Positions 1 to 64,000 of a stretch of DNA of 64,000 nucleotides are shown here, in pieces. This stretch comes from Herpetosiphonaceae bacterium. Lineage in GTDB: Bacteria; Chloroflexota; Chloroflexia; Chloroflexales; Kallotenuaceae. The position numbers were made by a program, and so were the translations under genes. The stretch covers positions 14,099 through 78,098 of the forward strand of contig JACDGP010000005.1 of NCBI GenBank assembly GCA_013821605.1, in the 5' to 3' direction. A model generated the notes under the pieces. The model made no database searches and was not told the origin of the DNA. It was given only the letters and a program-made list of their open reading frames with translations. Numbering within the stretch: the stretch's first letter is position 1; every line of letters starts with the position of its first letter.

Positions 1-8
1 TGAGGCGG

Positions 9-56
9 GGCGGCCTCTATCCACTGGAACCGTGGATAGAGGCCGCCCTGTTTTCC
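9..56 (+). terminator. Rho-independent terminator of a gene ending at the left window edge
   Basis: Perfect 16-bp inverted repeat GGCGGCCTCTATCCAC (9-24) / GTGGATAGAGGCCGCC (32-47) with a 7-nt loop, followed by T-rich CTGTTTTCCTTT. TGA at 1-3. Confidence 0.8.
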
Positions 57-196
57 TTTGATGCAGTATGCCCGGTCGAAAGGAGGTGGCCAGCGTTCGG
101 CAAGGAGCTCCACAGGCGAATGATTGAGGGAACGGGCCACATTTGGGAAGAGCATGCCACGCGTCATGTGACGCCTATACTCGAAGGAACGGATCG

Positions 197-1744
197 ATGA
201 ACTATACACTTCGTGCCGCGCGCGCACGCTTCATGGCTAACTATCGCGATCCCGTCATGCGGCGGAATGTGACGCTGCTCATGGGCGGCAAGCTCGTGGG
301 TCTGATGATCGTGGTGATGTTAATCAAGTTCTCGTTACCGCCACATGCGCTTGCAAGCAACGGAGCGGCCGACCCCACGCCGGAAATCAACGCGATTAAC
401 ACTGTGTGGACGCTGGTCGCCGCCTTCCTGGTCTTCTGTATGCAGGTCGGCTTCGTCATGCTGGAGGCTGGCTTTGCCCGTTCGCGAGAATCGGTTAATA
501 TCCTGGTCGAAGGGATCGCCGATACCTGCATCTGCGGCATCACTTTCTGGCTCTGGGGCTTCGCCTTCATGTTTGAGGCGGGGACGCCCTTGATTGGAAC
601 GACCGGCTTCATGCTGCAAGGTCTACCCGCGACCTATGGCTCGACCGGCATCCCACTGCTGGCCTTCTGGGTCTTCCAGTATGCCTTTGCCGATACGTGC
701 TCGACCATCACCTCCGGGGCCATGATCGGGCGATGTGGCTTCATTGGCGATTTGCTGTATAGCGTCGGTGTTACCGGCTTCATCTACCCGATCCTCGGTC
801 ACTGGGCGTGGGGTCCCGATGGTTGGTTGGCAACCATGGGACCGGTAGCGTTCCACGACTTCGCCGGATCGACGGTGGTCCATACGATCGGTGGCGCGAT
901 TTCGCTGGCAGGAGCAATTGCCCTCGGCCCACGCCTTGGTCGCGTCTTCAAGCGGGATGGTGGTGGTCCGTGGCCGGCGCATGATCTGATCATTGGCGCA
1001 GTCGGCGGCTTGATCCTCTGGTTCGGCTGGTACGGCTTCAACCCGGGGAGTACGCTTTCGGCACTGGATGCACAGGGCATTGGACGCGTCTCCTTCAACA
1101 CCACGCTGGCCGCCTGTTCGGCCGGACTGACTACAATGTTCTACGCATATATGCGCAGCAAAAAGTGGGACCTCGGTCTCACGGTCAATGGCTTCCTTGC
1201 CGGTTTGGTGGCGATTACCTGTCCCTGCTACTGGGTTGATCCGATCGGCGCGTTTGCGATCGGTCTCGGCGCAGGTCTGGTCGTGGTGTGGGGTATCGAC
1301 TTGCTGGAATACATGCGCATCGATGATCCGATCGGTGCTGTGCCGGTCCATATGGTGGCGGGCATCTGGGGCACGCTTTCCTTGGGTCTCTTCGCCGCCG
1401 GCAAATATGGTGCGCCAACGGCGACCGGTGCCGATACGAGTGCCGTCGTTACGGGACTGTTCTATGGTGGTGGCATGTGGCAACTGGCGGCACAATTTAT
1501 CGGTAGCGCATCGATTACCGTGGCAACCTTTGCGGTATCGATGGTCTTGATGTATGCCGTCAAAGCCACCGGCACCCTGCGTGTCTCGGCTGCAGGCGAA
1601 ATGGAAGGGCTGGATATCCATGAACATGGTGCCTCGGCCTATCCGGAATATATGCTCTCCGGTCGAGCTGATGCACCGAAGCTGGAGCCGGACCGACCGG
1701 TGGTGGCGCCCGGCGGATCGTCACTGGCGGCAGCAGGCGAGTAA
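197..1744 (+). CDS. amt: Ammonium transporter (Amt/MEP family)
   Basis: ORF 143..1744. Multi-TM protein with Amt signatures DFAGSTVVHTIGG, WFGWYGFNPGS and PVHMVAGIWGTL (twin-His pore). ATG at 197 has AAGGAA 7 nt upstream, while 143 is TTG. Starts at 233 or 257 are also possible. Confidence 0.93.
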   Translation: MNYTLRAARARFMANYRDPVMRRNVTLLMGGKLVGLMIVVMLIKFSLPPHALASNGAADPTPEINAINTVWTLVAAFLVFCMQVGFVMLEAGFARSRESVNILVEGIADTCICGITFWLWGFAFMFEAGTPLIGTTGFMLQGLPATYGSTGIPLLAFWVFQYAFADTCSTITSGAMIGRCGFIGDLLYSVGVTGFIYPILGHWAWGPDGWLATMGPVAFHDFAGSTVVHTIGGAISLAGAIALGPRLGRVFKRDGGGPWPAHDLIIGAVGGLILWFGWYGFNPGSTLSALDAQGIGRVSFNTTLAACSAGLTTMFYAYMRSKKWDLGLTVNGFLAGLVAITCPCYWVDPIGAFAIGLGAGLVVVWGIDLLEYMRIDDPIGAVPVHMVAGIWGTLSLGLFAAGKYGAPTATGADTSAVVTGLFYGGGMWQLAAQFIGSASITVATFAVSMVLMYAVKATGTLRVSAAGEMEGLDIHEHGASAYPEYMLSGRADAPKLEPDRPVVAPGGSSLAAAGE

Positions 1745-1773
1745 AGCTTGCGGACACGAAGTTGGATGTGGTC

Positions 1774-1820
1774 ACAGGAGAGCGGCACTTAGCTGCTCTC
1801 CTGTTGCTTAATAGCAACAG
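1774..1820. terminator. Two overlapping hairpins between convergent amt and modB-like genes
   Basis: ACAGGAGAGC (1774-1783) pairs with GCTCTCCTGT (1794-1803). CTGTTGCT (1801-1808) pairs with AGCAACAG (1813-1820). The U-tracts are weak. Confidence 0.5.
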
Positions 1821-1833
1821 GTCTGGTATGCCA

Positions 1834-2706
1834 TTACCTGTCCCATGTGGCTCGAGCAGGTTGCGCCAGGATATATTTCACCACGAACAACACCATAAAC
1901 GAACTGATGAGCAACAACACAGCCAGCGTTAGGGCTACATCGAAGTCGAGTTCAAAACCGATATAGATTGCCAGCGGCATGGTCTGCGTCCGGCCCGGAA
2001 AGTTGCCGGCGAAGATGATCGTCGCACCGAATTCACCTAGCGCGCGCGCCCAGGTCATTACCAACCCGCCTAACAGCGCCGGCCAAGCGAGCGGGAGCGT
2101 AATCGAGCGCAAGACCCGGAGTGGGCCGGCGCCGTCGATCGCTGCGGCTTGTTCGAGCTCGCGCTCGACGCTGCTGAAGCCGGCGACCGCTGCTTTTACA
2201 TAGAAGGGGCTGGCCACAAACGTTTGTGCCAGCACGACGGCAGTGCGTGTGAAGGCAATCTCGATACCCACAGACGTAAGGTAATGACCAAGCAAGCCGC
2301 GTCGTCCAAAGGCGATCAGCAATGCAATGCCGGCCACCGAGGGCGGCAGGACCATCGGCAGATCGATCAGCGTGTCGAGCACATTGCGGCCACGAAAGCG
2401 GCGTCTGGAAAGCAAGTAGGCGACGGGCGTGCCGCCAACCAGCGCCAGTAGTGTGCTGGTCAGGGTTGTGGCAATGCTCAAAGCAATTGCTTGGGCGACA
2501 GTGGGGTCAACAAGATGTGCCAGCAGGGCGGCGGGCGACACGCGCAGCACCAGCGCTAGCAGTGGCACGCCTAAAAAAAGCAGCAGCGGCAAGCTGGCAA
2601 GCACCAACAGGAGGTGCTGGCGCAGTGGACGTCCCGTTAAGAGTGCTGAGGTATGAGGACTGAGCAATGAGGAGGCCTTCAATGGACTTGTATTCCAGCA
2701 CTGCAT
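1834..2706 (-). CDS. modB: Molybdate/sulfate-type ABC transporter permease (ModB/CysTW family)
   Basis: 290-aa ORF, multi-TM. EAA-loop LEQAAAIDGAGPLRVLRSITLPLA and ModB-like FAGNFPGRTQTMPLAIY. The long N-terminal extension and absence of a clear SD make the start uncertain. Confidence 0.85.
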   Translation of the reverse strand: MQCWNTSPLKASSLLSPHTSALLTGRPLRQHLLLVLASLPLLLFLGVPLLALVLRVSPAALLAHLVDPTVAQAIALSIATTLTSTLLALVGGTPVAYLLSRRRFRGRNVLDTLIDLPMVLPPSVAGIALLIAFGRRGLLGHYLTSVGIEIAFTRTAVVLAQTFVASPFYVKAAVAGFSSVERELEQAAAIDGAGPLRVLRSITLPLAWPALLGGLVMTWARALGEFGATIIFAGNFPGRTQTMPLAIYIGFELDFDVALTLAVLLLISSFMVLFVVKYILAQPARATWDR

Positions 2707-2717
2707 TGCATAGGATG

Positions 2718-3278
2718 TTAGGTCAATACGGGTTGCGGTAGGGCAAGTGTCAGGGCACAGGTGTCAAGCCAGGCGCTAATGGCCTCCATCTGGCCGATGC
2801 GGAACTGGAGAACCAGCCAATCGTAGGTGTGTTCTGGTGTGGTCGCCGTGGCCTGCGCGTGGAGATCGGTTAGCCAGTCCTGACAGGCATTGCGCTGCCC
2901 ATCAAGCAGTGCGGCAACAGTAAGCGGATCGTCCTCGGCAAAGTAGAGCTTCGCCAGGAACTCCTGGCGAAAGTCCCGCCCATGCACTACGGGCGTGCGG
3001 AGCCAGTCACTGAATGTCGTTCGGCCATTGGGGGTGAGATGCAGCACCTTGCGAGGTGGACGTGTGCCCTGCGGCTCGGTAACGGTCGTGATGTAACCGG
3101 CCTCCTCCAGACGCCCGAGCAGGGCATAGAGCTGACTTTGTTTGAGGTGCCAGACGAGGCCAAGCTCACTGGTCTCCTGCAAGCGCTGATACATCTCGTA
3201 CGCATGCATCGGGCGCTGGACGAGGAAGCCAAGCAGGGCATGCTCCAGGGTTAGCGGCAGTTTAATCATCGGGCTCAT
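2718..3278 (-). CDS. PadR-family transcriptional regulator
   Basis: Winged-helix segment LEHALLGFLVQRPMHAYEMYQRL...WHLKQSQLYALLGRLEEAGYI is typical of PadR. I chose the internal ATG at 3278 (MSPMIKL...), because the residues upstream of it in the 245-aa ORF look non-coding and AT-rich. The stop is 11 nt before the modB-like start. Confidence 0.8.
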   Translation of the reverse strand: MSPMIKLPLTLEHALLGFLVQRPMHAYEMYQRLQETSELGLVWHLKQSQLYALLGRLEEAGYITTVTEPQGTRPPRKVLHLTPNGRTTFSDWLRTPVVHGRDFRQEFLAKLYFAEDDPLTVAALLDGQRNACQDWLTDLHAQATATTPEHTYDWLVLQFRIGQMEAISAWLDTCALTLALPQPVLT

Positions 3279-3469
3279 GGCAGTACTTATTTGATGAATA
3301 CTTAACAGCTTTATGCTGTTGTATTGATTATCAAGCGTATCGTCGCCTGTGTCAATAAGGGCATATTTTAGACAAGTTGCAACGCAGATAGGGATGTCGA
3401 GTTTTGGGGGTGTAAGCAACTCTTGGTATGATAGGGTGTGTGAGTGGTAGAGCACGGAAGGAGGGGACG

Positions 3470-4468
3470 ATGCGGAATCAGGAACTTCCTTGGACGCAAC
3501 CGGAGTGGCTAGAGGAGGCGAGCGCGTGGGTGCATGGCGAGCTGGAACGTCATGGACTGAGGGTCAGCGGGCCGATTGAGCAGCCGCATCTACGACCCTG
3601 GGCGACCGTGCTGCGCGTACCAACAGCTGCGGGTGCAGTTTACTTCAAAGCGACGGTCCCGATCCTGGCACACGAAGTAGCACTGACTGCTGCACTGGCG
3701 CGCTGGCATACTCATTATACTGTGCCGGTGCTTGCGGCTGATCTTGATCGCCACTGGTTGCTGCTGGCAGATGGTGGTACTACACTGCGCGAGATTATCC
3801 GGGCCGATCATGACCTTCGCCACTGGAAAACGCTCCTGCCCCTGTATGCCGAGCTACAGATCGAGCTCGCCGCCCGCCTGCCTGAGCTGCTGCGGTTCGG
3901 GACCCCTGATCGCCGCCTGCATCAACTACCACTGCAGTATGAGCGGCTCCTAGACGATACGAATGCGCTGCACCTCGATCAGCCCGGTGGCTTGACCGCC
4001 GGGGAGTATCAGCAGCTACGTGGCCTCAGCGCATATGTGACGGAGCTATGTGAACAACTGGCAAGTTATCACGTGCCAGAGTCGCTGCACCATGGTGATT
4101 TCCACGACGCCAATATCTTTGTGCGGGATGGTCAGTTCCGCTTCTTCGATTGGGGCGATAGCTGTGTGACGCATCCTTTCTTTTCGCTGCGCACGGTGTT
4201 TGTCAGTATGGAAATGAGCTTAGGGCTGGACGAGGGGAGCGAACCTTCAGACGTCCTTGACGCCTACCTGGAGCCATGGACGCGCTTTGGCAGTCGAGTC
4301 GAGTTGCATGCGGCTTACAAACTGGCCCGCCAACTGGCAGCGATTTGCTCCGCGCTCACCTGGCACCGCGTCGTATCAACGTTGGCTCCGGCACTCCAGA
4401 TGGAGTATGCCGAGCCCGTGCCAGCGCTGCTGCAAGAGTTCCTCGGCCTCCAGTTGAAAGCAAGATGA
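3470..4468 (+). CDS. Aminoglycoside/choline-kinase-like phosphotransferase (APH family)
   Basis: Catalytic loop HGDFHDANIFV (HxDxxxxN) and FFDWGDS. ATG at 3470 is preceded by GGAGGGGA. Confidence 0.8.
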   Translation: MRNQELPWTQPEWLEEASAWVHGELERHGLRVSGPIEQPHLRPWATVLRVPTAAGAVYFKATVPILAHEVALTAALARWHTHYTVPVLAADLDRHWLLLADGGTTLREIIRADHDLRHWKTLLPLYAELQIELAARLPELLRFGTPDRRLHQLPLQYERLLDDTNALHLDQPGGLTAGEYQQLRGLSAYVTELCEQLASYHVPESLHHGDFHDANIFVRDGQFRFFDWGDSCVTHPFFSLRTVFVSMEMSLGLDEGSEPSDVLDAYLEPWTRFGSRVELHAAYKLARQLAAICSALTWHRVVSTLAPALQMEYAEPVPALLQEFLGLQLKAR

Positions 4469-4472
4469 TCAA

Positions 4473-6551
4473 ATGATATCACAAACGCGTGGGGCTCTAC
4501 AGGAGGCTCCGGCCGTAGCCACAGCGCGGGAGGTACAAGGTACTCGGCTGACAAGCGTACTCCTATTTGTCGCAGCACTGCTGCCACGGGCCGCGCTCTG
4601 GCAGTTTATGACCGTCGACGAGGCGGATCACTGGTTCGACCGGGCCGACAAGTTCCTCCAGGCTGTGCAAAACCGGGATTGGGCCGGTACGAATCTCGTT
4701 GGGCATCCAGGTGTGACGACGATGTGGCTCGGCGCGGCCGGTATCGCTACACATCATGCCCTAGCACGGCTCGGCTTGCTCCATCTCGCCGATCCCATAG
4801 CCCATCGTATACTCCTACGGTTGCCTAGCGCCATTACGACCTCGCTGTGTGTAGCATTAGCTTTTCCACTCCTGCGCCGGTTAGTCGGTGGGCGTGTTGC
4901 TTTGCTCGGGACACTCTTCTGGGCGACAGAACCATTCCTGGTGGCGCATGCGCAGTTGTTGCATACCGATGCCCTGCTCACGTCGTTCATTATGCTGGCG
5001 GTGCTGGCGGCAATGATCGCTTTTCGCTTGGATGAGGGTCCTGATCGGTATGAGCGACCGCTACGGTGGGGCATGTGGTGTACTTCGGCCATCGCGGGTG
5101 GTTTGGCCGTACTTACCAAGTCGCCCTCGGTGGTGCTACTGCCGATGCTTGGCCTCCTTGCCCTGGCCGGGCGGTGGCACGCGCCACGCTTCAGGCATAA
5201 GCTGCCGCTGTTGCCACTCGTTGTGTGGGGAGCTATCGCAGCAGCGGTATGGTTCATCTTGTGGCCGGCAACGTGGGTCGATCCGGTGGGCTCACTAGCC
5301 AGTATGTATCGCGAAGCCAGGTATGACGGCGGGAGTCCGCATGGCTGGGGCAACTTCTTCCTGGGTCATGCGGTGGCCAATCCGGGTTTGCTTTTCTATC
5401 CGGTGGCTATCCTGCTACGACTTGCGCCATGGACCCTGCTCGGCTTGATCGCGGCCGTGGCAGCACTGGTTTGGGAGCGCAGGCGCGTGTGGGAGCGTCC
5501 GGCTTTGCCACTGCTGGCCCTGTTCATCCTCGGCTTTGTTGCTATGATGAGCACCGGCGCGAAAAAATTTGATCGTTATGTGCTGCCGATCTTTCCGGCG
5601 CTGGATGTCGTCGCCGCTGCCGGCATTCTGTGGCTAGCAGGTACGGTGTATCGCAGGTGGGCCACACGCACTGCTCGTCCACTCCCCATCCCCGCTACGC
5701 TGCTTTGGCTGCTCCTTGTTGCGGGGCTCAGCGCAAACCTGCTGGCTTATTATCCCTATGAATTGGCTTACTACGATCCGTTGTTGGGTGGCGGGCGGGT
5801 CGCGGCGCAAACGATTCCAATCGGGTGGGGGGAGGGCTATGATCAAGTGGCGGCCTTCATCGCTAGCCAGTCAGGACAGTGTGACCGGCCGATAGCTGCG
5901 TGGTATAAATCCGTGCTCGCGCCGTATGTTTGTGATCCGGTCGTCTCGATGTATGATGCCTTGGAGCGCGGCAAGGCGCGCTATGCAGTGCTGTATATCG
6001 ACCAGCTCCAGCGCAACAACGCTCCTGAGGTGACTGCGGCTTTGCTGGGCAAACAGCAGCCGCTGTACACGGTACGACTGCACGGCATCCCGTATGCCTC
6101 GATCTACGAACTGCCACCAGCCATCGCGCACCCGGTCCCCGCTACGTTCGGTTCAGCCATTCACTTCAATGGCTATGATGTTAATGCGACGAATATACGC
6201 AAGGACGGAACGCTCACGGTCCGGCTCGATTGGAGTATGGGACGCTCGGTAGCAGAGCAGTATGCCTTGTTCGTACATGTGCTTAATGCGCGCGGTGAGC
6301 GTGTAGGCCAGATAGATGTCCCGCTGGGTGGTTCGCAAGTACCGGCGAGCAACTGGCAGGCCGGTCAACCAGTTTGGTGGGACCAGGGTATCCCGGTGGC
6401 CAAGGATCTGGCACCGGGTACGTACTGGCTAGCAGTGGGCGTGTATAACCCACAGGATTTCAAGCGTTTACCCCTAGCAACCACAGCACAGTCCGACGCA
6501 CCGAGTGATGGGCCGAACGCCCTACGACTAGGACCCGTTGCATTACCTTGA
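4473..6551 (+). CDS. GT-C fold glycosyltransferase, family 39 / ArnT-PMT-like, copy A
   Basis: 692 aa. About 12 TM segments with a first-loop DEADHW motif, and a C-terminal soluble domain of about 200 aa. It starts 4 nt after the APH stop and is a paralog of 45010..47094. Confidence 0.85.
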   Translation: MISQTRGALQEAPAVATAREVQGTRLTSVLLFVAALLPRAALWQFMTVDEADHWFDRADKFLQAVQNRDWAGTNLVGHPGVTTMWLGAAGIATHHALARLGLLHLADPIAHRILLRLPSAITTSLCVALAFPLLRRLVGGRVALLGTLFWATEPFLVAHAQLLHTDALLTSFIMLAVLAAMIAFRLDEGPDRYERPLRWGMWCTSAIAGGLAVLTKSPSVVLLPMLGLLALAGRWHAPRFRHKLPLLPLVVWGAIAAAVWFILWPATWVDPVGSLASMYREARYDGGSPHGWGNFFLGHAVANPGLLFYPVAILLRLAPWTLLGLIAAVAALVWERRRVWERPALPLLALFILGFVAMMSTGAKKFDRYVLPIFPALDVVAAAGILWLAGTVYRRWATRTARPLPIPATLLWLLLVAGLSANLLAYYPYELAYYDPLLGGGRVAAQTIPIGWGEGYDQVAAFIASQSGQCDRPIAAWYKSVLAPYVCDPVVSMYDALERGKARYAVLYIDQLQRNNAPEVTAALLGKQQPLYTVRLHGIPYASIYELPPAIAHPVPATFGSAIHFNGYDVNATNIRKDGTLTVRLDWSMGRSVAEQYALFVHVLNARGERVGQIDVPLGGSQVPASNWQAGQPVWWDQGIPVAKDLAPGTYWLAVGVYNPQDFKRLPLATTAQSDAPSDGPNALRLGPVALP

Positions 6552-6726
6552 GCTCGGTCTTGCAGATACTGCGTCGTTGCTCCACCCCGGATTGAACTCA
6601 TCAGCACGCCATCACCGTTGTAGGTGGGGATCAGCCGGGTGAGTGCGTCGATGGTGTTGGTGCCATCGCTCAGCAGGTTGCCGTATGTAGGAGCGCTCCG
6701 GCGTCCCGCGTTGCTGTCGCACTGCT
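6552..6726 (-). pseudogene. RHS-repeat remnant (about 55 codons) wedged between two genes
   Basis: The minus-strand translation is ...APTYGNLLSDGTNTIDALTRLIPTYNGDGVLMSSIRGGATTQYLQD. It parallels SDALNRLTSTVTGNTTTSSTYNGDGMLVGTTQGGATPQYVQD of the 11401..12573 RHS fragment. Homology stops within about 5 nt of the GT39 stop codon. Confidence 0.6.
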
Positions 6727-8172
6727 CTACCCGTGCCCGAGTTGATACGGGTTATCAGACTGCACCGCCATCAGGTACCACGAGGTCGCGCCGATGTGGA
6801 GGTATTGGAAATAGCCGAAGCCATAGCCCGTATCGAGCGGGCTGGACGCGGCGACCACACCGGTACCCGTCGGAATAGGCTTGCCGCCGACTGTCTGATT
6901 TTGCCCCAAGCTCGCCTGCGCCTTGCGGATATTCAGGAGATAGCCTTCGGCCCTCACCCGATCCCCTGGCGCGGAGCGCTGGAGCAACGCGTCGGCGAGG
7001 TGCGCGGTTCCTTCAAGCCAGACCGCGCTGGGGTCGGGCAACGGACCATAGCCGCCGATCGGCGCGCCCGGATTTGCCCGCAAGCTGGCGGAGGAGAAGC
7101 TTACACCGCTGAGCGTCAGGTTGCCCGTCAGCCCCGAGTTTGGGTCCTGGGGCGTATCAGTGACCCGCAGGTTCGTGTTCGCCCAATCGACCGAGGCCAT
7201 ATAGGTGGGGTCGAGGAGGGCGAGATAGCTCCAGGTCTGTACGTCCTCAGGGATGGGGGTGGGGTTAAGCGTCCCATCCGGGTTGGTACCCGTATAAAAG
7301 TAGCCCGCGGTCGGGTTCCACATTGCCACGATAAATATGTGTGCGTGCGCGGCTCGGTCTGCCCAGGTGCTGTCACCGGTGAGCTTGTTCAGCATCGTGA
7401 AGAAGGCGTAGACGTCGATGTTGTGCTCGGTGGCAGCATAGGTCAGCCGGTTATTAGCGCCGTCGACACCGAAGGTATACCCGCCAAAGCCGATCGTGGA
7501 ATACGCGTTGTCGACGATCCAGTTGCCGAGCGCCGTGGCGCCGTCTTCGTAGCGCTGCTGGCCAGTAGCGGCGAAGAGTTGCGCGAGCGCGATGCCAGCC
7601 CAGGCCATGTCGCCCACGGCGCTGCCAGTGAAGCCGAACTGCGACGCGATGTTCACCGTCCCATCGGGATGGACGAAGTTGTCGGGTTGCGGGGTGCCAT
7701 CATAGAACACGTAGGGTCCGACATTGTAGGCCTGCCGCAGTCGCCCGTCATTGTAGGTAGGGTCGTGCGCCTGAGCATACAGCAGACTATCGCCGAGCAC
7801 CCGAGCCCGCATGCGATCGTCACGGGTGCCACGCGTCAGAAACGCGAGGACCGTGAGCGCGTTATCATACGTAAACGCCGTGCTGAAGAGCCCGTTCTGG
7901 TCGGAGTAGCTTTGGACCAGACGCGTCGTCGTGCCTTGGTCGTAGGCATCCATCATCGTCTGAAGAAACCCGTAGCCGCGTTGGATCGAGTCCAGCAACG
8001 CTGCTGAGCTCTGGCCGGTAGCGCTGGCCATGGTATCACGTGCCGCCGCCACGTTGTCGATCCAACCGGTCGCCAATAAGCCGGCCAGACCAGCCATCCC
8101 CAGACCACGCTTCAAGAAGCTACGGCGTGGAATGCCGCCGTCCCGAATGTTTTCATCTCGTGCTGATCGCAT
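6727..8172 (-). CDS. Tat-exported protein, possibly a six-hairpin (alpha/alpha)6 glycosidase-like fold
   Basis: Twin-arginine signal RRSFLKRGLGMAGLAGLLATG. ATG at 8172 has GAGGA upstream, while 8202 is GTG. The fold assignment is a guess from helical repeat motifs (DNALTVLAFL, GDMAWAGIALAQLF). Confidence 0.7.
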   Translation of the reverse strand: MRSARDENIRDGGIPRRSFLKRGLGMAGLAGLLATGWIDNVAAARDTMASATGQSSAALLDSIQRGYGFLQTMMDAYDQGTTTRLVQSYSDQNGLFSTAFTYDNALTVLAFLTRGTRDDRMRARVLGDSLLYAQAHDPTYNDGRLRQAYNVGPYVFYDGTPQPDNFVHPDGTVNIASQFGFTGSAVGDMAWAGIALAQLFAATGQQRYEDGATALGNWIVDNAYSTIGFGGYTFGVDGANNRLTYAATEHNIDVYAFFTMLNKLTGDSTWADRAAHAHIFIVAMWNPTAGYFYTGTNPDGTLNPTPIPEDVQTWSYLALLDPTYMASVDWANTNLRVTDTPQDPNSGLTGNLTLSGVSFSSASLRANPGAPIGGYGPLPDPSAVWLEGTAHLADALLQRSAPGDRVRAEGYLLNIRKAQASLGQNQTVGGKPIPTGTGVVAASSPLDTGYGFGYFQYLHIGATSWYLMAVQSDNPYQLGHG

Positions 8173-8312
8173 TGCATCCTCGCACTCATCGGCACCGATC
8201 ACCAGGGTGTGGACGCACTATAGCACGATGTGGGCCGGATGTGGTGTACGTCATATGCTATCTCATACCCTCATTGCACATGGTCCGTAATGGTCCATTT
8301 CTGCAACTTCAC

Positions 8313-9325
8313 CTATACTTGGCAACAGCTTACCGCGGAGGTTCTGTACCAGACATGACTCCCACAAACGACACTGCTCCAGTGATGGAATTGCGAGTCG
8401 CGCTGACGACCAACAACTATGAGCGCCTTGTGAACTTCTACTGTATCGGTCTTGGACTTGAACCAGCCCAACTGTGGGCCGGCGGCGACGATCACGCCAT
8501 CATCCTTCATGACACTTTGCACTTGTGCCCGCACCAGGCTTCGGAACGCGACCTCATTGCTGATCTGCGCCGTGGCGAGCTGAAAGCCGACGTTACTTAG
8601 GCCTTGCATTACACGGTCATAATTGCCTTCGCAGAAGCCAGCGAGGATCTCATCGGCCGGGGCCAATGATGCTTGCGCAAGGTACTCTGCAGAGCTGGGC
8701 AGATTGTTCCACAGCGAAGCTGCGCCGCGTCCTAAGACCGGCAGCGTCGCGCCGGGATCATGGAGCAGATCGACCGTGGGCTGGAGCATGCCCTGGATCG
8801 CCTGTCCTACCGTGATGGGTACAATGGCGAACCGGCGGGCGGCATCCTGCACGTTCAAATCCCGTATTCCTGTGACCACCACACAGTCCCGTTCGCCCAC
8901 CGTCAAGGTGTGGCCAAAGACGGTGATTTGCTTCTTTGGAATACAGTTGCCGCTCGGATCGGTGTTGAGCGTCGGGCTGTCATAGCCATACTGATAGGGC
9001 TGGAGTGACATGGGTTGCGATACGTCGCCCGCAAATGGATCGCGCCCCACAAACTTACCACTGCCCGGTTGATACCATCTCGCCCCCAGGTTGACGAGTC
9101 CCGTGGTCGCATCCTGCAATTCACATAGCTCGTGCCAGGACTTTCTGCCGCGCTCGTGAGCCGTTGGAGGCCGTCATAACCGTACTGGACACTCCGCACT
9201 TGGCTTCCCAAGGTCTCGGTCACCGACAGCCGGTCGCCCACACGGTCAAGGCCATACTGGAAGCGACTGCGCGCGATCCACCGCATCTCCGACAATTTCG
9301 CAGCAGAGCTTAACCTCTGAAGCAA
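8313..9325 (-). pseudogene. Frameshifted, internally deleted RHS fragment with an uncharacterised C-terminal tip
   Basis: Frame A (9325-9110) has YD/RHS repeats (RFQYGLDRVGDRLSVTE...VQYGYDGLQRLTSAAESPGTSY). Frame B (9119 onward) has ELQDATTGLVNLGARWYQPGSGKFVGRDPFAGD...NTDPSGN, then a unique tail. Its last 65 or so codons are antisense to the VOC remnant. Confidence 0.7.
8354..8600 (+). pseudogene. 5' remnant of a VOC/glyoxalase-family gene
   Basis: MELRVALTTNNYERLVNFYCIGLGLEPAQLWAGGDDHAIIL resembles a VOC N-terminal beta-alpha-beta-beta-beta unit. After about 8510 the frame looks non-homologous, and the opposite strand carries RHS-tip coding sequence. Confidence 0.4.
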
Positions 9326-9452
9326 CTACTATGTTTTCAGGTACAATATGGCAATACCTTCGCCAAAAATCGGACAACGCTTTGGATCCCTTGCAGTGAT
9401 AGGTTTTGACAGTGTGTTGCCGGGCGGGAATTAAAACCTGCTTCACGCAACC

Positions 9453-9480
9453 TTGCCACAATTTAGTTTGATCATACTAT
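9453..9480 (+). promoter_or_regulatory. Candidate sigma-70-type promoter for the 9532 hydrolase gene
   Basis: TTGCCA (9453-9458), a 16-nt spacer, then TACTAT (9475-9480), about 50 nt upstream of the ATG. Confidence 0.35.
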
Positions 9481-9531
9481 GTCACGCCCCTGTGCCTTCC
9501 GCCGTGAGATGACCTCTTTTACAAGGAAAAA

Positions 9532-10554
9532 ATGGCGAGGGTATTGCTGATTCTACAGGATTTAGTTGCAACCGGATGGCTCACTATGACTACAAAACGT
9601 GCCTCTTATGTATTATGGACTGTACTCGCAATTGTGCTTAGCGTGAATATCATTGCGTATATGCAAGCACGTGCGATGACCCACTTTACTCAAGCGGGAC
9701 AACGAACCGAGCCTCCAGAGCGCCTATCGGTTGGTGCAAAAATTCGGACTGTGCTGTCAGGCGTCACGATCCCGCGACCGGAGAACCATCATACGCCTGC
9801 GGACCTCAAGTTACCTTATGCTGTACATTGGATTCATGAGCCAGATGGCACAAGACTGGAGGGCTGGATTGTGCCCTATCCAGATTCTCACGGCGTCGTC
9901 CTCCTTTTTCACGCCTATGCTGTGAGCAAGGAGACGTTGCTTGCTCCGGCCTCTGCTTTCCATGAGCTAGGCTACGATACTCTGCTCCTAGATTTTCGAG
10001 GATCGGGTGGATCAAGTGGGCATGAGACGAGCTTAGGGGTGAGAGAGGGAACCGATGTGGCATGGGCCGTCATCTATACACAACACATGTGGCCGGGCAA
10101 ACCAATCATATTGTACGGCGTATCGATGGGAGCCGTAGCAATTTTGCGAGCCATCGCTACGGCAGGTGTCGCACCTGCAGCTATTATCCTAGAAAGTCCC
10201 TTTGATCGGTTGGACACGGCGGTGACGAATCGAGTCCGGGCAATGGGGCTGCCCGGGTTTCCTGTGGCAGAATTGCTCGTATTCTGGGGCAGTATGCAGG
10301 AAGGATTCGATGGATTCGCGCACAATCCAGTCGACTACGCGACAACCGTACGCTGCCCCGCATTATTATTACTGGGTGATGAGGATGCGCGGGTGACGAT
10401 CGCGCAAGGAACTCATGTCTTTGATAAACTACACGAGCCCAAACAACTCGTACGCTTTCCCCACGCCAACCATGAGTTCTTGCTCCTAGAGGACCCGGTG
10501 ACGTGGCGACGACACGTAATGCAGTTTCTAGAGTCAGTTAAACAACATGTATGA
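9532..10554 (+). CDS. Membrane-anchored alpha/beta hydrolase (ABHD13/Bem46-like serine hydrolase)
   Basis: N-terminal TM YVLWTVLAIVLSVNIIAY, nucleophile elbow GVSMGAV, late HANHEF. ATG is preceded by AAGGAAAAA. GC is lower than in the flanks. Confidence 0.8.
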   Translation: MARVLLILQDLVATGWLTMTTKRASYVLWTVLAIVLSVNIIAYMQARAMTHFTQAGQRTEPPERLSVGAKIRTVLSGVTIPRPENHHTPADLKLPYAVHWIHEPDGTRLEGWIVPYPDSHGVVLLFHAYAVSKETLLAPASAFHELGYDTLLLDFRGSGGSSGHETSLGVREGTDVAWAVIYTQHMWPGKPIILYGVSMGAVAILRAIATAGVAPAAIILESPFDRLDTAVTNRVRAMGLPGFPVAELLVFWGSMQEGFDGFAHNPVDYATTVRCPALLLLGDEDARVTIAQGTHVFDKLHEPKQLVRFPHANHEFLLLEDPVTWRRHVMQFLESVKQHV

Positions 10555-10680
10555 GCAATCGTTCCAAAGGTTTGCGCGAAGAACAGGATATAGTATCTTT
10601 GTATTATATCTTACGACAGGCGCTCGCATCATGTTCAGCAACCTTTGAGGTGCGGAAGCCTCGATGTTTGCCATGGTATA

Positions 10681-11130
10681 TCAGCAAGCATGTCGCTCTG
10701 AGTCACGTTTTCGTTTGAGATCCCAAAGCGTCATTCCTATTCCGTTCAGCCATAGTGGCCAACAGACACCTAGTATGGCTAGTCGGAGGACAAATAGATG
10801 GGTATAACTATCTTCCCAGGTCGTCGGTTGGTAATGTTCTGGCCATCCAGTTTGGAAGAGTAAGACCAATAACGCACTGATCAAAAAACTTATCGGCACC
10901 CCACCCTTTTGCCACCGGCCGGAGGGCATCAGCCAGCCGCAGAAGCCGAGGAGGCTGAGAGGCAGCGCAAATTGAAGGAGAGGTCCAATCAGAAAATCAT
11001 AGATATTGAGATACCACGGTGCACTGGTATACAGACGATACGCGAAAATAACACTACTCAGTACAAGAGCTGTACTCATCCAACGCCTTGTAAGGAACCT
11101 CACCACTGTTGTAACCTTATCTACAGCCAT
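10681..11130 (-). CDS. Small 4-TM membrane protein (candidate immunity protein for the upstream RHS tip)
   Basis: 149-aa ORF with four hydrophobic segments, AT-rich like the toxin tip. It lies 270 nt downstream of the RHS-tip stop on the same strand. I recognise no family. Confidence 0.55.
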   Translation of the reverse strand: MAVDKVTTVVRFLTRRWMSTALVLSSVIFAYRLYTSAPWYLNIYDFLIGPLLQFALPLSLLGFCGWLMPSGRWQKGGVPISFLISALLVLLFQTGWPEHYQPTTWEDSYTHLFVLRLAILGVCWPLWLNGIGMTLWDLKRKRDSERHAC

Positions 11131-11400
11131 TCAGAGTTCTACCCTTTCTATATCCATCGGTGAAAGATGTGACCAAACACATCACTATTTTCTGGTTGCA
11201 CCTTAGGCCCGTCCTCATAATAGAAGAGGATGAAGGTGTTATTAAGGCAGACCGTCCTCCTCGGTCCGTGCCGTTTTCGCCGCAGGGTGATGCTAAGAAA
11301 CTGCCGTAACTACATAACCGTTACCAACCTCATGCTTATCGGAGTGCAATTGGTCTGGATCCTATCCCCTGAGTGCTACCTGAGCGATTACCTGTTGGGC

Positions 11401-12573
11401 TTAATGTATGGAACGGATTGCACTTTCTGATATTGACCAAACAGGGTTTGGTCTAGTTTTAGTACTATCAAAGAACTCGTTGTCAAGTGTAGTGTGTATG
11501 GCTCCATCGACCAACCAGTTCTCTGCTCCATCCACGTACTCTGGAACCAATAGAAATGCTTTTTCTGCGACATTTAGAGGTGAATTACCGGATGTAAAAT
11601 TGAGCTGTCTCACAACCGAGGCTGGCTTCTTAGCCATTTGCACATCAGCAGAAAGATTTACTATATCTTCCGTAATCATGAGGTCAATCTTAACACTAGG
11701 TAAATCAAGTGCCACATTCATGATAGTCTGCGCCCCTAAACTGTGACCTACTAAGATAATAGGTTCAACTGAACAGGTACTGCTGCTAACCGAGCGCACC
11801 AGTTGCTCAATACCCAGCGCATTATTCCAAGGTGCGATGAACGTCTTTCCAGGAATTATACCTTTACCAGCGAATCTACGCCCCATTTCCCACACGCTAA
11901 CCATATGTTGTGGATTAAATGGATCTTGAACATAAGTATCCGAGCCTAGACCTCCAACAAATACAGCTAAATTCCCAGAGGGATCAACTTTGTTTACGGG
12001 AGTGTTTTCGACGTAGGTATAGGGCACGGCAGTCTGCGGGAGAGTCAGTAATCCAGTAAATGGATCGCGTCCGACAAACTTGCCACTGTTTGGCTGATAC
12101 CATCTCGCCCGCAGGTTGACGAGCCCCGTCGTCACATCCTGCAATTCACCGGTAAAGCCAAAGCTGCCCGGCTGCGTCGTGCCCTCGACTTGCCCCCACG
12201 GGTCGTAGTTGATGGCTTTCAACGGCACCCCGCCATTGCTCAACACTTGGCGCCCACTGCCCAACACATCTGTCCCAAACCAGGTCTTCACGCCCCCTTG
12301 CACTGCTGTCAGCCGCTCGCGCCCATACAGGTAGGTGATGTTCGTCGTGCCGGTCGTGGACTGCAGGATTTGGGGCAAACTTGTCGCCAGGTCTTGCACA
12401 TACTGGGGTGTGGCTCCGCCTTGGGTCGTGCCGACCAGCATGCCATCGCCGTTGTAGGTCGAACTGGTCGTCGTATTGCCCGTGACGGTCGAGGTCAGCC
12501 GGTTGAGCGCATCGGACGGGAGCTGTGTGGTAAGCTCCCCGGTTGACATCGAGTATAGCAAACGTGACGTCAA
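11401..12573 (-). CDS. Orphan RHS C-terminal core fragment fused to an alpha/beta-hydrolase (lipase/esterase-like) toxin-type domain
   Basis: RHS core end ...INYDPWGQVEGTT..FGFTGELQDVTTGLVNLRARWYQPNSGKFVGRDPFTGLL, then VFVGGLGS...ILVGHSLGAQ (GxSxG). There is no RHS shell upstream. The ORF opens with TTG, and the first ATG is at 12549. Confidence 0.75.
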   Translation of the reverse strand: MTSRLLYSMSTGELTTQLPSDALNRLTSTVTGNTTTSSTYNGDGMLVGTTQGGATPQYVQDLATSLPQILQSTTGTTNITYLYGRERLTAVQGGVKTWFGTDVLGSGRQVLSNGGVPLKAINYDPWGQVEGTTQPGSFGFTGELQDVTTGLVNLRARWYQPNSGKFVGRDPFTGLLTLPQTAVPYTYVENTPVNKVDPSGNLAVFVGGLGSDTYVQDPFNPQHMVSVWEMGRRFAGKGIIPGKTFIAPWNNALGIEQLVRSVSSSTCSVEPIILVGHSLGAQTIMNVALDLPSVKIDLMITEDIVNLSADVQMAKKPASVVRQLNFTSGNSPLNVAEKAFLLVPEYVDGAENWLVDGAIHTTLDNEFFDSTKTRPNPVWSISESAIRSIH

Positions 12574-12674
12574 TAACCGGCGTCCACAACCGAAAAATGG
12601 CAGTCCATAAGTCCTATGATGGAAGGGTGGATAGGGGATACCGAGGTATTATCAGGGTAATGGGAGTTGAAGCC

Positions 12675-14136
12675 ATGCACATCTACGGGCGAGGCGGTCG
12701 ATTAAGCAGTCGGTTGGCGGTCACGAAGGTTTGGGTTTGTCTGGTTGTTTTGCTTGGTGCTAGCAGCCTGGGGGTGGCGGGTGCATCCGGCAGTGCCTTT
12801 ATCCGTGTTAATCAGATCGGCTACAGCACCAGCGGGATGAAGCAAGCGGTGTTGATGGCAAGTGGTTCGGAGAAGGGTGCGATCGTTAAGCTGGTTGACG
12901 CGGCGGGCGGTACCCTATGGAGTGGAGCGATTGGGCCAAAGCTGGGAGCGTGGAGCAGCGGTTTTCCCGATGTGTATCTGCTCGACTTCTCGACCGTCCA
13001 CATTGCCGGGAGCTATACACTGCAGGTCGCCGGCCCGATCAATGCGGCATCGCCCCCATTCCGGATCGACAGTGGTGCCAAGCTGTACAGCGCTTTGCTG
13101 CCCAATGCGCTCTTCTTTTATAACGCACAGCGGGATGGCGCCAATGTCGATCCGAGCGTGATGCAGCGCAAGCCGTCGCATTTGACGGATGAACAGGCTA
13201 CTATGTACCAGCCGCCGGTGTATCTTAATGGCCGGTTGCAGGGTGACTTGACGCCGATTGGGACAACTATTGATGTAAGCGGTGGCTGGTTCGATGCCGG
13301 CGACTATCTCAAATTCGTCCAAACGGCGAGCTATGTCGATGCTGCGATGCTTTTTGGGGTGCGGGAACATCCCGATGTGCTGGGGGCGGGGGCGGCGGAT
13401 TTTGCCAGCTAAGCACGCTTTGGCCTTGATTGGCTGCTCAAGATGTGGGACGACCAGACGCAGACGCTGAGCTATCAAGTTGGTATCGGCGATGGCAACA
13501 ACCAGATTGTTGCCGATCACGATGTGTGGCGCTTGCCACAAGCCGACGACCAGCTGCATGTACAACCCGGCGATGCGAAGTACTATATTAAGTACCGGCC
13601 GGTCTTTCGAACCGGCGATGCGGGTTCAGCAGTCAGCCCGAATCTTGCCGGCCGGTTGGCGGCCAGTTTTGGGCTGTGCTTTCAAGTGTATCGCTTAAGC
13701 GATCCCGCCTATGCTCAACGGTGTTTGATAGCCGGTGAGCGTATTTTTGATCTTGCTCAGACGACGCAGGTTGGACGACTCACGACAGCTTCGCCGCACA
13801 ATTATTACCCCGAGAGCGAGTGGGGCGACGACCTGGAACTCGGCGCGACCGAGCTTTATCTGGCGACGACGAGCGGCCCGCTGCCGCCGGGGTTGCCACA
13901 TTCCGACCCGGCGTACTACCTCCAGGGCGCCGCACAGTGGGCGGATGCGTATATACATGGACCGAACGATGGCGCAGACGCGCTTAATCTGTATGATGTT
14001 AGCGGGCTAGCACACGAGTGGCGCGCGCCGCTGCCCACCGGCAGGGGGCGATCCGTTCGCGGTTTTCAGCGGCCAGGGTGCGCGGTACAAGGATGACGTG
14101 CGCTCCTGGGTGACCGTTGAGCCGACGGACGACTAG
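12675..14136 (+). pseudogene. Glycoside hydrolase family 9 endoglucanase, disrupted
   Basis: Signal peptide, an Ig-like N-domain (FIRVNQIGY) and the GH9 motif DVSGGWFDAGDYLKF. In-frame TAA at 13410-13412 falls inside ...ADFAS*ARFGLDWLLKMW. A frame change and deletion lie near 14010-14045. The C-terminal signature YKDDVRSWVTVEPT is in the +1 frame and ends at TAG 14134-14136. I found no H-x-R signature. Confidence 0.8.
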
Positions 14137-14306
14137 ACCGTGCTCACGCTGCTGGCTTTTGCAGATATGGTCGCCAGGCAGTGACCCAAGGATAGCCAAA
14201 TGGGTAGCTGACGTTAGGATGATGGAGGGTACCTCTTTCGCCCGATGTTCGGTATGCTAGCCATGAGCGGGACTGGGTTTTGAGGTTATGGTGAAGAGGA
14301 ACGAAG

Positions 14307-15500
14307 ATGACGAGCGACCGAGAGTCGTTTGCGCCTGAGACGGATGCGTGCCCTGAGCGGGAACGCACTTTCCGCACCTTCGTTGAGGCAATCCCGCAGA
14401 TCGTGTGGACTGCCACTCCCGAGGGTGGGCTTGACTATTATAACCAGCGCTGGTGCGATTATACCGGCATGACCTTGGAGCAGACGCTGGGCTGGGGTTG
14501 GCAACCGGTGCTGCATCCCGACGATCTCCAGCAGTGCCTGGATTGCTGGACACAGGCGGTCACGACTGGTGAACCTTACGAAGTCGAATACCGCTTCAAA
14601 CGTGCGAGTGACGGCCTGTATCGTTGGCATTTGGGACGCGCGCTGCCAGCCCGGAATGCCGAAGGCCAGATCATGAAGTGGTTTGGCACATGTACCGACA
14701 TTGATGATCAGAAACGGGCCGAAGCAGCACTCCGTGAGCTGCAGCACCAGCTAGAGCAACTGGTGGCAGTCCGCACGCAGGCGTTGGAGGCGAAAACAGA
14801 CGAACAAGAAAGCTTTGTGTACACGGTCGCGCATGATCTGAAGGCTCCGCTGGTATCGTTGCAAGCTCTGGCTACGCTGCTGATTGAGGAGTATGCGGCG
14901 CAGCTTGATCCGAAGGCTCAAGGCTACTTGGAGCGTATCAACGTGAATGTCAGCAGAATGCACCTGCTGATGGACGAACTGCTTGAGCTGTCGCGGATTG
15001 GGCGTGTCGACGTGGAGATGTCATGCGTACAGCTTGATGGGCTGGTACAACAGACCTTGGAGCAGCTACGAGATACCCTGGTAGCCCGGAGGGCTGAGGT
15101 TGCCATTGTAGGGCGGTTGCCAGTGGTTTGGGCCAATCCCGCGCGAGTGACGCAAATTTTTATGCATTTGATCGACAATGCGGTGCAGTACACACCGCGA
15201 GAGCGAGTGCCACGCATCCAGATAACGAGTGCAGACAATGGAAATTCTTGGGAAGTTGTGGTGCGGGACAACGGGACTGGCATCCCTGTCGCATTTCGTT
15301 CCAAGATTTTTGAACCTTTCCAGCGCCTGCCAAGTGGTAAAGCGCTGTATCCCCAGGGTACGGGCATCGGGTTGACGATTGTAGCCCGGATTGTTGCTGC
15401 GCTTAGCGGTAAGCTGTGGATCGATTCAGAGGAAGGTGTTGGCACAGCTCTGCACTTCACCTTGCCCAAACCGATGCTCGCGGAGCAGGTCAACGAATAG
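14307..15500 (+). CDS. PAS-domain sensor histidine kinase
   Basis: PAS region (FRTFVEAIPQIVWTATPEGGLDYYNQRW), H-box VAHDLKAPL, N-box DNAVQY, G-boxes DNGTGIP and GTGIGL. Confidence 0.92.
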   Translation: MTSDRESFAPETDACPERERTFRTFVEAIPQIVWTATPEGGLDYYNQRWCDYTGMTLEQTLGWGWQPVLHPDDLQQCLDCWTQAVTTGEPYEVEYRFKRASDGLYRWHLGRALPARNAEGQIMKWFGTCTDIDDQKRAEAALRELQHQLEQLVAVRTQALEAKTDEQESFVYTVAHDLKAPLVSLQALATLLIEEYAAQLDPKAQGYLERINVNVSRMHLLMDELLELSRIGRVDVEMSCVQLDGLVQQTLEQLRDTLVARRAEVAIVGRLPVVWANPARVTQIFMHLIDNAVQYTPRERVPRIQITSADNGNSWEVVVRDNGTGIPVAFRSKIFEPFQRLPSGKALYPQGTGIGLTIVARIVAALSGKLWIDSEEGVGTALHFTLPKPMLAEQVNE

Positions 15501-15555
15501 CACGTATTAGCACTCGCCTAGCGGCGTACATTGAAATTGGAAAGGGTTGCATAGC

Positions 15556-15975
15556 ATGCAAGACAACCAACCATTACACGTTTATGTGGTCGATGATGAT
15601 CCCGATCACGTCATGATTATTCAACTTGTCCTACAAGGCGCTGAGCAGCCAACGACCGTTGAAACGATCGGTGATGGAGCAGCTGCCCTCGACGCACTAC
15701 AGTCGGCTCAAGTTCAGCCAGATTTGATCCTGCTCGACATCAACATGCCGGGCTTATCAGGACTTGACGTGCTCGCTCGGATTAAGAACGACGCACATTT
15801 ACAGCGCATTCCGGTTGTGATGCTGACCTCATCAACGTTACAAGCCGATATTGCTCGCGCTTATACCGTTGGTGCAAGTGGTTATATTGAGAAGGGACAA
15901 TATTTGCATGATTTGCGTGCAGTCTTAGGCAACACCTTGCTGTATTGGTCTGCTATGAAGCGTCCGGCGGCTTGA
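15556..15975 (+). CDS. Single-domain response regulator (CheY-like receiver)
   Basis: VYVVDDDPD, DLILLDINMPG, VVMLTSS, GYIEKG. ATG at 15556 (15547 is TTG). Confidence 0.9.
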   Translation: MQDNQPLHVYVVDDDPDHVMIIQLVLQGAEQPTTVETIGDGAAALDALQSAQVQPDLILLDINMPGLSGLDVLARIKNDAHLQRIPVVMLTSSTLQADIARAYTVGASGYIEKGQYLHDLRAVLGNTLLYWSAMKRPAA

Positions 15976-15988
15976 AGGAGCTTATGCT

Positions 15989-16915
15989 ATGGTTGAACCA
16001 CAGATTTTGCTGGCAGCAAAACAAACGAACGAAATGCGGCAGATTGTACGCTGCATCGAAGAGATCACCTTGCGAATCCCCATCTATATTACAACCCCTG
16101 AAGCTGTCATCGATTGGCTCGTGGACAACGACTGTGATCTGTGCTTGCTTGATGATTCGCTACCGCGAACCGATCCACTGGAGTTCGTCACCCGCATTCA
16201 CCAACGGAAGCCCGACCTCTCCATTATCATGCTGTCGGCCAATCAATCGGCGCAGGCAGCGGTTGCAGCCTTTCACGTGGGAGTAGTCGATTATGTGCCT
16301 AAGCAATCGGGCTTCCAGAATGTTATCGCGCGCCACCTAGGGGAGTATATGCAAAAGCGTACCGGGACAAGTGAGCGTACCATCGCGACCGGTGATGTAG
16401 CGCTACCGGCGGCGATGGCGCGTGCCACGTACCAGAATCGGCTGCGCGTGATTGGACGGCAACTCGATTTGTACGGCTACCATTCGATTAACCTGTTAGA
16501 AGTTGGCGGAGGATTTCTGGTACGTGCATTAGCGAAGGGCAATCGTACACCGCAAGCCTTGGAGTTTTCGGATCGTGACTTTCCGCAACTCGTGATCGAT
16601 GGCCTCAAGCAACGGGGCGAGAAACGGCGCCCGCGCGCAAAATCAGAGTTGTTACCCACCGGATATGAAGATTTTTTGCGAGCATTAGGATATCGCTTTG
16701 ATGCGAAAGTGGCCGAAGCTATCACAGTCGCCGAGCTTGACCGTTTCATCGTGATAGGGGGGGTGGCGTTGGTTGAAGGCACGGTTCAACAATCGCTGGC
16801 ACCATTTCAGGCCTTTCTGCAGCCAGACGACATTTTGTCGATAGTTAATGAAGCTGTGCGGCGCCGATCAACTCAGCAGCAGCCTAGACTTTTCAACCAC
16901 CTTATTAAGCGCTAA
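15989..16915 (+). CDS. Atypical receiver-like domain fused to an uncharacterised domain of about 180 aa
   Basis: The N-terminal 120 aa follow a REC pattern (DLCLLDDSLP, IIMLSAN, VDYVPKQ), but the acidic pair is replaced (ILLAAKQ). I do not recognise the C-terminal domain (YGYHSINLLEVGGGFLVRAL...YEDFLRALGY). GAAGGAG precedes the ATG. Confidence 0.7.
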   Translation: MVEPQILLAAKQTNEMRQIVRCIEEITLRIPIYITTPEAVIDWLVDNDCDLCLLDDSLPRTDPLEFVTRIHQRKPDLSIIMLSANQSAQAAVAAFHVGVVDYVPKQSGFQNVIARHLGEYMQKRTGTSERTIATGDVALPAAMARATYQNRLRVIGRQLDLYGYHSINLLEVGGGFLVRALAKGNRTPQALEFSDRDFPQLVIDGLKQRGEKRRPRAKSELLPTGYEDFLRALGYRFDAKVAEAITVAELDRFIVIGGVALVEGTVQQSLAPFQAFLQPDDILSIVNEAVRRRSTQQQPRLFNHLIKR

Positions 16916-16966
16916 GTGGAACGAGGATCACGAACAACAAAGCTAGGCGCTGCCCCATGAGGTTAT

Positions 16967-17362
16967 TCAGTAGGCACCTAGTTCATGTAGCCGCTCGTCA
17001 TCGATGCCCCAGTGGTGTGCAAGTTCGTGCAGAACCGTTCGTCGCACCTGACGGGTCAGAGCAGTACGTGATGGGAAGTCGCGGAGCAGGACATCGGCGA
17101 AAATCGTGATCACGTCGGGGGCTACCAGATTGTAGCCCTGGTTGCGGGCCGACAGTGGAATGCCTTCATATAGGCCGTAGAGGTCGTGGCCGCTCGCGAG
17201 ATGGACGGCGTGGCGCTGGGCTTCGGTGGGACGGGCCGCAACCATCACCACCAGATTGGCACTGGCCAGCCGCGCTGCAAACACCGGCGGCAAGGCTGCC
17301 AATGTTGCGCTGACGATCGCTTCGACGTCGCCCTGATCGCATAGTCCTGTATCGTCCATCAC
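16967..17362 (-). CDS. Small zincin-like metallopeptidase-family protein (Zincin_1/DUF1025-like)
   Basis: 131 aa with C-terminal HELAHHWGIDDERLHELG. Confidence 0.7.
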   Translation of the reverse strand: MMDDTGLCDQGDVEAIVSATLAALPPVFAARLASANLVVMVAARPTEAQRHAVHLASGHDLYGLYEGIPLSARNQGYNLVAPDVITIFADVLLRDFPSRTALTRQVRRTVLHELAHHWGIDDERLHELGAY

Positions 17363-17411
17363 CTGTTTTCCTCCGTACCTATCACAAGCTGAATGTCACG
17401 ATGCCTAGGCA

Positions 17412-18284
17412 TTACACCCTTGATGACTCGCTAGCCCTGGGTTTATGGGCGACGAACAAGCCGTAGTCCATGGCTCCGTCGAGATAGGCCTGCCGGAGGT
17501 CGGCGAAGGATGCCGTAAAGGCAGCCACGTCGCGGCCTAGATGATCACTGAGCCAGCGGAGCAACGGGCGTTGTTGCAGTGCGATGGATAGATCCCAGGT
17601 CCGGATGACGTGCGGTGTAATGAGGCGCACGGCTACATCCTCGAAGCCGGCCGCGCGCAACCAGGTTTCGTAGTCAGCCGCACTGCCGAAAGGGGGACAT
17701 AACATACCGTGGGCCACGGCCTGGCGTAATTGGGTCGCTTGCGAGCTCGCATCGGTGCTGGCGAGCCAAGCAGCCAGCGCCAACGTGCCGCCAGGTGCAA
17801 GTACACGGTAGGCTTCGCGGGCGAAGTGTACACGATCGGATAAGTGCTCGCTACATTCTATGCACCACACGAGCGTGCGGGAGCCATCTGCGACATCCCA
17901 GGTGTGCTGGGCATCAGCAACCTGTACCTGTAGGCGGTGGGTCAGATGCTGGCGGCGGATGTTGATGTGGCCGATCAATTGCTGGAAGCGGCTTAAGGTG
18001 ATGCCTTGCCCTTGCAGTCGAGCATGGTGCGCCAACCAGATCAACGAGCCAGCATAGCCACAGCCGATATCGATGAGCTGTCCTTCCTGCGGCGCGCCGG
18101 CGAAGGCATAGAGTTCTTGGATGAGCCGTTCCTGGGCCACGGCTTGCCCAGACTGATCGGTAGCATCGTCCCAATAGCCATGATGGACATGTTGGCCCCA
18201 GAGCAGATAATAAAATGGTGCCAGCAAATTATAATGGTTGCGAATCCGTTGGGTGAGGTTGTTTCCCGCTGTGGTCGTTGCCAT
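17412..18284 (-). CDS. Class I SAM-dependent methyltransferase
   Basis: HYNLLAPFYYLLWGQHVHHGYW leader and motif I LIDIGCGYAGS. Resembles the gamma-tocopherol/sarcosine-type methyltransferase family. Confidence 0.85.
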   Translation of the reverse strand: MATTTAGNNLTQRIRNHYNLLAPFYYLLWGQHVHHGYWDDATDQSGQAVAQERLIQELYAFAGAPQEGQLIDIGCGYAGSLIWLAHHARLQGQGITLSRFQQLIGHINIRRQHLTHRLQVQVADAQHTWDVADGSRTLVWCIECSEHLSDRVHFAREAYRVLAPGGTLALAAWLASTDASSQATQLRQAVAHGMLCPPFGSAADYETWLRAAGFEDVAVRLITPHVIRTWDLSIALQQRPLLRWLSDHLGRDVAAFTASFADLRQAYLDGAMDYGLFVAHKPRASESSRV

Positions 18285-18519
18285 GTTGCATCCCCTCGCT
18301 TCGTCACAACACTATACAGGACCCTTGGCGTATCAGATACAGCCGGGGCTACCTATAAGCTTGTGCTCGGTTCGTGCCATACTTTGCCGAGTCGTGAAAT
18401 GTGTAGCTGCACCTCACAACAGGATAGCCGATATGCCAGCATGCCAACAGCCTCGCCGACGGCGCCGTGGAGGGACAACCGGACCGCTAAGCGCTAGCAA
18501 AGATACACGTGCGAGAGCT

Positions 18520-20913
18520 ATGCGGGGAGCATCAACCGATGGCCAGTTGGGAAGATACACCGGTAGTGGCCCGGTCGACGAACGCTTCCACGCGCAATAC
18601 CACGGCTTACCGATCCCCACCTATATCTGGCAGTACACCGGTACCAGCTTTGTGATGAGGGACTGTAACGACGCGGCAGATAGAATGAACGATGGCCGGA
18701 GCGGGCAGTTGCTCGGGAAGACAAGCAACGAGCTTTTTGGCACCACCTCGCCCATTGTGGCAGAGATCGAGCGTAGCTTCGTCGAACGGACCACGTTCAG
18801 CCGCGAGATGACCCACCGTTTGATCGCGACAGGCGCGACGCGGGAGCTGAATGTCACCTATGTCTTCGTTCCGCCCGATCTGGTGCTGGTACACACAGAA
18901 GACATTACCGAACGGCGCCGGATGGAAGCGGCACTGCGGGCTGAGGGTGAGCGGCTCGCTGCGGTGGTCGCAACACAGAATGCCATCGCGATGGCAGGAA
19001 ATGATCTGCCGGCGATGATGCACTTGGTCGTGGAGCGCGCACGGGAGCTGACTCGTGCGGGAGGAGCGGTGGTCGACCTAGCCGAAGGCGACGAGATGGT
19101 CTGCCATGCGGTATCTGGAACGGCAGCCACACATCTCGGCCTGCGGCTCAAGATCGATGGGAGCCTTTCCGGTCGTTGCGTCCGAACCGGCGAGATCCTC
19201 GAATGCGTCGATAGCGAGCTTGACCCACGTGTTGACCGGGCTGCTTCCCAACGCATCGGGGTGCGCTCACTGATCGTCGTGCCCCTGTGCACGCACGGCG
19301 TTACCTGCGGTGTGCTCAAGGTCTTCTCTGCCGTGCCGTCGGCCTTCGATGAGCGCGACGTCGACACCTTGCAACTCATGGCAGGGCTAGTCGGTGCCGC
19401 GCTCAGTAACGCGACCGCGTTCGAAACGAAGCAAGCACTGCTAACAGGGCGCACGGACGCCCTGGCTGCGCTGGAGGCCAGCGCAGCACGATTCCGCTCG
19501 CTGGTGCAGAATGCTGCGGACGTTATTGGCGTGATCGATGCGACAGGAATCACAACGTATCAAAGTCCATCGGTCGAGCGTGTCCTGGGCTACCATCCCG
19601 ACGAGTTGATTGGTCGGAACAGCCTCTGGCTGCTCCACCCGGAGGATGAGGCGCGCGTCTACCAGCTCCTGGGCGGCACACGGTCTCCGGCCTCCCCGAC
19701 GGTCATGGAGTTTCGTGTACGCCATAAAGATGGCTCGTGGCGAGTGATCGAAGCGAACAGCACGAACCGGCTGCACGATCCGGCGATCGGCGGGATCGTC
19801 ATCAACTACCGGGACGTTACAGAACGGAAGCGCGCCGAAGATGTGCAGCGTCGGCTGGCTGTGATTGTCGAGTCCTCAGCCGACGCCATCCTAAGCGCTA
19901 CGCTCGATGAGCGTATTCTCAGTTGGAACCCTGCTGCGGAACTGCTCTACGGCTATGCTGCGGATGAGATGGTCGGACAACTCAAGAGCATCCTGGTACC
20001 ACCTGACCGGCTTGAGGAGACGCAACTCCTGCTTGAGCGTGTGGCGCAAGGTGAACGCATCGTGCAACATGAGACTGTGCGGCGACGCAAGGATGGCACG
20101 CTGATCGACGTGGCACTTTCCTATGCTCCGCTTAGCGATACGACCGGCGTAATCGCTGGCTTCTCGGTCATTGCCCGCGATATTAGCGAGCGTAAACAGA
20201 TCGACCGCATGAAGAATGAGTTCATTTCGACGGTCAGCCATGAGTTGCGTACGCCGCTTACCTCGATCCTTGGGGCGCTTGGGCTTGTCGCCGGTGGCGT
20301 CACCGGCAGCCTGCCGGTCCAAGCTCAGACGATGCTCGACATCGCCTATACCAACTCTGAGCGCCTCGGGCGGCTCATCAATGACATCCTCGACATCGAG
20401 AAGATCGAGTCCGGCAAGCTACGCTTCGACCGCAAGCGCCTGACGCTGATGCCCCTCGTTGAGCAGGCGATCGAGGCCAACCGAGCTTATGCAGGCCCTT
20501 TCGGCGTTATCTTCACGCTCACACAAACGGTGGCCGACGCCGTCGTCTACACGGACCCCGATCGTCTGATGCAGGTTCTGACGAACTTGCTCTCGAACGC
20601 CGCGAAGTTCTCGCCGCGGGACGGGGTGGTGACGGTCGCCGTGACGCGCGAGGCAGAGATTGTGCGTATTGCCGTCGGTGATCAGGGGAGCGGTGTCCCG
20701 CTCGAGTTCCACGCTCGCATCTTCCAAAAATTCGCGCAGGCCGACAGTTCGGACACGCGTCAGAAGGGTGGCACCGGCTTGGGCTTGAACATCACCAAGG
20801 CGATCATCGAGAGATTAGGAGGTCAGATCGGCTTCACCAGCGTCCCCGGTGCCGGAGCGAGCTTTTTCGTTGACCTCCCTTTGATCGAGGGGCAGCAGAG
20901 TATGCTCAAGTAG
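18520..20913 (+). CDS. Multi-sensor (PAS-GAF-PAS-PAS) histidine kinase
   Basis: H-box VSHELRTPL, LSNAAKFS, GDQGSGVP, GGTGLGLNI. A GAF-like segment lies near 19000-19400 and PAS repeats near 19450-20150. I chose ATG 18520 because the longer ORF overlaps the methyltransferase gene. Confidence 0.9.
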   Translation: MRGASTDGQLGRYTGSGPVDERFHAQYHGLPIPTYIWQYTGTSFVMRDCNDAADRMNDGRSGQLLGKTSNELFGTTSPIVAEIERSFVERTTFSREMTHRLIATGATRELNVTYVFVPPDLVLVHTEDITERRRMEAALRAEGERLAAVVATQNAIAMAGNDLPAMMHLVVERARELTRAGGAVVDLAEGDEMVCHAVSGTAATHLGLRLKIDGSLSGRCVRTGEILECVDSELDPRVDRAASQRIGVRSLIVVPLCTHGVTCGVLKVFSAVPSAFDERDVDTLQLMAGLVGAALSNATAFETKQALLTGRTDALAALEASAARFRSLVQNAADVIGVIDATGITTYQSPSVERVLGYHPDELIGRNSLWLLHPEDEARVYQLLGGTRSPASPTVMEFRVRHKDGSWRVIEANSTNRLHDPAIGGIVINYRDVTERKRAEDVQRRLAVIVESSADAILSATLDERILSWNPAAELLYGYAADEMVGQLKSILVPPDRLEETQLLLERVAQGERIVQHETVRRRKDGTLIDVALSYAPLSDTTGVIAGFSVIARDISERKQIDRMKNEFISTVSHELRTPLTSILGALGLVAGGVTGSLPVQAQTMLDIAYTNSERLGRLINDILDIEKIESGKLRFDRKRLTLMPLVEQAIEANRAYAGPFGVIFTLTQTVADAVVYTDPDRLMQVLTNLLSNAAKFSPRDGVVTVAVTREAEIVRIAVGDQGSGVPLEFHARIFQKFAQADSSDTRQKGGTGLGLNITKAIIERLGGQIGFTSVPGAGASFFVDLPLIEGQQSMLK

Positions 20914-21076
20914 GTTTTACCTACCGATGACCGGTGTGCAACTTCAGCTGCGCCCTCGCGAAGACAGAGCTCGTGTGTAGGTGGTAAACTGCTCTGCATG
21001 GCTTTGCTCCACAGTTGTAATGTGTATGCGTGCTGCCATGCTGTTCAGGGATGGGGGAGCATAGGAAGAGTGCGCC

Positions 21077-22294
21077 GTGAAGTATTGTGTTGAATGTGGG
21101 GCCGCCCTACCTGCACGGGGACCGCGCTGCCTGTTGTGCCAGGCGCCGGTGGCACAGGCGGCCGTGCCTGTACATAGACAAAGCGCAGCAGCCGCACCTG
21201 CGCGTATGCAGCGTCCTCAACCACTGCCACGTGTCTCGCGGCTGCCTGAGCCACCCTATAGTCGCTCCCAACGCTCCGCGAGCAAAAGCCGGATGGCATG
21301 GGGCTGTCTGCCGTTGATCGTGGGGATCGTGTTGTTGCTGAGCTTCGGGCTGTTCCAGTTGATCGGGCCGGCGCTTGAGGCACTGGCTCCGCCTGCATCG
21401 CAGAGCCCCAAGGACGCCGGCACGACAGTCGTGGCTGTAGCGGCAGTCGCTGCCACAACGGCTCCTTTCCGGACCGCTGTTGAATCAGTTGTGCCGGTGC
21501 TTGCTCCCACGGCTACGCTTGTTCCACGCGCGACCAGCCGACCGATGACGGCTGTAGCTCGGCCATCGCCGACGGGTTCTCCGACGGCGACCGTGCTGCC
21601 CTCGGCAACCGACCTGCTACCCTCGGCGACTGATGTTCCGCTCACGGCGACAGGCCGGCCCGCACCTGCCCCCCTGCCGCAGGTGGAGCAGCATGTCCAG
21701 GTGGGCGATGTACGCTATACGGTGCTGCAGATCGAGTCAGATGGTCAGCAGATCGACAGTCCGACGTCGTCGTATACGACGGAGGGGATGTATGTGCGTG
21801 TCCGGGTCCAGGCAGAAGATACCGGGACCGAGGTGCAGACCGCGTTCTATCCTACCTTGGTCGACAGCCAGCAGCGGCTGTTTACGCCGTTCACGAGTGT
21901 GGCTACGCGGGGCTTTGTGCCCGGCGATGAGCGGTGTACTGAACTCATTACGCTGACGCCAAACGCGCCCGTGGTGTGCCAATTCATTTATGAGGTACCG
22001 CAGGATGCAACGGGGCTCCGGCTCCGGACCGTGCCTTACGTCGAAGCAGACGTCGCCACTGCAACTCGTGGTGCACCGACGGCCGTGCCTACCCCAAGCG
22101 CGACACGTGGTATCTCCAGCAAACCCGCCGTCGCTACGCCAACTCGTGGTGCACGGACGGCCGTGCCTACCCCAAGCGCTGCCAGTGGTACCCGGATCGG
22201 CGCAGTTTGTAACGATGGCTCGCACGTAAAAGCCACCGGGAAGATTGCTTGTGTGCTGCACGGTGGCGTCAACCATTGGATTTTGGCACCATAA
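21077..22294 (+). CDS. Zinc-ribbon / TM / Pro-Thr-rich / DUF4352-like / DUF3761-like modular membrane protein
   Basis: GTG start. N-terminal MKYCVECGAALPARGPRCLLCQ, TM WGCLPLIVGIVLLLSFGLF, a beta-rich domain, and C-terminal CNDGSHVKATGKIACVLHGGVNHW. Confidence 0.75.
   Translation: MKYCVECGAALPARGPRCLLCQAPVAQAAVPVHRQSAAAAPARMQRPQPLPRVSRLPEPPYSRSQRSASKSRMAWGCLPLIVGIVLLLSFGLFQLIGPALEALAPPASQSPKDAGTTVVAVAAVAATTAPFRTAVESVVPVLAPTATLVPRATSRPMTAVARPSPTGSPTATVLPSATDLLPSATDVPLTATGRPAPAPLPQVEQHVQVGDVRYTVLQIESDGQQIDSPTSSYTTEGMYVRVRVQAEDTGTEVQTAFYPTLVDSQQRLFTPFTSVATRGFVPGDERCTELITLTPNAPVVCQFIYEVPQDATGLRLRTVPYVEADVATATRGAPTAVPTPSATRGISSKPAVATPTRGARTAVPTPSAASGTRIGAVCNDGSHVKATGKIACVLHGGVNHWILAP
22062..22179 (+). 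repeat. 78-nt-period direct repeat inside the 21077 CDS
   Basis: The 40-nt unit CAACTCGTGGTGCAC[C/G]GACGGCCGTGCCTACCCCAAGCGC occurs at 22062-22101 and 22140-22179 with one mismatch. It encodes TRGA(P/R)TAVPTPSA twice. Confidence 0.95.
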
Positions 22295-22305
22295 AGGAGC
22301 TATGT

Positions 22306-23226
22306 ATGCACAACATTCGTGAACGGCTGGCGCTGGAAATCGAAGGTGAGGAGTTGCGACCACTGGTGGCCGAGCAGGTGCTTGAGCGGCTAGCGACGGG
22401 TGCGCGTTGGGCAGAAGGTCCGATCTGGGTGGAGGCCGGAGACTATCTGCTCTTCAGCGACATTCCTAATAACACGATCCAGCGCTGGGATGAGAGCAAC
22501 GGCATCAGCGTCTTTCGCAATCCGAGCGGCTTCGCCAATGGTAATACGCTCGACCGCGAAGGACGGCTGCTGAGCTGTGAGCACCAAAGCCGCCGTGTGT
22601 CGCGGACCGAAGCGGACGGCACGATTGTCGCTGTAGCATCCCACTACCAGGGGAAGCGCCTGAATAGCCCGAATGATGTCGTGGTGAAGTCGGATGGCAG
22701 CATTTATTTCACCGATCCTTGCTATGGGCAGAAGCCCGATGAGGGCGACTGCGGGCCGTCGGAAGTAGAGTGGCAGGGCGTGTATCGCGTGCAACCGGAC
22801 GGATCGGAGTTGCAGTTGTTGATCGCGGATCTGCGGGCACCCAACGGCCTCGTGTTTTCGCCGGATGAAAGCAAGCTCTATGTGGATGACTCCGAAGATA
22901 AGTTCGTGCGGGTTTATGATGTGCAAGCGGACGGGACGGTGGCACATGGGCGTGACGTAGCGCGCGAGATGGGGAAGCATGCCGATGGCCCGGGTGGCCC
23001 CGATGGTATGAAGGTTGATGCGGACGGGCGGCTCTGGGCGACAGGTGCAGGGGGCATATGGGTCTTCGATCCCACAGGGCGCAAGCTTGGCGTACTGCGC
23101 ATGCCGGAGGCTGTGGCGAATCTGAATTGGGGCGGGCCGAAGCGCTCGACGCTTTATCTGGCGGCCAGCACCTCCTTGTACCGTGTGCAGTTGAATGTGG
23201 CAGGAGCGGCGCGACCGGGCGTATGA
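22306..23226 (+). CDS. SMP-30/gluconolactonase/LRE-like beta-propeller protein
   Basis: AEGPIWVEAGDYLLFSDIPNN, PNDVVVKSDGSIYFTDP, PNGLVFSPDESKLYV. ATG 22306 follows AAAGGAG. Confidence 0.88.
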   Translation: MHNIRERLALEIEGEELRPLVAEQVLERLATGARWAEGPIWVEAGDYLLFSDIPNNTIQRWDESNGISVFRNPSGFANGNTLDREGRLLSCEHQSRRVSRTEADGTIVAVASHYQGKRLNSPNDVVVKSDGSIYFTDPCYGQKPDEGDCGPSEVEWQGVYRVQPDGSELQLLIADLRAPNGLVFSPDESKLYVDDSEDKFVRVYDVQADGTVAHGRDVAREMGKHADGPGGPDGMKVDADGRLWATGAGGIWVFDPTGRKLGVLRMPEAVANLNWGGPKRSTLYLAASTSLYRVQLNVAGAARPGV

Positions 23227-23271
23227 CCAAGAAGAGGTTGCTGAGAATGTCTTGCTTGCATTGCTAGCAAT

Positions 23272-23466
23272 AAGGGGAGGGGTGCGCCACGCCGCTAAGA
23301 CCGCATCAAGCTCCGCAGCTGCCAGGCTGACGTGACTCGAACTGACCGCAACGCCACACAACTGCTCAGTAATGGCGACCACCTTGCGCGTCGACACCCC
23401 CTGGACAGACATCTCGGCTAAAGCAAGCTTGAGCACCCGCTCGTGCACCAGAAGCAGCCGCAGCAA
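23272..23466 (-). mobile_element. IS256-family (mutator-type) transposase internal fragment
   Basis: ERVLKLALAEMSVQGVSTRKVVAITEQLCGVAVSSSHVSLAAAELDAVLAAWRTPPL matches the conserved LALAEMYVQGVSTRKV..ITE.LCG block of IS256 transposases. A stop codon lies directly upstream, and neither the N-terminal part nor the DDE part is present. Confidence 0.7.
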
Positions 23467-23495
23467 TCATTCATAGCAGCCCAACCTCACGCGTA

Positions 23496-24032
23496 TCAGA
23501 ATAGGTTTGGTCTCCGTCGCCGGAGGTGCAGTCCGCCAACCAGCATCAGTCCCCCTAGGATGCTCATGGCAACCGGCCAAGGCCAATCGGTGGCAGCGGC
23601 CGCCGGCAGGCGTACTGGGCCAGAGGTTGTCACCGTGAAGGTAGCATAGACCCGTACAGGCGGACCTCCCGTTGTATAGTCGGGGACTGCAACGACGGGC
23701 TGCTGGTATCCGACTGGCTTCGGGTCTCTGACCGGATCACAGGCAAGCACGGGCACTGCGAAGGTTCCATCCCGTGCCACTCGAACATCGGCCAGTACTG
23801 GCCCGTTATCACCGCCACGCTGCACCTGCACATGTGTCCCCGCTAGCCATCCCCTGCCCTTCGCCAACACATGTATCCCACACGGTCCATATGCCGGTTC
23901 AAGCAGCATAGTAGGACCGGCAGCCAGCACTGGCTGGGCATGGAGTGATCGCAATCCGACAAGGACCAGCAGGGCAATCAGCAGGCCCACTATTCTACGC
24001 CCGCTAGATGTATGTGTACATTGTGCGATCAT
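23496..24032 (-). CDS. Secreted protein with a C-terminal hydrophobic anchor and basic tail
   Basis: Signal peptide RRIVGLLIALLVLVGLRSLHA. C-terminus LPAAAATDWPWPVAMSILGGLMLVGGLHLRRRRP. GAAAGGAAAG precedes the ATG. Confidence 0.7.
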   Translation of the reverse strand: MIAQCTHTSSGRRIVGLLIALLVLVGLRSLHAQPVLAAGPTMLLEPAYGPCGIHVLAKGRGWLAGTHVQVQRGGDNGPVLADVRVARDGTFAVPVLACDPVRDPKPVGYQQPVVAVPDYTTGGPPVRVYATFTVTTSGPVRLPAAAATDWPWPVAMSILGGLMLVGGLHLRRRRPNLF

Positions 24033-24573
24033 CGAACTTTCCTTTCATGCGGAAGTAAACCCCAAAGGGACTTCCTCTAACAGGGTTCAGTCAACGAATA
24101 TATGGTGGTGGTCGCTAATGATACTCCTGTCCATGCAACATGGTGGGGACTGTGGCGACCTCAACCGCCGCATCAGCACGTGCTCCGCCTTCCCCTTCCT
24201 ACCTCGTCAGTGATGGTCGACTATGAGCTACCCACGAGTTTCTTTCGATCAGCTACTCCGACACTCATCTTGACCGATGATCATGGCAACAAATACACCT
24301 ACCGGCGCATCAGTTACTGTTCAACTGAGATGGAACCGCCCTGCGGATTGGACAAGGCCCTGAAATAGTGTGCAGGGCGTTACTGTACCCTTCCACCCCA
24401 TCACTGCCTACACGCCAATCACGTCTTTTTCTCCATATAATTGCGGCATGGCATCTTGCATATCGCTGACAATCCCCTTTGGACCATTCTGCTACAATCT
24501 ATGCACCCTCCTGCCCGTGGCTTCGGGTGCGAGGGCTGTACAGATTGTCTGGCCCAGTGAAAGGAGCCAACAG

Positions 24574-26337
24574 ATGTCTCGATCCAATCTACTCGTACGG
24601 ATGCTGGCGATGCTGGCCGTGGTGGCTGTCGTGCTGGCGGCCTGCGGTGGTCCAACCGCGCCCACGAGCACCGGAGCGACTACAGCTCCGGTAGCCTCCG
24701 CTGCTGCTGGTGTGACGACTGCTCCGGCAGCCGTGACCGAAGCACCAACGACTATGACGACGGCGACCGCAGTGGTAGCCGCGACCGCTGGAACTACCAC
24801 CGCCGAGGCTGCAACGTCAGGTGCGGCGGTGAGTCCGCAGCAAACGCTGCTCTTCTCGGGCGATCTTTCCGACCAGATCTCGCTCGACCCGGCCGTCGCC
24901 TATGAGTTCGGTGGTATCCAGGTCGTGGGGCAGACCTACGAGACCCTGGTCAGTCCCGATCCGGGCAACCCAACGCTCAAGCCGCTGCTGGCCAAGAAAT
25001 GGGATACCAAAGACAGTGGCGATATGTGGACGGTCACCTTTAACTTGGACGAGAAGGCGAAGTTCGCAAGTGGTCGCTCCGTGACGGCCGACGATGTCGT
25101 GTATTCATGGAGTCGCGCGCTTGACCTCAACAAGTCGCCCGCCTTCCTCTTCAGCGATATCTCGAAGCTCAAGAAAGAGAATATCAAGGCCGTCGACCCG
25201 CAGACGGTCGAGGTCAGGTTGCCCAAGACGGCTAGCCCGACGGTCTTCCTGTCGATCTGCAGCTTTACCCTCGCTGCGGTCGTAGACAAGCAGGTTGTGC
25301 AAGCGAACGCCGGCAGCGATATGGGCTCGACCTGGCTCAACGACCACTCTGCCGGTAGTGGACCCTATGTCCTCGACCGCTGGGAGCGCAGTACGCAGGT
25401 CACACTCAACGCCAACCCCACCTACTGGGGCACGGCTCCCGCGCTCAAGCGGGTGATCATGCGCAACGTCACCGAGGTATCGAACCTCCAGTCGGCCATC
25501 GAAACCGGTGATGCCGATATCGTGCAGGATCTCGGCGCCGAACAGGTCAAAGCCCTCGCGAATAATCCCGACGCGCAGGTCGTTAAGGCCGACTCGACCT
25601 TATTGGTCTACATCGGGATGAACGCCAAGTCGCCCCCACTGGACAAGCCCGAGGTGCGCGAGGCGATCCGCTACGCCATCAACTACGACGAAATCGTTAA
25701 CAACCTCCTCGGTGGCAACGGCAAGCTCGTGCAGGAGATCATCCCTAATGGCCTCTTTGGCCATACCGGCGAGAACCCCTTCAAGCAGGATGTCGCCAAG
25801 GCCAAGGATATGCTGACCAAAGCCGGTGTCGCCGCAGGCACCCAGATCGAGCTCCTGATCCCTGCCGGACCGGCCCCGGGCGGTATCGACTGGAGCATCT
25901 TGGCCGCCAAGGTCCAGTCCGATCTACAGCAGATCGGCCTCAAGATCAATATCAAGCAGATCCAGCAATCCGAACTACTCAACACCTATCGTGCCCAAAA
26001 GGGCCAGATGGTGATGATCAACTGGGGACCCGACTTCCCAGATCCCGATGGCAACGTAACGCCCTTCACCAGCTACGCCGCCAAGTCAATTGCCTGGCGT
26101 AATGCCTGGGATGCGCCTGATATCGCCAAGCTCGGTCAGGATGCCGCCCTGGAACAAGACAACACCAAGCGTGCCGCGCTCTACAAGCAGCTCACCGAAC
26201 GTGTACTCCACGAAGGTCCCTACGTCATCCTTTACCAGCCGACGCGTGCCTTCGGCGTCCGCAAGAACGTCCAAGGCTTTACCTACGATCCGGCCGACAC
26301 CCCGTCGATCTCCTTCTGGCGCATTAGCAAGCAGTAG
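24574..26337 (+). CDS. ABC transporter substrate-binding lipoprotein, family 5 (peptide/nickel, DppA/OppA-like)
   Basis: ATG 24574 follows AAAGGAG. Lipobox VVLAACGG and a Thr/Ala-rich linker. SBP_bac_5-like body (TLVSPDPGN..LKPLLAKKW, VTADDVVYSW). Confidence 0.9.
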   Translation: MSRSNLLVRMLAMLAVVAVVLAACGGPTAPTSTGATTAPVASAAAGVTTAPAAVTEAPTTMTTATAVVAATAGTTTAEAATSGAAVSPQQTLLFSGDLSDQISLDPAVAYEFGGIQVVGQTYETLVSPDPGNPTLKPLLAKKWDTKDSGDMWTVTFNLDEKAKFASGRSVTADDVVYSWSRALDLNKSPAFLFSDISKLKKENIKAVDPQTVEVRLPKTASPTVFLSICSFTLAAVVDKQVVQANAGSDMGSTWLNDHSAGSGPYVLDRWERSTQVTLNANPTYWGTAPALKRVIMRNVTEVSNLQSAIETGDADIVQDLGAEQVKALANNPDAQVVKADSTLLVYIGMNAKSPPLDKPEVREAIRYAINYDEIVNNLLGGNGKLVQEIIPNGLFGHTGENPFKQDVAKAKDMLTKAGVAAGTQIELLIPAGPAPGGIDWSILAAKVQSDLQQIGLKINIKQIQQSELLNTYRAQKGQMVMINWGPDFPDPDGNVTPFTSYAAKSIAWRNAWDAPDIAKLGQDAALEQDNTKRAALYKQLTERVLHEGPYVILYQPTRAFGVRKNVQGFTYDPADTPSISFWRISKQ

Positions 26338-26346
26338 AGGGGCACG

Positions 26347-27354
26347 ATGGCACGCTTTCTGATCCGTCGCCTGGCCGGCCTCGTCCTAGTGCTGGCAGGT
26401 GTTTCGGTCATTACCTTCGCCCTCACGCAGGTAGTGCCGATCGATCCTGCCCTCGCCGCGCTGGGCCAGAATGCGCGTGAGGATCAGATTCAGGCCTTTC
26501 GCCACGCATACGGGCTGGACCGGCCTCCGGTCCAGCAATACATCTCCTACATTGGGCGGTTGCTGCACGGCAACTTCGGTCTGTCGATTCGCACGCGCCG
26601 CCCCGTCGCTGATGACTTGCGCGACTACATGCCAGCAACGATCGAGCTCTCGCTGGCCGCAATGGGTGTCTCGCTCCTGCTCGGTATCTCTCTGGGCATC
26701 GTCGCGGCGGTGCAGCACAACGGCTGGGTCGACGGCCTGGCGCGCATCTTCGCGCTCGTCGGCGGCTCCCTCCCAATCTTCTTTCTCGGGCTGCTGGTGC
26801 TCGCGCTCTTCTATACCAAGCTGCGCTGGCTGCCGGGACCTGGCCGGCTCGATCCCTATCTCACACCGCCGCCCCGCGTCACCGGCATGTATACCATAGA
26901 TAGCCTGCTGGCCCGTAATGGACCGACGCTCCGGAGCAGCCTGCTCCATCTGGTGCTGCCTGCGCTCACCCTGGGCTACTTCTCGACAGCCGTACTCCTG
27001 CGCATGACGCGCTCTGCCATGTTGGAGGTCCTGCAACAGGATTACGTGCGCACGGCGCGCGCGAAAGGACTGCGTGGCAGCGTCGTGCTGCTACGGCATG
27101 CCTTGAAAAACTCCATGATTCCGGTCCTGACCACTATCGGCGTGACCTTCGGCAGCCTGCTGTCGGGTGCCGTCCTTACCGAAACGATCTTTGCCTGGCC
27201 GGGCCTCGGTCGCTATGCTACGGCTTCGGCAGTGAGCCTGGACTTCCCGGCCGTGATGGGCGTGACGTTGGTCTCCGCCGTGGTCTACCCGGTCGTCAAC
27301 CTGCTGGTGGACATCGGCTACCACGTGCTCGATCCGCGTATAGGCGTGGGCTAG
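26347..27354 (+). CDS. ABC transporter permease (DppB/OppB-like)
   Basis: MARFLIRRL start typical of the family. DYVRTARAKGL motif. 6 TM segments. Confidence 0.92.
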   Translation: MARFLIRRLAGLVLVLAGVSVITFALTQVVPIDPALAALGQNAREDQIQAFRHAYGLDRPPVQQYISYIGRLLHGNFGLSIRTRRPVADDLRDYMPATIELSLAAMGVSLLLGISLGIVAAVQHNGWVDGLARIFALVGGSLPIFFLGLLVLALFYTKLRWLPGPGRLDPYLTPPPRVTGMYTIDSLLARNGPTLRSSLLHLVLPALTLGYFSTAVLLRMTRSAMLEVLQQDYVRTARAKGLRGSVVLLRHALKNSMIPVLTTIGVTFGSLLSGAVLTETIFAWPGLGRYATASAVSLDFPAVMGVTLVSAVVYPVVNLLVDIGYHVLDPRIGVG

Positions 27355-27370
27355 GAATGCGTATGGCACA

Positions 27371-28261
27371 ATGGCTATAACCAACACCCCGGTCGCGCTC
27401 ACAGCTGCAGACGAGCCGGCACCGGTCGTGCGACGGCGCCGTATCGGCCAAAGCTTTCGCCAGCCCGCCGTCGTGGCCGGCATCATCGTGCTGGTCGTCT
27501 TCGCGCTGGCAGCGCTCTTCGCACCCCTGCTTAGCCCCAGCGATCCCCTAGTCCAGCAGGTCATAAACGGTCTGCAACCCCCCTCGGCCTCGCATCTCAT
27601 GGGCACCGACAAGCTTGGCCGGGACATCTTCAGCCGCATGCTGTATGGCACCCGCATTTCGCTGCTCGTCGGCGTCGGCGTGGTCGCTATCGCCGCCGGC
27701 CTCGGCACCCTGCTCGGTTTAGTAGCGGGCTATGCCGGTGGCCTGGCCGATGAACTGGTGATGCGTATCACGGATATCTTCTTCGCCTTTCCTGCGCTCA
27801 TTCTGGCGATGGCCATCGCCGCCGCCCTGGGTCCCAACCTGCGCAATGCCCTGATTGCAATCGCGGCGGTTACCTGGCCGGTCTATGCTCGCCTGATTCG
27901 CGGCCAGGTGCTCTCGCTTAAAGAGCGCGAGTTCGTGCTGGCGGCGCGCTCGATCGGCGTTCCACGCTGGCGCATCATCCTGCGCCACCTGCTGCCGAAC
28001 GCGCTTGCTCCCTTGCTGGTGCAATCGACCTTCGACCTAGGGGCGGCGATTACTGCGGTAGCGGGGCTTTCGTTCATCGGCTTCGGGGCGCAGCCGCCGA
28101 CACCCGAGTGGGGCGTGATGATCAGCGAAGGCCGCAACTACCTTGCAACCCAGTGGTGGCTCGCCACCTTCCCCGCCCTCGGCATTCTGCTGGTGGTCGC
28201 AGGCTTCAACCTGCTCGGCGATGGTCTGCGTGACGCGCTCGATCCCCGCCTCCGCAAATAA
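27371..28261 (+). CDS. ABC transporter permease (DppC/OppC-like)
   Basis: HLMGTDKLGRDIFSRMLYG and EFVLAARSIGVPRWRIILRHLLPN motifs. Confidence 0.92.
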   Translation: MAITNTPVALTAADEPAPVVRRRRIGQSFRQPAVVAGIIVLVVFALAALFAPLLSPSDPLVQQVINGLQPPSASHLMGTDKLGRDIFSRMLYGTRISLLVGVGVVAIAAGLGTLLGLVAGYAGGLADELVMRITDIFFAFPALILAMAIAAALGPNLRNALIAIAAVTWPVYARLIRGQVLSLKEREFVLAARSIGVPRWRIILRHLLPNALAPLLVQSTFDLGAAITAVAGLSFIGFGAQPPTPEWGVMISEGRNYLATQWWLATFPALGILLVVAGFNLLGDGLRDALDPRLRK

Positions 28262-28302
28262 CAGCAGCAACCCTTTAGCATACAACAGGAAGGACACAAG
28301 CT

Positions 28303-29535
28303 ATGGCGGACCAGCATATACGGCTGTATGGCACCACCTGGTGCCAGGACTGCAAACGGGCCAAGAAGTTTTTTGGCGAGCATCGGGTGCCGTATGACTT
28401 TATCGATGTCGATGCGGACCGCGAGGGGCTGCGTGTTGTCGAAGAGTCCAACGGGGGCAAGCGCATCATTCCGACGATTGTCTTTGGAGACAACGCGGTG
28501 CTCATCGAGCCATCGAACGCGGAATTGGCCGCCAAGCTCGGACTGCGCACACGGGCAACGTGTCCGTTCTATGACGTGGTGATCGTGGGTGGCGGACCAA
28601 CCGGCCTGACGACAGCACTCTACGCGGCGCGCGAAGGCCTCGACACGTTGGTGATTGAGCGCAGTGGTCTGGGTGGGCAAGCCGGTGTCACCGAGTTGCT
28701 CGACAATTATCCCGGCTTTCCCGAAGGCATTGGCGGCGCGGAGTTTGCGGATCGCCTAGTCGCCCAGTGCCAGCGCTTCGGTGTCGAACTGCTGTCGGCA
28801 GTCGAGGTGAGTTCGATCGAGACGGACGGACAATACCGCGTCGTCAAGCTCACGGATGGTAATGAAGTGCGCTCATATGCGATGTTGCTCGCTCCCGGCT
28901 CAACCTACCGGCGGCTCGGTGTGCCCGGCGAGGAGGATTTCATCGGCGCGGGCGTGCATTTTTGTGCGACGTGTGATGGACCATTCTACCGGGGTCAAGA
29001 CGTGATGGTGATCGGTGGCGGCAACAGCGCGACCGAGGAAGCCGTCTTTTTAACCAAGTTCGCCAGCCATGTGACCATCGTCACCAACGGGCCGCAGCTC
29101 ACATCGAGCAAGGTAGCGCAGGAAAAGGTGCTGGGCGCTCCCCAGATTGATGTATGCTACAATACCGTCGTCAAAGCCTTTAAAGGCGACCATAAGCTCG
29201 CTGGTGTCGTATTAGGGGATCAGACGAACGGGAGCGAGGAAGAACTGCATCCGGCCGGGGTCTTTGTGTTCATCGGGCTGCAGCCCAATACTGCCTTTCT
29301 ACGCGGTGCCGTCGATTTGAACGATGCCGGGTTTATCACAACCAGCCCAACGTTTGAAACGAGCATGCCGGGCGTTTTCGCGGCGGGCGATGCGCGCGCC
29401 GGCAGTACCAAGCAACTGGTGAGCGCTGCCGGAGAAGGGGCGACAGCAGCATTGATGATCCGGCAGTACCTGCAGTCCGTCCGCGAGGCGATGCCAACTG
29501 ACGCCGTGGAGCATGATATGGCGGCTGCAATGTAG
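28303..29535 (+). CDS. Glutaredoxin/NrdH-like domain fused to thioredoxin-disulfide reductase
   Basis: N-terminal 80 aa have a thioredoxin fold with WCQDC. These are followed by YDVVIVGGGPTGLTTALYAAREG, the redox-active CATCDG, and GVFAAGDA. Confidence 0.88.
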   Translation: MADQHIRLYGTTWCQDCKRAKKFFGEHRVPYDFIDVDADREGLRVVEESNGGKRIIPTIVFGDNAVLIEPSNAELAAKLGLRTRATCPFYDVVIVGGGPTGLTTALYAAREGLDTLVIERSGLGGQAGVTELLDNYPGFPEGIGGAEFADRLVAQCQRFGVELLSAVEVSSIETDGQYRVVKLTDGNEVRSYAMLLAPGSTYRRLGVPGEEDFIGAGVHFCATCDGPFYRGQDVMVIGGGNSATEEAVFLTKFASHVTIVTNGPQLTSSKVAQEKVLGAPQIDVCYNTVVKAFKGDHKLAGVVLGDQTNGSEEELHPAGVFVFIGLQPNTAFLRGAVDLNDAGFITTSPTFETSMPGVFAAGDARAGSTKQLVSAAGEGATAALMIRQYLQSVREAMPTDAVEHDMAAAM

Positions 29536-29547
29536 CCCCGCGCGGCA

Positions 29548-30312
29548 TCATGGTGGCAGCAGTGTAGCGAGCTCGGCGAAAACACGGCTCGGGAAAGGAT
29601 CATGACCTGCCCCGGCGATCATGTCACGTGAGATATTTTGATAGCCGTGCTGATCGGCAAGTTGTTTTGCACGTGCCCACTGCTCGTCGAGCGCCGCGAG
29701 CAAGGGATCGCGGTCGCCCTGCAGGGCTTTGATAGGGAGCTGTTGTCGCTGTGGCGCGTCCGATATAACGCCGACGCCTCGGCCAGCATAGTTCGCGCCG
29801 GCCAGCACGGCACCCGCCAAACGCTCGGGATGTTCAAAGATCATCAACCACGTAAGATGCCCACCGGCCGACCAACCGGTGATAAAGAACTTGCGCTGCC
29901 CATGATAGCTGCGCTGAACATCGTCAATAATCGCCAGCACACCTTGCTCGTCAAAGCGGGGCGCACCCGTCTTGGCAACATCATCCCATACGGCTTGAGC
30001 ATAGGGATACTCGCTCGGATTGGGATGTCCCGTATTGGTCAGGACGAAGGGCGCGACGATAATGAACGGCAGAGACCGGCGCGCGAGCATGAAGCGCAGA
30101 CAATTGAACAGGAAGTGACCGTGGTTGGCACCATCAACAACGACTAGGATCGGCCAACTTTTGCTTGGCGTCCAGCCCTGCGGCAGGGCAAGGTAGTATT
30201 GCATCGGGTGCGTCGCAGCAGTACGGTGAAGCGGTAGCTGTTGCCACACCACCCCGCCTACCGTCAGCGTGACGACGAGTGCGCCGATGATGATCTTACG
30301 GCTTTTGCTCAT
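29548..30312 (-). CDS. Secreted or anchored alpha/beta hydrolase (esterase / dienelactone-hydrolase-like)
   Basis: N-terminal hydrophobic segment IIIGALVVTLTVGGVVW and nucleophile elbow GWSAGG. Confidence 0.75.
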   Translation of the reverse strand: MSKSRKIIIGALVVTLTVGGVVWQQLPLHRTAATHPMQYYLALPQGWTPSKSWPILVVVDGANHGHFLFNCLRFMLARRSLPFIIVAPFVLTNTGHPNPSEYPYAQAVWDDVAKTGAPRFDEQGVLAIIDDVQRSYHGQRKFFITGWSAGGHLTWLMIFEHPERLAGAVLAGANYAGRGVGVISDAPQRQQLPIKALQGDRDPLLAALDEQWARAKQLADQHGYQNISRDMIAGAGHDPFPSRVFAELATLLPP

Positions 30313-30488
30313 ACGCCGCCCTCATTAACATGGTACATATTGTACAGGCTGCATGCTGACGGCCGTACGGCCTCTGGCAACGGCGAGCTTGTCGCTGCCG
30401 CCATGTTATTATTGGAACAGAGCACGTGAGTGTTGTGTAGTTCTGAGAACCGCAAGGGCGGCGTGCTCGGCACACGATAGCTTTCCTT

Positions 30489-31337
30489 ATGAGGTTACAT
30501 ATGCTGACGAGTGAAGACCAACAGTTCTTTGAGGAAAATGGGTATGTCGTCGCCCGAGGCCTGTTTAGCTCCGACGAAGTCATACGCTATCGTGAGCATT
30601 TCATGGCGTTGCGCAAGCACGGCTCCTATCCCGGCGATTTCGTCGGCGTTGAGCCGTCGAGCAACGATGCGCTGAAGCGTTACCCGCGCATGATTCATAT
30701 GCACCGCTGGGATGAGCTTTCGTTACAGTGGCTGTTGGACCAGCGGCTCAACGCGTGGCTGAGCGGGCTGCTTGGTCGCGAGCCCTACGCCGTCCAGACG
30801 ATGCTCTACTTTAAGCCGGCAGGTGCACGCGGCCAGGCGCTCCACCAGGATAACTTTTACCTGCGTGCTCAGCCCGGCACCTGCATGGCCGCCTGGCTCG
30901 CGCTTGATCCCTGCGATCCCGCGAACGGCTGTATGCAAGTGGTTCCCGGGAGCCACAGATGGCAACTGTTGTGCACGGTGAAGGCGGATACCACGCTCAG
31001 CTTCACTGACGTGACCGTGCCACTCCCCGCAGGTCAGCAGGTACAGCCGATCGTGATGGCAGCAGGTGATGTGCTGTTCTTCAACGGGGCGCTGGTCCAT
31101 GGCAGCTTTCCCAACACGACGACGGACCGCTTCCGGCGAGCACTGATCGGTCACTATATCGAAGGGGCCGCCGAGCAGGTCGCGCAGTTCTACCATCCGG
31201 CCCTGCGTATGGACGGAACACCTTTGGAGCTAGCAACAAGTAGTGGTGGAGGTACATGTGGCGTGTGGGTTGAGCATGATGGCAGGCACGTCGTGGAAAT
31301 GGTAGGGCAGGAAAGGGTTGTCCGCAAACACGAGTAA
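30489..31337 (+). CDS. Phytanoyl-CoA dioxygenase (PhyH) family Fe(II)/2-oxoglutarate oxygenase
   Basis: FFEENGYVV start, LHQDNFYL (HxD) and distal VHGSFPN. An alternative start is at 30501. Confidence 0.85.
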   Translation: MRLHMLTSEDQQFFEENGYVVARGLFSSDEVIRYREHFMALRKHGSYPGDFVGVEPSSNDALKRYPRMIHMHRWDELSLQWLLDQRLNAWLSGLLGREPYAVQTMLYFKPAGARGQALHQDNFYLRAQPGTCMAAWLALDPCDPANGCMQVVPGSHRWQLLCTVKADTTLSFTDVTVPLPAGQQVQPIVMAAGDVLFFNGALVHGSFPNTTTDRFRRALIGHYIEGAAEQVAQFYHPALRMDGTPLELATSSGGGTCGVWVEHDGRHVVEMVGQERVVRKHE

Positions 31338-31650
31338 GTGAACGATCACAAGCAGGTCATTTGTACGGAGTCGACGTATCGTGGCGGTAGAAAGGTGATC
31401 GGCTTTCACACGCCATCGCAAGGTCGGCTCCTCCGAAAAGGACCCAACCATGACAGACTTGCCCTATGACCCCTGGCAGCAGGTCCGCACGGCCCACGAC
31501 TTTGCCGCCGACGAAATATTTCCGCCTTGCAGAAAGAGATTCGGCGGGGCAGTGTTGAGAATGCAGCCTTGATCGCCTACGAGATGCTCATTACCGGACC
31601 TGAACCGGAGCGCAAGCTGTGGGATCGCCTCTGTAATACGGCTGACCGGA

Positions 31651-32628
31651 CTACGCATAGATCTGAGACAGCGCACCGTCGACATACTGTCGGATGCGTC
31701 GCAGTTCTCCAACCGGATCGGCAGCCGTATCAAGCTCAAAGACGGCCCACCCCTGATACCGCAGCTCGCGCAGTAATCGCACCCACGTCGGCCAGTCGAC
31801 GACGCCCGTACCCACCGTCGCGAACCACTGGATCTGGCGCGCATAGATCGTTTCGTCAATCGGCACATCCGCCGGTGCCGGGCCGACAGCATCCTTCCAG
31901 TGCGTGATCAACAAACGGTCTCGGTGCCGCTTCACGATCTCGATCGGGCTTGATCCGGCAACCGCAAACTGTGCCGTGTCAGGACACAGCGAGACATAGG
32001 TCGGATCGGTCAGGAGCATAAACAGATCGACGTCACGGCTATTGCGAAAGATCGTGAACGCCTCGGGATGAAGGGCTAACTTAACGCCGTACTTCAAGGT
32101 AGCGTGGCCCATCCGGTTCAAAACATCCGCAACCGACTCGGCGAGCTTCAGATCGACAAACAGCGGCGGCTCGGCATCGCGACTACGCCGCTCGGGTAGC
32201 GCCGTCACCATAATCTGTGATCCGCAGCTGCTCAGGAATTCGGCATAGCTGCTGGCCATCTCAATGAGTTGGTCATGATCGGCCGAGTCCGCGAAGTTGG
32301 CGTGCCGTTCGGTGCCATGGATGCGCGTGGAAAAGAAGCCGCTCGAGACCTCAAGCCCACGATCTTTCAGTGCAGAGGAGAAGCCCTGAGCCGATCCATA
32401 AGCCTCCTGCGCACTATGCCAGTCGCCTGGCCGGAATGTGATCTCGATGCCGTCAAGGCCTGCCTCGTGCGAAGCATCAAGAATGCGCTCCCAGAAGCGG
32501 ATAGGGTCCCAGCTACTGCTCCGCACAACGGCGTTAATGTCGTCTAGCGTACCTGAACCGCCCCAGAAGCTCGGAGCATAAAAGGTGACGAGATCGGTCG
32601 AAAACTTGATCTTACGCTCTGCCAGCAT
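31651..32628 (-). CDS. Sugar phosphate isomerase/epimerase (xylose-isomerase-like TIM barrel)
   Basis: Family-like pattern (GLDGIEITF..., ALHPE, WAVFELD). ATG 32628 is preceded by GGGGAG. The longer ORF to 32706 lacks an RBS. Confidence 0.75.
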   Translation of the reverse strand: MLAERKIKFSTDLVTFYAPSFWGGSGTLDDINAVVRSSSWDPIRFWERILDASHEAGLDGIEITFRPGDWHSAQEAYGSAQGFSSALKDRGLEVSSGFFSTRIHGTERHANFADSADHDQLIEMASSYAEFLSSCGSQIMVTALPERRSRDAEPPLFVDLKLAESVADVLNRMGHATLKYGVKLALHPEAFTIFRNSRDVDLFMLLTDPTYVSLCPDTAQFAVAGSSPIEIVKRHRDRLLITHWKDAVGPAPADVPIDETIYARQIQWFATVGTGVVDWPTWVRLLRELRYQGWAVFELDTAADPVGELRRIRQYVDGALSQIYA

Positions 32629-32771
32629 ACCAGCAACTCCCCTGTGAGGCTCCCCGGCTTTCGTGCTCGTGCGTATCAAGGCCGTCACTCGATCATCTGC
32701 CGGCACGGCAAGTATACACCTGTCCTGAAGATCAATCCGTTCCGAGTGAGGCTGCCGGTGGCCCGGACAGG

Positions 32772-33569
32772 TTACTCGTCAACAACGACCGCGTCACCCA
32801 CGTTGATCGTCCCGCCACTCCGGTGAATCAGGTTTTGTCCAAACAGGGCACCCTTCTCGCTACGATGATAGCTCGCCAGGGTGCGGAGCGGTTCCAGACC
32901 TCGTTCGGCTGTCTGCTGGTTCGTGGTGGTAATTGCACACCGTACACAAGGCTTAACGATGGCAAACGCGACCGAACCGATCTGCACGTGGTGCCACTGG
33001 TCCTCGGCATAGGGGTTAGTGCCGGCAACAACAATATTAGGGCGAAAGCGATCCATTGGCAGTGGCCTATCGAGCCGGTTGTTGAGGTCATCTAATGATG
33101 CTTCGTTGGTGAGGAGCACGGGAAAGCCATCCGCAAAGCTCACCTGATCGTTCGGCTGGCCGTATTCCAGATCGACCGGGCGAACCGTGTCGTCCGGCAT
33201 CCATACCAGGCGGCAAGCTGTTCCTAGAAACGTCGTAAACCAACTCGCCGCGTCATCGCCTTGGTCAATCGCCACGCAGCGATCCCGCCATATGGTGACA
33301 TGCACACGCTCCCCACTGTTGTGCTCCCTCAGGACCAGCGGCGGCAGGCCGGGCGCATCCACGCTCAACACACCATCGGCCAGCTGCGGTACAACCAATG
33401 CCAGGCTCGGCTGTTGGCGCTGGGTTAAGAAATCTCCACTTGGTGTGACAACCATGAACCGGCGGTCCTGCCTAATGCCGTGCTCATCCAGGGTTGCTCG
33501 CGCTAGGGCAGTGCCACGACACGACTTGATAGGATACGTATACAAGCCTGCTACATGCATTGGATTCAT
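32772..33569 (-). CDS. MOSC domain protein (MOSC_N beta-barrel plus MOSC)
   Basis: LYTYPIKSCRG N-terminal motif and conserved Cys in KPCVRCAITT. AAGGAGG RBS. Confidence 0.88.
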   Translation of the reverse strand: MNPMHVAGLYTYPIKSCRGTALARATLDEHGIRQDRRFMVVTPSGDFLTQRQQPSLALVVPQLADGVLSVDAPGLPPLVLREHNSGERVHVTIWRDRCVAIDQGDDAASWFTTFLGTACRLVWMPDDTVRPVDLEYGQPNDQVSFADGFPVLLTNEASLDDLNNRLDRPLPMDRFRPNIVVAGTNPYAEDQWHHVQIGSVAFAIVKPCVRCAITTTNQQTAERGLEPLRTLASYHRSEKGALFGQNLIHRSGGTINVGDAVVVDE

Positions 33570-33579
33570 GTTCCTCCTT

Positions 33580-33601
33580 AGTCAAACATAAGTCAAACAT
33601 A
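33580..33601. repeat. Perfect tandem duplication of an 11-nt unit immediately upstream of the MOSC RBS
   Basis: AGTCAAACATA occurs twice (33580-33590 and 33591-33601). On the coding strand this reads TATGTTTGACT x2, followed by AAGGAGGAAC ATG. Confidence 0.9.
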
Positions 33602-33699
33602 GCGAGTACTCTCGCGTGCCAGTGAGACGGGTCTGACGTAAGGTAAGTGCATCGGCTGGGTCGACGCAATATGGCAGACCCGAGCATATTGGCTCAGCA

Positions 33700-36270
33700 T
33701 TACAGGCGCGGATCGACAGGCTCGCTTTCGAGGGCCAGCACGCCGAAGACGCATTCGTGGACGCGGCGCAACGGTTCATGTTGGACGAAGCGCTCCAATG
33801 CCTCGATGCCCAACGCAAATTCGCGGAGGGCTAGCGAGCGTTTGGCGTTCAGCCCACGGGAGCGCAGCCGTTCAAGATTGTGAGTGCGCGTATATTCGGG
33901 GCCATAGATGATGCGCAGGTATTCGCGACCACGGCACTTAATGGCCGGTTGTACCAACCCACGCCGCCCGGTCACGATAAAATCCAGAGGTTTGACGACC
34001 ATGCCTTCGCCGCCACGCTCGGTTAGGGCTTCCCACCACTGAATGCCGACGGCTTCACTATCAGGATCGGTCACGTCGATTACCTTGTAGGGCGTCGCGT
34101 GGAGCAACGAACTCCCCTGAGCAAGCTGTGCAAGCGTTTCCATGTGCCACACATGATCGCGCTGTGTATGCACGCTCCCTTCGGTTGCCAGCAGATGAAA
34201 TGGGGCAAGTTTCAGGTCAGCCATGCTGGATACCGGCCAGCAGTAGTGCTGGTAGGCACGGACATACTGATCGATCAGTTCAGCACGATGGTGGTAGTCC
34301 TCGGCCAGGCTTTGGACATCCACACCCTGAGTGACGGCTTGAGCCAGCACCGCACCTGCTTCTGCGAAGGCTCCCCTGGCCGCCGCACCCACGGCCGCAT
34401 ATTGCTCACGAATGAGCGCCTGTGCCTTGGCCGACCAGGGCATGAGCTCGGCGTCAAGGCAGACCCAGTCGGTATGAAACTGCTCCCACCAGCCGGCAGC
34501 CGAGACCGCAGATTGGACTTCCCGCAGAAAGGCTGCTTCCAGAGCGGGATCATCGAAGAAGCGCCGGCCGGTACGGGTGTAGCAGATACCGAAGCTATCG
34601 TCAATGACACCAAAGCGCTTGGTCGCTACGCCAGCATCACGACAAACGACGACGATAGCCCGCGAGCCCATATGCTTTTCTTCGCAAATCACGCGCTCTA
34701 CGCCTTCATGCCGGTAGTAGCGAAAGGCTTCGTGGGGATACTCCAAGAGACCTGGCTCTTGCGTTGTCTCCGAGGGCGACATCGTCGGCGGTAGGTAGAT
34801 GAGCCACTTAGGATCGGCGGCGAAGCGGCTCATGACTTCGAGTGCCGTGATGGCGTTTTCTTCGCGAATCGTTACACTGCGATGGAGCCGCGTGGTGATT
34901 AAACGCTTGCCGAGCACATCGCTCACATCCAGCACATCATCGTAGATCTGTTGGGCAGTCAGGGCAGGTGCTTCGGTCTCAAGCACCAAAAATGGTTTGA
35001 CCGGCGCGCAATAGGTTACCAGGGCCGGAACCGAAACCAGTGTTGCTTCAGGATAGCGCAAGGCTGTCAGCTTGCCACCGAAGACGCAGCCCGTGTCGAT
35101 GTTAATGGTGCGATTCAGCCATTCAGGATCGGGTACTGGTGTATGGCCATAGACAACCATGGCAGCACCACGGTATTCGGCAGCCCAGTTATAGCGCACC
35201 GGCATACCAAACTCATCGGTTTCACCAGTCGTCTCACCATACAGCGCGAAGTCACGGACTTTGCCCGAGCCACGACCTTGCAAAGCTTGCTTCATACCGG
35301 CATGCGCTACGACCAGCTTGCCATCATCAAGCACATAATGGCTTATGAGGCTATCAAGAAAGGCAGCGACCTGCTCAAGGAACGCCGGTGGCTCCGCGCT
35401 GAGTTGTGCTAGACTTTCTGCGAGTCCATGGCTGATTTGCACATCCTTACCACGTAACTTGCGCATAAGCTTCATATCGTGGTTGCCGGGTACACACAGT
35501 GCCGTTCCCGAGGCAACCATAGCCATCACGAGCCGCAGCACATCGAACACCTGCGGCCCGCGATCCACGAGGTCGCCCAGAAAGATGACGCGCCGGTCGT
35601 CAGGGCAGGCGACGGTATAGCCAGGCTGTCCATCGGCATCGGGCGTGGTCGTGACCTCGTAGCCGAGTTGCTCAAGCAGCAGTTGGAGCTCAGCGAAGCA
35701 GCCATGGATGTCGCCGATGATGTCGAATGGGCCATGCTCATGCTTGCGGTTATTCCATAACGGCTCACGCGTGATGGATGCCGCTGCAATCTCCTCTAAT
35801 GAAGAAAGTACGAAGACGTGGCGGAACCCTTCCTTGTGCAAGCCACGCAAGGATCGGCGTAGCTGCTGTGACTGTTGACGAATGACGTGTGGTCCGAAGG
35901 CGCGGTCTGGACGGGTGCGGTTACGTTCCTGACACAGCTTTTCGGGCAGGTCAAGAACTAGGGCTACGGGCAGGCAGTTGTATTCACGTGCCAGAGCAAC
36001 GAGCGGCTCGCGCGCTTCCGGCTGTACGTTGGTCGCGTCTACGACGGTTAGCTTGCCGGCTGCTAAACGCTTGGCAGCAATATATTGCAGCACGTCGAAA
36101 GCGTCTTTTGTCGCCGCCTGGCTATTCTCGTCGTCGGAAACAAGCCCACGACACGCATCCGAGGACAACACCTCCGTCGGCTTGAAGTGTGTGCGAGCAA
36201 AGGTCGATTTGCCCGAGCCAGAAGCACCGATCAGGACGACCAGAGCGAGCTCGGGAAAGCTAATATCCAT
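33700..36270 (-). CDS. pnkp: Polynucleotide kinase-phosphatase with ligase-like adenylyltransferase domain (bacterial RNA repair Pnkp)
   Basis: P-loop kinase LIGASGSGKSTF, calcineurin-type phosphatase GDIHGC / GDLVDRGP / GNHD, and C-terminal nucleotidyltransferase motif EEKHMGSR. I chose the MDISFPELALVVL start at 36270. Confidence 0.9.
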   Translation of the reverse strand: MDISFPELALVVLIGASGSGKSTFARTHFKPTEVLSSDACRGLVSDDENSQAATKDAFDVLQYIAAKRLAAGKLTVVDATNVQPEAREPLVALAREYNCLPVALVLDLPEKLCQERNRTRPDRAFGPHVIRQQSQQLRRSLRGLHKEGFRHVFVLSSLEEIAAASITREPLWNNRKHEHGPFDIIGDIHGCFAELQLLLEQLGYEVTTTPDADGQPGYTVACPDDRRVIFLGDLVDRGPQVFDVLRLVMAMVASGTALCVPGNHDMKLMRKLRGKDVQISHGLAESLAQLSAEPPAFLEQVAAFLDSLISHYVLDDGKLVVAHAGMKQALQGRGSGKVRDFALYGETTGETDEFGMPVRYNWAAEYRGAAMVVYGHTPVPDPEWLNRTINIDTGCVFGGKLTALRYPEATLVSVPALVTYCAPVKPFLVLETEAPALTAQQIYDDVLDVSDVLGKRLITTRLHRSVTIREENAITALEVMSRFAADPKWLIYLPPTMSPSETTQEPGLLEYPHEAFRYYRHEGVERVICEEKHMGSRAIVVVCRDAGVATKRFGVIDDSFGICYTRTGRRFFDDPALEAAFLREVQSAVSAAGWWEQFHTDWVCLDAELMPWSAKAQALIREQYAAVGAAARGAFAEAGAVLAQAVTQGVDVQSLAEDYHHRAELIDQYVRAYQHYCWPVSSMADLKLAPFHLLATEGSVHTQRDHVWHMETLAQLAQGSSLLHATPYKVIDVTDPDSEAVGIQWWEALTERGGEGMVVKPLDFIVTGRRGLVQPAIKCRGREYLRIIYGPEYTRTHNLERLRSRGLNAKRSLALREFALGIEALERFVQHEPLRRVHECVFGVLALESEPVDPRL

Positions 36271-37654
36271 GGCGCGTCCATACTCCCATTTGGGTTGGCG
36301 CTCCAGCTTCGGCATCCTCGGGTCCGACCGGCAAAAACTTAACAGTATACCCAAAGCGCTCGGCAACACTCTTAGCCCAACTCTGAAACTCTGCGCGCGT
36401 CCACTCGAAGCGATGATCACGGTGCCGAAAGTTACCGGCGGGTAGCTGCTCCCAGCGCACGTTATACTCGGAATTGGGCGTAGTAACGACCACTGTTCCA
36501 GGCTTGGCCCACTCCCACAGTACTCGCTCGAAAGCAGCCAGGCGGGGTGGGTCCAGATGCTCGATCACCTCGACGACCGCCGCAGCATCATAGCCGGCCA
36601 GCCGTTGATCACGGTAATTGAGCGAACCTTGGATAAGGCGCACACGTTCGCGCTGCATTTCGGGCAAACGCTCAAGATGGATGCGCTCGTGTGCCAGTTC
36701 TAAGCTCCGATACGATACGTCCATCCCAACGATTTCCTCAAACTGCTTATCTGCCAGCAGTGCCCCGATCAACCGGCCTTCACCGCAGCCCAGATCGAGC
36801 ACGCGCCGCGCGCCGGAGGCACGCAGTGTAGCGACGACCGCACCCATGCGTTGCTGCTGGAGGCTCATGCGCTCCTCAACTACGGCCTCTTCACGCTCAT
36901 GCGCTGCGACCATAGCATCGGGGTCAGGTTGTTCAACTAAGCGCGCTAAAGCTGATTGAGCTAGACTCTTGCGATGCTTGAGATAGCGCTTGGTAATGAG
37001 TTCGCGTTCGGGATGGGTCGCCAGCCAACCGTGGCCAAAACGCAATAGCTTCTCGACCTCGTCATCGCCAACATAATAATGCTTGTCGTTATCCAGCACC
37101 GGAATGAGCACATAGAGATGGGTCAGCAACTCCTGTAAGCATACCTCCGCCGTAAGGTGCAGGGTAAAATAAGCGCTGTCACCCCACTCTGGAACATGCG
37201 TGTCCAGTACATGATGATCGACGGCCACGGCGTAGCCAAGGGGCTCCCAGAGACGGCGAAGTAATGCTTCACCACCGTCGCATGGAACAACGGCGAGGGT
37301 TGCGGCGAAGGGCAAAGCAGTTTGTGCGAGCTCGGGTCGTTCTTTGCTCCGACCGCCCAGGGCAGTCCCTAAAATCTGATTGATCGCAACGCTCATAAAC
37401 GAAGATGCGACGTAGGGCCGATCATTGACATACTGTTGTAGGGCGAAACCTTCGCTTTCATGCCCGCGCACCAACCCAACAGCATCAACATCGAGCAACA
37501 GCGCAACGGTGCAACGATCCAGAGACGCCTCAGGATAGAACAGGTGCACCTGACCAAACGACATTGGAAACGATTGTAGCCGTGCCGGGTTTTTATGAAG
37601 GAGGTAGCCCAAATCAGTAGCCGGTGTATGCGTGGTTGTGATGGTGAGCAGCAT
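36260..37654 (-). CDS. hen1: 3'-terminal RNA ribose 2'-O-methyltransferase Hen1
   Basis: N-terminus MLLTITTTHTPATDLGYLLHKNPARLQSF is typical of bacterial Hen1. C-terminal SAM motif VLDLGCGEGRL. It overlaps the pnkp start by 11 nt. Confidence 0.88.
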   Translation of the reverse strand: MLLTITTTHTPATDLGYLLHKNPARLQSFPMSFGQVHLFYPEASLDRCTVALLLDVDAVGLVRGHESEGFALQQYVNDRPYVASSFMSVAINQILGTALGGRSKERPELAQTALPFAATLAVVPCDGGEALLRRLWEPLGYAVAVDHHVLDTHVPEWGDSAYFTLHLTAEVCLQELLTHLYVLIPVLDNDKHYYVGDDEVEKLLRFGHGWLATHPERELITKRYLKHRKSLAQSALARLVEQPDPDAMVAAHEREEAVVEERMSLQQQRMGAVVATLRASGARRVLDLGCGEGRLIGALLADKQFEEIVGMDVSYRSLELAHERIHLERLPEMQRERVRLIQGSLNYRDQRLAGYDAAAVVEVIEHLDPPRLAAFERVLWEWAKPGTVVVTTPNSEYNVRWEQLPAGNFRHRDHRFEWTRAEFQSWAKSVAERFGYTVKFLPVGPEDAEAGAPTQMGVWTRHGY

Positions 37655-37763
37655 GCCTAACAATAGCATATTTTTCTGATGATCCAAGTACTGCCCATCT
37701 CGTTGGAACAATCCCTGCTGTGCTGCTGATGGAGGATTTGTACTACCATTGAAGGGGGCTTCG

Positions 37764-38612
37764 ATGCCTGAGTTGCACACCCTACTTACTGATCTCGCGC
37801 TGGGAGAATCGCCGCGCTGGCATAGTGGCCGTCTGTGGCTTTCCGACTGGGGTGCCCACGAGCTTCTTGCCGTCGATCTGGCGGGCAAACGTGAACTCAT
37901 CACCAGCATAGCGTCGGCTCCATTTTGCATCGATTGGCTACCAGACGGACGGCTGCTGGTCGTCTCGGGAGGCGAAGGGCTGCTCCTGTGCAGAGAGCCT
38001 GGGGGATCGTTCGTGACCTATGCTGACCTAACCACCCTCTCTCCTTACCCCTGGAACGAGATTGTGGTCGATGGTCGCGGCAACGTCTATGTCAACACGA
38101 TCGGCTTTGACTTTCTAGGCGGCGAGTTCGCTCCCGGCAGCATCGCGCTTGTGACTGCGGACGGTGCCGTTCGGCAGGTGGCGGATGGCGTTGCATTCCC
38201 CAACGGCATGGCTGTGACGCCCGATAACGCCACGCTGATCCTCGCCGAGTCCTATGCCAACCGGCTCACGGCGTTCGATATCGCGGCGGATGGCAGCCTC
38301 GCGAACCGACGGACGTGGGCTAACCTCGACGGAGGATACCCCGATGGTATTTGCCTCGATGCAACGGGCGCGATCTGGTACGCAGACGTTCCTAACAAGC
38401 GATGTGTGCGTGTACGCGAAGGCGGCGAGGTACTGCAGACCGTCGATCTTGATCGAGGCTGCTTCGCCTGCATGCTGGGGGGTATTGATAACCAGACGTT
38501 ATTCATGGTAGCCGCCGCATGGGGTGGTGCTGCAAGCATGGAGGGCGGGCAACGAACCGGCCTGGTGCTCAGCGTGGAGGCACCTGCGCCACGTGCTGGT
38601 TGGCCCTCGTAG
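37764..38612 (+). CDS. SMP-30/gluconolactonase/LRE-like beta-propeller protein (second copy, diverged)
   Basis: GESPRWHSGRLWLSDWG, PNGMAVTPDNATLILAES, YPDGICLDATGAIWYA. ATG 37764 follows GAAGGGGG. Confidence 0.85.
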   Translation: MPELHTLLTDLALGESPRWHSGRLWLSDWGAHELLAVDLAGKRELITSIASAPFCIDWLPDGRLLVVSGGEGLLLCREPGGSFVTYADLTTLSPYPWNEIVVDGRGNVYVNTIGFDFLGGEFAPGSIALVTADGAVRQVADGVAFPNGMAVTPDNATLILAESYANRLTAFDIAADGSLANRRTWANLDGGYPDGICLDATGAIWYADVPNKRCVRVREGGEVLQTVDLDRGCFACMLGGIDNQTLFMVAAAWGGAASMEGGQRTGLVLSVEAPAPRAGWPS

Positions 38613-38697
38613 GAATAATTCCGGCAATTCTCCAAGTTCGGAACACCAAGAATTGCCGACCTTGCTACCAAAATACTTTTGATTGTTGTCTTAACGC

Positions 38698-38731
38698 CAC
38701 CAGCCTCCGTCGTCATTGATGGAGGCTGGTG
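38698..38731. terminator. Hairpin between convergent genes (candidate bidirectional terminator)
   Basis: The 11-bp stem CACCAGCCTCC (38698-38708) pairs with GGAGGCTGGTG (38721-38731) around a 12-nt loop. A second 9-bp-stem hairpin, GGCAATTCT...AGAATTGCC, lies at about 38623-38657. There are no clear U-tracts. Confidence 0.45.
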
Positions 38732-38749
38732 AATTCCGCTTAACTCAGG

Positions 38750-41530
38750 TTAGCGTAACTGTAGGCTCCAGGCCGAGCGTCCGTGCGTCGCGGCGTAGAG
38801 CGTGCGCGAGCCCGGCACGATGGTCAAGCCCGCCACTTCAACCTCTGGCAGGTTGGCGGCGGCTTCCACCCAGTTGGTCGTGCCGTTTGGTAGCCTGAGC
38901 ACGCCAAAGTCTGTTGCGGCGTACAAGTCACCCGTTACATCGTCACGAACCAGGTCGGTGACCGGCAGATCACCCATCGGTCCGATACCACGATCCAGCG
39001 GTAACCAGGTGGCGGTGTGGGCAGCGGGGTCATACGTGACCTCGAAAACGTGACCGGGGGTTGTTGGCGTGACGGCATTGTAGCCCGAGTACGAAATCCA
39101 GGCGTGATTCGCATTTTGCGGATCGATGTAAATGCTGCTGACGAAGCGGTTCGGGGCTGCGGCAGCCAACGAATCGAGCCGTGTAAAGGTCACACTGCTC
39201 GCCGGTTCGGCATCCGCATTCTTGGAGATGAAGACGCGTCCGGTCGTCGTAGCCGCCCACAGCGTGCTCGTATCACCGGGTGCTCGCTCGACTGCGGCAG
39301 CATAGCCGCCCGTACGATCAGTGCCGAAGTCCGTGGACGTTAGCTGGGATGTACCGAGCTTCACCCAGTCGCCGCAGTTCGGATTGGAGGCACTCGTCGT
39401 GAACTCGGGGCAGTTCGCTTCCAGGTAAGCTTGGTTGCCACCATTGTCTTTGGTGCGCCAGACTGATGCAAACCCGGTGTACTGTGTTCCTGGGACGCGT
39501 GGGTCAGTGATCTCGGGCCAGTAGAAGCCAACGGGTTCACCACTATTCAGCAGCGGCCCGGAGGTAACGACCCACTTGGTTGGATCGGCGTTCCGGAAGT
39601 TCTCGTCGGTGGCACCGCCGTAGAACTGGTTGAACCGGATCGCCGGATTGCCAACGTCGAAGCCTGACTGACCGCCGTCACCATAGATCACTTGGTTCCA
39701 TACGCCACGTGAGCCGGTCGTCTCGAACGTACCATTGTCCTGGGTCCCGCCCATCACATCCTTGACGTTGTTGGGATTGACTGACAGGCTTTGGAATTGC
39801 AAGGTCGAGAGGCCCGCATTCAGGCTTGACAATTGCGTGGGTACACGCGCAAGCAGCTCTTGGCAGGTAGTCAGATCGGTACCACTAAGGCCACGGGTAG
39901 CACACTGCGAGGAAATATCCGTGAAGGTGCCGCTCGACCGCACGAGTCCTCCGTCCGATCCTTCAAAGAAGATGTTTGGATTGCTCGGGTTGACGACGAT
40001 CGCATGCTGGTCGGGATGAATACCGTTAGGTGCTGTGGGCGAGGAAGCATCACGCGTCATGTCGGTGAACGTGCTACCACCATCGGTCGAGAAAAGCACG
40101 CCGCGCCCGTTGGTCGCGACACCGGCCGTATTATAGTCATACGAACCAAGCAGGTAGACGGTGTTGGGTTGGCCCTTGGGCGAATACACCTGGTTGTCAT
40201 ACCAGCACTGCGTCGTGCAGTAGTTGACGTTTTCGTCTGTCGTGAGATCAGTGAAGCTGGCGTCTGTCGCCGTCACAGCATCATCGGTCCGGTAGAAGCG
40301 CGGCGGAACACCGCCGCTGGCACCGACACCGACGTACATGCGCGTGTTGCCGTTGTCCAGCTTCGTCACCGCGAACTCGGCCCGATCAGTGTTCAATGTC
40401 GGGTTAAGTGCCGCTTTGATTTGTGTCCAGCTACTGCCGCCGTCGGTTGAACGGTACACGCCCTCCTGAAATGCAGCTGCATACACGATGGCGGGATTGC
40501 TCGGATCGAGTTCAACATGGTTGACACCACGCGTAGTGCCGGCCCCATTCCAGACGAAGTTGAACGTCGCGCCGCCGTCGGTCGATTTGTAGAGACCATA
40601 TGGAGCTGCTACCGGCGGGTTGCTGGTCGCACCACCCGAATCGGAGCTGACGCCACGCACTCCGCGCACGGTGCTGATGTATAGCGTTTTGCCGCTCGAG
40701 TCGGAAGGATCGACGACGATCGAGCTGATCGAGCGCGCATCGAAGGCCGAGCCGGTATAGGTGCCGACGGTCGTTGTCGCCGCAAGCTTCGGACCCCAAG
40801 TCTTGCCATCATCGGTCGAGGTATAGATGCCGACGCCGGCCTCGGAGTCGCCTGAAGCATTCGGCTCACCGGTGCCTGCATAAAGAGTATGGCTTGCGAC
40901 ATCATAGGTGAGCGTGCCGATGGCATTCGTGCCGAAACTACCAGACGTGAACGTCCAATTTGGGCTGCTGACGAGCGCCCGATCTGTACGCCACACCCCA
41001 CCACCGGCCGCACCCACCCACAGCGTGCACTTCAACGCGGTACAGGTTGAGCCTGTTGCCAGCGCAGTGATACGGCCCGAGGTCAAGTATTGTGCGCCGG
41101 TGAAGGTCAGGGAAGGCGGGAAAATTGCGGTGCTCGGCCCGATCTGTATCCACGGTCCGGGTGTGTTCCGCGCCTGACCACGTACTCGTACGTTCGTAAA
41201 CGCCGCCTTGGCCTGCTTCGTCACTGCGAGCGGAATATCGGTCGCAGGATACGCGCGGCGAGCATACTTTTCTTCCTCGGCACTAAGCGGGGTGTGTCCA
41301 TTTTCGCCGCGTTGGCCTACAACCGACAGCTCATTTGAACGCTCTTGAGCTTCACCACCATCCGGATCACTATAGCGCTTGTCGGCTTGGCGTTGCCCGG
41401 TTGCCAGATCCAGGAAATTCTTGACATCACTATTACTACGAATAGCCCCAACACCAACCGCAGTTGTCGCCAGCAATAGCGAGGCGGCAGCTACACGGAG
41501 CAAGTTAGACCGTTTGGACAGCTTGGGCAT
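38750..41530 (-). CDS. Large secreted BNR/Asp-box repeat beta-propeller protein (sialidase / GH74 / sortilin-like)
   Basis: Signal peptide after MPKLSKRSNLL. Repeated S-x-D-x-G-x-T-W/F boxes (STDDGKTW, STDGGATF, STDGGSSW, STDGGSTF). Confidence 0.85.
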   Translation of the reverse strand: MPKLSKRSNLLRVAAASLLLATTAVGVGAIRSNSDVKNFLDLATGQRQADKRYSDPDGGEAQERSNELSVVGQRGENGHTPLSAEEEKYARRAYPATDIPLAVTKQAKAAFTNVRVRGQARNTPGPWIQIGPSTAIFPPSLTFTGAQYLTSGRITALATGSTCTALKCTLWVGAAGGGVWRTDRALVSSPNWTFTSGSFGTNAIGTLTYDVASHTLYAGTGEPNASGDSEAGVGIYTSTDDGKTWGPKLAATTTVGTYTGSAFDARSISSIVVDPSDSSGKTLYISTVRGVRGVSSDSGGATSNPPVAAPYGLYKSTDGGATFNFVWNGAGTTRGVNHVELDPSNPAIVYAAAFQEGVYRSTDGGSSWTQIKAALNPTLNTDRAEFAVTKLDNGNTRMYVGVGASGGVPPRFYRTDDAVTATDASFTDLTTDENVNYCTTQCWYDNQVYSPKGQPNTVYLLGSYDYNTAGVATNGRGVLFSTDGGSTFTDMTRDASSPTAPNGIHPDQHAIVVNPSNPNIFFEGSDGGLVRSSGTFTDISSQCATRGLSGTDLTTCQELLARVPTQLSSLNAGLSTLQFQSLSVNPNNVKDVMGGTQDNGTFETTGSRGVWNQVIYGDGGQSGFDVGNPAIRFNQFYGGATDENFRNADPTKWVVTSGPLLNSGEPVGFYWPEITDPRVPGTQYTGFASVWRTKDNGGNQAYLEANCPEFTTSASNPNCGDWVKLGTSQLTSTDFGTDRTGGYAAAVERAPGDTSTLWAATTTGRVFISKNADAEPASSVTFTRLDSLAAAAPNRFVSSIYIDPQNANHAWISYSGYNAVTPTTPGHVFEVTYDPAAHTATWLPLDRGIGPMGDLPVTDLVRDDVTGDLYAATDFGVLRLPNGTTNWVEAAANLPEVEVAGLTIVPGSRTLYAATHGRSAWSLQLR

Positions 41531-41692
41531 GCGAGCTTCTCCTAGATAACCGAAACGTGGTGGACTAACCATGCATACTCAGTCAGCGGGCAGACCTTGA
41601 GGGAGATCTACTCAGGACTAAAGTACTACAGAAGTGCAAAGTATAGCAGATCATAAACTGATGTCAAAGCTAAAAAGCGTATCATACAAAGC

Positions 41693-42565
41693 ATGAGTAA
41701 TACAGCGACGCCCATGCAGGGCAAACGAGTGATGGTGACCGGGGCTACCGGTGGGATCGGACTGGTGACGGCCAGGGAACTTGCGCGGCAGGGTGCCGAG
41801 GTGATCGTTGTTGGACGCGATGCAGGCCGCTCGGCGGCTGCCGTCGCGCAGATCAAGGAGCAGAGCGGCAACGACGCAGTCACATCAATGCTGGCCGATC
41901 TATCGTCGCAGCAAGCGATTCACACGCTGGCCGACGACTTCAAACGCCGGTACGACCGGCTGGATGTGCTGGTCAATAATGCCGGTCTGATGTTTACGAA
42001 GCGACAGGAAAGCGTCGATGGCATCGAGATGACCTGGGCACTCAACCATCTCGGTTATTTCCTGCTAACGAACCTGCTGCTGGATACACTGAAGGCCAGT
42101 GGCCCAGCGCGGATCGTCAGTGTCTCCTCAAGCGCACACGTCGGGGCAAAACTGAACTTTGCCGATCTTGAAGGCAGGCAGAGCTATGGTGGCTACCGCG
42201 CCTATAGCCGGTCGAAGCTGGCGAATGTAATGTTCACCTATGAGTTGGCGCGGCGGCTGCAGGGTATGAGCGTGACGGCAAACTGCCTACATCCGGGCGT
42301 AGTCGCCACCAATTTTGCGGCCAATAATGGTGGTTTCTATCGTGCGGTGCTACGTCCGATTTTGAATGTGGTCTCGATCAGCCCCGAAAAAGGAGCGGCA
42401 ACCTCGGTGTATTTGGCGAGCAGTCCCGAAGTTGACGGCGTGACGGGCAAGTATTTTGATAAGCAGAAGCCGGTTGCGTCGTCAAAGGTGTCCTACGATC
42501 AGGCGGCGTGGGAACGGCTGTGGGAGGTAAGCGAGCAGTATACGCACCTCAAGGCGTACGCCTAG
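41693..42565 (+). CDS. Short-chain dehydrogenase/reductase (retinol-dehydrogenase-like)
   Basis: VTGATGGIGLVTA, NNAG, YRAYSRSK (YxxxK). Confidence 0.9.
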   Translation: MSNTATPMQGKRVMVTGATGGIGLVTARELARQGAEVIVVGRDAGRSAAAVAQIKEQSGNDAVTSMLADLSSQQAIHTLADDFKRRYDRLDVLVNNAGLMFTKRQESVDGIEMTWALNHLGYFLLTNLLLDTLKASGPARIVSVSSSAHVGAKLNFADLEGRQSYGGYRAYSRSKLANVMFTYELARRLQGMSVTANCLHPGVVATNFAANNGGFYRAVLRPILNVVSISPEKGAATSVYLASSPEVDGVTGKYFDKQKPVASSKVSYDQAAWERLWEVSEQYTHLKAYA

Positions 42566-43101
42566 AAACTGTATGGGATAACGATGCACAGCATCAAACA
42601 TTTCAATATGAACGCGTGGTTTGGGGATGTCCTAGGTGCGTCATCCATAGGCGGAGTGTGCCCAAATTCTGGAGACTCTGGGAACTGACAAGCGACATAC
42701 GATGGGCAACTCGGCCATGGGTGACGCGAACGCCGCCCACGGTCTTTCTTTTCTCAGCGTACAAGAGCCGTGGAGCGCTAATGCTACCCGTAGTTCTTAT
42801 ACGCAAAGAAAGGATAACACCATGAAACGTAACAACGGAGGCATCACGTGGAACGCCAAGGTATCTCAGGCCAAGATTCGACGGCTATATGAAAATATGG
42901 TAGCTTGAGTCGCAACCCATCTCCCCACGAAACAACGGCTAATAATCTGATTGAGGGCAACCATGAACAGGTGGTGGCGTTCCTGGATAGCCTGACATAT
43001 GGGAACACAAGTACAGTCGAACTCAAAGCAATGCAGGCGGCGTGGCGGATGAAGGCAGAGGAGATGCAGCAGCGTCGATCGCCAAGGCGCTGATCAGCAT
43101 A

Positions 43102-43509
43102 TTATCTGGATGTTGGCAGCACCACGAGATGGTAGCCCTGCGCTCGTGCCCAGTTCTCAACGGCTTCCATCAGCAATCGCCCCACGCCCTGCCCCTCCGC
43201 GTGCTCGTCAACGACAAGCTCGCCAACGTACGCCTGGAGTTCCCCAGTGAAGTTGGTATCGCGGGCAGCACTTACGAAGCCGATAACATTGGCTTGGCTA
43301 TCTTTGGCAACCAGGACGGCTCGGTTCGATCCTCGTCCTTCTATGGACCCTTCGATCCACCTCTGTGCAGCAGCCAGCATACCCTCTGGGTCACGCCAGG
43401 GAGCGATACCAATGACCAAGCGGGGGGCAAGCCTGAGCACAGCGTCATGGTCAGCCGGCTCGTAGGAGCAGATATGAATAGCCGGGCTTCCAATAGGATT
43501 GTGCGGCAT
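43102..43509 (-). CDS. GNAT-family N-acetyltransferase
   Basis: AcCoA-binding motif VVDEHAEGQGVGRLLMEAVENWA. I chose ATG 43509, but the longer ORF to 43641 is possible. Confidence 0.8.
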   Translation of the reverse strand: MPHNPIGSPAIHICSYEPADHDAVLRLAPRLVIGIAPWRDPEGMLAAAQRWIEGSIEGRGSNRAVLVAKDSQANVIGFVSAARDTNFTGELQAYVGELVVDEHAEGQGVGRLLMEAVENWARAQGYHLVVLPTSR

Positions 43510-43659
43510 AGCATTCCTGGTGTTATTGCTTTGGTGGGGGAAAGAGTACACGTTGACCGCATAACGCGCAAGATGCACGGTATAAACTCTAGCAACTATT
43601 GGCGAAACTCCACTCTGCCGCTTTCGTGACTCTTGTCCCATGATGGTACTATAGGCCGC

Positions 43660-44997
43660 ATGCTGCTACCTGAGATTGCCGATCTGTACGATACCGTACT
43701 TGCGCAAGGTGAGCCCGGCGTTGACCGTTTTTACGCTGCGCTTCGGGACCGCAGGATCGACCCCGTCCCAAATCCCGCGACCGGTTCGCGCAACCTGTAC
43801 AATCCCAGCCCCATGATCGTCAGCGGCACGCTCGTTGAGCAGATGGTAGCCGATGCCAACCGTTTCTGTGGTGCACTGCGTGCCGAGGGGAGGAATGGTG
43901 CTGCGCTGCTGGCGCGGATGCCGTCCGACGTACGGGATACCTTTGCCTCGCCTGAGATCGCCGATCGGATCGTGAGTGACCTGCGGGTGGCGCATCCACT
44001 AACGGGCGTTGACGCCTTCTTGGAAGCAACAACCAATGGGTTAAAGCTGGCCTACCTTGAGTGGCAGACCGTGGGGATGTACCTAACGCTTGGCCGTTTG
44101 GTGCTCCAGTGCATGGCGCAAGCGTGGCCGGTGTTAGCGGAACGGGCGAGCCTCACAGCCCAACCCACGTTGACGCTTGCTGCACTGGGTGAGCGCTTGC
44201 GCGCGTTCTATCTAGCGGGCATTGAGGACGATCCGCGTCAAGGCGTAGTCCTCGATTACCAACCGATGACGCAGCCAACGCGTGATGAATTCCGGGCGAT
44301 TCAGCAGTTGACCGGCGGTGAGCGTGATGGCATGGCGATCCTCGATCCGCGCGCGATCACCCGGCACAATGGGCGTCCGCACTACCGGCGCGACGGCCTC
44401 CTCATCCCCGTGCGCCGCGTATATGCCCGGCTGGTCTATTCCGACATGCAGCGCTTGCTCGCCGAAAGCACCGCCACCGAGCGTACGCTGTTACGCGACC
44501 TGTTTGGCGGTGGAACTGACCTCAGTTGGATCTCGCATCCGCTCCATTTCTTCTACGGCTCGAAGGCCGATTTCCCGCGCTTCTGGCAGCAAGGACTATC
44601 GTCCGCTTTAGGAGCGTGTTGGACGGTGGATCAGGCGTTTATGGAGCGTCAAGCTCCCACGCTGGTCACGGGCGACCGTCTCGTCGGCTATGTCCAGAAG
44701 CCGGTCACCGGGCAAAGCGGCCAGGGCGTCATTCGGCATCCCCGGTTTGATGAACTACGGCTGGGCGCTGTGCTGCAGCGCGAGATCGTACCGGCGGACT
44801 GCCATCTCACCTTGTGGGGCCGGCGTACCCCCGAGATCCGCGTGATGTGCCTGCCCGAGGCCGACGGTACGCTCGCTGCCGGGCTGGTCTACACCCGTGT
44901 CAAAGCGCCGGAGGTCTTTCTTTCCAACGCCGGCGACTTGGCAGCCCGCAGGATTCCCGGCACGGGCGAAGGCTATGGGGTCGTCGTCTTCCCATAG
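43660..44997 (+). CDS. Uncharacterised protein, possibly ATP-grasp-like (circularly permuted / glutathionylspermidine-synthase-like)
   Basis: 445-aa ORF with coding-like composition. The segment GYVQKPVTGQSGQGVI resembles the K...G..G.GV nucleotide-binding strand of ATP-grasp ligases. The assignment is weak. Confidence 0.45.
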   Translation: MLLPEIADLYDTVLAQGEPGVDRFYAALRDRRIDPVPNPATGSRNLYNPSPMIVSGTLVEQMVADANRFCGALRAEGRNGAALLARMPSDVRDTFASPEIADRIVSDLRVAHPLTGVDAFLEATTNGLKLAYLEWQTVGMYLTLGRLVLQCMAQAWPVLAERASLTAQPTLTLAALGERLRAFYLAGIEDDPRQGVVLDYQPMTQPTRDEFRAIQQLTGGERDGMAILDPRAITRHNGRPHYRRDGLLIPVRRVYARLVYSDMQRLLAESTATERTLLRDLFGGGTDLSWISHPLHFFYGSKADFPRFWQQGLSSALGACWTVDQAFMERQAPTLVTGDRLVGYVQKPVTGQSGQGVIRHPRFDELRLGAVLQREIVPADCHLTLWGRRTPEIRVMCLPEADGTLAAGLVYTRVKAPEVFLSNAGDLAARRIPGTGEGYGVVVFP

Positions 44998-45009
44998 CAG
45001 CCTACCACC

Positions 45010-47094
45010 TCAGTGGATCGTGAAAGGTCCCAGCAGCAACGCGTCGTTGCCGTCCGCCGGCGCATCCGGCGTGGCCGGACCGTGCAGCGGAAGCCGCTTG
45101 AGATCGTCGCGCCCGTAGACCCCCAGTGCAAGCCAGTAGCTGCCCGCCGGCAGGTCGCGCCGCAGCGGAATCGGCTGGTCCCAGCCTACTGTGCGCCCCG
45201 GCTGCCAAACGGGAGCGGGTGCCTGGGGCCCGACGAGTGGCAGATCGACCTGCGCGACGAGTTTACCCTGTGCATCGAGCAGATGGGCAAACAGGTTGTT
45301 ATTCGTCACCACAGATGGATCAGCCTGCCACGCCAACGTCGCCGTTAAGATGCCGCTGCGGCGCACAGCACTGGTCTTGATGTCATAGCCTTGCACCCGG
45401 AGTGCGGAGCCGAAGGTTGCGCTCAGCGGCTGCACGGGCGGCAGCAGTTCGTAGATAGAGGCGTAGTCAATGCCGTGGATGCGGATCGTATGAATGGGCT
45501 GCTTGCCTCGTAACAGGGCGATGCTTTGTGGCACGTCATTGCGCAGGATTTGGTCGATATACAACACTGCATAGCGCGCCTGGCCGGGCTTGAGCACCGA
45601 GTCGATCGGCACGACCGCGTCACAGGTATACGGTACCAGTGCCTCGCCAAACCAGGCGGCGATGGGCCGGTCGCAACCCGCATGCTGTGTGGACAGATAG
45701 GCTCCGACCTGCTCGTACCCCTCGCCCCATCCGACGGGAATCGTCTTAGCCGCAACCGTGCCGCCGAGTGCCTGGTTATAATACGCTAGCTCATAGGGAT
45801 GGTACCAGGCGAGATTCGCCGCCAGAGCACACGCAACCAGGCCGTATAGCAGCCCAAGCGAGCGCCGCGAGACGGGGCGAGCGTCGCGTCGTGCCCAACG
45901 TCGTAGCAGCTGTTCCACTCCAACCAAGCCCGCTGCTGCGAGGATATCGAGTGATGGAAAGATCGGCAGCACATAGCGGTCGAATTTCTTGGCCCCCACC
46001 GTCATCACACCGACAAACAGCAGTACGAAGATGGCGAGGAGGACGAGTGCAGCGCGGCTCCGTTGGGCGCCTCGTCGTAGCAGGATGGGTATGGCCAGGA
46101 CGGTGCCCCCCAAAGTCCACGGCGTGAGCCGCAGAGCAACGGCGACCGGATAGAACAACGGTCCGGGGTCGGCGATAGCCCGGCCCAGAAAGAAATTGCC
46201 GTAGGCATGCGGTTCGCCACCGTCGTACCGTGCCTGGCGATAGATCGCCATGACCGCGCCCAGTGGGTTAACCCAGGCCGCCGGCCAGAGCGCAAACCAC
46301 ACCACGATGGCGACGCTGCCCCAGGCCAACAGTGGCAGCACGGGCAGCTTGCGCCACAGTTGGGGCGCCCGCCAGCTTCCCACGAGCCCAATCAGGCCTA
46401 GCATGGGGATGAGCACGATCGAAGGCGACTTGGTCAAGAATGCTAGTCCGCCAGCTACGCCGGAGGCTACCAGCATGTACCAGCGAATTGGTCTTGTGGG
46501 TGATATATACCCATCGTCCAGGCGAAAGGCAAGCATCGCGCCGAGCAGCGCGAGCGTCATGAACGAGGTGAGCAGTGCATCCGTATGTAGCAACTGCGAA
46601 TGAGCGACCAGAAACGGCTCACCCGCCCAGAGCAGACCCGCCAGCAGTGCCAAGCGGCGCCCGAACAACCGGGCAAGGAGCGGCACAGCCAGGCAGATAC
46701 AAAGTGCTGTCACAAGCGCCACGGGCAGTCGTAATAGTTCACGCGTGATGGCCATGTTGTTGGCACCGGCGAGGCCGAGCTTGGTGAGTAAGCGGTGGGT
46801 GAGGATACCAAAGGTGCCAAGCCACATGGTTGTAACGCCCGGATGGCCGACCAGGTTGGTACCGGCCCAATCGTGATGCTGGAGCGCACGGAGAAAGTTG
46901 TCGGCACGAGGGAACCAATGATCGGCCTCGTCAACGGTCACGAACCGTCCTGCCAATGCGCGCGGAATCAGTGCGAAGACGAAAAGCAGCGCGGTTACCG
47001 GCCAAGCAACCTTGTCAAGCGCTGCCGGTATAGCAGTTGACCGACCCCGCTCAAGCGCAACAATGTTCACTAGTTGGTCGTGGCTGCGGTGCAA
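45010..47094 (-). CDS. GT-C fold glycosyltransferase, family 39 / ArnT-PMT-like, copy B
   Basis: 694 aa, collinear with 4473..6551. By hand count 99 of 145 aligned residues are identical from FVTVDEADHW to AFRLDDG. TTG start at 47094 is uncertain. Confidence 0.85.
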   Translation of the reverse strand: MHRSHDQLVNIVALERGRSTAIPAALDKVAWPVTALLFVFALIPRALAGRFVTVDEADHWFPRADNFLRALQHHDWAGTNLVGHPGVTTMWLGTFGILTHRLLTKLGLAGANNMAITRELLRLPVALVTALCICLAVPLLARLFGRRLALLAGLLWAGEPFLVAHSQLLHTDALLTSFMTLALLGAMLAFRLDDGYISPTRPIRWYMLVASGVAGGLAFLTKSPSIVLIPMLGLIGLVGSWRAPQLWRKLPVLPLLAWGSVAIVVWFALWPAAWVNPLGAVMAIYRQARYDGGEPHAYGNFFLGRAIADPGPLFYPVAVALRLTPWTLGGTVLAIPILLRRGAQRSRAALVLLAIFVLLFVGVMTVGAKKFDRYVLPIFPSLDILAAAGLVGVEQLLRRWARRDARPVSRRSLGLLYGLVACALAANLAWYHPYELAYYNQALGGTVAAKTIPVGWGEGYEQVGAYLSTQHAGCDRPIAAWFGEALVPYTCDAVVPIDSVLKPGQARYAVLYIDQILRNDVPQSIALLRGKQPIHTIRIHGIDYASIYELLPPVQPLSATFGSALRVQGYDIKTSAVRRSGILTATLAWQADPSVVTNNNLFAHLLDAQGKLVAQVDLPLVGPQAPAPVWQPGRTVGWDQPIPLRRDLPAGSYWLALGVYGRDDLKRLPLHGPATPDAPADGNDALLLGPFTIH

Positions 47095-47180
47095 TCTACA
47101 GATCCTACCTTGCTTATATGCCAGAAGCAGTTACGTACTGGCTCATATAGAGTACACCAGGATTGCCCGCCGCATGCAGA

Positions 47181-47224
47181 CCGGCGACGTTGCCCGGGCC
47201 TATAGCCACGACCAACGTCGCCGG
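47181..47224. other. Long hairpin in the spacer between the 47257 gene and GT39 copy B
   Basis: The 12-bp perfect stem CCGGCGACGTTG (47181-47192) pairs with CAACGTCGCCGG (47213-47224) around a 20-nt loop. No U-tract on either strand. Confidence 0.4.
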
Positions 47225-47256
47225 TGCGGTCAAAGCAGTGCTTGGCCGGGAGCCTG

Positions 47257-47910
47257 TTAGCCCGTCACGGTAAAGGACCTAATCAGGAAGTGACCGCCGC
47301 TGTTGCCATAGGCCGTCATCGACCAGGTACCCGCAGCGCTACCCGCAGGCACCGTATAAGAGAAATAGATCTGGCCGCCAGTACTGTGCACGGCGGTCAC
47401 GAGCGCGACTGCGCTACCATCGGGGCGTGTAGCCCACACGCTGATGATCTCGCCATCCCTGAAGCCAGTGCCATGGAAGTTAATCGTACTCCCGGCTGTG
47501 ACCGAGGTCGCACTGATATCGAGTGCGCCGTCCGGTGCGGCTGCCTGAAGTTCAAACGTTGTTACAGCTTCGCGCCCACTTGTCCGACCATGGATGGTGA
47601 TGGCCCACCAGCCCGGCTCCCAAAAGCGTCCCAACTGAATGGTCAGCGTCACATTGCCCGATCCATTAGTCTGGCCACCGGCCGTCGGGTACACCGACCC
47701 GCGCGCACTGCTGGCCCAGGTCGAAACGCTTTCGTTCGCATCCAGACCGGTCGCCTGGAGCGTGAGCGTCTGGTCGGCGCTGGCCTGGATGCGATCAAGC
47801 GAGCTACTCGCTGCAAAGGCCGGAGCTGCGCCGAGCAGTCCGCTCAGGCAGAGCATAAGACTGAGTCCGACAACGATCCACCGCCAGCCATGACTTCGCT
47901 TTGTCGTCAT
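47257..47910 (-). CDS. Secreted protein with two internally duplicated Ig-like/beta-sandwich modules
   Basis: Signal peptide WRWIVVGLSLMLCLSGLLGAAPAFA and AAGGAGG RBS. The two modules of about 85 aa each share the patterns (Q/H)xTG..., ...S.WA..., G.W....HG/YG. Confidence 0.75.
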   Translation of the reverse strand: MTTKRSHGWRWIVVGLSLMLCLSGLLGAAPAFAASSSLDRIQASADQTLTLQATGLDANESVSTWASSARGSVYPTAGGQTNGSGNVTLTIQLGRFWEPGWWAITIHGRTSGREAVTTFELQAAAPDGALDISATSVTAGSTINFHGTGFRDGEIISVWATRPDGSAVALVTAVHSTGGQIYFSYTVPAGSAAGTWSMTAYGNSGGHFLIRSFTVTG

Positions 47911-47952
47911 GATTTCCTCCTTAGATGCTTAAGTGTTACTGATTATAGCCAT

Positions 47953-48744
47953 CTAGCTTTCCGCAGGCGTCACATAGGCAGCGGTAATGCCCCCATCGAC
48001 CAGGAAGGTTGCACCGGTCGTGAAGGAGGACTCATCGGATGCCAGGAACAGGGCGGCCTGCGCTATCTCATGAGCCTCGCCAAAACGTCCCATCGGAATA
48101 TGCACCAGGCGGCGTTCACGTTTTTCCGGTGTGTTGAGGTATTTCATCAACAACTCCGTCCGCAACGGTCCTGGGCACAGGGCGTTGACCCGGATCTTTT
48201 CGCGAGCATGAATCACAGCCAGTTCACGCGTCATCGCCAGGACGCCACCTTTACTCGCGGTGTAGGCGAGCTGTGGCGTGGCCGCGCCCAACAGTGCGAC
48301 AAAGGAAGCGGTATTGATGATCGAGCCACCACCGGCACGGCGCAATGCGGGAATACCATATTTACAGCCCAGAAACACGCCTTTGAGGTTAATGTTCATG
48401 GTTAGGTCCCAGACCTCTTCCTCGGTGCTCACCGCATCGTCATCGCGAATATGGGAAATGCCCGCGTTATTAAACAAGACGTTGAGCTTGCCAAAGGCTC
48501 GCTCGGCCCTCTCCACCATTCCTTGGGCATCCGCCCCTTTGGACACGTCGGCATGCACAAATTGTGCTGCCCCACCGGCTGCGATGATTTCCTCAACGAC
48601 CGCCTGGCCTGCCGCATCGGCTACGTCCGCGACCACAATCTGCGCGCCTTCATGCGCCCACAGCAGCGCCGTTTCCCGCCCGATGCCTGAACCGCCGCCG
48701 GTAATGAGCGCTACTTTATCGGCTAATCGCATCCTTGAGATCAT
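47953..48744 (-). CDS. Short-chain dehydrogenase/reductase (FabG/glucose-dehydrogenase-like)
   Basis: ITGGGSGIGRETA, NNAGI, YTASKGGV. An alternative ATG is at 48732. Confidence 0.9.
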   Translation of the reverse strand: MISRMRLADKVALITGGGSGIGRETALLWAHEGAQIVVADVADAAGQAVVEEIIAAGGAAQFVHADVSKGADAQGMVERAERAFGKLNVLFNNAGISHIRDDDAVSTEEEVWDLTMNINLKGVFLGCKYGIPALRRAGGGSIINTASFVALLGAATPQLAYTASKGGVLAMTRELAVIHAREKIRVNALCPGPLRTELLMKYLNTPEKRERRLVHIPMGRFGEAHEIAQAALFLASDESSFTTGATFLVDGGITAAYVTPAES

Positions 48745-48786
48745 CCTTGCCGACCACGGAAGGTACGTCTTCCCCGGCCCTGCTTG

Positions 48787-50175
48787 TTACGCTCGCTCGA
48801 AGAAGCGTTCCCGCTCCCAGCACGTCACCACTTCATCAAACTTGCGCTGCTCGGTCTTAAGGAAATGCAGATAATGTTCAACGACGTCCTTCCCAAAGGC
48901 CGTGCGTGCCAACTCACAGGCACCAAACTCAGCAATCGCCTCGCGCAACGTCCCAGGTATGCGCGGCAACTCCTTCGCACTGTATATATCACCTTGGAAG
49001 ATGGCCGGCGGCTCAATGTGGTTGCGAATCCCGTCCAGCCCGGCGGCAATTAGGGCGGCGTACACCAGATATGGGTTAGCATCAGCACCGGGCACTCGGC
49101 ACTCAACCCGCAAGGACGCTCCATGGCCGACGACACGGTAGCCGGCCGTACGGTTATCGTAGCTCCATGCGATGCCGGTTGGCGCGAACGAGCCCGCCTG
49201 AAAGCGTTTGTATGAAGAGACATACGGTGCGAAGCAGGCCGTGAGCCCCCGAGCATGCTTCAGCCACCCACCCAGAAAAAAGCGGAAGGTTGGGGAAGCC
49301 TGGACCGGCCCAAGCTGTTCGTCGCCCACGAACAAGCTGCGTTCGCCGGCCGAATCCCGCAGACTCATATGGATATGCATACTCGACCCGGCTAACTTTT
49401 CGTTCCATTTAGCCATAAAGGTCACGGCCTTGCCCTGCGCTTGGGCAATTTCTTTGGCGGCATGCTTGTACAGCACGTTGCGGTCGGCCTGCTCAAGCGC
49501 ATCACAGTATTCGAGGTTAATCTCCTGCTGCCCTGGGCCCCACTCGCCTTTGGTGAATTCGACCGGTACACCACTTCCATCCAGTCCTCGTCGGATCGCG
49601 CCGATCAGATCGTCTTCGATGGTGCCCTGCAAGATGTGATAGTCCTCGATATAGGCGCCCATCGTTTGCAGGTCGTGATAATGCTTCGCCCGCGCACCGG
49701 CAAACGTTTCGTTAAAGACGTACAGTTCGATTTCAGAGCCGCCCATGACAGTGAAGCCAGCCTCATGCGCCAGGGCAAGCTGGCGCTGCAAGATCTGCCG
49801 AGGTGCGACGGCGACCGGCGTGTGCTCTTGATCGTTGAGGATCGTGCAAAAGACCAGCGCCGTACGTGGCAGCCAAGCGGCGCGGCGCAAGGTGGCGAAG
49901 TCGGGCACACAATGCACATCACCATAACCGGTTTCCCAACTGGTGAACTGGTAGCCCGGCACCGGGTCCATCTCCATGTCGCACGCCAGCAGATAATCAC
50001 AGGCATGGTAGCCGCCGTCGGCCACCTGGCGCAGAAAGAAGTGACCGGTGATGCGCTTGCCCAGCAACCGCCCGTACATATCAGGGAACACGGCGAGCAC
50101 CGTGTCGATCTCGCCGCTCGCGATCAACTGGGTTAATTCATCGCGGGTCAACATGCCAGGCACCGGACCGTCCAT
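48787..50175 (-). CDS. Glutamine synthetase family protein (GlnA/PuuA-like gamma-glutamyl ligase)
   Basis: GS catalytic motifs EWGPGQQEINL and LAGSSMHIHMSL, plus NRTAGYRV. ATG 50175 has a GAGG RBS. Confidence 0.88.
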   Translation of the reverse strand: MDGPVPGMLTRDELTQLIASGEIDTVLAVFPDMYGRLLGKRITGHFFLRQVADGGYHACDYLLACDMEMDPVPGYQFTSWETGYGDVHCVPDFATLRRAAWLPRTALVFCTILNDQEHTPVAVAPRQILQRQLALAHEAGFTVMGGSEIELYVFNETFAGARAKHYHDLQTMGAYIEDYHILQGTIEDDLIGAIRRGLDGSGVPVEFTKGEWGPGQQEINLEYCDALEQADRNVLYKHAAKEIAQAQGKAVTFMAKWNEKLAGSSMHIHMSLRDSAGERSLFVGDEQLGPVQASPTFRFFLGGWLKHARGLTACFAPYVSSYKRFQAGSFAPTGIAWSYDNRTAGYRVVGHGASLRVECRVPGADANPYLVYAALIAAGLDGIRNHIEPPAIFQGDIYSAKELPRIPGTLREAIAEFGACELARTAFGKDVVEHYLHFLKTEQRKFDEVVTCWERERFFERA

Positions 50176-50231
50176 ACGCACTACCTCTAACGCTGCGCAT
50201 AGTATACTCTGTATCATTACAAGGAGTTCCC

Positions 50232-50918
50232 ATGTCCCAACGCACCGAGCAGCACTCGACCTGGTTCGTCGCGGTCGTCGCGCTGTTCATTACCTGTTTG
50301 TTGATCGCCAATATTGTCTCGGTGAAGTTGGTGTCGATCTTCGGGCTGACGGTACCGGCCGGCATCGTCATCTTTCCGATCAGCTATATCTGCGGCGATG
50401 TCCTGACCGAGGTCTATGGCTTCCGCCGTGCCCGCCAAGTCATTTGGCTCGGCTTCGCCTGTAACCTGCTGGCCGTCGTCGCGATTTGGATCGGCCAAGT
50501 GCTACCTGGACCGGCCTTCTGGGATGCGCAGTCCGCCTATGCCCGCATCCTGGGCTTCACGCCCCGTCTGTTGGTCGCCTCATTCTGCGCGTTTTTAGTC
50601 GGCGAGTTTGCCAATTCTGCAGTGTTGGCCAAGATGAAGATCATGACCAACGGCCGCCTGCTGTGGACGCGCACCATCGGATCGACAATCATCGGCGAGG
50701 GCCTCGACTCGCTGATTTTCGTAACGATCGCCTTTGTGGGCATTATTCCGGCGTCGGCCATCGGCACGGCGATTGTGACGCAATGGCTCTTCAAGACCGC
50801 CTATGAAACGCTGGCCACACCCCTGACCTACGTGGTCGTCAACTTCTTAAAGCGCAAAGAAGGGATCGACGTCTTCGACCGCGATACCTCGTTCAACCCG
50901 CTGGCACTGGCGGAGTAG
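50232..50918 (+). CDS. yhhQ: Queuosine-precursor transporter (YhhQ / DUF165 / VUT family)
   Basis: LLIANIVSVKLVSIFGLTVPAGIVIFPISYICGDVLTEVYGF is characteristic of YhhQ. AAGGAG RBS. Confidence 0.85.
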   Translation: MSQRTEQHSTWFVAVVALFITCLLIANIVSVKLVSIFGLTVPAGIVIFPISYICGDVLTEVYGFRRARQVIWLGFACNLLAVVAIWIGQVLPGPAFWDAQSAYARILGFTPRLLVASFCAFLVGEFANSAVLAKMKIMTNGRLLWTRTIGSTIIGEGLDSLIFVTIAFVGIIPASAIGTAIVTQWLFKTAYETLATPLTYVVVNFLKRKEGIDVFDRDTSFNPLALAE

Positions 50919-51024
50919 GTGGGCAACAATGGCCTGTCGGTGTACGTAGTGGTATAGTTTCGGGCAAACCAGTGGTGCCCGTGTATTCGCCCCCTCATCA
51001 CGGCTTTATGTGAAAGGACCGGCC

Positions 51025-52923
51025 ATGCTGAAGCTTCGTCATCTGGTGGTTGTGCTTACCATGGTGTTCGTCGGTGTAGGATGGGGGCGAGTTGCGCCCG
51101 TAGCCGTGATGGCAGCTCCGTCCGCAACAATTACGGGATTGCATGTCTCGGGCAATCAAATCCTGAATGGTGCAGCGCAGCCGCTACGCCTACTAGGCGT
51201 CAATCGTTCCGGCACCGAGTACCAATGTATTAATAACAACGGTTTCTTCGAAGGCCCAAGCGATGCGGCCTCGGTCCAGGCAATTGCCGCCTGGCATACG
51301 AACGCCGTGCGTGTTCCGCTCAACGAGGATTGCTGGCTCGCCATTAATGGTGCGCCCCCGGCCTATTCCGGTACCGCCTACCAGACGGCGATCAGCAATT
51401 ACGTTAGCCTGCTTAACCAGAACGGTCTGATCGCGATCCTGGACCTGCACTGGAACGCCCCCGGCAGCACTCGATCCACCGGGCAGCAAGAAATGCCCGA
51501 TGCCGACCATGCGCCGGACTTTTGGAGCTCGGTTGCAAACACCTTTAAGAGCAACAGCGCAGTGGTCTTCGACCTGTATAACGAGCCGCACGACGTCTCC
51601 TGGCAGTGCTGGCGCGATGGCGGCCTATGTGCTCAAACCGGTAGCACCACCTATAACGCAGCCGGCATGCAATCGCTCGTCACCACTGTCCGCAACACGG
51701 GTGCGACCAACCTCCTCATGCTCGGTGGTCTCGCTTATTCCAATGATCTGACCCAGTGGCTAGCCTACAAACCAAGCGATCCGCAGGGCAACCTTGTGGC
51801 GTCGTGGCATGTCTACAACTTTAATGCATGCAGCACCACCACTTGCTACGACAGCCAGATCGCTCCCGTGCTCCAGCAAGTTCCATTGGTGGCAGGCGAG
51901 ATGGGCGAGAACGATTGTGCCCACGGCTTTATCGATAGCGTGATGAGCTGGCTCGACGCGCACAGCGCCAGCTACCTCGGCTGGGCCTGGGATGTACAGG
52001 ATTGCAGTGGCTTTCCCGCGCTCATTAGCGACTATAACGGCACTCCCACGAACTTCGGTGTGGGACTACGCGATCACCTGGCCAGCCTAGCGGGCCAACA
52101 GGGCAGTATCACCGTCGTCAGCCCGCTCACCTTGACCCCGCACCTCGTCGCCTTCGGGCAGACGTTGACCGGTCAAGCCACGATCCAAAACACCGGCACT
52201 GCCAGTGCCACGCTCAACGAGGTCATTATTGCGATCCGGCCACCGGGTGGCACCAACGGTGGTGGTCCTTTCAATTATGACTTCGGCGCACAAACCAACA
52301 TCACGCTGGCTCCGGGCGAGAGCCGCACGATTCAAGGGAGTCTCACATTCACGAGTTCTGACCCGACCGGAGCATGGTACGGCTACTTGACCTACGCAGG
52401 GCAGGATAATGTCTACCATGACCAGTCGAATGTACCCTTCGCCCTAACGGCCACACCCGGTACCTTTACGCTGTACGATAATGCCTTCGCGAACGGTTTC
52501 ACCGATGGCACCTTCAACTATAGTTCGCGTAACCCGTGCGATACCACGCTGTATACCTCGGCCCCCTGCTCCTATGCGATTGCCTATACCGCCTTTGGTG
52601 GCATCAACTTCCAAACGGATGCCGGTTTCAGTACCGACCCCTACGTTTCGTTGCAGTGGAACGTCAACCCCGCCGGGCAGCCCCTCCGGGATTTCTCGGT
52701 GCTCTTCACCGACACGAGCCCCAACCACAATGTGATCGCGCAAGTAACATTGTCGTCACGGAGTGTGAAAGCGCGGCTGGGGAATGGCTGGGTGCGGGTC
52801 GCTGTGCCCCTGACCCAGTTGAATCCATCGAAGATCCCGATCAGTTCGATCCAGCTCAAAAACGCGACCGGCGGCAACCTTGCCACGATCCACGTCGACG
52901 ATGTTAAATTCCTGACGCACTAA
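51025..52923 (+). CDS. Secreted glycoside hydrolase family 5 (cellulase) with C-terminal beta-sandwich modules
   Basis: Signal peptide, acid/base LYNEPHD and nucleophile VAGEMGEND. About 270 C-terminal residues are non-catalytic. Confidence 0.88.
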   Translation: MLKLRHLVVVLTMVFVGVGWGRVAPVAVMAAPSATITGLHVSGNQILNGAAQPLRLLGVNRSGTEYQCINNNGFFEGPSDAASVQAIAAWHTNAVRVPLNEDCWLAINGAPPAYSGTAYQTAISNYVSLLNQNGLIAILDLHWNAPGSTRSTGQQEMPDADHAPDFWSSVANTFKSNSAVVFDLYNEPHDVSWQCWRDGGLCAQTGSTTYNAAGMQSLVTTVRNTGATNLLMLGGLAYSNDLTQWLAYKPSDPQGNLVASWHVYNFNACSTTTCYDSQIAPVLQQVPLVAGEMGENDCAHGFIDSVMSWLDAHSASYLGWAWDVQDCSGFPALISDYNGTPTNFGVGLRDHLASLAGQQGSITVVSPLTLTPHLVAFGQTLTGQATIQNTGTASATLNEVIIAIRPPGGTNGGGPFNYDFGAQTNITLAPGESRTIQGSLTFTSSDPTGAWYGYLTYAGQDNVYHDQSNVPFALTATPGTFTLYDNAFANGFTDGTFNYSSRNPCDTTLYTSAPCSYAIAYTAFGGINFQTDAGFSTDPYVSLQWNVNPAGQPLRDFSVLFTDTSPNHNVIAQVTLSSRSVKARLGNGWVRVAVPLTQLNPSKIPISSIQLKNATGGNLATIHVDDVKFLTH

Positions 52924-52938
52924 CGTATGCGCTAATCG

Positions 52939-52977
52939 TTGATCGCCCTGAGTCCCAAGTGGACTCAGGGCGATCAA
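52939..52977. terminator. Perfect 17-bp-stem hairpin between convergent genes
   Basis: TTGATCGCCCTGAGTCC (52939-52955), loop CAAGT, GGACTCAGGGCGATCAA (52961-52977). No U-tract. Confidence 0.5.
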
Positions 52978-52993
52978 TGACCGGTCAGGAGCG

Positions 52994-54085
52994 TTAGGTA
53001 TACAGATTACGCAAAACCTGCCCCCATACAGGATCCGACCGGATATCGGTGCTGTCACTAAACTGATCGATGCTCCCGATCAGATGTCGGGCAGCGAGTT
53101 GCTTAATCGCCGGGTCGCTGATCTCTGCGCGAAGCGCATCGGCAAAGGCAGTGCCATAGATCACTTTGAACGGCCGGCTAAAGAAATTCACCACCTGCTC
53201 CGGCAACTTCGGCGCGAGACCCAACGCGTTGTGCATGCGAGCCACGTACTCATAGGCCTCTGCCAGGGCGTCCTCACGCTCGCGCCAAATTGGCGCAATC
53301 TGTCCACGCCAGAGGATCGACTGAAGGTCGGTCGAGCATCGCAATTGCTTAAACGCCGTGCCAAACCACTTGGGGTAAGGCGCGTACTGCCGCTCCATCA
53401 AGAAGCACAAGTTCATGATGTCCCGCACCAGCCGCGAGCCGATCAGCGCCGACCCCAACTCATCACCGGCATAACCGGCGCGCGGCATAAGATGCTCCTC
53501 CTGCCCAATTCGGTTCCAGCCCGATGCCAACAAATACAACCACACATCGTGGGGATAGTACGCCAGAGCCCCACGTAGCGCGGATAGCTCGCCTACGTTG
53601 TCGTAGTGCACCGCCCCCGCCGTGATCTCGCGTAGCTTCTGTGACGGAAACGTCAGCCAGTCCGCAGCCTTGATGGACTGGCCGAGTTCAAACCCCAGCT
53701 GGTGCTTCGCAAACGTGCGCAGGGTTTCGACGAACACGAGGTGTTCGATCGGCCCGTCCGGCGTTGCCTGCATCATGCGAACTCCCGGGTCATCTGGGGC
53801 TTCCACAGTCCCGACCGGATAACCACAGAAGACATGCGGCAGCTCATGGCGTAGCAGGTCGTGTATCGCTCCGGCCAACCCAGCGTCTGCATCACGCAGA
53901 AAGATCTGCACCGATGGTCCCCAACCATGATCCGTCGACATTTCAGTGTCAAACCCGAGCACGTCACTGCCGCTGCCGACACGTGCGGCGGCATGTGGAA
54001 GACCTGGGTAATTGTCATCCAGAAGAGGGCGGACAGCTTCCCAATAGAAGCGCCAGCTCAGCTCAATTCCAGGGATAAACGGCAT
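52994..54085 (-). CDS. Nucleotidyltransferase-fold-like protein (DUF4037-like)
   Basis: N-terminal RVGSGSDVLGFDTEMSTDHGWGP fits the G-S-x(n)-D-x-D pattern of pol-beta-type NTases and my memory of DUF4037. ATG 54085 has a GAGAGGAG RBS (54091 is TTG). Confidence 0.6.
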   Translation of the reverse strand: MPFIPGIELSWRFYWEAVRPLLDDNYPGLPHAAARVGSGSDVLGFDTEMSTDHGWGPSVQIFLRDADAGLAGAIHDLLRHELPHVFCGYPVGTVEAPDDPGVRMMQATPDGPIEHLVFVETLRTFAKHQLGFELGQSIKAADWLTFPSQKLREITAGAVHYDNVGELSALRGALAYYPHDVWLYLLASGWNRIGQEEHLMPRAGYAGDELGSALIGSRLVRDIMNLCFLMERQYAPYPKWFGTAFKQLRCSTDLQSILWRGQIAPIWREREDALAEAYEYVARMHNALGLAPKLPEQVVNFFSRPFKVIYGTAFADALRAEISDPAIKQLAARHLIGSIDQFSDSTDIRSDPVWGQVLRNLYT

Positions 54086-54129
54086 GCGCAATCGCTCCTC
54101 TCACATCTCCTCACGTTCAATAGTGACGA

Positions 54130-54477
54130 CTACGGTAGGCTGCGCGGCTCTAACAGCACCCAAAGGCCATCAAGGAGCTGCTGTACGCGTATAAGCGATA
54201 GCTGACCAATGTGTGTCTGGAGCTGGTCACGATGAACAGTAAAGATCTGCGAGACGTTGACCACGCTCTGCTTCGGCAGATCACCCTCGCTGAGATCGAG
54301 CAGGACATTGCCCGGTGCACGAGAGCGACCCAGCTTCGTTGTAAGTGCAGCGACAATCACTGTCTGCAGTCTACTTGCGTTAACGACATCGTTTTGTAGC
54401 ACGACGACGGGACGCATGTCGTCCTCGCCTAGATCACACCAGTACAGCTCACCTTGGCGTATCTCAGCCATACTCAT
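54130..54477 (-). CDS. mazF: Type II toxin, MazF/PemK-family endoribonuclease
   Basis: GELYWCDLGEDDMRPVVVLQNDVVN...TVIVAALTTKL...PKQSVVNVSQIFTV is the canonical PemK/MazF pattern. Confidence 0.88.
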   Translation of the reverse strand: MSMAEIRQGELYWCDLGEDDMRPVVVLQNDVVNASRLQTVIVAALTTKLGRSRAPGNVLLDLSEGDLPKQSVVNVSQIFTVHRDQLQTHIGQLSLIRVQQLLDGLWVLLEPRSLP

Positions 54478-54728
54478 TCCCAGGGATCGGCCACCCGGCG
54501 CATTGTGCGCCGGACGCCCCGCAGCAGTGCCTCGTCCTCAGGATCGAGTTGGTCGCTATACTCGGCGTTGAGCCCTTTGAGTAGTTCTTGGCTCCGCTCC
54601 CGCTCGATGAGCTCGTGCAATGCACGAGCATAAAGGCCACTGCGTGTCAGGTGTAACTCCTGAGCGAGCTGTTCCGCTGCAGTGAATAGCTCCGCATCAA
54701 GGGAAACACCGGTCTTGACTTGTGCCAT
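54474..54728 (-). CDS. Antitoxin (RHH/CopG- or MazE-like)
   Basis: 84 aa. VSLDAELFTAAEQLAQELHLTRSGLYARALHELIERE is a ribbon-helix-helix pattern. ATGA overlap with mazF at 54474-54477. GAAAGG RBS. Confidence 0.8.
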   Translation of the reverse strand: MAQVKTGVSLDAELFTAAEQLAQELHLTRSGLYARALHELIERERSQELLKGLNAEYSDQLDPEDEALLRGVRRTMRRVADPWE

Positions 54729-54732
54729 TGGT

Positions 54733-55704
54733 TTAACCTTTCGTATAACCATTAGTATAACTTACTGGACGAGAGGCAGCAACATGGTTGGGAGCAGGGT
54801 CGTGGCTGAGTGGATAGGCGACGCGCTGGAATGCGGCATAGGTTGGAGCATCCGGGTTAGACTCGGCTGGATCGCCGGCCACGGCCTGAGCGGCAGGTGC
54901 TGCTGTAACGAAGGCAGTATCGCTAACCTGGATGTGGCCAGAGATCATTTCCACGACCAGCAGCCCGTTGCTGACTTGGCTGGTCGCAGGATTGTTGATT
55001 TCGTAGTGGACGTAGATCGGCGCGGCTCCGGCGTTCAAGCTTAGCATGCCGTTTTGAGCCGTGATGGTGTGCGTCGCACCGTCACGCTCGGTGATAGTCG
55101 CCGTGGTCGAGGCAGAAGGCAGCTGTACAGTGCTCCCGGCAGGTGACCACACGCCATTGCCATCTGATGCTCGGAAGCGGCTGGCGTAGACTTCGGTGCC
55201 CTCGAAGGCCGTGAGATCGTCGACATAGATCGTGCCCATGCCGGTGGCGGTATCAGGGTGCGGCGCGACGACCAGGGCCTTGATGCGTACGGCACCATCC
55301 AGTTGTCCGTTGCCGCCTTTGGTAATGCGGTTGCCGTCCTCGACCGGACCGGTAATGGAGGTTTGGAGAAACTGCCAGCCCGGCTGCCCAATGAAGCCCA
55401 AGCGGTACTGCAAGGTTTCGTTTTCGGCATCGGTCAGCTGGAGTTGCAGGATATGACCGGAGCCGTCGCCATAGATCCATAGACCGAGCTTCGTGGTATT
55501 GGCCGGAATGGGCGTGGGCGTGGGCGTGGAGCGCTCGAAGGCCACGTACTCATTGGTGGGTGTGGCAAATTGATAGGTGATCGCCTCGGAGGATTGGCCA
55601 CTGTGGACCTGGTTGGTGCTGGCGGTGATCGGCGGCTTGCCCGAGGGAAAGGGCGCGCCCCAACCGCTGGCATCCTCAAAGGGGAGCACAATCTGGTGGG
55701 GCAT
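54733..55704 (-). CDS. Uncharacterised protein, N-terminal carbohydrate-binding-module-like beta-sandwich, no signal peptide
   Basis: 323-aa ORF. GLWIYGDGSGHILQLQLTD...GQPGWQFL...IYVDDL resembles CBM/CIA30-like sandwiches. The stop is 4 nt before the antitoxin ATG. Confidence 0.6.
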   Translation of the reverse strand: MPHQIVLPFEDASGWGAPFPSGKPPITASTNQVHSGQSSEAITYQFATPTNEYVAFERSTPTPTPIPANTTKLGLWIYGDGSGHILQLQLTDAENETLQYRLGFIGQPGWQFLQTSITGPVEDGNRITKGGNGQLDGAVRIKALVVAPHPDTATGMGTIYVDDLTAFEGTEVYASRFRASDGNGVWSPAGSTVQLPSASTTATITERDGATHTITAQNGMLSLNAGAAPIYVHYEINNPATSQVSNGLLVVEMISGHIQVSDTAFVTAAPAAQAVAGDPAESNPDAPTYAAFQRVAYPLSHDPAPNHVAASRPVSYTNGYTKG

Positions 55705-55760
55705 AGGGCTGGGTGCCCTTTGTGCAATAGCTCAATGTGTCTATTTTAGCGATAGTACAC

Positions 55761-55789
55761 AACAAAAGACACGAGAGCGCTCTCGTGTC
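55761..55789 (-). terminator. Rho-independent terminator of gltB
   Basis: The minus strand reads GACACGAGAGC/GCTCTCGTGTC (palindrome 55768-55789) followed by TTTTGTT, 33 nt after the gltB stop. Confidence 0.8.
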
Positions 55790-55822
55790 TGTGCCAGTAG
55801 ATAGCCCATAGTGCTGGCAGGA

Positions 55823-58800
55823 TTACCCCTTCCGTCCCACGCTCATCTCGGAAAGCACTTCCAGCGTTCGTGGCGGAATCGACAGAGTGGGTGGGGCAAC
55901 TTTGGAGGTGACTGCCCAGAATTGGTCAACCGTCGTTTCCCACCGGACCAGCAGTTGTTGGGCACGTTGACTGCCGGTCAGATCGGCATGCTGCTCGATC
56001 AAGCGGCGGAGTTCGTCTTTCTGCCATTGCTCACTCAAGCGCGTGTATTGGACCATGTCGCCGTTGATACAGGCCGGTGACATGCCTTCGGGGTCCCAGA
56101 GATAGGCGGTGCCGCCGGTCATGCCGGCACCGAAGTTGTGACCAACCGGACCGAGGACGATCACCGTGCCGCCGGTCATGTATTCGCAGCCGTGGTCACC
56201 CACGCCTTCGACCACGGCCAGAGCACCACTGTTGCGGACCGCGAAGCGCTCACCGGCCAACCCGGATGCCCACAAGGCACCGCCGGTTGCGCCATACAGC
56301 ACGGTATTACCGATGATCGCGCTGGTCGCTGCCTCGAAACGCGCGTCGGGACCAGGGCGCACGATGATCGTGCCACCACCGAGGCCCTTGCCAACATAAT
56401 CGTTAGCCTCACCTTCGAGTTCAAGGCGAAGGCCACGGATGCCCCAGGCCCCAAAGCTTTGCCCGGCGCTGCCTTGCACGCGTACAATCACGCTGTCGTC
56501 GGGCAAGCCGTCATCGCCGTAGCGCGCGGCAATCTTGCCGGCTAGAGTTGCGCCAACCGTGCGATCAACGTTGGTGATGCGGCAATCAAGCTCGACCCGC
56601 TCGCCATCCAAGGCGACTTGGCCGGCTTCGAGGATGTAGCTGTTGAGCGGTCCCAGTTCCACCGGTGTGCGCTGACCGGCCCAGCTGCGGGGAGCGATGG
56701 GGTCGACCTGCACTAGGAGGGGCTCGACCTGCAAGTCATCGAGATGTGGATCACCGAAGGTTAGACGTGTTAGGAGCTCTGTGTGACCAACGATCTCCGC
56801 GAGGCTTCGTGCGCCTAAATCGGCCAGGAGCTCGCGCACTTCCTCGGCCAGGTGGAGGAAAAAGTGCATAACGGTTTCGGGCGTGCCGGAAAACTTGGCC
56901 CGTAGGTCGGGCCGTTGGGTAGCGATGCCCACGGGACAGGTATTGGTATGACAGGAGCGTGCCATGAGGCAGCCTTCAGCAATCACGGCAGCAGTACCGA
57001 AGGAGTATTCGTCGGCACCGAGTAGCGCCGCAATGATGACATCGCGCCCCGTTTGCAGGCCGCCGTCGGTGCGAAGCCGCACGCGATCGCGTAGGCCGTT
57101 GCGCACCAGGGTTTGTTGCGTTTCGGCCAGGCCGAGCTCCCAGGGAATACCGGCATATTTCATTGATGACAGGGGCGAGGCACCGGTGCCACCACTATGG
57201 CCACTGATCTGGACCACATCGGCACCCGCCTTGACCACGCCAGCAGCGACGGTGCCGACGCCAGCTTCGGCGACCAGCTTGACCGATACGGCTGCGCTAG
57301 GATTGGTTTGCTTGAGGTCATAGATCAGTTGGGCCAGGTCTTCAATCGAATAAATATCATGATGGGGCGGCGGCGAAATTAAGGTGACGCCCGGAATGGT
57401 GTGGCGCACACGTGCGATCTCCTCAGTTACCTTGTGACCAGGCAATTGACCGCCCTCGCCCGGCTTCGAGCCCTGCGCCATTTTGATTTGCAGCTCTTGG
57501 GCAGCCATAACGTAGGCCGGGGTGACGCCGAAGCGTCCCGAGGCGATCTGCTTGATTTGGCTGTTGCGGTTGTCACCATAACGGGCCGGGTCTTCGCCAC
57601 CTTCGCCGGAGTTGCTCATGCCGCCCAACCGCTCCATCGCAATAGCGAGGGTGGAATGGGCTTCGGCAGAGGTCGAGCCGAGCGACATGGCGGCAGTGGA
57701 GAAACGTCGCAGGATAGCTTCGACCGGCTCGACCTCCGCTAAGGGACGGACAGTTTGTGGCAGCAAGCCGAGCAGGTCGCGCGGCGCAACGGGTGGCCGT
57801 TGGTGGACAAGCTTGGAGTAGGCGCGATAGGCATCCTTGGGATCACCGTCATAGGGCTTGAGGCCGACGGCAGCGTGCAGCGCATGCACCGTGGCGGGTG
57901 TGTTGGCATGGAATTCGCCGTCTTTTTTCCACTTGAAGATGCCGGCATGCCGTAAGCCCGCCTTGTGTCCTTCAGGATGGAAGGCATACTGATGGGCATG
58001 GAGTACGCCATGAGCAACATCGCTCCAGCCCAACCCGCCAAAGCGGGTCGCAATACCGGGTAAACAGAGATCGGTGATCTCGGGTGCCAGACCGATGACC
58101 TCGAAGAGCTGCGCACCACCATAGCTATCGAGCGTGGCGATGCCGATTTTGGACATGATCTTACGCAGGCCCTCGTCTACTGCCGCAACATAGTTCACTT
58201 CGCCCTGGTCGCCATCGGGAGTCGTGGCAGCACTGCCGGCCTTTTTCGCAGCGGTGCGCCGGTCGGCGATCCATTCCTCGCGTGCGGTCACAAGCGCTAG
58301 GAATGGATGGACGACCTCGGCACCGTTGCCGATTAAGCAGGCGATCTGGTGGACATCGCGGGGTTCGCCACTTTCAGCAATGACGTGAGCACGGGCCCGT
58401 AGTCCGGCCTCGAGCAGGGCTTGATGGACCGCTCCAACTGCCAGGAGTGCTGGGATCGGTGCATGCTCGGCGTCTACCATCCGGTCGCTCACGATCAGCA
58501 AGGAGGCACCGGCCTGAGCTATGCTTACTGCCTCAGCCTGGAGGTGCTGTAAGGCCGGGAGCAGACCCTCCGGTCCGTCAGCGACGGGCCAGACAGCAGC
58601 GATGGTAGCAGCCGGGAACTCGCTCTGTTCGCGAATGGCGCGTAGCTCGTGTGCCCGCAGGACGGGACTTTGGATCTCAAGCAAATGAGCATGCTCGGGC
58701 GTTTCTGCCAGCAGGTTACGACGATGTCCCAGCCGCATACGTACCGACATCACCAGCTTTTCGCGGAGCGGATCGATCGGCGGATTCGTGACCTGCGCGA

Positions 58801-60343
58801 AATGCTGACGCAGGTAGGAGTACAGCGGTCGTCCTACCTGAGTTAGCGAACCGGCTGGAGTATCGTCACCCATCGATCCAACCGGCTCGTGACCATCGCG
58901 CGCCATCGGTTTCAGGACGACATGGACATCTTCGGCGGTATAGCCGAAAGCGGTCTGCAAGGTGACGAGCTGCGCGGTAAGGTCGGGGGCGGGCGTGGAG
59001 TCTATGGGTGCCTGCAAGACACGAGCGTGCTGCTTGAGCCAGTCGGCATAGGGTGCCAGCGCCGCCAGTTCATGCTTGATGGTGTCGTTTTCGAGGATCA
59101 GGCCACGTTGAGTATCGACCAGCAACAGCTCGCCCGGGCCGAGCCGGCCCTTGCTGATGATATGGCGATCGTCAATGGGTACCGCACCGGCCTCGGAGCC
59201 GCAGACGACTAGACCATCGTCGGTCACAAGATAGCGGACCGGCCGTAAGCCATTACGGTCCAGCGCGATACCGGCGCTGATGCCATCCGAAAAACAAAGG
59301 GCAGCGGGGCCATCCCAGGGGGCGATCAAGCCGGCGTGGTACTGGTAGAAGGCATGCAGATCGGGATCGAGATCCGGCTGTTGCTCCCAGGCGGCCGGTA
59401 CCAGGATCGTCAGCGCATGCGCGACCGAGCGTCCGGAACGGACCAGCAACTCAAGCGTGTTATCAAGCTTCGCCGAGTCGCTGCCCGAAGGATCGATGAC
59501 CGGCTTGAGCCGTTCCACATCCGCGCCCCATAACGGCGAAGCCAACTCGGGCTCGCGGGCGCGGAGTGCAGCGACATTCCCGGCAAGGGTGTTGATCTCA
59601 CCATTATGCGACAGCAGGCGAAAAGGCTGAGCACGCTCCCAGGTGGGCATCGTATTGGTCGAGAAACGTTGGTGATAGACCGCAAGGGCCGACACAAAGC
59701 ATGGATCCTGGAGGTCAGGATAGAAACGACCTACGGCGGTGGCTGCCAGCAGCCCTTTATAAACGATCGTGCGGGACGACAAGGAGGGCAGGTAGATCGC
59801 CAGCCCAGCATCCTGGGCAGCGTGCTCAATCGAGCGGCGCAGGAGGTACAGCTTACGCTCCCACTCGTCGCCTGCGGCGATGTGGTCCGGACGAAGGAGG
59901 ATAGCTTGCTCGATCACGGGGCGGGACTCGAGCGCACGAGCACCGAGCGCGTCATCGTCGGTGGGCACAGTGCGCCCGGCGAGGCAAGCAATACCGGCGG
60001 CGACGAACTCGTTGTGGAGCAGCGTCCGAGCAGCTTCTAGGTCGGCTGGAGGCAAGAAGCATTGTGCTATCGCCATGTCGCCGGGTGAGGGAACTGCAAC
60101 TCCGGCAGATGTTAAGTATTCGCTGAAGAGGGCGTAGGGTATTTGGGCCAGGATGCCGGCGCCATCACCACTTTTGCCATCGGCGTCGACACCGCCGCGA
60201 TGCTGGAGGTTGCACAGCGCGGTCAGGGCCATTTCCAGAACGTCATGCGTAGCACGGCCATCGCGCCGCGCGACGAAGCCAATACCACAAGCGTCATGTT
60301 CCCAACGCGGATCGTATAAACCAATCGGTTCCCAGCTATTCAT
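55823..60343 (-). CDS. gltB: Glutamate synthase large subunit (GOGAT alpha chain)
   Basis: Ntn amidotransferase start WEHDACGIGFVA, FMN/Fe-S central and synthase domains (GGTGASP), and a C-terminal GXGXG beta-helix. ATG 60343 follows GAAGGAG. No small-subunit gene is adjacent. Confidence 0.95.
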   Translation of the reverse strand: MNSWEPIGLYDPRWEHDACGIGFVARRDGRATHDVLEMALTALCNLQHRGGVDADGKSGDGAGILAQIPYALFSEYLTSAGVAVPSPGDMAIAQCFLPPADLEAARTLLHNEFVAAGIACLAGRTVPTDDDALGARALESRPVIEQAILLRPDHIAAGDEWERKLYLLRRSIEHAAQDAGLAIYLPSLSSRTIVYKGLLAATAVGRFYPDLQDPCFVSALAVYHQRFSTNTMPTWERAQPFRLLSHNGEINTLAGNVAALRAREPELASPLWGADVERLKPVIDPSGSDSAKLDNTLELLVRSGRSVAHALTILVPAAWEQQPDLDPDLHAFYQYHAGLIAPWDGPAALCFSDGISAGIALDRNGLRPVRYLVTDDGLVVCGSEAGAVPIDDRHIISKGRLGPGELLLVDTQRGLILENDTIKHELAALAPYADWLKQHARVLQAPIDSTPAPDLTAQLVTLQTAFGYTAEDVHVVLKPMARDGHEPVGSMGDDTPAGSLTQVGRPLYSYLRQHFAQVTNPPIDPLREKLVMSVRMRLGHRRNLLAETPEHAHLLEIQSPVLRAHELRAIREQSEFPAATIAAVWPVADGPEGLLPALQHLQAEAVSIAQAGASLLIVSDRMVDAEHAPIPALLAVGAVHQALLEAGLRARAHVIAESGEPRDVHQIACLIGNGAEVVHPFLALVTAREEWIADRRTAAKKAGSAATTPDGDQGEVNYVAAVDEGLRKIMSKIGIATLDSYGGAQLFEVIGLAPEITDLCLPGIATRFGGLGWSDVAHGVLHAHQYAFHPEGHKAGLRHAGIFKWKKDGEFHANTPATVHALHAAVGLKPYDGDPKDAYRAYSKLVHQRPPVAPRDLLGLLPQTVRPLAEVEPVEAILRRFSTAAMSLGSTSAEAHSTLAIAMERLGGMSNSGEGGEDPARYGDNRNSQIKQIASGRFGVTPAYVMAAQELQIKMAQGSKPGEGGQLPGHKVTEEIARVRHTIPGVTLISPPPHHDIYSIEDLAQLIYDLKQTNPSAAVSVKLVAEAGVGTVAAGVVKAGADVVQISGHSGGTGASPLSSMKYAGIPWELGLAETQQTLVRNGLRDRVRLRTDGGLQTGRDVIIAALLGADEYSFGTAAVIAEGCLMARSCHTNTCPVGIATQRPDLRAKFSGTPETVMHFFLHLAEEVRELLADLGARSLAEIVGHTELLTRLTFGDPHLDDLQVEPLLVQVDPIAPRSWAGQRTPVELGPLNSYILEAGQVALDGERVELDCRITNVDRTVGATLAGKIAARYGDDGLPDDSVIVRVQGSAGQSFGAWGIRGLRLELEGEANDYVGKGLGGGTIIVRPGPDARFEAATSAIIGNTVLYGATGGALWASGLAGERFAVRNSGALAVVEGVGDHGCEYMTGGTVIVLGPVGHNFGAGMTGGTAYLWDPEGMSPACINGDMVQYTRLSEQWQKDELRRLIEQHADLTGSQRAQQLLVRWETTVDQFWAVTSKVAPPTLSIPPRTLEVLSEMSVGRKG

Positions 60344-60477
60344 GTGCAGCTCCTTCACAACTGGCGGTTTCTAGCCGCTATCTCAGCTTGTGGATGGGGT
60401 CACGCACACCGTTGTGTTATCGGAACCGTCGTCGGTTATACGTTAGCTACACTGCATAGCCCTTCTGGATTGGATAC

Positions 60478-60522
60478 AAAAACGCCCACCAAAACGCTGC
60501 AATCGTTGCAACGAGGCGGGCG
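60478..60522 (-). promoter_or_regulatory. Intrinsic-terminator-like hairpin inside the gltB upstream region
   Basis: Minus-strand RNA would read CGCCCGCC-UCG-UUGCA-ACG-AUUGCA..-GGUGGGCG followed by UUUUUG. The outer stem is 8 bp with one G-U, and there is an inner 5-bp stem. It lies 135-180 nt upstream of the gltB ATG, and no minus-strand gene lies upstream for about 2 kb. Confidence 0.5.
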
Positions 60523-60578
60523 CGTCAACGCGTCATAGGTTTGTTAAACAATCAGATCGTTTGTGTAAAGTGCAGCAT

Positions 60579-60607
60579 AGTATAACGCATTTTTTATGCG
60601 TTGTATA
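60579..60607 (-). promoter_or_regulatory. Candidate promoter with a palindromic operator filling the spacer
   Basis: On the minus strand: -35 TATACA (60607-60602), a 17-nt spacer that is exactly the inverted repeat ACGCAT-AAAAA-ATGCGT (60601-60585), and -10 TATACT (60584-60579). Confidence 0.4.
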
Positions 60608-60843
60608 CAATTTTTTAACGGGAATGTTGGATTGTGGGCTTGCGTGATAAACATTCGCTAGAGCAACATGTCCTCCGTTAATCAGCGACACCCACTGATA
60701 AAACGTGGTGGCCGGCATTTAATGTGGGTAGAACAACTGCAAGGTAGTCCTGCTCCCCGATGATGAAACTGAACAGTTCCGCATGCGCCCGGCTGGGCAG
60801 CGTAGTCAACGGGCAGGACTTAGACATGAAGGAGGAAGCAGTC

Positions 60844-61428
60844 ATGGCAGAGTATGGATCTCAAAAAGGTGGATCATCGGGAAGCTCGGCTCAGACGCCG
60901 TATCAACCACCTGTTCAGTCACCGCGCACGCCGTCCGGTCACCGGCGACGATGGCTTGTTGTGATTCCGCTTTTGTTGCTTTTGCTGTGTGGCGGAATTG
61001 CAGACGCGCTCCATCTGCCCCCATTCACAGTGTCGCCACCGACTGTCGCCATTAGCACCACGGTCACTACAACTGCGGACACATCCACCGCATCACCTGT
61101 GGAGAGCAGCCCGACGACCGTCACCACGACGCCGCAAGAAGGCACGTCTCCAACCGTTGCCATCACCTCTACGCCCATCGCGACGACTGCCGTGAGCACG
61201 CCGACTACGATTGCCAGCTCAACCACTGCTGCGACGATGACCGCATCAGGCACGTCAAGCACGGTTGCGACGACCTCAACCGCTGTGGCAACGACAAGCA
61301 CGCCGACCCCTTCACTCCCTCCGACCGGCGCTCCCCGAGAGTCTGCTGTTACCTTCTGGCTACTGAGCATCGCCAGTCTCACGCTCGGCCTTGGTCTTGT
61401 CGCGCGGCGCAAGCAGCGCAAGGCGTGA
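60844..61428 (+). CDS. Thr-rich surface protein with an LPXTG-type C-terminal sorting signal
   Basis: ATG 60844 follows GAAGGAGGA. N-terminal TM RRRWLVVIPLLLLLLCGG, a Thr/Ala/Val/Ser-rich stalk, and C-terminal LPPTG followed by a hydrophobic stretch and RRKQRKA. Confidence 0.75.
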   Translation: MAEYGSQKGGSSGSSAQTPYQPPVQSPRTPSGHRRRWLVVIPLLLLLLCGGIADALHLPPFTVSPPTVAISTTVTTTADTSTASPVESSPTTVTTTPQEGTSPTVAITSTPIATTAVSTPTTIASSTTAATMTASGTSSTVATTSTAVATTSTPTPSLPPTGAPRESAVTFWLLSIASLTLGLGLVARRKQRKA

Positions 61429-61480
61429 AGCTCGGTTCATCGCAAGCAAACCAAGATGAAATGATTACAGGGAGGCAGGA

Positions 61481-61936
61481 ATGACACGTACTGCAACATG
61501 GCTCATTACTGGGAAGGCAAGTTTGGCACTGGTGATCGTGATGCTGCTTGTCGCCTTATTGAGCGCGACGACAAATGCGAGCTTCAAAGATGCGACGGCT
61601 GCCCTCGCCTTCGTCAGCGCGGCGGCCGTCGGAATCGAATGTATTATTGAAACGGCATGGACTGTGCTGGGTGGCATCATTGGCACCTACTGGCCCCTCA
61701 ACGCAGTCGGCAAACAAGTGAACGCGCTGGTGGATGAATTGAGCGCCGCCCTTGAGCCCTTTCAGGCCACGCTCCAGATTCCCGCAGATCACCTCAGCCA
61801 TCCTCACTTGAATGTCATTCTGACGGGATTGATCATCGGCCTAGGTTCGAACCCAACCCATGATGTCATTCGCGCAATTCAGGGTTCGCCGCTATCCTTT
61901 CCGGGAGACGACCTCCCGACTTCTGATCGTTCGTGA
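61481..61936 (+). CDS. Hypothetical membrane protein
   Basis: 151 aa with a GGGAGG RBS and 3-4 hydrophobic segments. It lies 52 nt downstream of the LPXTG gene on the same strand. Confidence 0.6.
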   Translation: MTRTATWLITGKASLALVIVMLLVALLSATTNASFKDATAALAFVSAAAVGIECIIETAWTVLGGIIGTYWPLNAVGKQVNALVDELSAALEPFQATLQIPADHLSHPHLNVILTGLIIGLGSNPTHDVIRAIQGSPLSFPGDDLPTSDRS

Positions 61937-62540
61937 CTGGCTGCCTAGACCGTATCAGGACGGAAGACAGCCAGCGACCTAACTCACTCTGCAGGAACCG
62001 GCCGTTTGGCACGGTTCAGCTGACTCCGTACTCGTCGGAACACCATCATGGCGTGAACGCGGAAGGACATTACCTATGACCGCTCCTGCTGCTCATGCGC
62101 CATCCGTACGACCCGCCGCCGCGCCGCAACCCGGCGCTCCTTCACGAGACGAGCCCGTGTGTTCTGCTCGACCGCATAGACATTGAGATGCATAGCCGTT
62201 TCCTTTCTTGGTCGTTACGAGTTGACCGTGGCCGAGACACAATGCCACCACGGAATGAAAGGTTTTCCGTGGCCGCGCAACAAGGTCGATTATGGATTGG
62301 ACGAAAGGATTACCTGCGCTGCCAACAGTGATGCCAGAGGGTAAAGCATGGTGCTACAACCGTACCCTACGAGCGAATGGCGAATGATGCTCTTGATTAC
62401 CCAGGTCATGTCGTGCCTCCATGTAGCCTTCTTGCCGACGCGTCCACCACGCGTCAGACCGCTACTACTATCAATGCAAGGCCAGACCAAATATCACACG
62501 TCAGGATGTTATCGCCGGCTACTTGAACTCGAGAGGTGGT

Positions 62541-63530
62541 TTATGAGCTTTCACGCGGATCGAGTGCATCGCGGAGGCCATCGCCGATAAAGGTAAAGGC
62601 CAAGGTGATCATGACAATCGCCACTCCTGGCGCGAGCATCAGCCATTCCTGAGCATTAATGGCAGCTTTGCCTTCCAGAATCATATTGCCCCAACTGACC
62701 GGGAAGATTGCAGATGGGTCTGTCGCGGGGCGGAGTCCGATTCCGAGATAGGAGAGACCAGCTTCAACCATGATCGCGCCGGGGACAAGAAAGGCACCGG
62801 ACACGATGATTGATCCGAGACAATTGGGCAACACATGCTTGAGCAAGATGGCGTGTCGACGTACGCCAAGTGCCCGGGCAGCCTCAACGAACTCCTTTTC
62901 ACGCAGCGACAGAACTTGTCCACGTACGAGGCGTGCGACGTCAACCCAACCAACCAGTGATAATGCAGCGAAAAGAATGAGGAAGCCGTTCAAGAATCTG
63001 CCAACCGGTGTGTCCTTGAGGGCCGTCATGCTGATGATGAAGAACAGAATTGATGGGAACGAATAGACGAATTCGCCGAAGCGCATCAGCACGGTATCGA
63101 TCAAACCGCCTTCGAAGCCAGCGATAAGCCCCACGAGTACGCCAATGAAGAGGGTGAGCGCCATCGGAATAAAGCCAACGATCAATGAGGTACGGGTTCC
63201 ATAGATGAGGCGGCTGAAGACATCACGCCCGATCGAGTCGGTGCCTAACGGGAAGCTCCAGTTGCCGCTGACGTGAGGACGGTTCTTGGGATGAAGCCAG
63301 GCGGCTTGGCGGTAGCTATTCGCAGGGTAGATGTCAAGTGGTCGATGGGGCGCGATGAAGGGTGCAGCGACGGCGATAACGACGAGGAACGCAATATAGA
63401 GCATGCCGGCGAGCGCGGCTTTGTTGCGCAGGAGCCGCTGACGTGCATCACTCCAGAGGCTGCGAGGTCTGCGGGCGGCAATGGCCCAGGTGTCTTGGCC
63501 CAGGGCACCTTGAGAAGCACTAATTTCCAT
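62541..63530 (-). CDS. Solitary ABC transporter permease (DppC/OppC-like)
   Basis: PLGTDSIGRDVFSRLIYG and EFVEAARALGVRRHAILLKHVLPN motifs. ATG 63530 follows GGGAGAG. No cognate SBP, second permease or ATPase gene is adjacent. Confidence 0.88.
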   Translation of the reverse strand: MEISASQGALGQDTWAIAARRPRSLWSDARQRLLRNKAALAGMLYIAFLVVIAVAAPFIAPHRPLDIYPANSYRQAAWLHPKNRPHVSGNWSFPLGTDSIGRDVFSRLIYGTRTSLIVGFIPMALTLFIGVLVGLIAGFEGGLIDTVLMRFGEFVYSFPSILFFIISMTALKDTPVGRFLNGFLILFAALSLVGWVDVARLVRGQVLSLREKEFVEAARALGVRRHAILLKHVLPNCLGSIIVSGAFLVPGAIMVEAGLSYLGIGLRPATDPSAIFPVSWGNMILEGKAAINAQEWLMLAPGVAIVMITLAFTFIGDGLRDALDPRESS

Positions 63531-63607
63531 CACACTCTCCCAACTCATGAACGGGTGCATTGTTACTGATGGAGCAGTACCATCATTGAAGCAGGGGGAG
63601 CGCGTGC

Positions 63608-63653
63608 TGTGGTCACCATGAGGGTGACACGCAGGGTGACACAAGTGCTACAA
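63608..63653 (+). promoter_or_regulatory. Candidate promoter/operator of the XRE regulator gene
   Basis: Extended -10 TGCTACAAT (TACAAT at 63648-63653). Direct repeats GGGTGACAC at 63621-63629 and 63633-63641, and the inverted partner GGTCACC at 63610-63616. Confidence 0.35.
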
Positions 63654-63694
63654 TTTGGGTGGCTCGCTGCATAGTACACGGGAGGAGTGCGCCA

Positions 63695-64000
63695 GTGCAG
63701 GAGGACACTTCGTTTGGGCGTTGGCTCCAGCGGCGACGCACAGCGTTAGGCTTGACACAGCAGGAACTGGGTCAGCATGTCGGGTGTGCGCGTGCAACCA
63801 TCCGCAAGATTGAAGCGGACGAACGGCGGCCATCCCGTGAGATTGCCGAGCGTCTCGCGATCCACCTCCAGGTCGTGGCTGATGAACTCCCGGCCTTCGT
63901 GCGCTTTGCGCGGGGTGAAACGTCTACTCAGCAGCCGTCGCCCTTTCAACCGCAACCCGAAGGCAGTCCCTGGAGGACGCGAGCTGCCGTACTTACGAAT
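63695..64000 (+). CDS. XRE-family helix-turn-helix regulator, N-terminal part (runs off the window)
   Basis: GTG 63695 lies 7 nt after GGGAGGAG. FGRWLQRRRTALGLTQQELGQHVGCARATIRKIEADERRPS is a classic HTH_3 domain. The frame stays open to 64000. It is not in the supplied ORF track because it has no stop in the window. Confidence 0.8.
   Translation, partial: MQEDTSFGRWLQRRRTALGLTQQELGQHVGCARATIRKIEADERRPSREIAERLAIHLQVVADELPAFVRFARGETSTQQPSPFQPQPEGSPWRTRAAVLTN

Follow-up and report, generated by a model that had tools for sequence, protein, structure and literature searches.

Three pieces of RHS C-terminal sequence from a Herpetosiphonaceae genome are very probably 'orphan' tips, i.e. C-terminal ends dissociated from polymorphic toxins of a Sec-type RHS/YD-repeat family, which is common in Chloroflexia, and lie in a decaying stretch of DNA. 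One of them, tip C, together with the gene of a 149-aa membrane protein, would make up a complete toxin-immunity cassette, in the order of a ~190-aa homology arm, a lipase-like toxin of foreign composition and an immunity gene; the other two, B and A, are pseudogene debris. The window, i.e. the whole 64 kb stretch that was analysed, is part of a Herpetosiphonaceae (Chloroflexia) metagenome-assembled genome (MAG) from short reads.

RHS pieces and their surroundings in the window

All three pieces (A, B at 8313-9325, and C; Table 1) are above chance and lie on the minus strand, where a preliminary description of this DNA had placed them. The TIGR03696 profile of the RHS-associated core (cut-off 32.5 bits) matches C over aa 123-200 (E=6e-18, 65.1 bits, profile positions 1-75 of 76) and, over positions 24-75 of 76 only, the B ORF at 8313-9119 (E=5e-10, 39.8 bits). 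The YD repeats of C are covered by a precomputed PF25023 TEN_YD-shell match, and in the 9128-9316 frame of B RHS_repeat (PF05593) scores E=0.003 and 18.5 bits, below its cut-off of 22; the same piece of B matches full-length Chloroflexia RHS proteins with E=3e-9 to 7e-9. Remnant A gave no HMM match and was recognized by tblastn (E=3e-5 against C, E=3e-6 against the family consensus), and over 70 nt (6556-6625 vs 12390-12459) its identity with C is 76%.

Table 1. Coordinates of the RHS pieces and of the candidate immunity gene in the window
Feature	Position	Strand	Description
Tip C	11401..12573	-	Intact ORF, 390 aa
C, conserved part	11974..12549	-	Last YD repeats and RHS core; end: ...RARWYQPNSGKFVGRDPFTG-x22-DPSG
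Conserved core block common to C and B	12053..12149 (partner 9028-9124)	-	Encodes ELQDxTTGLVNLxARWYQPxSGKFVGRDPF
C, toxin domain	11401..11973	-	Predicted minimal alpha/beta hydrolase (lipase/esterase-like), 190 aa; from motifs, profiles, AF2 and Foldseek
Candidate immunity gene for C	10681..11130	-	149-aa hydrophobic protein; conserved linkage to lipase-like tips
Tip B, YD-repeat piece	9128..9325 (similarity 9128-9316)	-	In another frame than the B core
B deletion junction	9124..9128	-	...GGCACGAGCTAT / GTGAATTGCAGGAT...; YD piece and core end joined in different frames
Tip B, core end (8949-9124) and toxin region	8313..9124	-	Partial TIGR03696; NCBI hypothetical protein H0X37_02140
Remnant A	6552..6726	-	58 codons of YD tail with small internal deletions; NLLSDG...YNGDGVL...GGATTQYLQD

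The hand alignment given in the preliminary description, 78 of 89 nt between 12061-12149 and 9036-9124, proved exact, and the shared block reaches 87% over 97 nt; placed elsewhere in the window without gaps, on whichever strand, the 89-mer matches at no more than 42/89. Tips of other genomes, over the part of the block that they overlap, match at no more than 66-77%; B and C are therefore of a single lineage within this genome, and the 97-nt block is likely the homology arm for tip exchange. Both tips carry ...RDPF.G-x22-DPSGN, with a DPxG-type demarcation motif. B-to-C similarity is lost abruptly after GRDPF.G, ending within the core, and the toxin regions are unrelated.

Tip B is dead through an internal out-of-frame deletion. 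Its YD piece aligns with aa 1667-1733 of a full-length RHS protein of 2263 aa (L005), and the flanks of the junction map to aa 1733 and aa 1894 of that protein, so that about 160 codons are missing and about 63 and 58 codons are left, in two frames. A homology search with the B toxin region returned itself and one protein matching the core alone, and no small ORF that could be an immunity gene follows B, the next gene, 110 nt on, encoding a 491-aa Tat-signal protein. Remnant A has no core, no toxin and no small ORF after it. The whole spacer between the convergent stop codons of a GT39-type gene (PMT_2 match, stop at 6551) and the Tat-signal gene (6727) is exactly taken up by A, whose similarity to C begins at 6551-6556, in agreement with the earlier remark that the remnant ends near the GT39 stop. 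With an out-of-frame deletion and no immunity gene in B, and neither core nor toxin in A, the two could provide no functional toxin; both would be older members of this within-genome tip lineage, deletion-inactivated and functionless. Hence, of the 'silent cassette archive' that had been proposed C alone fits the term, and the repeated rearrangement proposed for the locus is supported. As to annotation, H0X37_02140 (8313-9119) is to be regarded as a pseudogene fragment rather than a 'hypothetical protein', and the ORF 10681-11130 as a probable immunity gene.

A tblastn search of the 64 kb window, with C and with five Chloroflexia RHS proteins of full length as queries, found no YD-repeat shell gene, all matches falling on the places of A, B and C, and the sole ORF above 1000 aa encodes a glutamate synthase. 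An N-terminal delivery domain and a complete shell are absent from A, B and C, whose open frames start 17-35 codons ahead of the first RHS similarity, and no full-length rhs with a core in common was found upstream of the tips within the window; the original reading of a locus with no shell, no secretion domain and no main rhs gene is thus borne out over this length. Protein searches, too, returned no full-length rhs acceptor with a closely matching tail; an acceptor may be present elsewhere in the genome, or may have been lost.

Some observations speak against the orphan-tip reading, the possible expression of C (see below) among them. The recombination role that it gives to C has no visible partner in the 64 kb or in the protein searches, and the tips do not form a tight array, with interleaved genes that a simple displacement model does not predict. 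The tips are separated by the Tat-signal gene and by a hydrolase gene on the opposite strand, neither of which shows signs of membership in an RHS system. The interleaved genes had been described as unrelated, which is right for these two; the 149-aa membrane protein, the probable immunity partner of C, had been missed.

The scatter could in principle be an artefact, produced if the MAG contig were chimeric or mis-joined, or repeats had collapsed, so that a normal rhs locus fell apart; we consider this highly improbable. The source is a short-read MAG, and in a separate assembly of the same run (Logan, SRR11719862) the contigs break at 9451, 10530 and 13541, so that the join of the B and C blocks via the hydrolase gene is known from the MAG assembly alone. 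However, that assembly reproduces 3675-9451 and 10530-13541 at 100% identity, and with them each piece and its unrelated flanks: A sits between the GT39 and Tat genes, one contig holds the Tat gene and the out-of-frame junction of B, and another holds C, the immunity gene and GH9. The B deletion junction and the boundaries of A are internal to Logan contigs, and shell sequence adjoins none of the pieces.

The lipase-like tip and its membrane-protein neighbour

The NCBI call for C is a protein of 382 aa starting from the ATG at 12549, with RHS similarity beginning at ~12543, and P0001, 100% identical to C, bears the name 'RHS repeat-associated core domain-containing protein [Herpetosiphonaceae bacterium]'. 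The tip-family profile matches the C-terminal end of solved Rhs/teneurin-like shells (9pt5, 2026-2147; 8h8b, 975-1153), and C has about 190 aa ahead of the toxin domain, where a full-length Rhs/WapA-type shell takes roughly 1000 aa or more. GC3 is 0.71 in the conserved part, which is host-gene-like, and 0.35 in the toxin domain, the change being abrupt and exactly at the core/toxin boundary. In E. coli Rhs elements the core is G+C-rich and the tip A+T-rich.

The modelled toxin domain shows the alpha/beta-hydrolase (lipase-like) fold class, with a GxSxG elbow, an Asp and a His. VGHSLG is conserved in the toxin alignment, its Ser being invariant in 8 sequences, and a candidate Asp and an H-T motif are kept in most of the homologues aligned; VGHSLG, the conserved Asp candidate and the His-Thr motif are read as a candidate Ser-Asp-His triad. 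Pfam yields Abhydrolase_6 and DUF726, both sub-threshold, and PDB profile matches are to the esterase YbfF and to lipases (E=1e-3 to 0.1). The AF2 model of residues 191-382 has block-mean pLDDT values of 46-93, mostly 70 or more, and Foldseek aligns it with LipA of B. subtilis and B. pumilus and with the rumen lipase Lip_vut1 at target TM-scores of 0.62-0.69. We infer for C a putative lipase/phospholipase toxicity, which would be neutralised by a partner protein.

The probable partner is the 149-aa protein, which reads as multi-pass membrane and has no curated family at threshold. Homologues lie directly 3' of a homologous lipase-like tip in two other contigs, L002 (2454-2855; 47% identity, E=1e-37) and L062 (2709-3110; 47%, E=2e-36), and the pair of lipase-like toxin and membrane protein is found in three independent contexts. 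This conserved linkage points to the 149-aa gene as the probable immunity gene of C. A promoter-like site upstream of it (11245-11217) is not above chance expectation.

It is possible, if doubtful, that only the immunity gene matters, and that the locus is an orphan-immunity island where all toxin parts, C included, are decaying. Tips B and A are already dead and pseudogenes are abundant around the locus; moreover, retention and expression of orphan immunity genes are known from other cases (PMC3150448, PMC10539506, PMC12247911). Against this, the 390 codons of C are fully open and the predicted catalytic Ser and His, as well as the candidate Asp, are conserved with respect to homologues of 41-57% identity, while the immunity genes of B and A are gone, so that immunity retention is no general rule at the locus.

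Relatives in Chloroflexia and the standing of tip C

Full-length genes with the same tail occur in related Chloroflexia, i.e. L004 (at least 2716 aa, Herpetosiphonaceae), L005, L007, L008 (2663 aa) and L030 (2404 aa), all of them with DUF6531 and RHS repeats. The N-termini of L005 and L008 are signal-peptide-like by eye, and Pfam shows no PAAR or VgrG domain in the related full-length genes, which look Sec-exported, not T6SS-linked. The relatives display the canonical layouts, with a main gene plus detached tip (L030, L003) and tandem tip arrays (three tips in L002, seven tips in 10 kb in L062), and also isolated tips with 10 kb of shell-free DNA upstream (L011, L012, L041, L043) or, in L063, 3.4 kb. 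Since isolated tips recur among relatives, a position downstream of a full-length rhs is typical and not strictly defining. The scattered, shell-less placement seen here is mildly unusual yet recurrent in related genomes, and alone it opens no new question.

C has TTG and ATG as possible start codons of its own and lies 100-125 nt from the divergent GH9 start, and hence may be expressed, unlike typical silent tips. These features, along with its intact ORF, would suit an autonomous, expressed short RHS protein acting in an intracellular toxin-antitoxin-like pair or through some other delivery route, as would the fact that most relatives of C are short ORFs, many of which start with Met. When relatives of its tail were searched for exhaustively, 112 of the best 150 were below 700 aa and 22 reached 1400 aa or more, a distribution that agrees with the orphan-tip reading too. 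A Salmonella orphan rhs module is moreover reported as a type II toxin-antitoxin module (PMC7043789). We nevertheless hold an autonomous role to be improbable. On inspection C shows neither a signal peptide nor a clear ribosome-binding site, and tip starts vary widely among homologues, from 24 to about 500 aa ahead of RARWY, which fits ragged truncation and not a designed short architecture. The model of the shell fragment, from an alignment of 8 sequences, is of very low confidence (pLDDT 25-40), whereas the toxin domain folds well, and a lipase-type toxin with a membrane immunity partner suggests a membrane target that is reached from outside.

As an orphan tip, C would be undeliverable alone, because it has no signal peptide and its ~190 aa of shell would be unable to form a toxin-enclosing cocoon. 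The toxin would become active only once homologous recombination via the core block joins the tip to a full-length rhs, an event in which the immunity gene would be transferred too; until then that gene could shield the cell from neighbours deploying this lipase toxin.

In relatives the RHS tail also lies directly behind stalks that are not of RHS type, namely 11 FN3 domains in L003, where PT-HINT and a DddA-like deaminase come after it, a Laminin_G_3 domain in L015, and ELWxxDG-like repeats in P0021. A speculative and rather unlikely idea is that the roughly 200-aa tail (last YD repeats and core) serves in Chloroflexia as a portable adaptor without a cocoon. If true, recombination could join isolated tips, C among them, to surface proteins of various kinds anywhere in the genome, and their scatter, with no need of an rhs shell gene nearby, would be explained.

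Comparison with known systems

The arrangement of detached RHS tips is already described in many bacterial groups. The full-length Chloroflexia relatives are probably of the WapA delivery type, which comprises a signal peptide, a large YD shell, a variable C-terminal toxin and a downstream immunity gene; unlike in WapA, the delivery part is absent from the window. A WapA-type Sec-dependent RHS toxin of Bacillus subtilis was reportedly characterised by Koskiniemi and coworkers in 2013. For Streptococcus suis, a toxin of the same Sec-dependent type is reported (PMC12704120).

Polymorphic toxin cassettes are abundant in Chloroflexi, as found by Zhang et al. (2012, PMC3482391), who also put the median number of cassettes for each active toxin at about three, describe RHS stalks that use the general secretory route for export in lineages of Gram-positive type, and had already catalogued the alpha/beta-hydrolase toxin domains Tox-ABhydrolase-1 to -3. 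With these Chloroflexi cassettes reported in 2012, and canonical layouts with the same tail in related Chloroflexia, the initial impression of a system undescribed outside Proteobacteria does not hold. The present locus resembles those cassettes in its toxin-immunity pair and differs in that the C domain and the membrane immunity protein are as yet unassigned to a named Tox/Imm family, with sub-threshold Pfam matches only.

The closest parallels are the dissociated tips as well as the orphan rhs-CT-rhsI modules of Enterobacteria, for which the tip-displacement model (Jackson et al. 2009, PMC2935791) and the idea of orphan rhs-CT/rhsI modules as an immunity repertoire (Poole et al. 2011, PMC3150448) were put forward (see also Koskiniemi et al. 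2014, PMC3967940). As there, an unrelated toxin and then a small immunity gene come after a short stretch of core, the delivery part is missing, composition switches at the core/tip boundary, and one genome holds several tips of one core lineage, some with stops or deletions. Unlike there, no intact rhs stands directly upstream of the tips, which are interleaved with unrelated genes, the host belongs to Chloroflexia, and the related full-length genes seem to depend on Sec instead of a T6SS. The Salmonella Typhimurium orphan rhs (Starsta et al. 2020, PMC7043789) is likewise a tip without delivery part and with its own immunity gene, and, unlike C, adjoins a full-length gene. The locus thus adds one more documented case of RHS tip turnover, in which the pair of lipase-like toxin and membrane immunity protein is new, and shows Herpetosiphonaceae and other Chloroflexia to undergo such turnover in much the same way as Enterobacteria.

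Three RHS C-terminal pieces and the absent shell

Reading of all minus-strand frames bears out the three RHS C-terminal pieces, or tips, that the preliminary description placed at 6552-6726 (A), 8313-9325 (B) and 11401-12573 (C). In HMM searches TIGR03696, the profile of the RHS core, matches C (E=6e-18, 65.1 bits, cut-off 32.5, profile positions 1-75 of 76) as well as B, while RHS_repeat gives only a sub-threshold match on the YD piece of B; none of these searches matched A, which is recognized through its similarity to C (tblastn E=3e-5; 76% DNA identity over 70 nt). The hand alignment of 12061-12149 with 9036-9124 proved exact, at 78 of 89 nt, the next best placement in the window reaching 42 of 89. 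The lack of a shell gene, i.e. of the long YD-repeat part of a full-length rhs, also holds for the window: tblastn with C and five full-length Chloroflexia RHS proteins returned the three pieces only, and the sole very long ORF is a glutamate synthase.

Features of the window around the tips, and loci or proteins from related genomes (L and P handles) that carry the same RHS tail
Feature	Position	Strand	Description
PMT_2-type (GT39-like) membrane glycosyltransferase gene	4473-6551	plus	692 aa; paralogous to the gene at 45010-47094
A	6552-6726	minus	58 codons with small internal gaps
B, core and toxin region	8313-9124	minus	TIGR03696 39.8 bits, positions 24-75 (second half of core); then ~210 codons without relatives
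B, YD piece	9128-9316	minus	separate frame from B core; RHS_repeat E=0.003, sub-threshold
Alpha/beta hydrolase	9532-10554	plus	lies between tips B and C; Hydrolase_4 match at E=5e-16; hydrophobic N-terminal segment
Candidate immunity ORF	10681-11130	minus	149 aa, hydrophobic; 270 nt downstream of C; homologues after lipase-like tips elsewhere
C	11401-12573	minus	open 390-aa frame; first 200 residues are the last YD repeats and complete RHS-associated core
GH9 cellulase pseudogene	12675-14096	plus	divergent from C; in-frame stop 13410-13412 (..DFAS*ARFGLDW..); truncated
PMT_2-type (GT39-like) membrane glycosyltransferase gene	45010-47094	minus	694 aa
L003	4415-10165		SBBP, 11 FN3 domains, tail, PT-HINT, DddA-like deaminase
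L015	3579-6083		Laminin_G_3, tail, toxin
L062 (GCA_009389605.1, VIYF01000116.1)	1-10093		dense seven-tip array; toxins include Ntox44; one immunity-like ORF with HEAT repeats
P0021			ELWxxDG-like repeats, tail, toxin

B is a pseudogene. Against a 2263-aa RHS protein from a related genome (L005), the YD piece covers residues 1667-1733 and the core piece residues 1894-1953, hence ~160 codons are missing, and the junction, where ...AGCTAT is followed by GTGAATTGCAG..., shifts the frame. The ORF is annotated at NCBI as hypothetical protein H0X37_02140, no small ORF follows it, and its toxin region (8313-8948) matched only its own NCBI/Logan entry in a word-indexed search of 5.8 billion protein clusters. 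Opposite the last ~50 codons of this region the other strand has a weak VOC-like match, which makes the true end of B uncertain, and codon-position GC at 8313-8520 does not decide which strand codes. Of the VOC remnant described earlier, this single match (YycE-like_N, E=0.0017, below cut-off) is what was recovered. A, in turn, occupies precisely the 175 nt that separate the stop codons of the convergent genes for a PMT_2-type glycosyltransferase and a 491-aa Tat-signal protein. Over a common core block of 97 nt B and C are 87% identical, whereas tips from other genomes show 66-77% where they overlap the block, hence B and C derive from one rhs lineage in this genome or were homogenised against it.

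The placement is slightly unusual, in that the 64 kb contain no main gene and the tips are interspersed with unrelated genes. About four decayed genes are found in 6.5-14.1 kb, namely GH9, A, B and the weak VOC-like remnant; coverage of the Pfam GH9 profile has reached only position 238 of 444 by 14096, and the GT39-like gene adjoining A is full length. The hydrolase between B and C has a GC content of 0.53 and a GC3 of 0.51, below the host level, and may have come in with foreign DNA. No similarity links it to the C toxin, and the other tip loci lack it. Neither flanking direct or inverted repeats hinting at a mobile element nor, in the window, a tRNA gene was found, and a metagenome scan with the Tat-signal protein yielded three loci, only 42-46% identical and without neighbours in common.

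At NCBI, C is found at 100% identity as a protein of a Herpetosiphonaceae MAG, encoded on a contig of 94.9 kb. Run SRR11719862 was also assembled independently in Logan, and that assembly contains 3675-9451 and 10530-13541 with zero differences; hence A, the B junction and C, each with its unrelated flanks, do not stem from the behaviour of a single assembler. Only the MAG assembly joins the two segments across 9452-10529. With the second assembly in agreement, it is very unlikely that the scatter of the pieces is an assembly artefact. The Logan contig ends (9451, 10530 and 13541) fall within the hydrolase gene on the opposite strand and within the GH9 pseudogene, and the breaks near the tips may reflect strain variation or low coverage.

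Tip C, its toxin domain and the candidate immunity protein

C stays highly similar to its relatives through ...GRDPF.G-x22-DPSG, beyond which similarity tracks toxin type. The alignment of the 190-aa toxin domain shows VGHSLG with its Ser invariant, besides a candidate Asp and an H-T motif, and sequence profiles link the domain weakly to esterases and lipases. Single-sequence AF2 of C is not usable (pLDDT 36); with an 8-sequence alignment only the toxin domain is well modelled (block-mean pLDDT 46-93, mostly at least 70), and the model matches minimal-type lipases, among them B. subtilis LipA and Lip_vut1 (target TM-score 0.62-0.69). Third-position GC is 0.71 in the conserved part of C and drops to 0.35 for the toxin domain, with host genes at 0.64-0.76. 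A scan for promoters and terminators gave a result no better than shuffles. That C is an autonomous, expressed short RHS or a toxin-antitoxin-like module is quite improbable, the support for it being slight.

Homologues of the 149-aa hydrophobic protein (47% identity) lie directly after homologous lipase-like tips in L002 (E=1e-37) and L062 (E=2e-36), contigs that are unrelated. Conserved pairing of this kind, here of the lipase-like tip with the membrane protein, characterizes toxin-immunity pairs, and from it we infer that the protein probably acts as immunity partner of the C toxin. Its ORF had been omitted from the preliminary listing. The L062 tip, also followed by the homologous membrane protein, is the closest relative of the C lipase toxin outside its own MAG. 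The decay around C agrees with the idea that the locus is kept for its immunity gene while the toxin parts, C included, are decaying, but the C toxin is still fully intact, and we consider this course possible rather than likely.

The RHS tail among relatives

Scanning species-representative genomes for the pattern yielded 56 loci, 52 of them from Chloroflexota and mostly Chloroflexia, which between them show all the layouts that a polymorphic RHS system would be expected to have. Full-length genes with the same tail (last YD repeats plus core, ~200 aa) occur in L004 (at least 2716 aa, Herpetosiphonaceae), L005 (2263), L007 (at least 2023), L008 (2663) and L030 (2404), all with DUF6531 and many RHS repeats; the N-termini of L005 and L008 are signal-peptide-like by eye, and no PAAR or VgrG domain was detected in the full-length relatives. 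In L030 and L003 a detached tip comes after a main gene, L002 (three tips) and L062 (seven in 10 kb) have tandem arrays with a small ORF after each tip, and tips are isolated in L011, L012, L041 and L043, each with 10 kb of shell-free upstream sequence, and in L063, with 3.4 kb.

A word-indexed search with C gave 81 matches, all of 216-680 aa, its word filter having missed the full-length genes. The exhaustive profile-free search with the C tail found 159 representatives at E<=1e-30; among the best 150, 22 have at least 1400 aa and 112 fewer than 700. The short relatives start 24 to ~500 residues before RARWY, a spread that fits ragged truncation. A conserved 'mini-RHS' family, which the 216-680 aa of the word-indexed matches had suggested, is rejected, as full-length genes with the same tail exist.

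In L003, L015 and P0021 the tail follows domains other than RHS and a long YD shell is missing; these mosaic proteins suggest that the short tail might act, independently of a cocoon, as an adaptor on a variety of surface proteins, a role that we hold to be improbable.

Comparison with described systems

As judged by sequence comparison, A, B and C are very probably dissociated RHS tips. The preliminary description is upheld in its observation and in part of its interpretation; its proposal of an undescribed silent cassette archive fails, because such tips and cassettes are already described in the literature and the Chloroflexia relatives show canonical layouts. Jackson et al. 2009 (PMC2935791) explained tips as products of recombination in the conserved core, in which incoming ones displace the attached C-terminus time after time. 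Orphan modules encode working toxin-immunity pairs, and orphan immunity genes were proposed to protect broadly (Poole et al. 2011, PMC3150448); Koskiniemi et al. 2014 (PMC3967940) describe evolved Salmonella, inhibitory to ancestral cells on contact, in which orphan Rhs toxin expression was selected for. Finally, Zhang et al. 2012 (PMC3482391) found polymorphic toxin systems and their cassettes to be abundant in Chloroflexi, and catalogued alpha/beta-hydrolase toxin domains.

Follow-up and report, generated by a model that had tools for sequence, protein, structure and literature searches.

The window analysed here, the whole 64,000-nt stretch of DNA, carries two neighbouring ORFs on its reverse strand, both with the limits and lengths given in the initial annotation (Table 1). 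The product of the upstream ORF begins as an RHS core and ends in a C-terminal tip, and the downstream ORF encodes a small membrane protein. The Rhs_assc_core model TIGR03696 matches residues 123-200 of the 390-aa product (E 6.2e-18, 65.1 bits against a cutoff of 32.5 bits). Alignment to P0001, P0002 and P0008 puts the start of its homology to full-length RHS proteins at approximately residue 19 (nt ~12519), leaving only ~180 aa of conserved core ahead of the tip. No YD-repeat shell lies upstream of the core fragment in this ORF, which is abutted by a divergent GH9 gene starting at nt 12543. At 8313-9325, 2 kb away, lies a second RHS remnant that is clearly degenerate and frameshifted. Neither the Rfam models nor a tRNA scan gave a match in the 64-kb window.

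Table 1 Features of the orphan RHS cassette (all on the reverse strand; residue numbers refer to the respective ORF).
Feature	Position	Strand	Size or residues	Basis or remark
RHS ORF with tip	11401-12573	-	390 aa	
5'-truncated RHS core fragment	11971-12573	-	residues 1-201 of the 390-aa ORF	GC ~0.60; TIGR03696 match and alignment
First DPxG motif, RDPFTGLL	12046-12069	-	residues 169-176	sequence
Core/tip demarcation and presumed autoproteolysis motif, PVNKVDPSGN	11971-12000	-	residues 192-201	canonical PxxxxDPxG(L); end of TIGR03696 match
Tip, minimal alpha/beta-hydrolase domain	11404-11970	-	189 aa, residues 202-390	GC 0.44; AF2 and Foldseek
GHSLG nucleophile elbow	11734-11748	-	S278 at 11740-11742	aligns to YbfF Ser89
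D303, candidate catalytic acid after strand beta6	11665-11667	-	D303	aligns to YbfF Asp113
H360, candidate catalytic histidine, HTTLD motif after the last strand	11494-11496	-	H360	invariant in 12 members
Spacer between tip and 4-TM gene, non-coding	11131-11400	-	270 nt	no ORF of at least 35 aa on this strand
Protein with four TM helices, candidate cognate immunity protein	10681-11130	-	149 aa	conserved after tips
Loop 3 of the 4-TM protein, conserved acidic/aromatic, GWPEHYQPTTWEDSY	10804-10848	-	residues 95-109	predicted extracytoplasmic

Two DPxG motifs, DPFTG and DPSGN, lie 27 residues apart in the 390-aa ORF. We assign the canonical boundary to PVNKVDPSGN, because the TIGR03696 core model stops at residue 200 of the ORF (model position 75/76); DPSG is kept in all 10 family members whose sequence spans the boundary region. 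GC content drops from 0.596 over 12040-12573 to 0.438 over 11401-12039, and GC3 from ~0.75 to ~0.35. Change-point analysis places the best GC switch at nt 12022 (z=5.9), between the two motifs, just downstream of RDPFTGLL and ~17 codons upstream of the PVNKVDPSGN boundary. The initial annotation had described a sharp compositional break at a DPxGL boundary on the basis of hand counts that prove exact (38/60 GC in 12301-12360 and 22/60 in 11641-11700); the break is real, but the RDPFTG motif to which it was tied is not the canonical one. All 600-nt segments with a GC content below 0.48 in the 64 kb (mean 0.588) start within 10501-11551, and relatives display an equal drop at the equal place (0.65 to 0.45 in L018, 0.67 to 0.46 in L004). 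The 4-TM ORF, at 0.487 compared with 0.438 for the tip and 0.588 for the window, is not as AT-rich as the tip, with which it had been equated.

The window copy is a 5'-truncated orphan without an RHS shell. Judged from where its alignment to the full-length protein P0008 starts, it displays the arrangement of an orphan rhs module, that is, a 5'-truncated core followed by an intact tip and an immunity gene. The position of such modules downstream of a full-length rhs gene is not seen within the 64-kb window, which contains no full-length rhs gene (none of its 10 largest ORFs is RHS). Relatives of the cassette occur in typical arrays of orphan tips and immunity genes (L001, L002, L004, L023 tandem). 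T6SS genes are absent from the window and the related loci, and no signs of T6SS, T7SS or a signal peptide as a delivery route for the window toxin were obtained. With neither a YD-repeat shell nor a full-length rhs gene within 64 kb, delivery of the toxin as it stands is hardly possible. A promoter-site scan found no convincing promoter upstream of the 390-aa ORF.

These features could also describe a decaying, non-functional remnant, whose toxin ORF would be unexpressed or inactive and whose 4-TM gene would either be silent too or be the sole functional part, as an orphan immunity gene. The 5' truncation, the lack of a shell, a delivery domain and a main rhs gene within 64 kb, the lack of a promoter-like site and the degenerate, frameshifted remnant nearby all speak for decay, as does a relative (L032) whose tip has suffered a 50-aa in-frame deletion next to an intact partner gene; yet the 390-aa frame of the window copy is intact with every family-invariant residue in place, and both genes are under strong purifying selection in relatives. 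Moreover, orphan rhs modules in Salmonella are reactivated by recombination, as stated in those passages of PMC12994826 that cite Koskiniemi et al. 2014. We regard decay as less likely than a functional module.

The tip carries the serine-hydrolase layout that had been noticed in VFVGGLGS and ILVGHSLGAQ, and fold prediction supports this assignment. The AF2 model (pLDDT 71.7 overall and >80 over most of the core, pTM 0.78) displays a beta-alpha-beta pattern with the oxyanion-loop-like FVGGLGS directly after the first strand, and contains no lid domain. A Foldseek search of the PDB with this model retrieves lipases and esterases (E ~1e-4), with B. subtilis LipA (1t2n/1i6w) as best match (E 8e-5, TM 0.63 normalised to the target); all 16 PDB matches with E<=1e-3 are alpha/beta-hydrolases. 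G276, S278 and G280 of the G-x-S-x-G elbow and H360 are invariant in 12 tip-family members, and D364 (His+4) is nearly so. D303 falls on YbfF Asp113, which is listed as a catalytic residue (PMC2948520). It is kept in 9 of the 12 members, namely the eight closest (seven with a 4-TM partner and P0002 with a WD40 partner) and P0015. The catalytic acid of the tip is uncertain: three distant members have Ala or Gly in place of D303.

None of the curated Pfam and NCBIfam alpha/beta-hydrolase models reaches its cutoff on the tip; the best is Abhydrolase_6 (19.8 against 26.3 bits), weak matches to which recur in 9 of the 12 family members. The tip family shows no membership in the T6SS Tle families either, with no match to DUF2235 or DUF3274, and with Lipase_3 (best E 0.002) and PGAP1 (E 0.03) below threshold. 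DUF726, considered as the identity of the tip, also stayed below cutoff and was judged to reflect the generic nucleophile elbow. We read the tip as a minimal Ser-His(-Asp) alpha/beta-hydrolase that lacks a lid and whose predicted activity is of the LipA-like lipase/esterase type.

The substrate is less constrained than the fold. Besides LipA, the A. fulgidus lipase and monoglyceride lipases, the Foldseek matches include cutinases, PET hydrolases, thioesterases and acetyl esterases, and the best sequence match is the short-chain esterase YbfF. The alpha/beta-hydrolase fold serves many chemistries and leaves the substrate unfixed, so the hydrolase of an otherwise equal cassette might cleave another envelope ester or thioester, such as an O-acetyl or D-alanyl substituent of a wall polymer, a lipid-linked precursor or the acyl chain of a lipoprotein, and be neutralised there by its membrane partners. 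The lid-less model agrees with such a reading, and Tox-ABhydrolase-2 could likewise not be assigned to lipids by Zhang et al. 2012 (PMC3482391). We nevertheless consider a non-lipid substrate unlikely, since the top structural matches are true lipases, every partner protein is membrane-embedded or membrane-anchored, and the characterised antibacterial GxSxG alpha/beta-hydrolase toxins (Tle1-4, TslA and TslM) are phospholipases. For Tle1-4 this was reportedly established by Russell et al. in 2013. TslA and TslM are likewise described as antibacterial GxSxG alpha/beta-hydrolase phospholipases (PMC13560087).

Four hydrophobic helices in the 149-aa protein are confirmed by hydropathy and by the helices of the AF2 model, as initially proposed; GTG codons at 11106 or 11103 are possible alternative starts. 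The predicted topology is N-in/C-in, with K+R counts that obey the positive-inside rule in six of six homologues, this rule being the only basis for both the topology and the proposed binding surface. Loop 1 (APW...DF, residues 37-46) and loop 3 (GWP..WEDSY, with W96, P97, D107 and Y109 invariant) are proposed from sequence to form the toxin-contact surface. AF2 modelling with three sequences gives low confidence (pLDDT 62, pTM 0.39), and Foldseek finds only insignificant helical-bundle matches for this model (E>0.1) and no known fold. No Pfam family reaches its threshold, in agreement with the earlier statement that the protein cannot be placed in any family; DUF7139 and Rer1 lie below cutoff and were judged to reflect TM-helix composition.

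The gap between the two genes appears to be plain spacer, because the spacers of the window, L018 and L010 are without sequence conservation, and their alignment contains no conserved element. A weak sigma-70-like site (11245 to 11217, 9 of 12 positions) is present in the window spacer, where four sites were found against a chance expectation of 2.4. Homologous cassettes are separated by 2 to 450 nt, and the distance, which had been called long for a coupled pair, is no objection to their pairing.

The association of the two genes recurs elsewhere. A first homologue search with the 149-aa ORF returned only itself, but its status as an ORFan was ruled out by reading the flanks of tip homologues: the ORF following the L001 tip is 47% identical to the window protein (E 1e-37), and a two-sequence profile then found P0006 and P0007. 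Scanning metagenomes with a 4-TM peptide pattern gave nothing. The representative search profile had kept RHS-core columns, and its ~140,000 matches were mostly RHS cores, with ~10 covering the tip. A 4-TM homologue lies directly downstream of a homologous tip in seven independent loci (window, L001, L004-7, L008/9, L010, L018 and L020), the conservation across genomes on which the initial annotation had made the pairing depend. In L018 the tip is carried by the full-length RHS protein P0008, a 2,466-aa protein with RHS_repeat, DUF6531 and TEN_YD-shell. One relative lies on a 5-kb contig that bears the label of a Bacteroidota MAG, perhaps through a binning artefact. Another assembly, GCA_000152145.1 (locus L024), is presumably that of Oscillochloris trichoides DG-6 (Chloroflexota).

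Both genes are under purifying selection, with dN/dS of ~0.11 for the tip and ~0.14 for the 4-TM gene, values that come from L001 versus L004 only, as the window-versus-relative pairs are saturated (dS >2). Tip and partner identities co-vary (r=0.90 over 15 pairs), and the 4-TM protein evolves faster than the tip. The cassette is a genuine polymorphic toxin-immunity cassette, in which the toxicity and immunity roles are predicted.

More distant tips are followed by other proteins: a signal-anchored WD40 propeller in six loci, an unrelated 4-TM protein in one and a 2-TM protein in one. A 143-aa 4-TM ORF after the distant tip P0011 (L021), tried as a homologue of the 4-TM family, is not demonstrably homologous (hhalign probability 0.1). 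All partners seen in the wider tip family are membrane-embedded or membrane-anchored, and positive-inside counts put the conserved loops of the 4-TM protein, like the WD40 propellers, outside the cytoplasm; both observations favour a site of action at the membrane. The P0002 tip, a close one (50% identity), has a WD40 partner in place of the 4-TM protein, which counts against the explanation that we prefer.

The 4-TM protein could instead have another membrane role, as an export or lysis helper, a mimic of a target or receptor, or a lipid remodeller, or it could keep a cytoplasmically acting toxin from being imported. There is hardly any soluble mass in it with which to bind a 21-kDa enzyme, it has no structural or family match, and the spacer to the toxin gene is variable and at times long (270 to 450 nt), all of which would suit such a role. 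We consider this very unlikely, however, since the gene occupies the canonical immunity position directly downstream of the tip, and its product co-diverges with the tip while evolving faster, as is usual for cognate immunity proteins. The swap of the 4-TM protein for unrelated membrane-anchored WD40 binders in sister clades is also more in keeping with neutralisation by binding than with a fixed role in catalysis or export. The 4-TM protein is most likely the antidote of the tip.

Compared with the enterobacterial orphan rhs toxin/immunity modules covered by those parts of PMC12994826 that cite Poole et al. 2011 and Koskiniemi et al. 2014, the window copy likewise joins a core truncated at its 5' end to a variable, AT-rich tip at a PxxxxDPxG boundary, with the immunity gene downstream. 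It differs in having no main rhs gene upstream within 64 kb and in its tip and immunity families, and the parent RHS proteins here have DUF7948/SBBP/DUF6531 N-termini instead of being PAAR or VgrG-linked. The tip itself resembles B. subtilis LipA (1i6w, 1t2n) in its size of ~180-190 aa, the missing lid, the GxSxG elbow and the glycine-rich loop after the first strand. The two are only 15-16% identical in sequence, however, the proposed acid of the tip follows beta6 (as does YbfF Asp113) whereas that of LipA follows beta7, and LipA is a secreted digestive enzyme without an immunity partner rather than a toxin tip.

Among toxins, a comparable set is the T6SS Tle1-4/Tli pairs (Tox-ABhydrolase-1/DUF2235 and others), antibacterial GxSxG alpha/beta-hydrolases that attack membrane lipid from the extracytoplasmic side and have their cognate immunity genes next to them. 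The tip domain is much smaller, belongs to none of their families by sequence and has no T6SS context, and the Tli immunity proteins are periplasmic, either soluble or lipoproteins, unlike the polytopic partner found here. The S. aureus T7SS pairs TslA/TilA and TslM/TilM are lipase toxins of a single-membrane bacterium with outward-facing, membrane-tethered immunity (PMC13560087). TilM is signal-anchored, analogous to the WD40 partners of distant tips, but it crosses the membrane once (1 TM) and bears a globular DUF1433 domain; the window partner crosses it with four TM helices and has hardly any soluble part. TslA and TslM are delivered by LXG/T7SS rather than RHS (PMC13560087). The closest precedent for the pairing is Salmonella T6SS Tox-Act1/Imm-Act1, in which a lipid-targeting toxin faces a small 2-TM immunity protein; Tox-Act1 differs in its permuted NlpC/P60 acyltransferase fold and in being a stand-alone T6SS effector, not an RHS tip, and the immunity families are unrelated (PMC12994826). 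Tox-ABhydrolase-2 and -3, compared here by their descriptions only, are also C-terminal alpha/beta-hydrolase domains of polymorphic toxins, type 3 being predicted lipase-like, but their partners are soluble (Imm66, Imm69 and SUKH) (Zhang et al. 2012, PMC3482391). The view that a hydrolase with a polytopic membrane partner would be unusual holds only in part: membrane immunity to lipid toxins has precedents in Imm-Act1 (2 TM; PMC12994826) and TilM (1 TM; PMC13560087), but in the literature we found no described polytopic 4-TM partner of an alpha/beta-hydrolase toxin.

We consider it likely that the locus is an orphan RHS polymorphic-toxin cassette, with a lipase-type tip that would act at the outside of the cytoplasmic membrane, the 4-TM protein as its immunity protein, and the window copy serving as immunity gene and reservoir. 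Its parts would be a ~180-aa truncated RHS core, the PVNKVDPSGN motif, a horizontally exchanged AT-rich tip and a cognate immunity gene. In a full-length context, such as that of the 2,466-aa L018 relative, the YD-repeat shell would enclose the tip, and autoproteolysis of the core after the second DPxG would free it. The freed tip probably acts on the membrane, where it may hydrolyse ester bonds of lipids on the outward side of the cytoplasmic membrane of the target. The 4-TM protein would shield the producer and its siblings with its two conserved outward loops (APW..DF and GWP..WEDSY), which would bind or occlude the hydrolase at the surface of the membrane. The present role of the window copy would most likely be immunity against neighbours that deploy this tip, and the copy may also be a reserve that can recombine into a full-length rhs gene at another site of the genome.

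A broader reading, possible but held with less than even confidence, extends this to the whole tip family: its members would hydrolyse membrane lipid and kill from the outside of the cytoplasmic membrane, and membrane immunity proteins of two unrelated classes, the 4-TM protein and the signal-anchored WD40 beta-propeller, would neutralise them interchangeably. The tiny 4-TM protein would then need to obstruct the enzyme at the surface of the bilayer by means of two short loops.

This kind of system is well known; the tip and 4-TM families are both rare and undescribed. The tip is a small lipase-like toxin domain, present in ~15 loci here and captured by no curated family model, and its 4-TM partner family is seen in seven loci only. 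Genome annotation should treat the 390-aa ORF as an orphan toxin module rather than as a housekeeping hydrolase. RHS tips represent a large reservoir of undescribed antibacterial enzymes, of which this one, if the assignment is true, would offer a compact 190-aa lipase/esterase scaffold. The pair would also show how a membrane protein nearly devoid of soluble domains neutralises an interfacial hydrolase, and the alternation of 4-TM and WD40 partners provides a natural experiment on the re-invention of immunity to one toxin fold.

The two proposed cassette genes, a 390-aa ORF ending in the hydrolase tip (residues 202-390) and a 149-aa ORF with four transmembrane helices (the 4-TM ORF), were found as initially annotated. 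Residues 123-200 of the former match NCBIfam TIGR03696 (Rhs_assc_core; E 6e-18, far over the cutoff), and two DPxG motifs follow one another, RDPFTG (residues 169-174) and PVNKVDPSGN (residues 192-201). The initial annotation took RDPFTG as the demarcation, but the core model stops at the second motif, identifying PVNKVDPSGN as the canonical PxxxxDPxG(L) site; hydrolase strand β1 (LAVFV) begins right after N201. GC content drops from 0.596 upstream of nt 12040 to 0.438 downstream and GC3 from ~0.75 to ~0.35 across the same break (change-point optimum nt 12022, z=5.9), and a recount of two hand-counted lines returned the same 38/60 and 22/60. The switch falls between the two motifs, indicating that the exchanged AT-rich cassette takes in the final 15-25 codons of the core. 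All 600-nt windows with GC <0.48 in the 64-kb window (mean 0.588) begin at 10501-11551. The 4-TM ORF, previously called equally AT-rich, is intermediate (0.487), between the tip side and the window mean.

Aligned with full-length RHS relatives, the 390-aa ORF shows homology only from its residue ~19 onward; the upstream side, occupied by the start of a divergent GH9 gene, has no YD-repeat shell, and none of the ten largest ORFs of the window is an RHS protein. The 390-aa ORF is therefore a 5'-truncated orphan RHS module, with the same architecture as enterobacterial orphan rhs modules. The window copy would now most likely serve as an immunity gene and recombination reservoir; the rival reading is a dead remnant.

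Several neighbours were recorded. The adjoining GH9 cellulase is broken into two ORFs, which could reflect a frameshift, a pseudogene or a sequencing error. In a second, degenerate RHS remnant, the YD-repeat frame (8903-9325) loses sense past 'AESPGTSY' and another frame picks up at 'QDATTGLVNLGARWY...DPSGN' (8313-9119; TIGR03696 E 5e-10), implying an internal deletion or frameshift. The tail of this remnant (210 aa) shows neither a family match nor a GC drop and overlaps a plus-strand ORF (8040-8600). The membrane-anchored hydrolase between the two remnants, on the opposite strand, is absent beside homologous cassettes elsewhere and is probably an unrelated neighbour.

Curated alpha/beta-hydrolase families match the tip only below threshold. 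An AF2 model from five input sequences (pTM 0.78) has regular beta-alpha-beta order, and Foldseek matches in the PDB at E<=1e-3 are solely alpha/beta-hydrolases, headed by B. subtilis LipA, the nearest in fold (TM 0.63 normalised to target), with A. fulgidus lipase, monoglyceride lipases and cutinases. The 12-member tip-family alignment has 11 invariant positions, including E270, P271, G276, S278, G280, N325, S328, H360 and W379, and the modelled Ser/His alpha/beta-hydrolase fold bears out the earlier serine-hydrolase reading. In a profile search of PDB sequences, S278 and D303 fall on E. coli YbfF Ser89 and Asp113, both listed as catalytic (PMC2948520); 9/12 members keep D303 and three distant ones have Ala or Gly instead, which leaves it an uncertain candidate for the catalytic acid. 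The tip is alike in logic to the S. aureus lipases TslA and TslM and to Tle lipases, yet by sequence and genomic context it does not qualify as a member of the Tle families. The tip would attack membrane lipid from the outer face; the rival is a non-lipid esterase.

A direct search with the 4-TM ORF returned the query alone, and its homologues came to light from the flanks of tip homologues. They lie 2 nt after tips 59% (L001) and 60% (L004, also L005-7) identical to the window tip, abut the stop codon of a 56% tip (L008/9), and follow tips of 47% (L010), 48% (L018) and 46% (L020, partial homologue) after 359, 450 and 11 nt; the proposed pair is thus conserved. The 133-aa L001 partner is 47% identical to the 4-TM ORF (E 1e-37). 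The 270-nt gap in the window, raised earlier as a caveat, holds no minus-strand ORF >=35 aa, and since the spacers compared have no common sequence it is no argument against the pair. At L018 the tip ends a full-length 2,466-aa RHS protein with a similar GC drop (0.65 to 0.45). Directly after this RHS gene come genes for a tyrosine integrase and a transposase of the Tn3 family.

Comparison of L001 with L004 gave dN/dS values of 0.11 (tip), 0.29 (core) and 0.14 (4-TM gene); the membrane partner, which is inherited together with the tip, is under purifying selection. Tip and partner identities correlate (r=0.90, 15 non-independent pairs), with partner divergence exceeding tip divergence in every pair. 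Hydropathy and K/R counts predict four helices and N-in/C-in topology in all six homologues, which places the conserved motifs APW..DF and GWP..WEDSY in putative outward-facing loops. Tips of RHS and Tc proteins are released by autoproteolysis; here release would follow the second DPxG, and the 4-TM protein would block the tip by means of its outward loops, although the partner could also be something other than an immunity protein. Where the 4-TM ORF starts is uncertain: ATG at 11130 adds a 12-residue extension absent from homologues, and GTG at 11106 or 11103 would give MRFLTRRW…, matching their MSLQRW….

The pairing had been considered unusual. The listed partners of Tox-ABhydrolase-2 and -3 are indeed soluble (Zhang et al. 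2012, PMC3482391), but membrane immunity against lipid-targeting toxins has precedents in Imm-Act1 (2 TM; PMC12994826) and TilM (1 TM; PMC13560087).

Tips at 30-38% identity, and one close tip (P0002, 50%), have other partners; every partner seen in the family is membrane-anchored. At six independent loci, namely L002/3, L021 (there behind a tip remnant of 79 aa), L024, L025, L026-29 and L030/32, the partner is a WD40 propeller with a signal anchor, 364-398 aa long (Pfam WD40 E 1e-39 to 1e-59), whose N-terminal charge suggests that the propeller faces outward; Zhang et al. 2012 stated that no beta-propellers had turned up among immunity proteins (PMC3482391). The partner of P0011 is an unrelated 143-aa 4-TM protein and that of P0017 a 78-aa 2-TM protein. 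WD40-linked P0002 nests within the 4-TM clade of a crude NJ tree, implying at least one switch of partner class. L032 carries the L030 cassette with a 50-aa in-frame deletion that takes out the DPxG cleavage motif, first hydrolase strand and oxyanion loop and leaves the WD40 gene intact, so that, judged from sequence, the toxin is inactivated and its partner retained. The taxonomy of short contigs carrying relatives is doubtful, as for L011 (= L001; 5.3 kb, the closest cassette, filed as an 'uncultured Bacteroidota' MAG) and L024, presumably Oscillochloris trichoides (Chloroflexota).

Coordinates of features in the window and at related loci
Locus	Feature	Coordinates	Strand	Detail
Window	Tip-bearing ORF	11401-12573	-	390 aa
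Window	4-TM ORF	10681-11130	-	149 aa
Window	Degenerate RHS remnant	8313-9325	-	
Window	Membrane-anchored alpha/beta-hydrolase	9532-10554	+	Hydrolase_4 E 5e-16; N-terminal TM helix
Window	GH9 cellulase	12543-14096	+	
Window	GH9 first ORF	12543-13412	+	CelD_N + GH9 N-terminus
Window	GH9 second ORF	13443-14096	+	
Window	Pnkp/Hen1 RNA-repair gene pair	33700-37930	-	PNKP_ligase E 3e-184; Hen1_L E 4e-111
L018	4-TM ORF	8075-8494		Absent from source record's gene calls
L018	Full-length RHS gene with tip	8522-12546		
L021	79-aa tip remnant	8160-8399		
L030	Cassette without the deletion	277-1314		
L032	Cassette with deletion	277-1164		
L002	WD40 propeller, immunity position	2271-3386		
L021	WD40 propeller, immunity position	8427-9623		
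L024	WD40 propeller, immunity position	4122-5231		
L025	WD40 propeller, immunity position	1711-1995		
L026	WD40 propeller, immunity position	1777-2871		
L030	WD40 propeller, immunity position	1314-2417		

The initial interpretation holds, corrected in orphan status, boundary motif and the degree to which the pairing is unusual: the locus is well supported as a real toxin-immunity cassette of a kind already known, built from two rare, uncatalogued families. The L021 remnant, which aligns solely with the C-terminal end of the tip (…PNPVWTLIE…), is flanked by the 4-TM partner of the current tip on one side and the WD40 gene on the other. It appears to belong to an older, displaced tip-immunity cassette, in which case it would be direct evidence for tip replacement. 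The main novelty is that, across the tip family, polytopic 4-TM partners alternate with WD40 ones.
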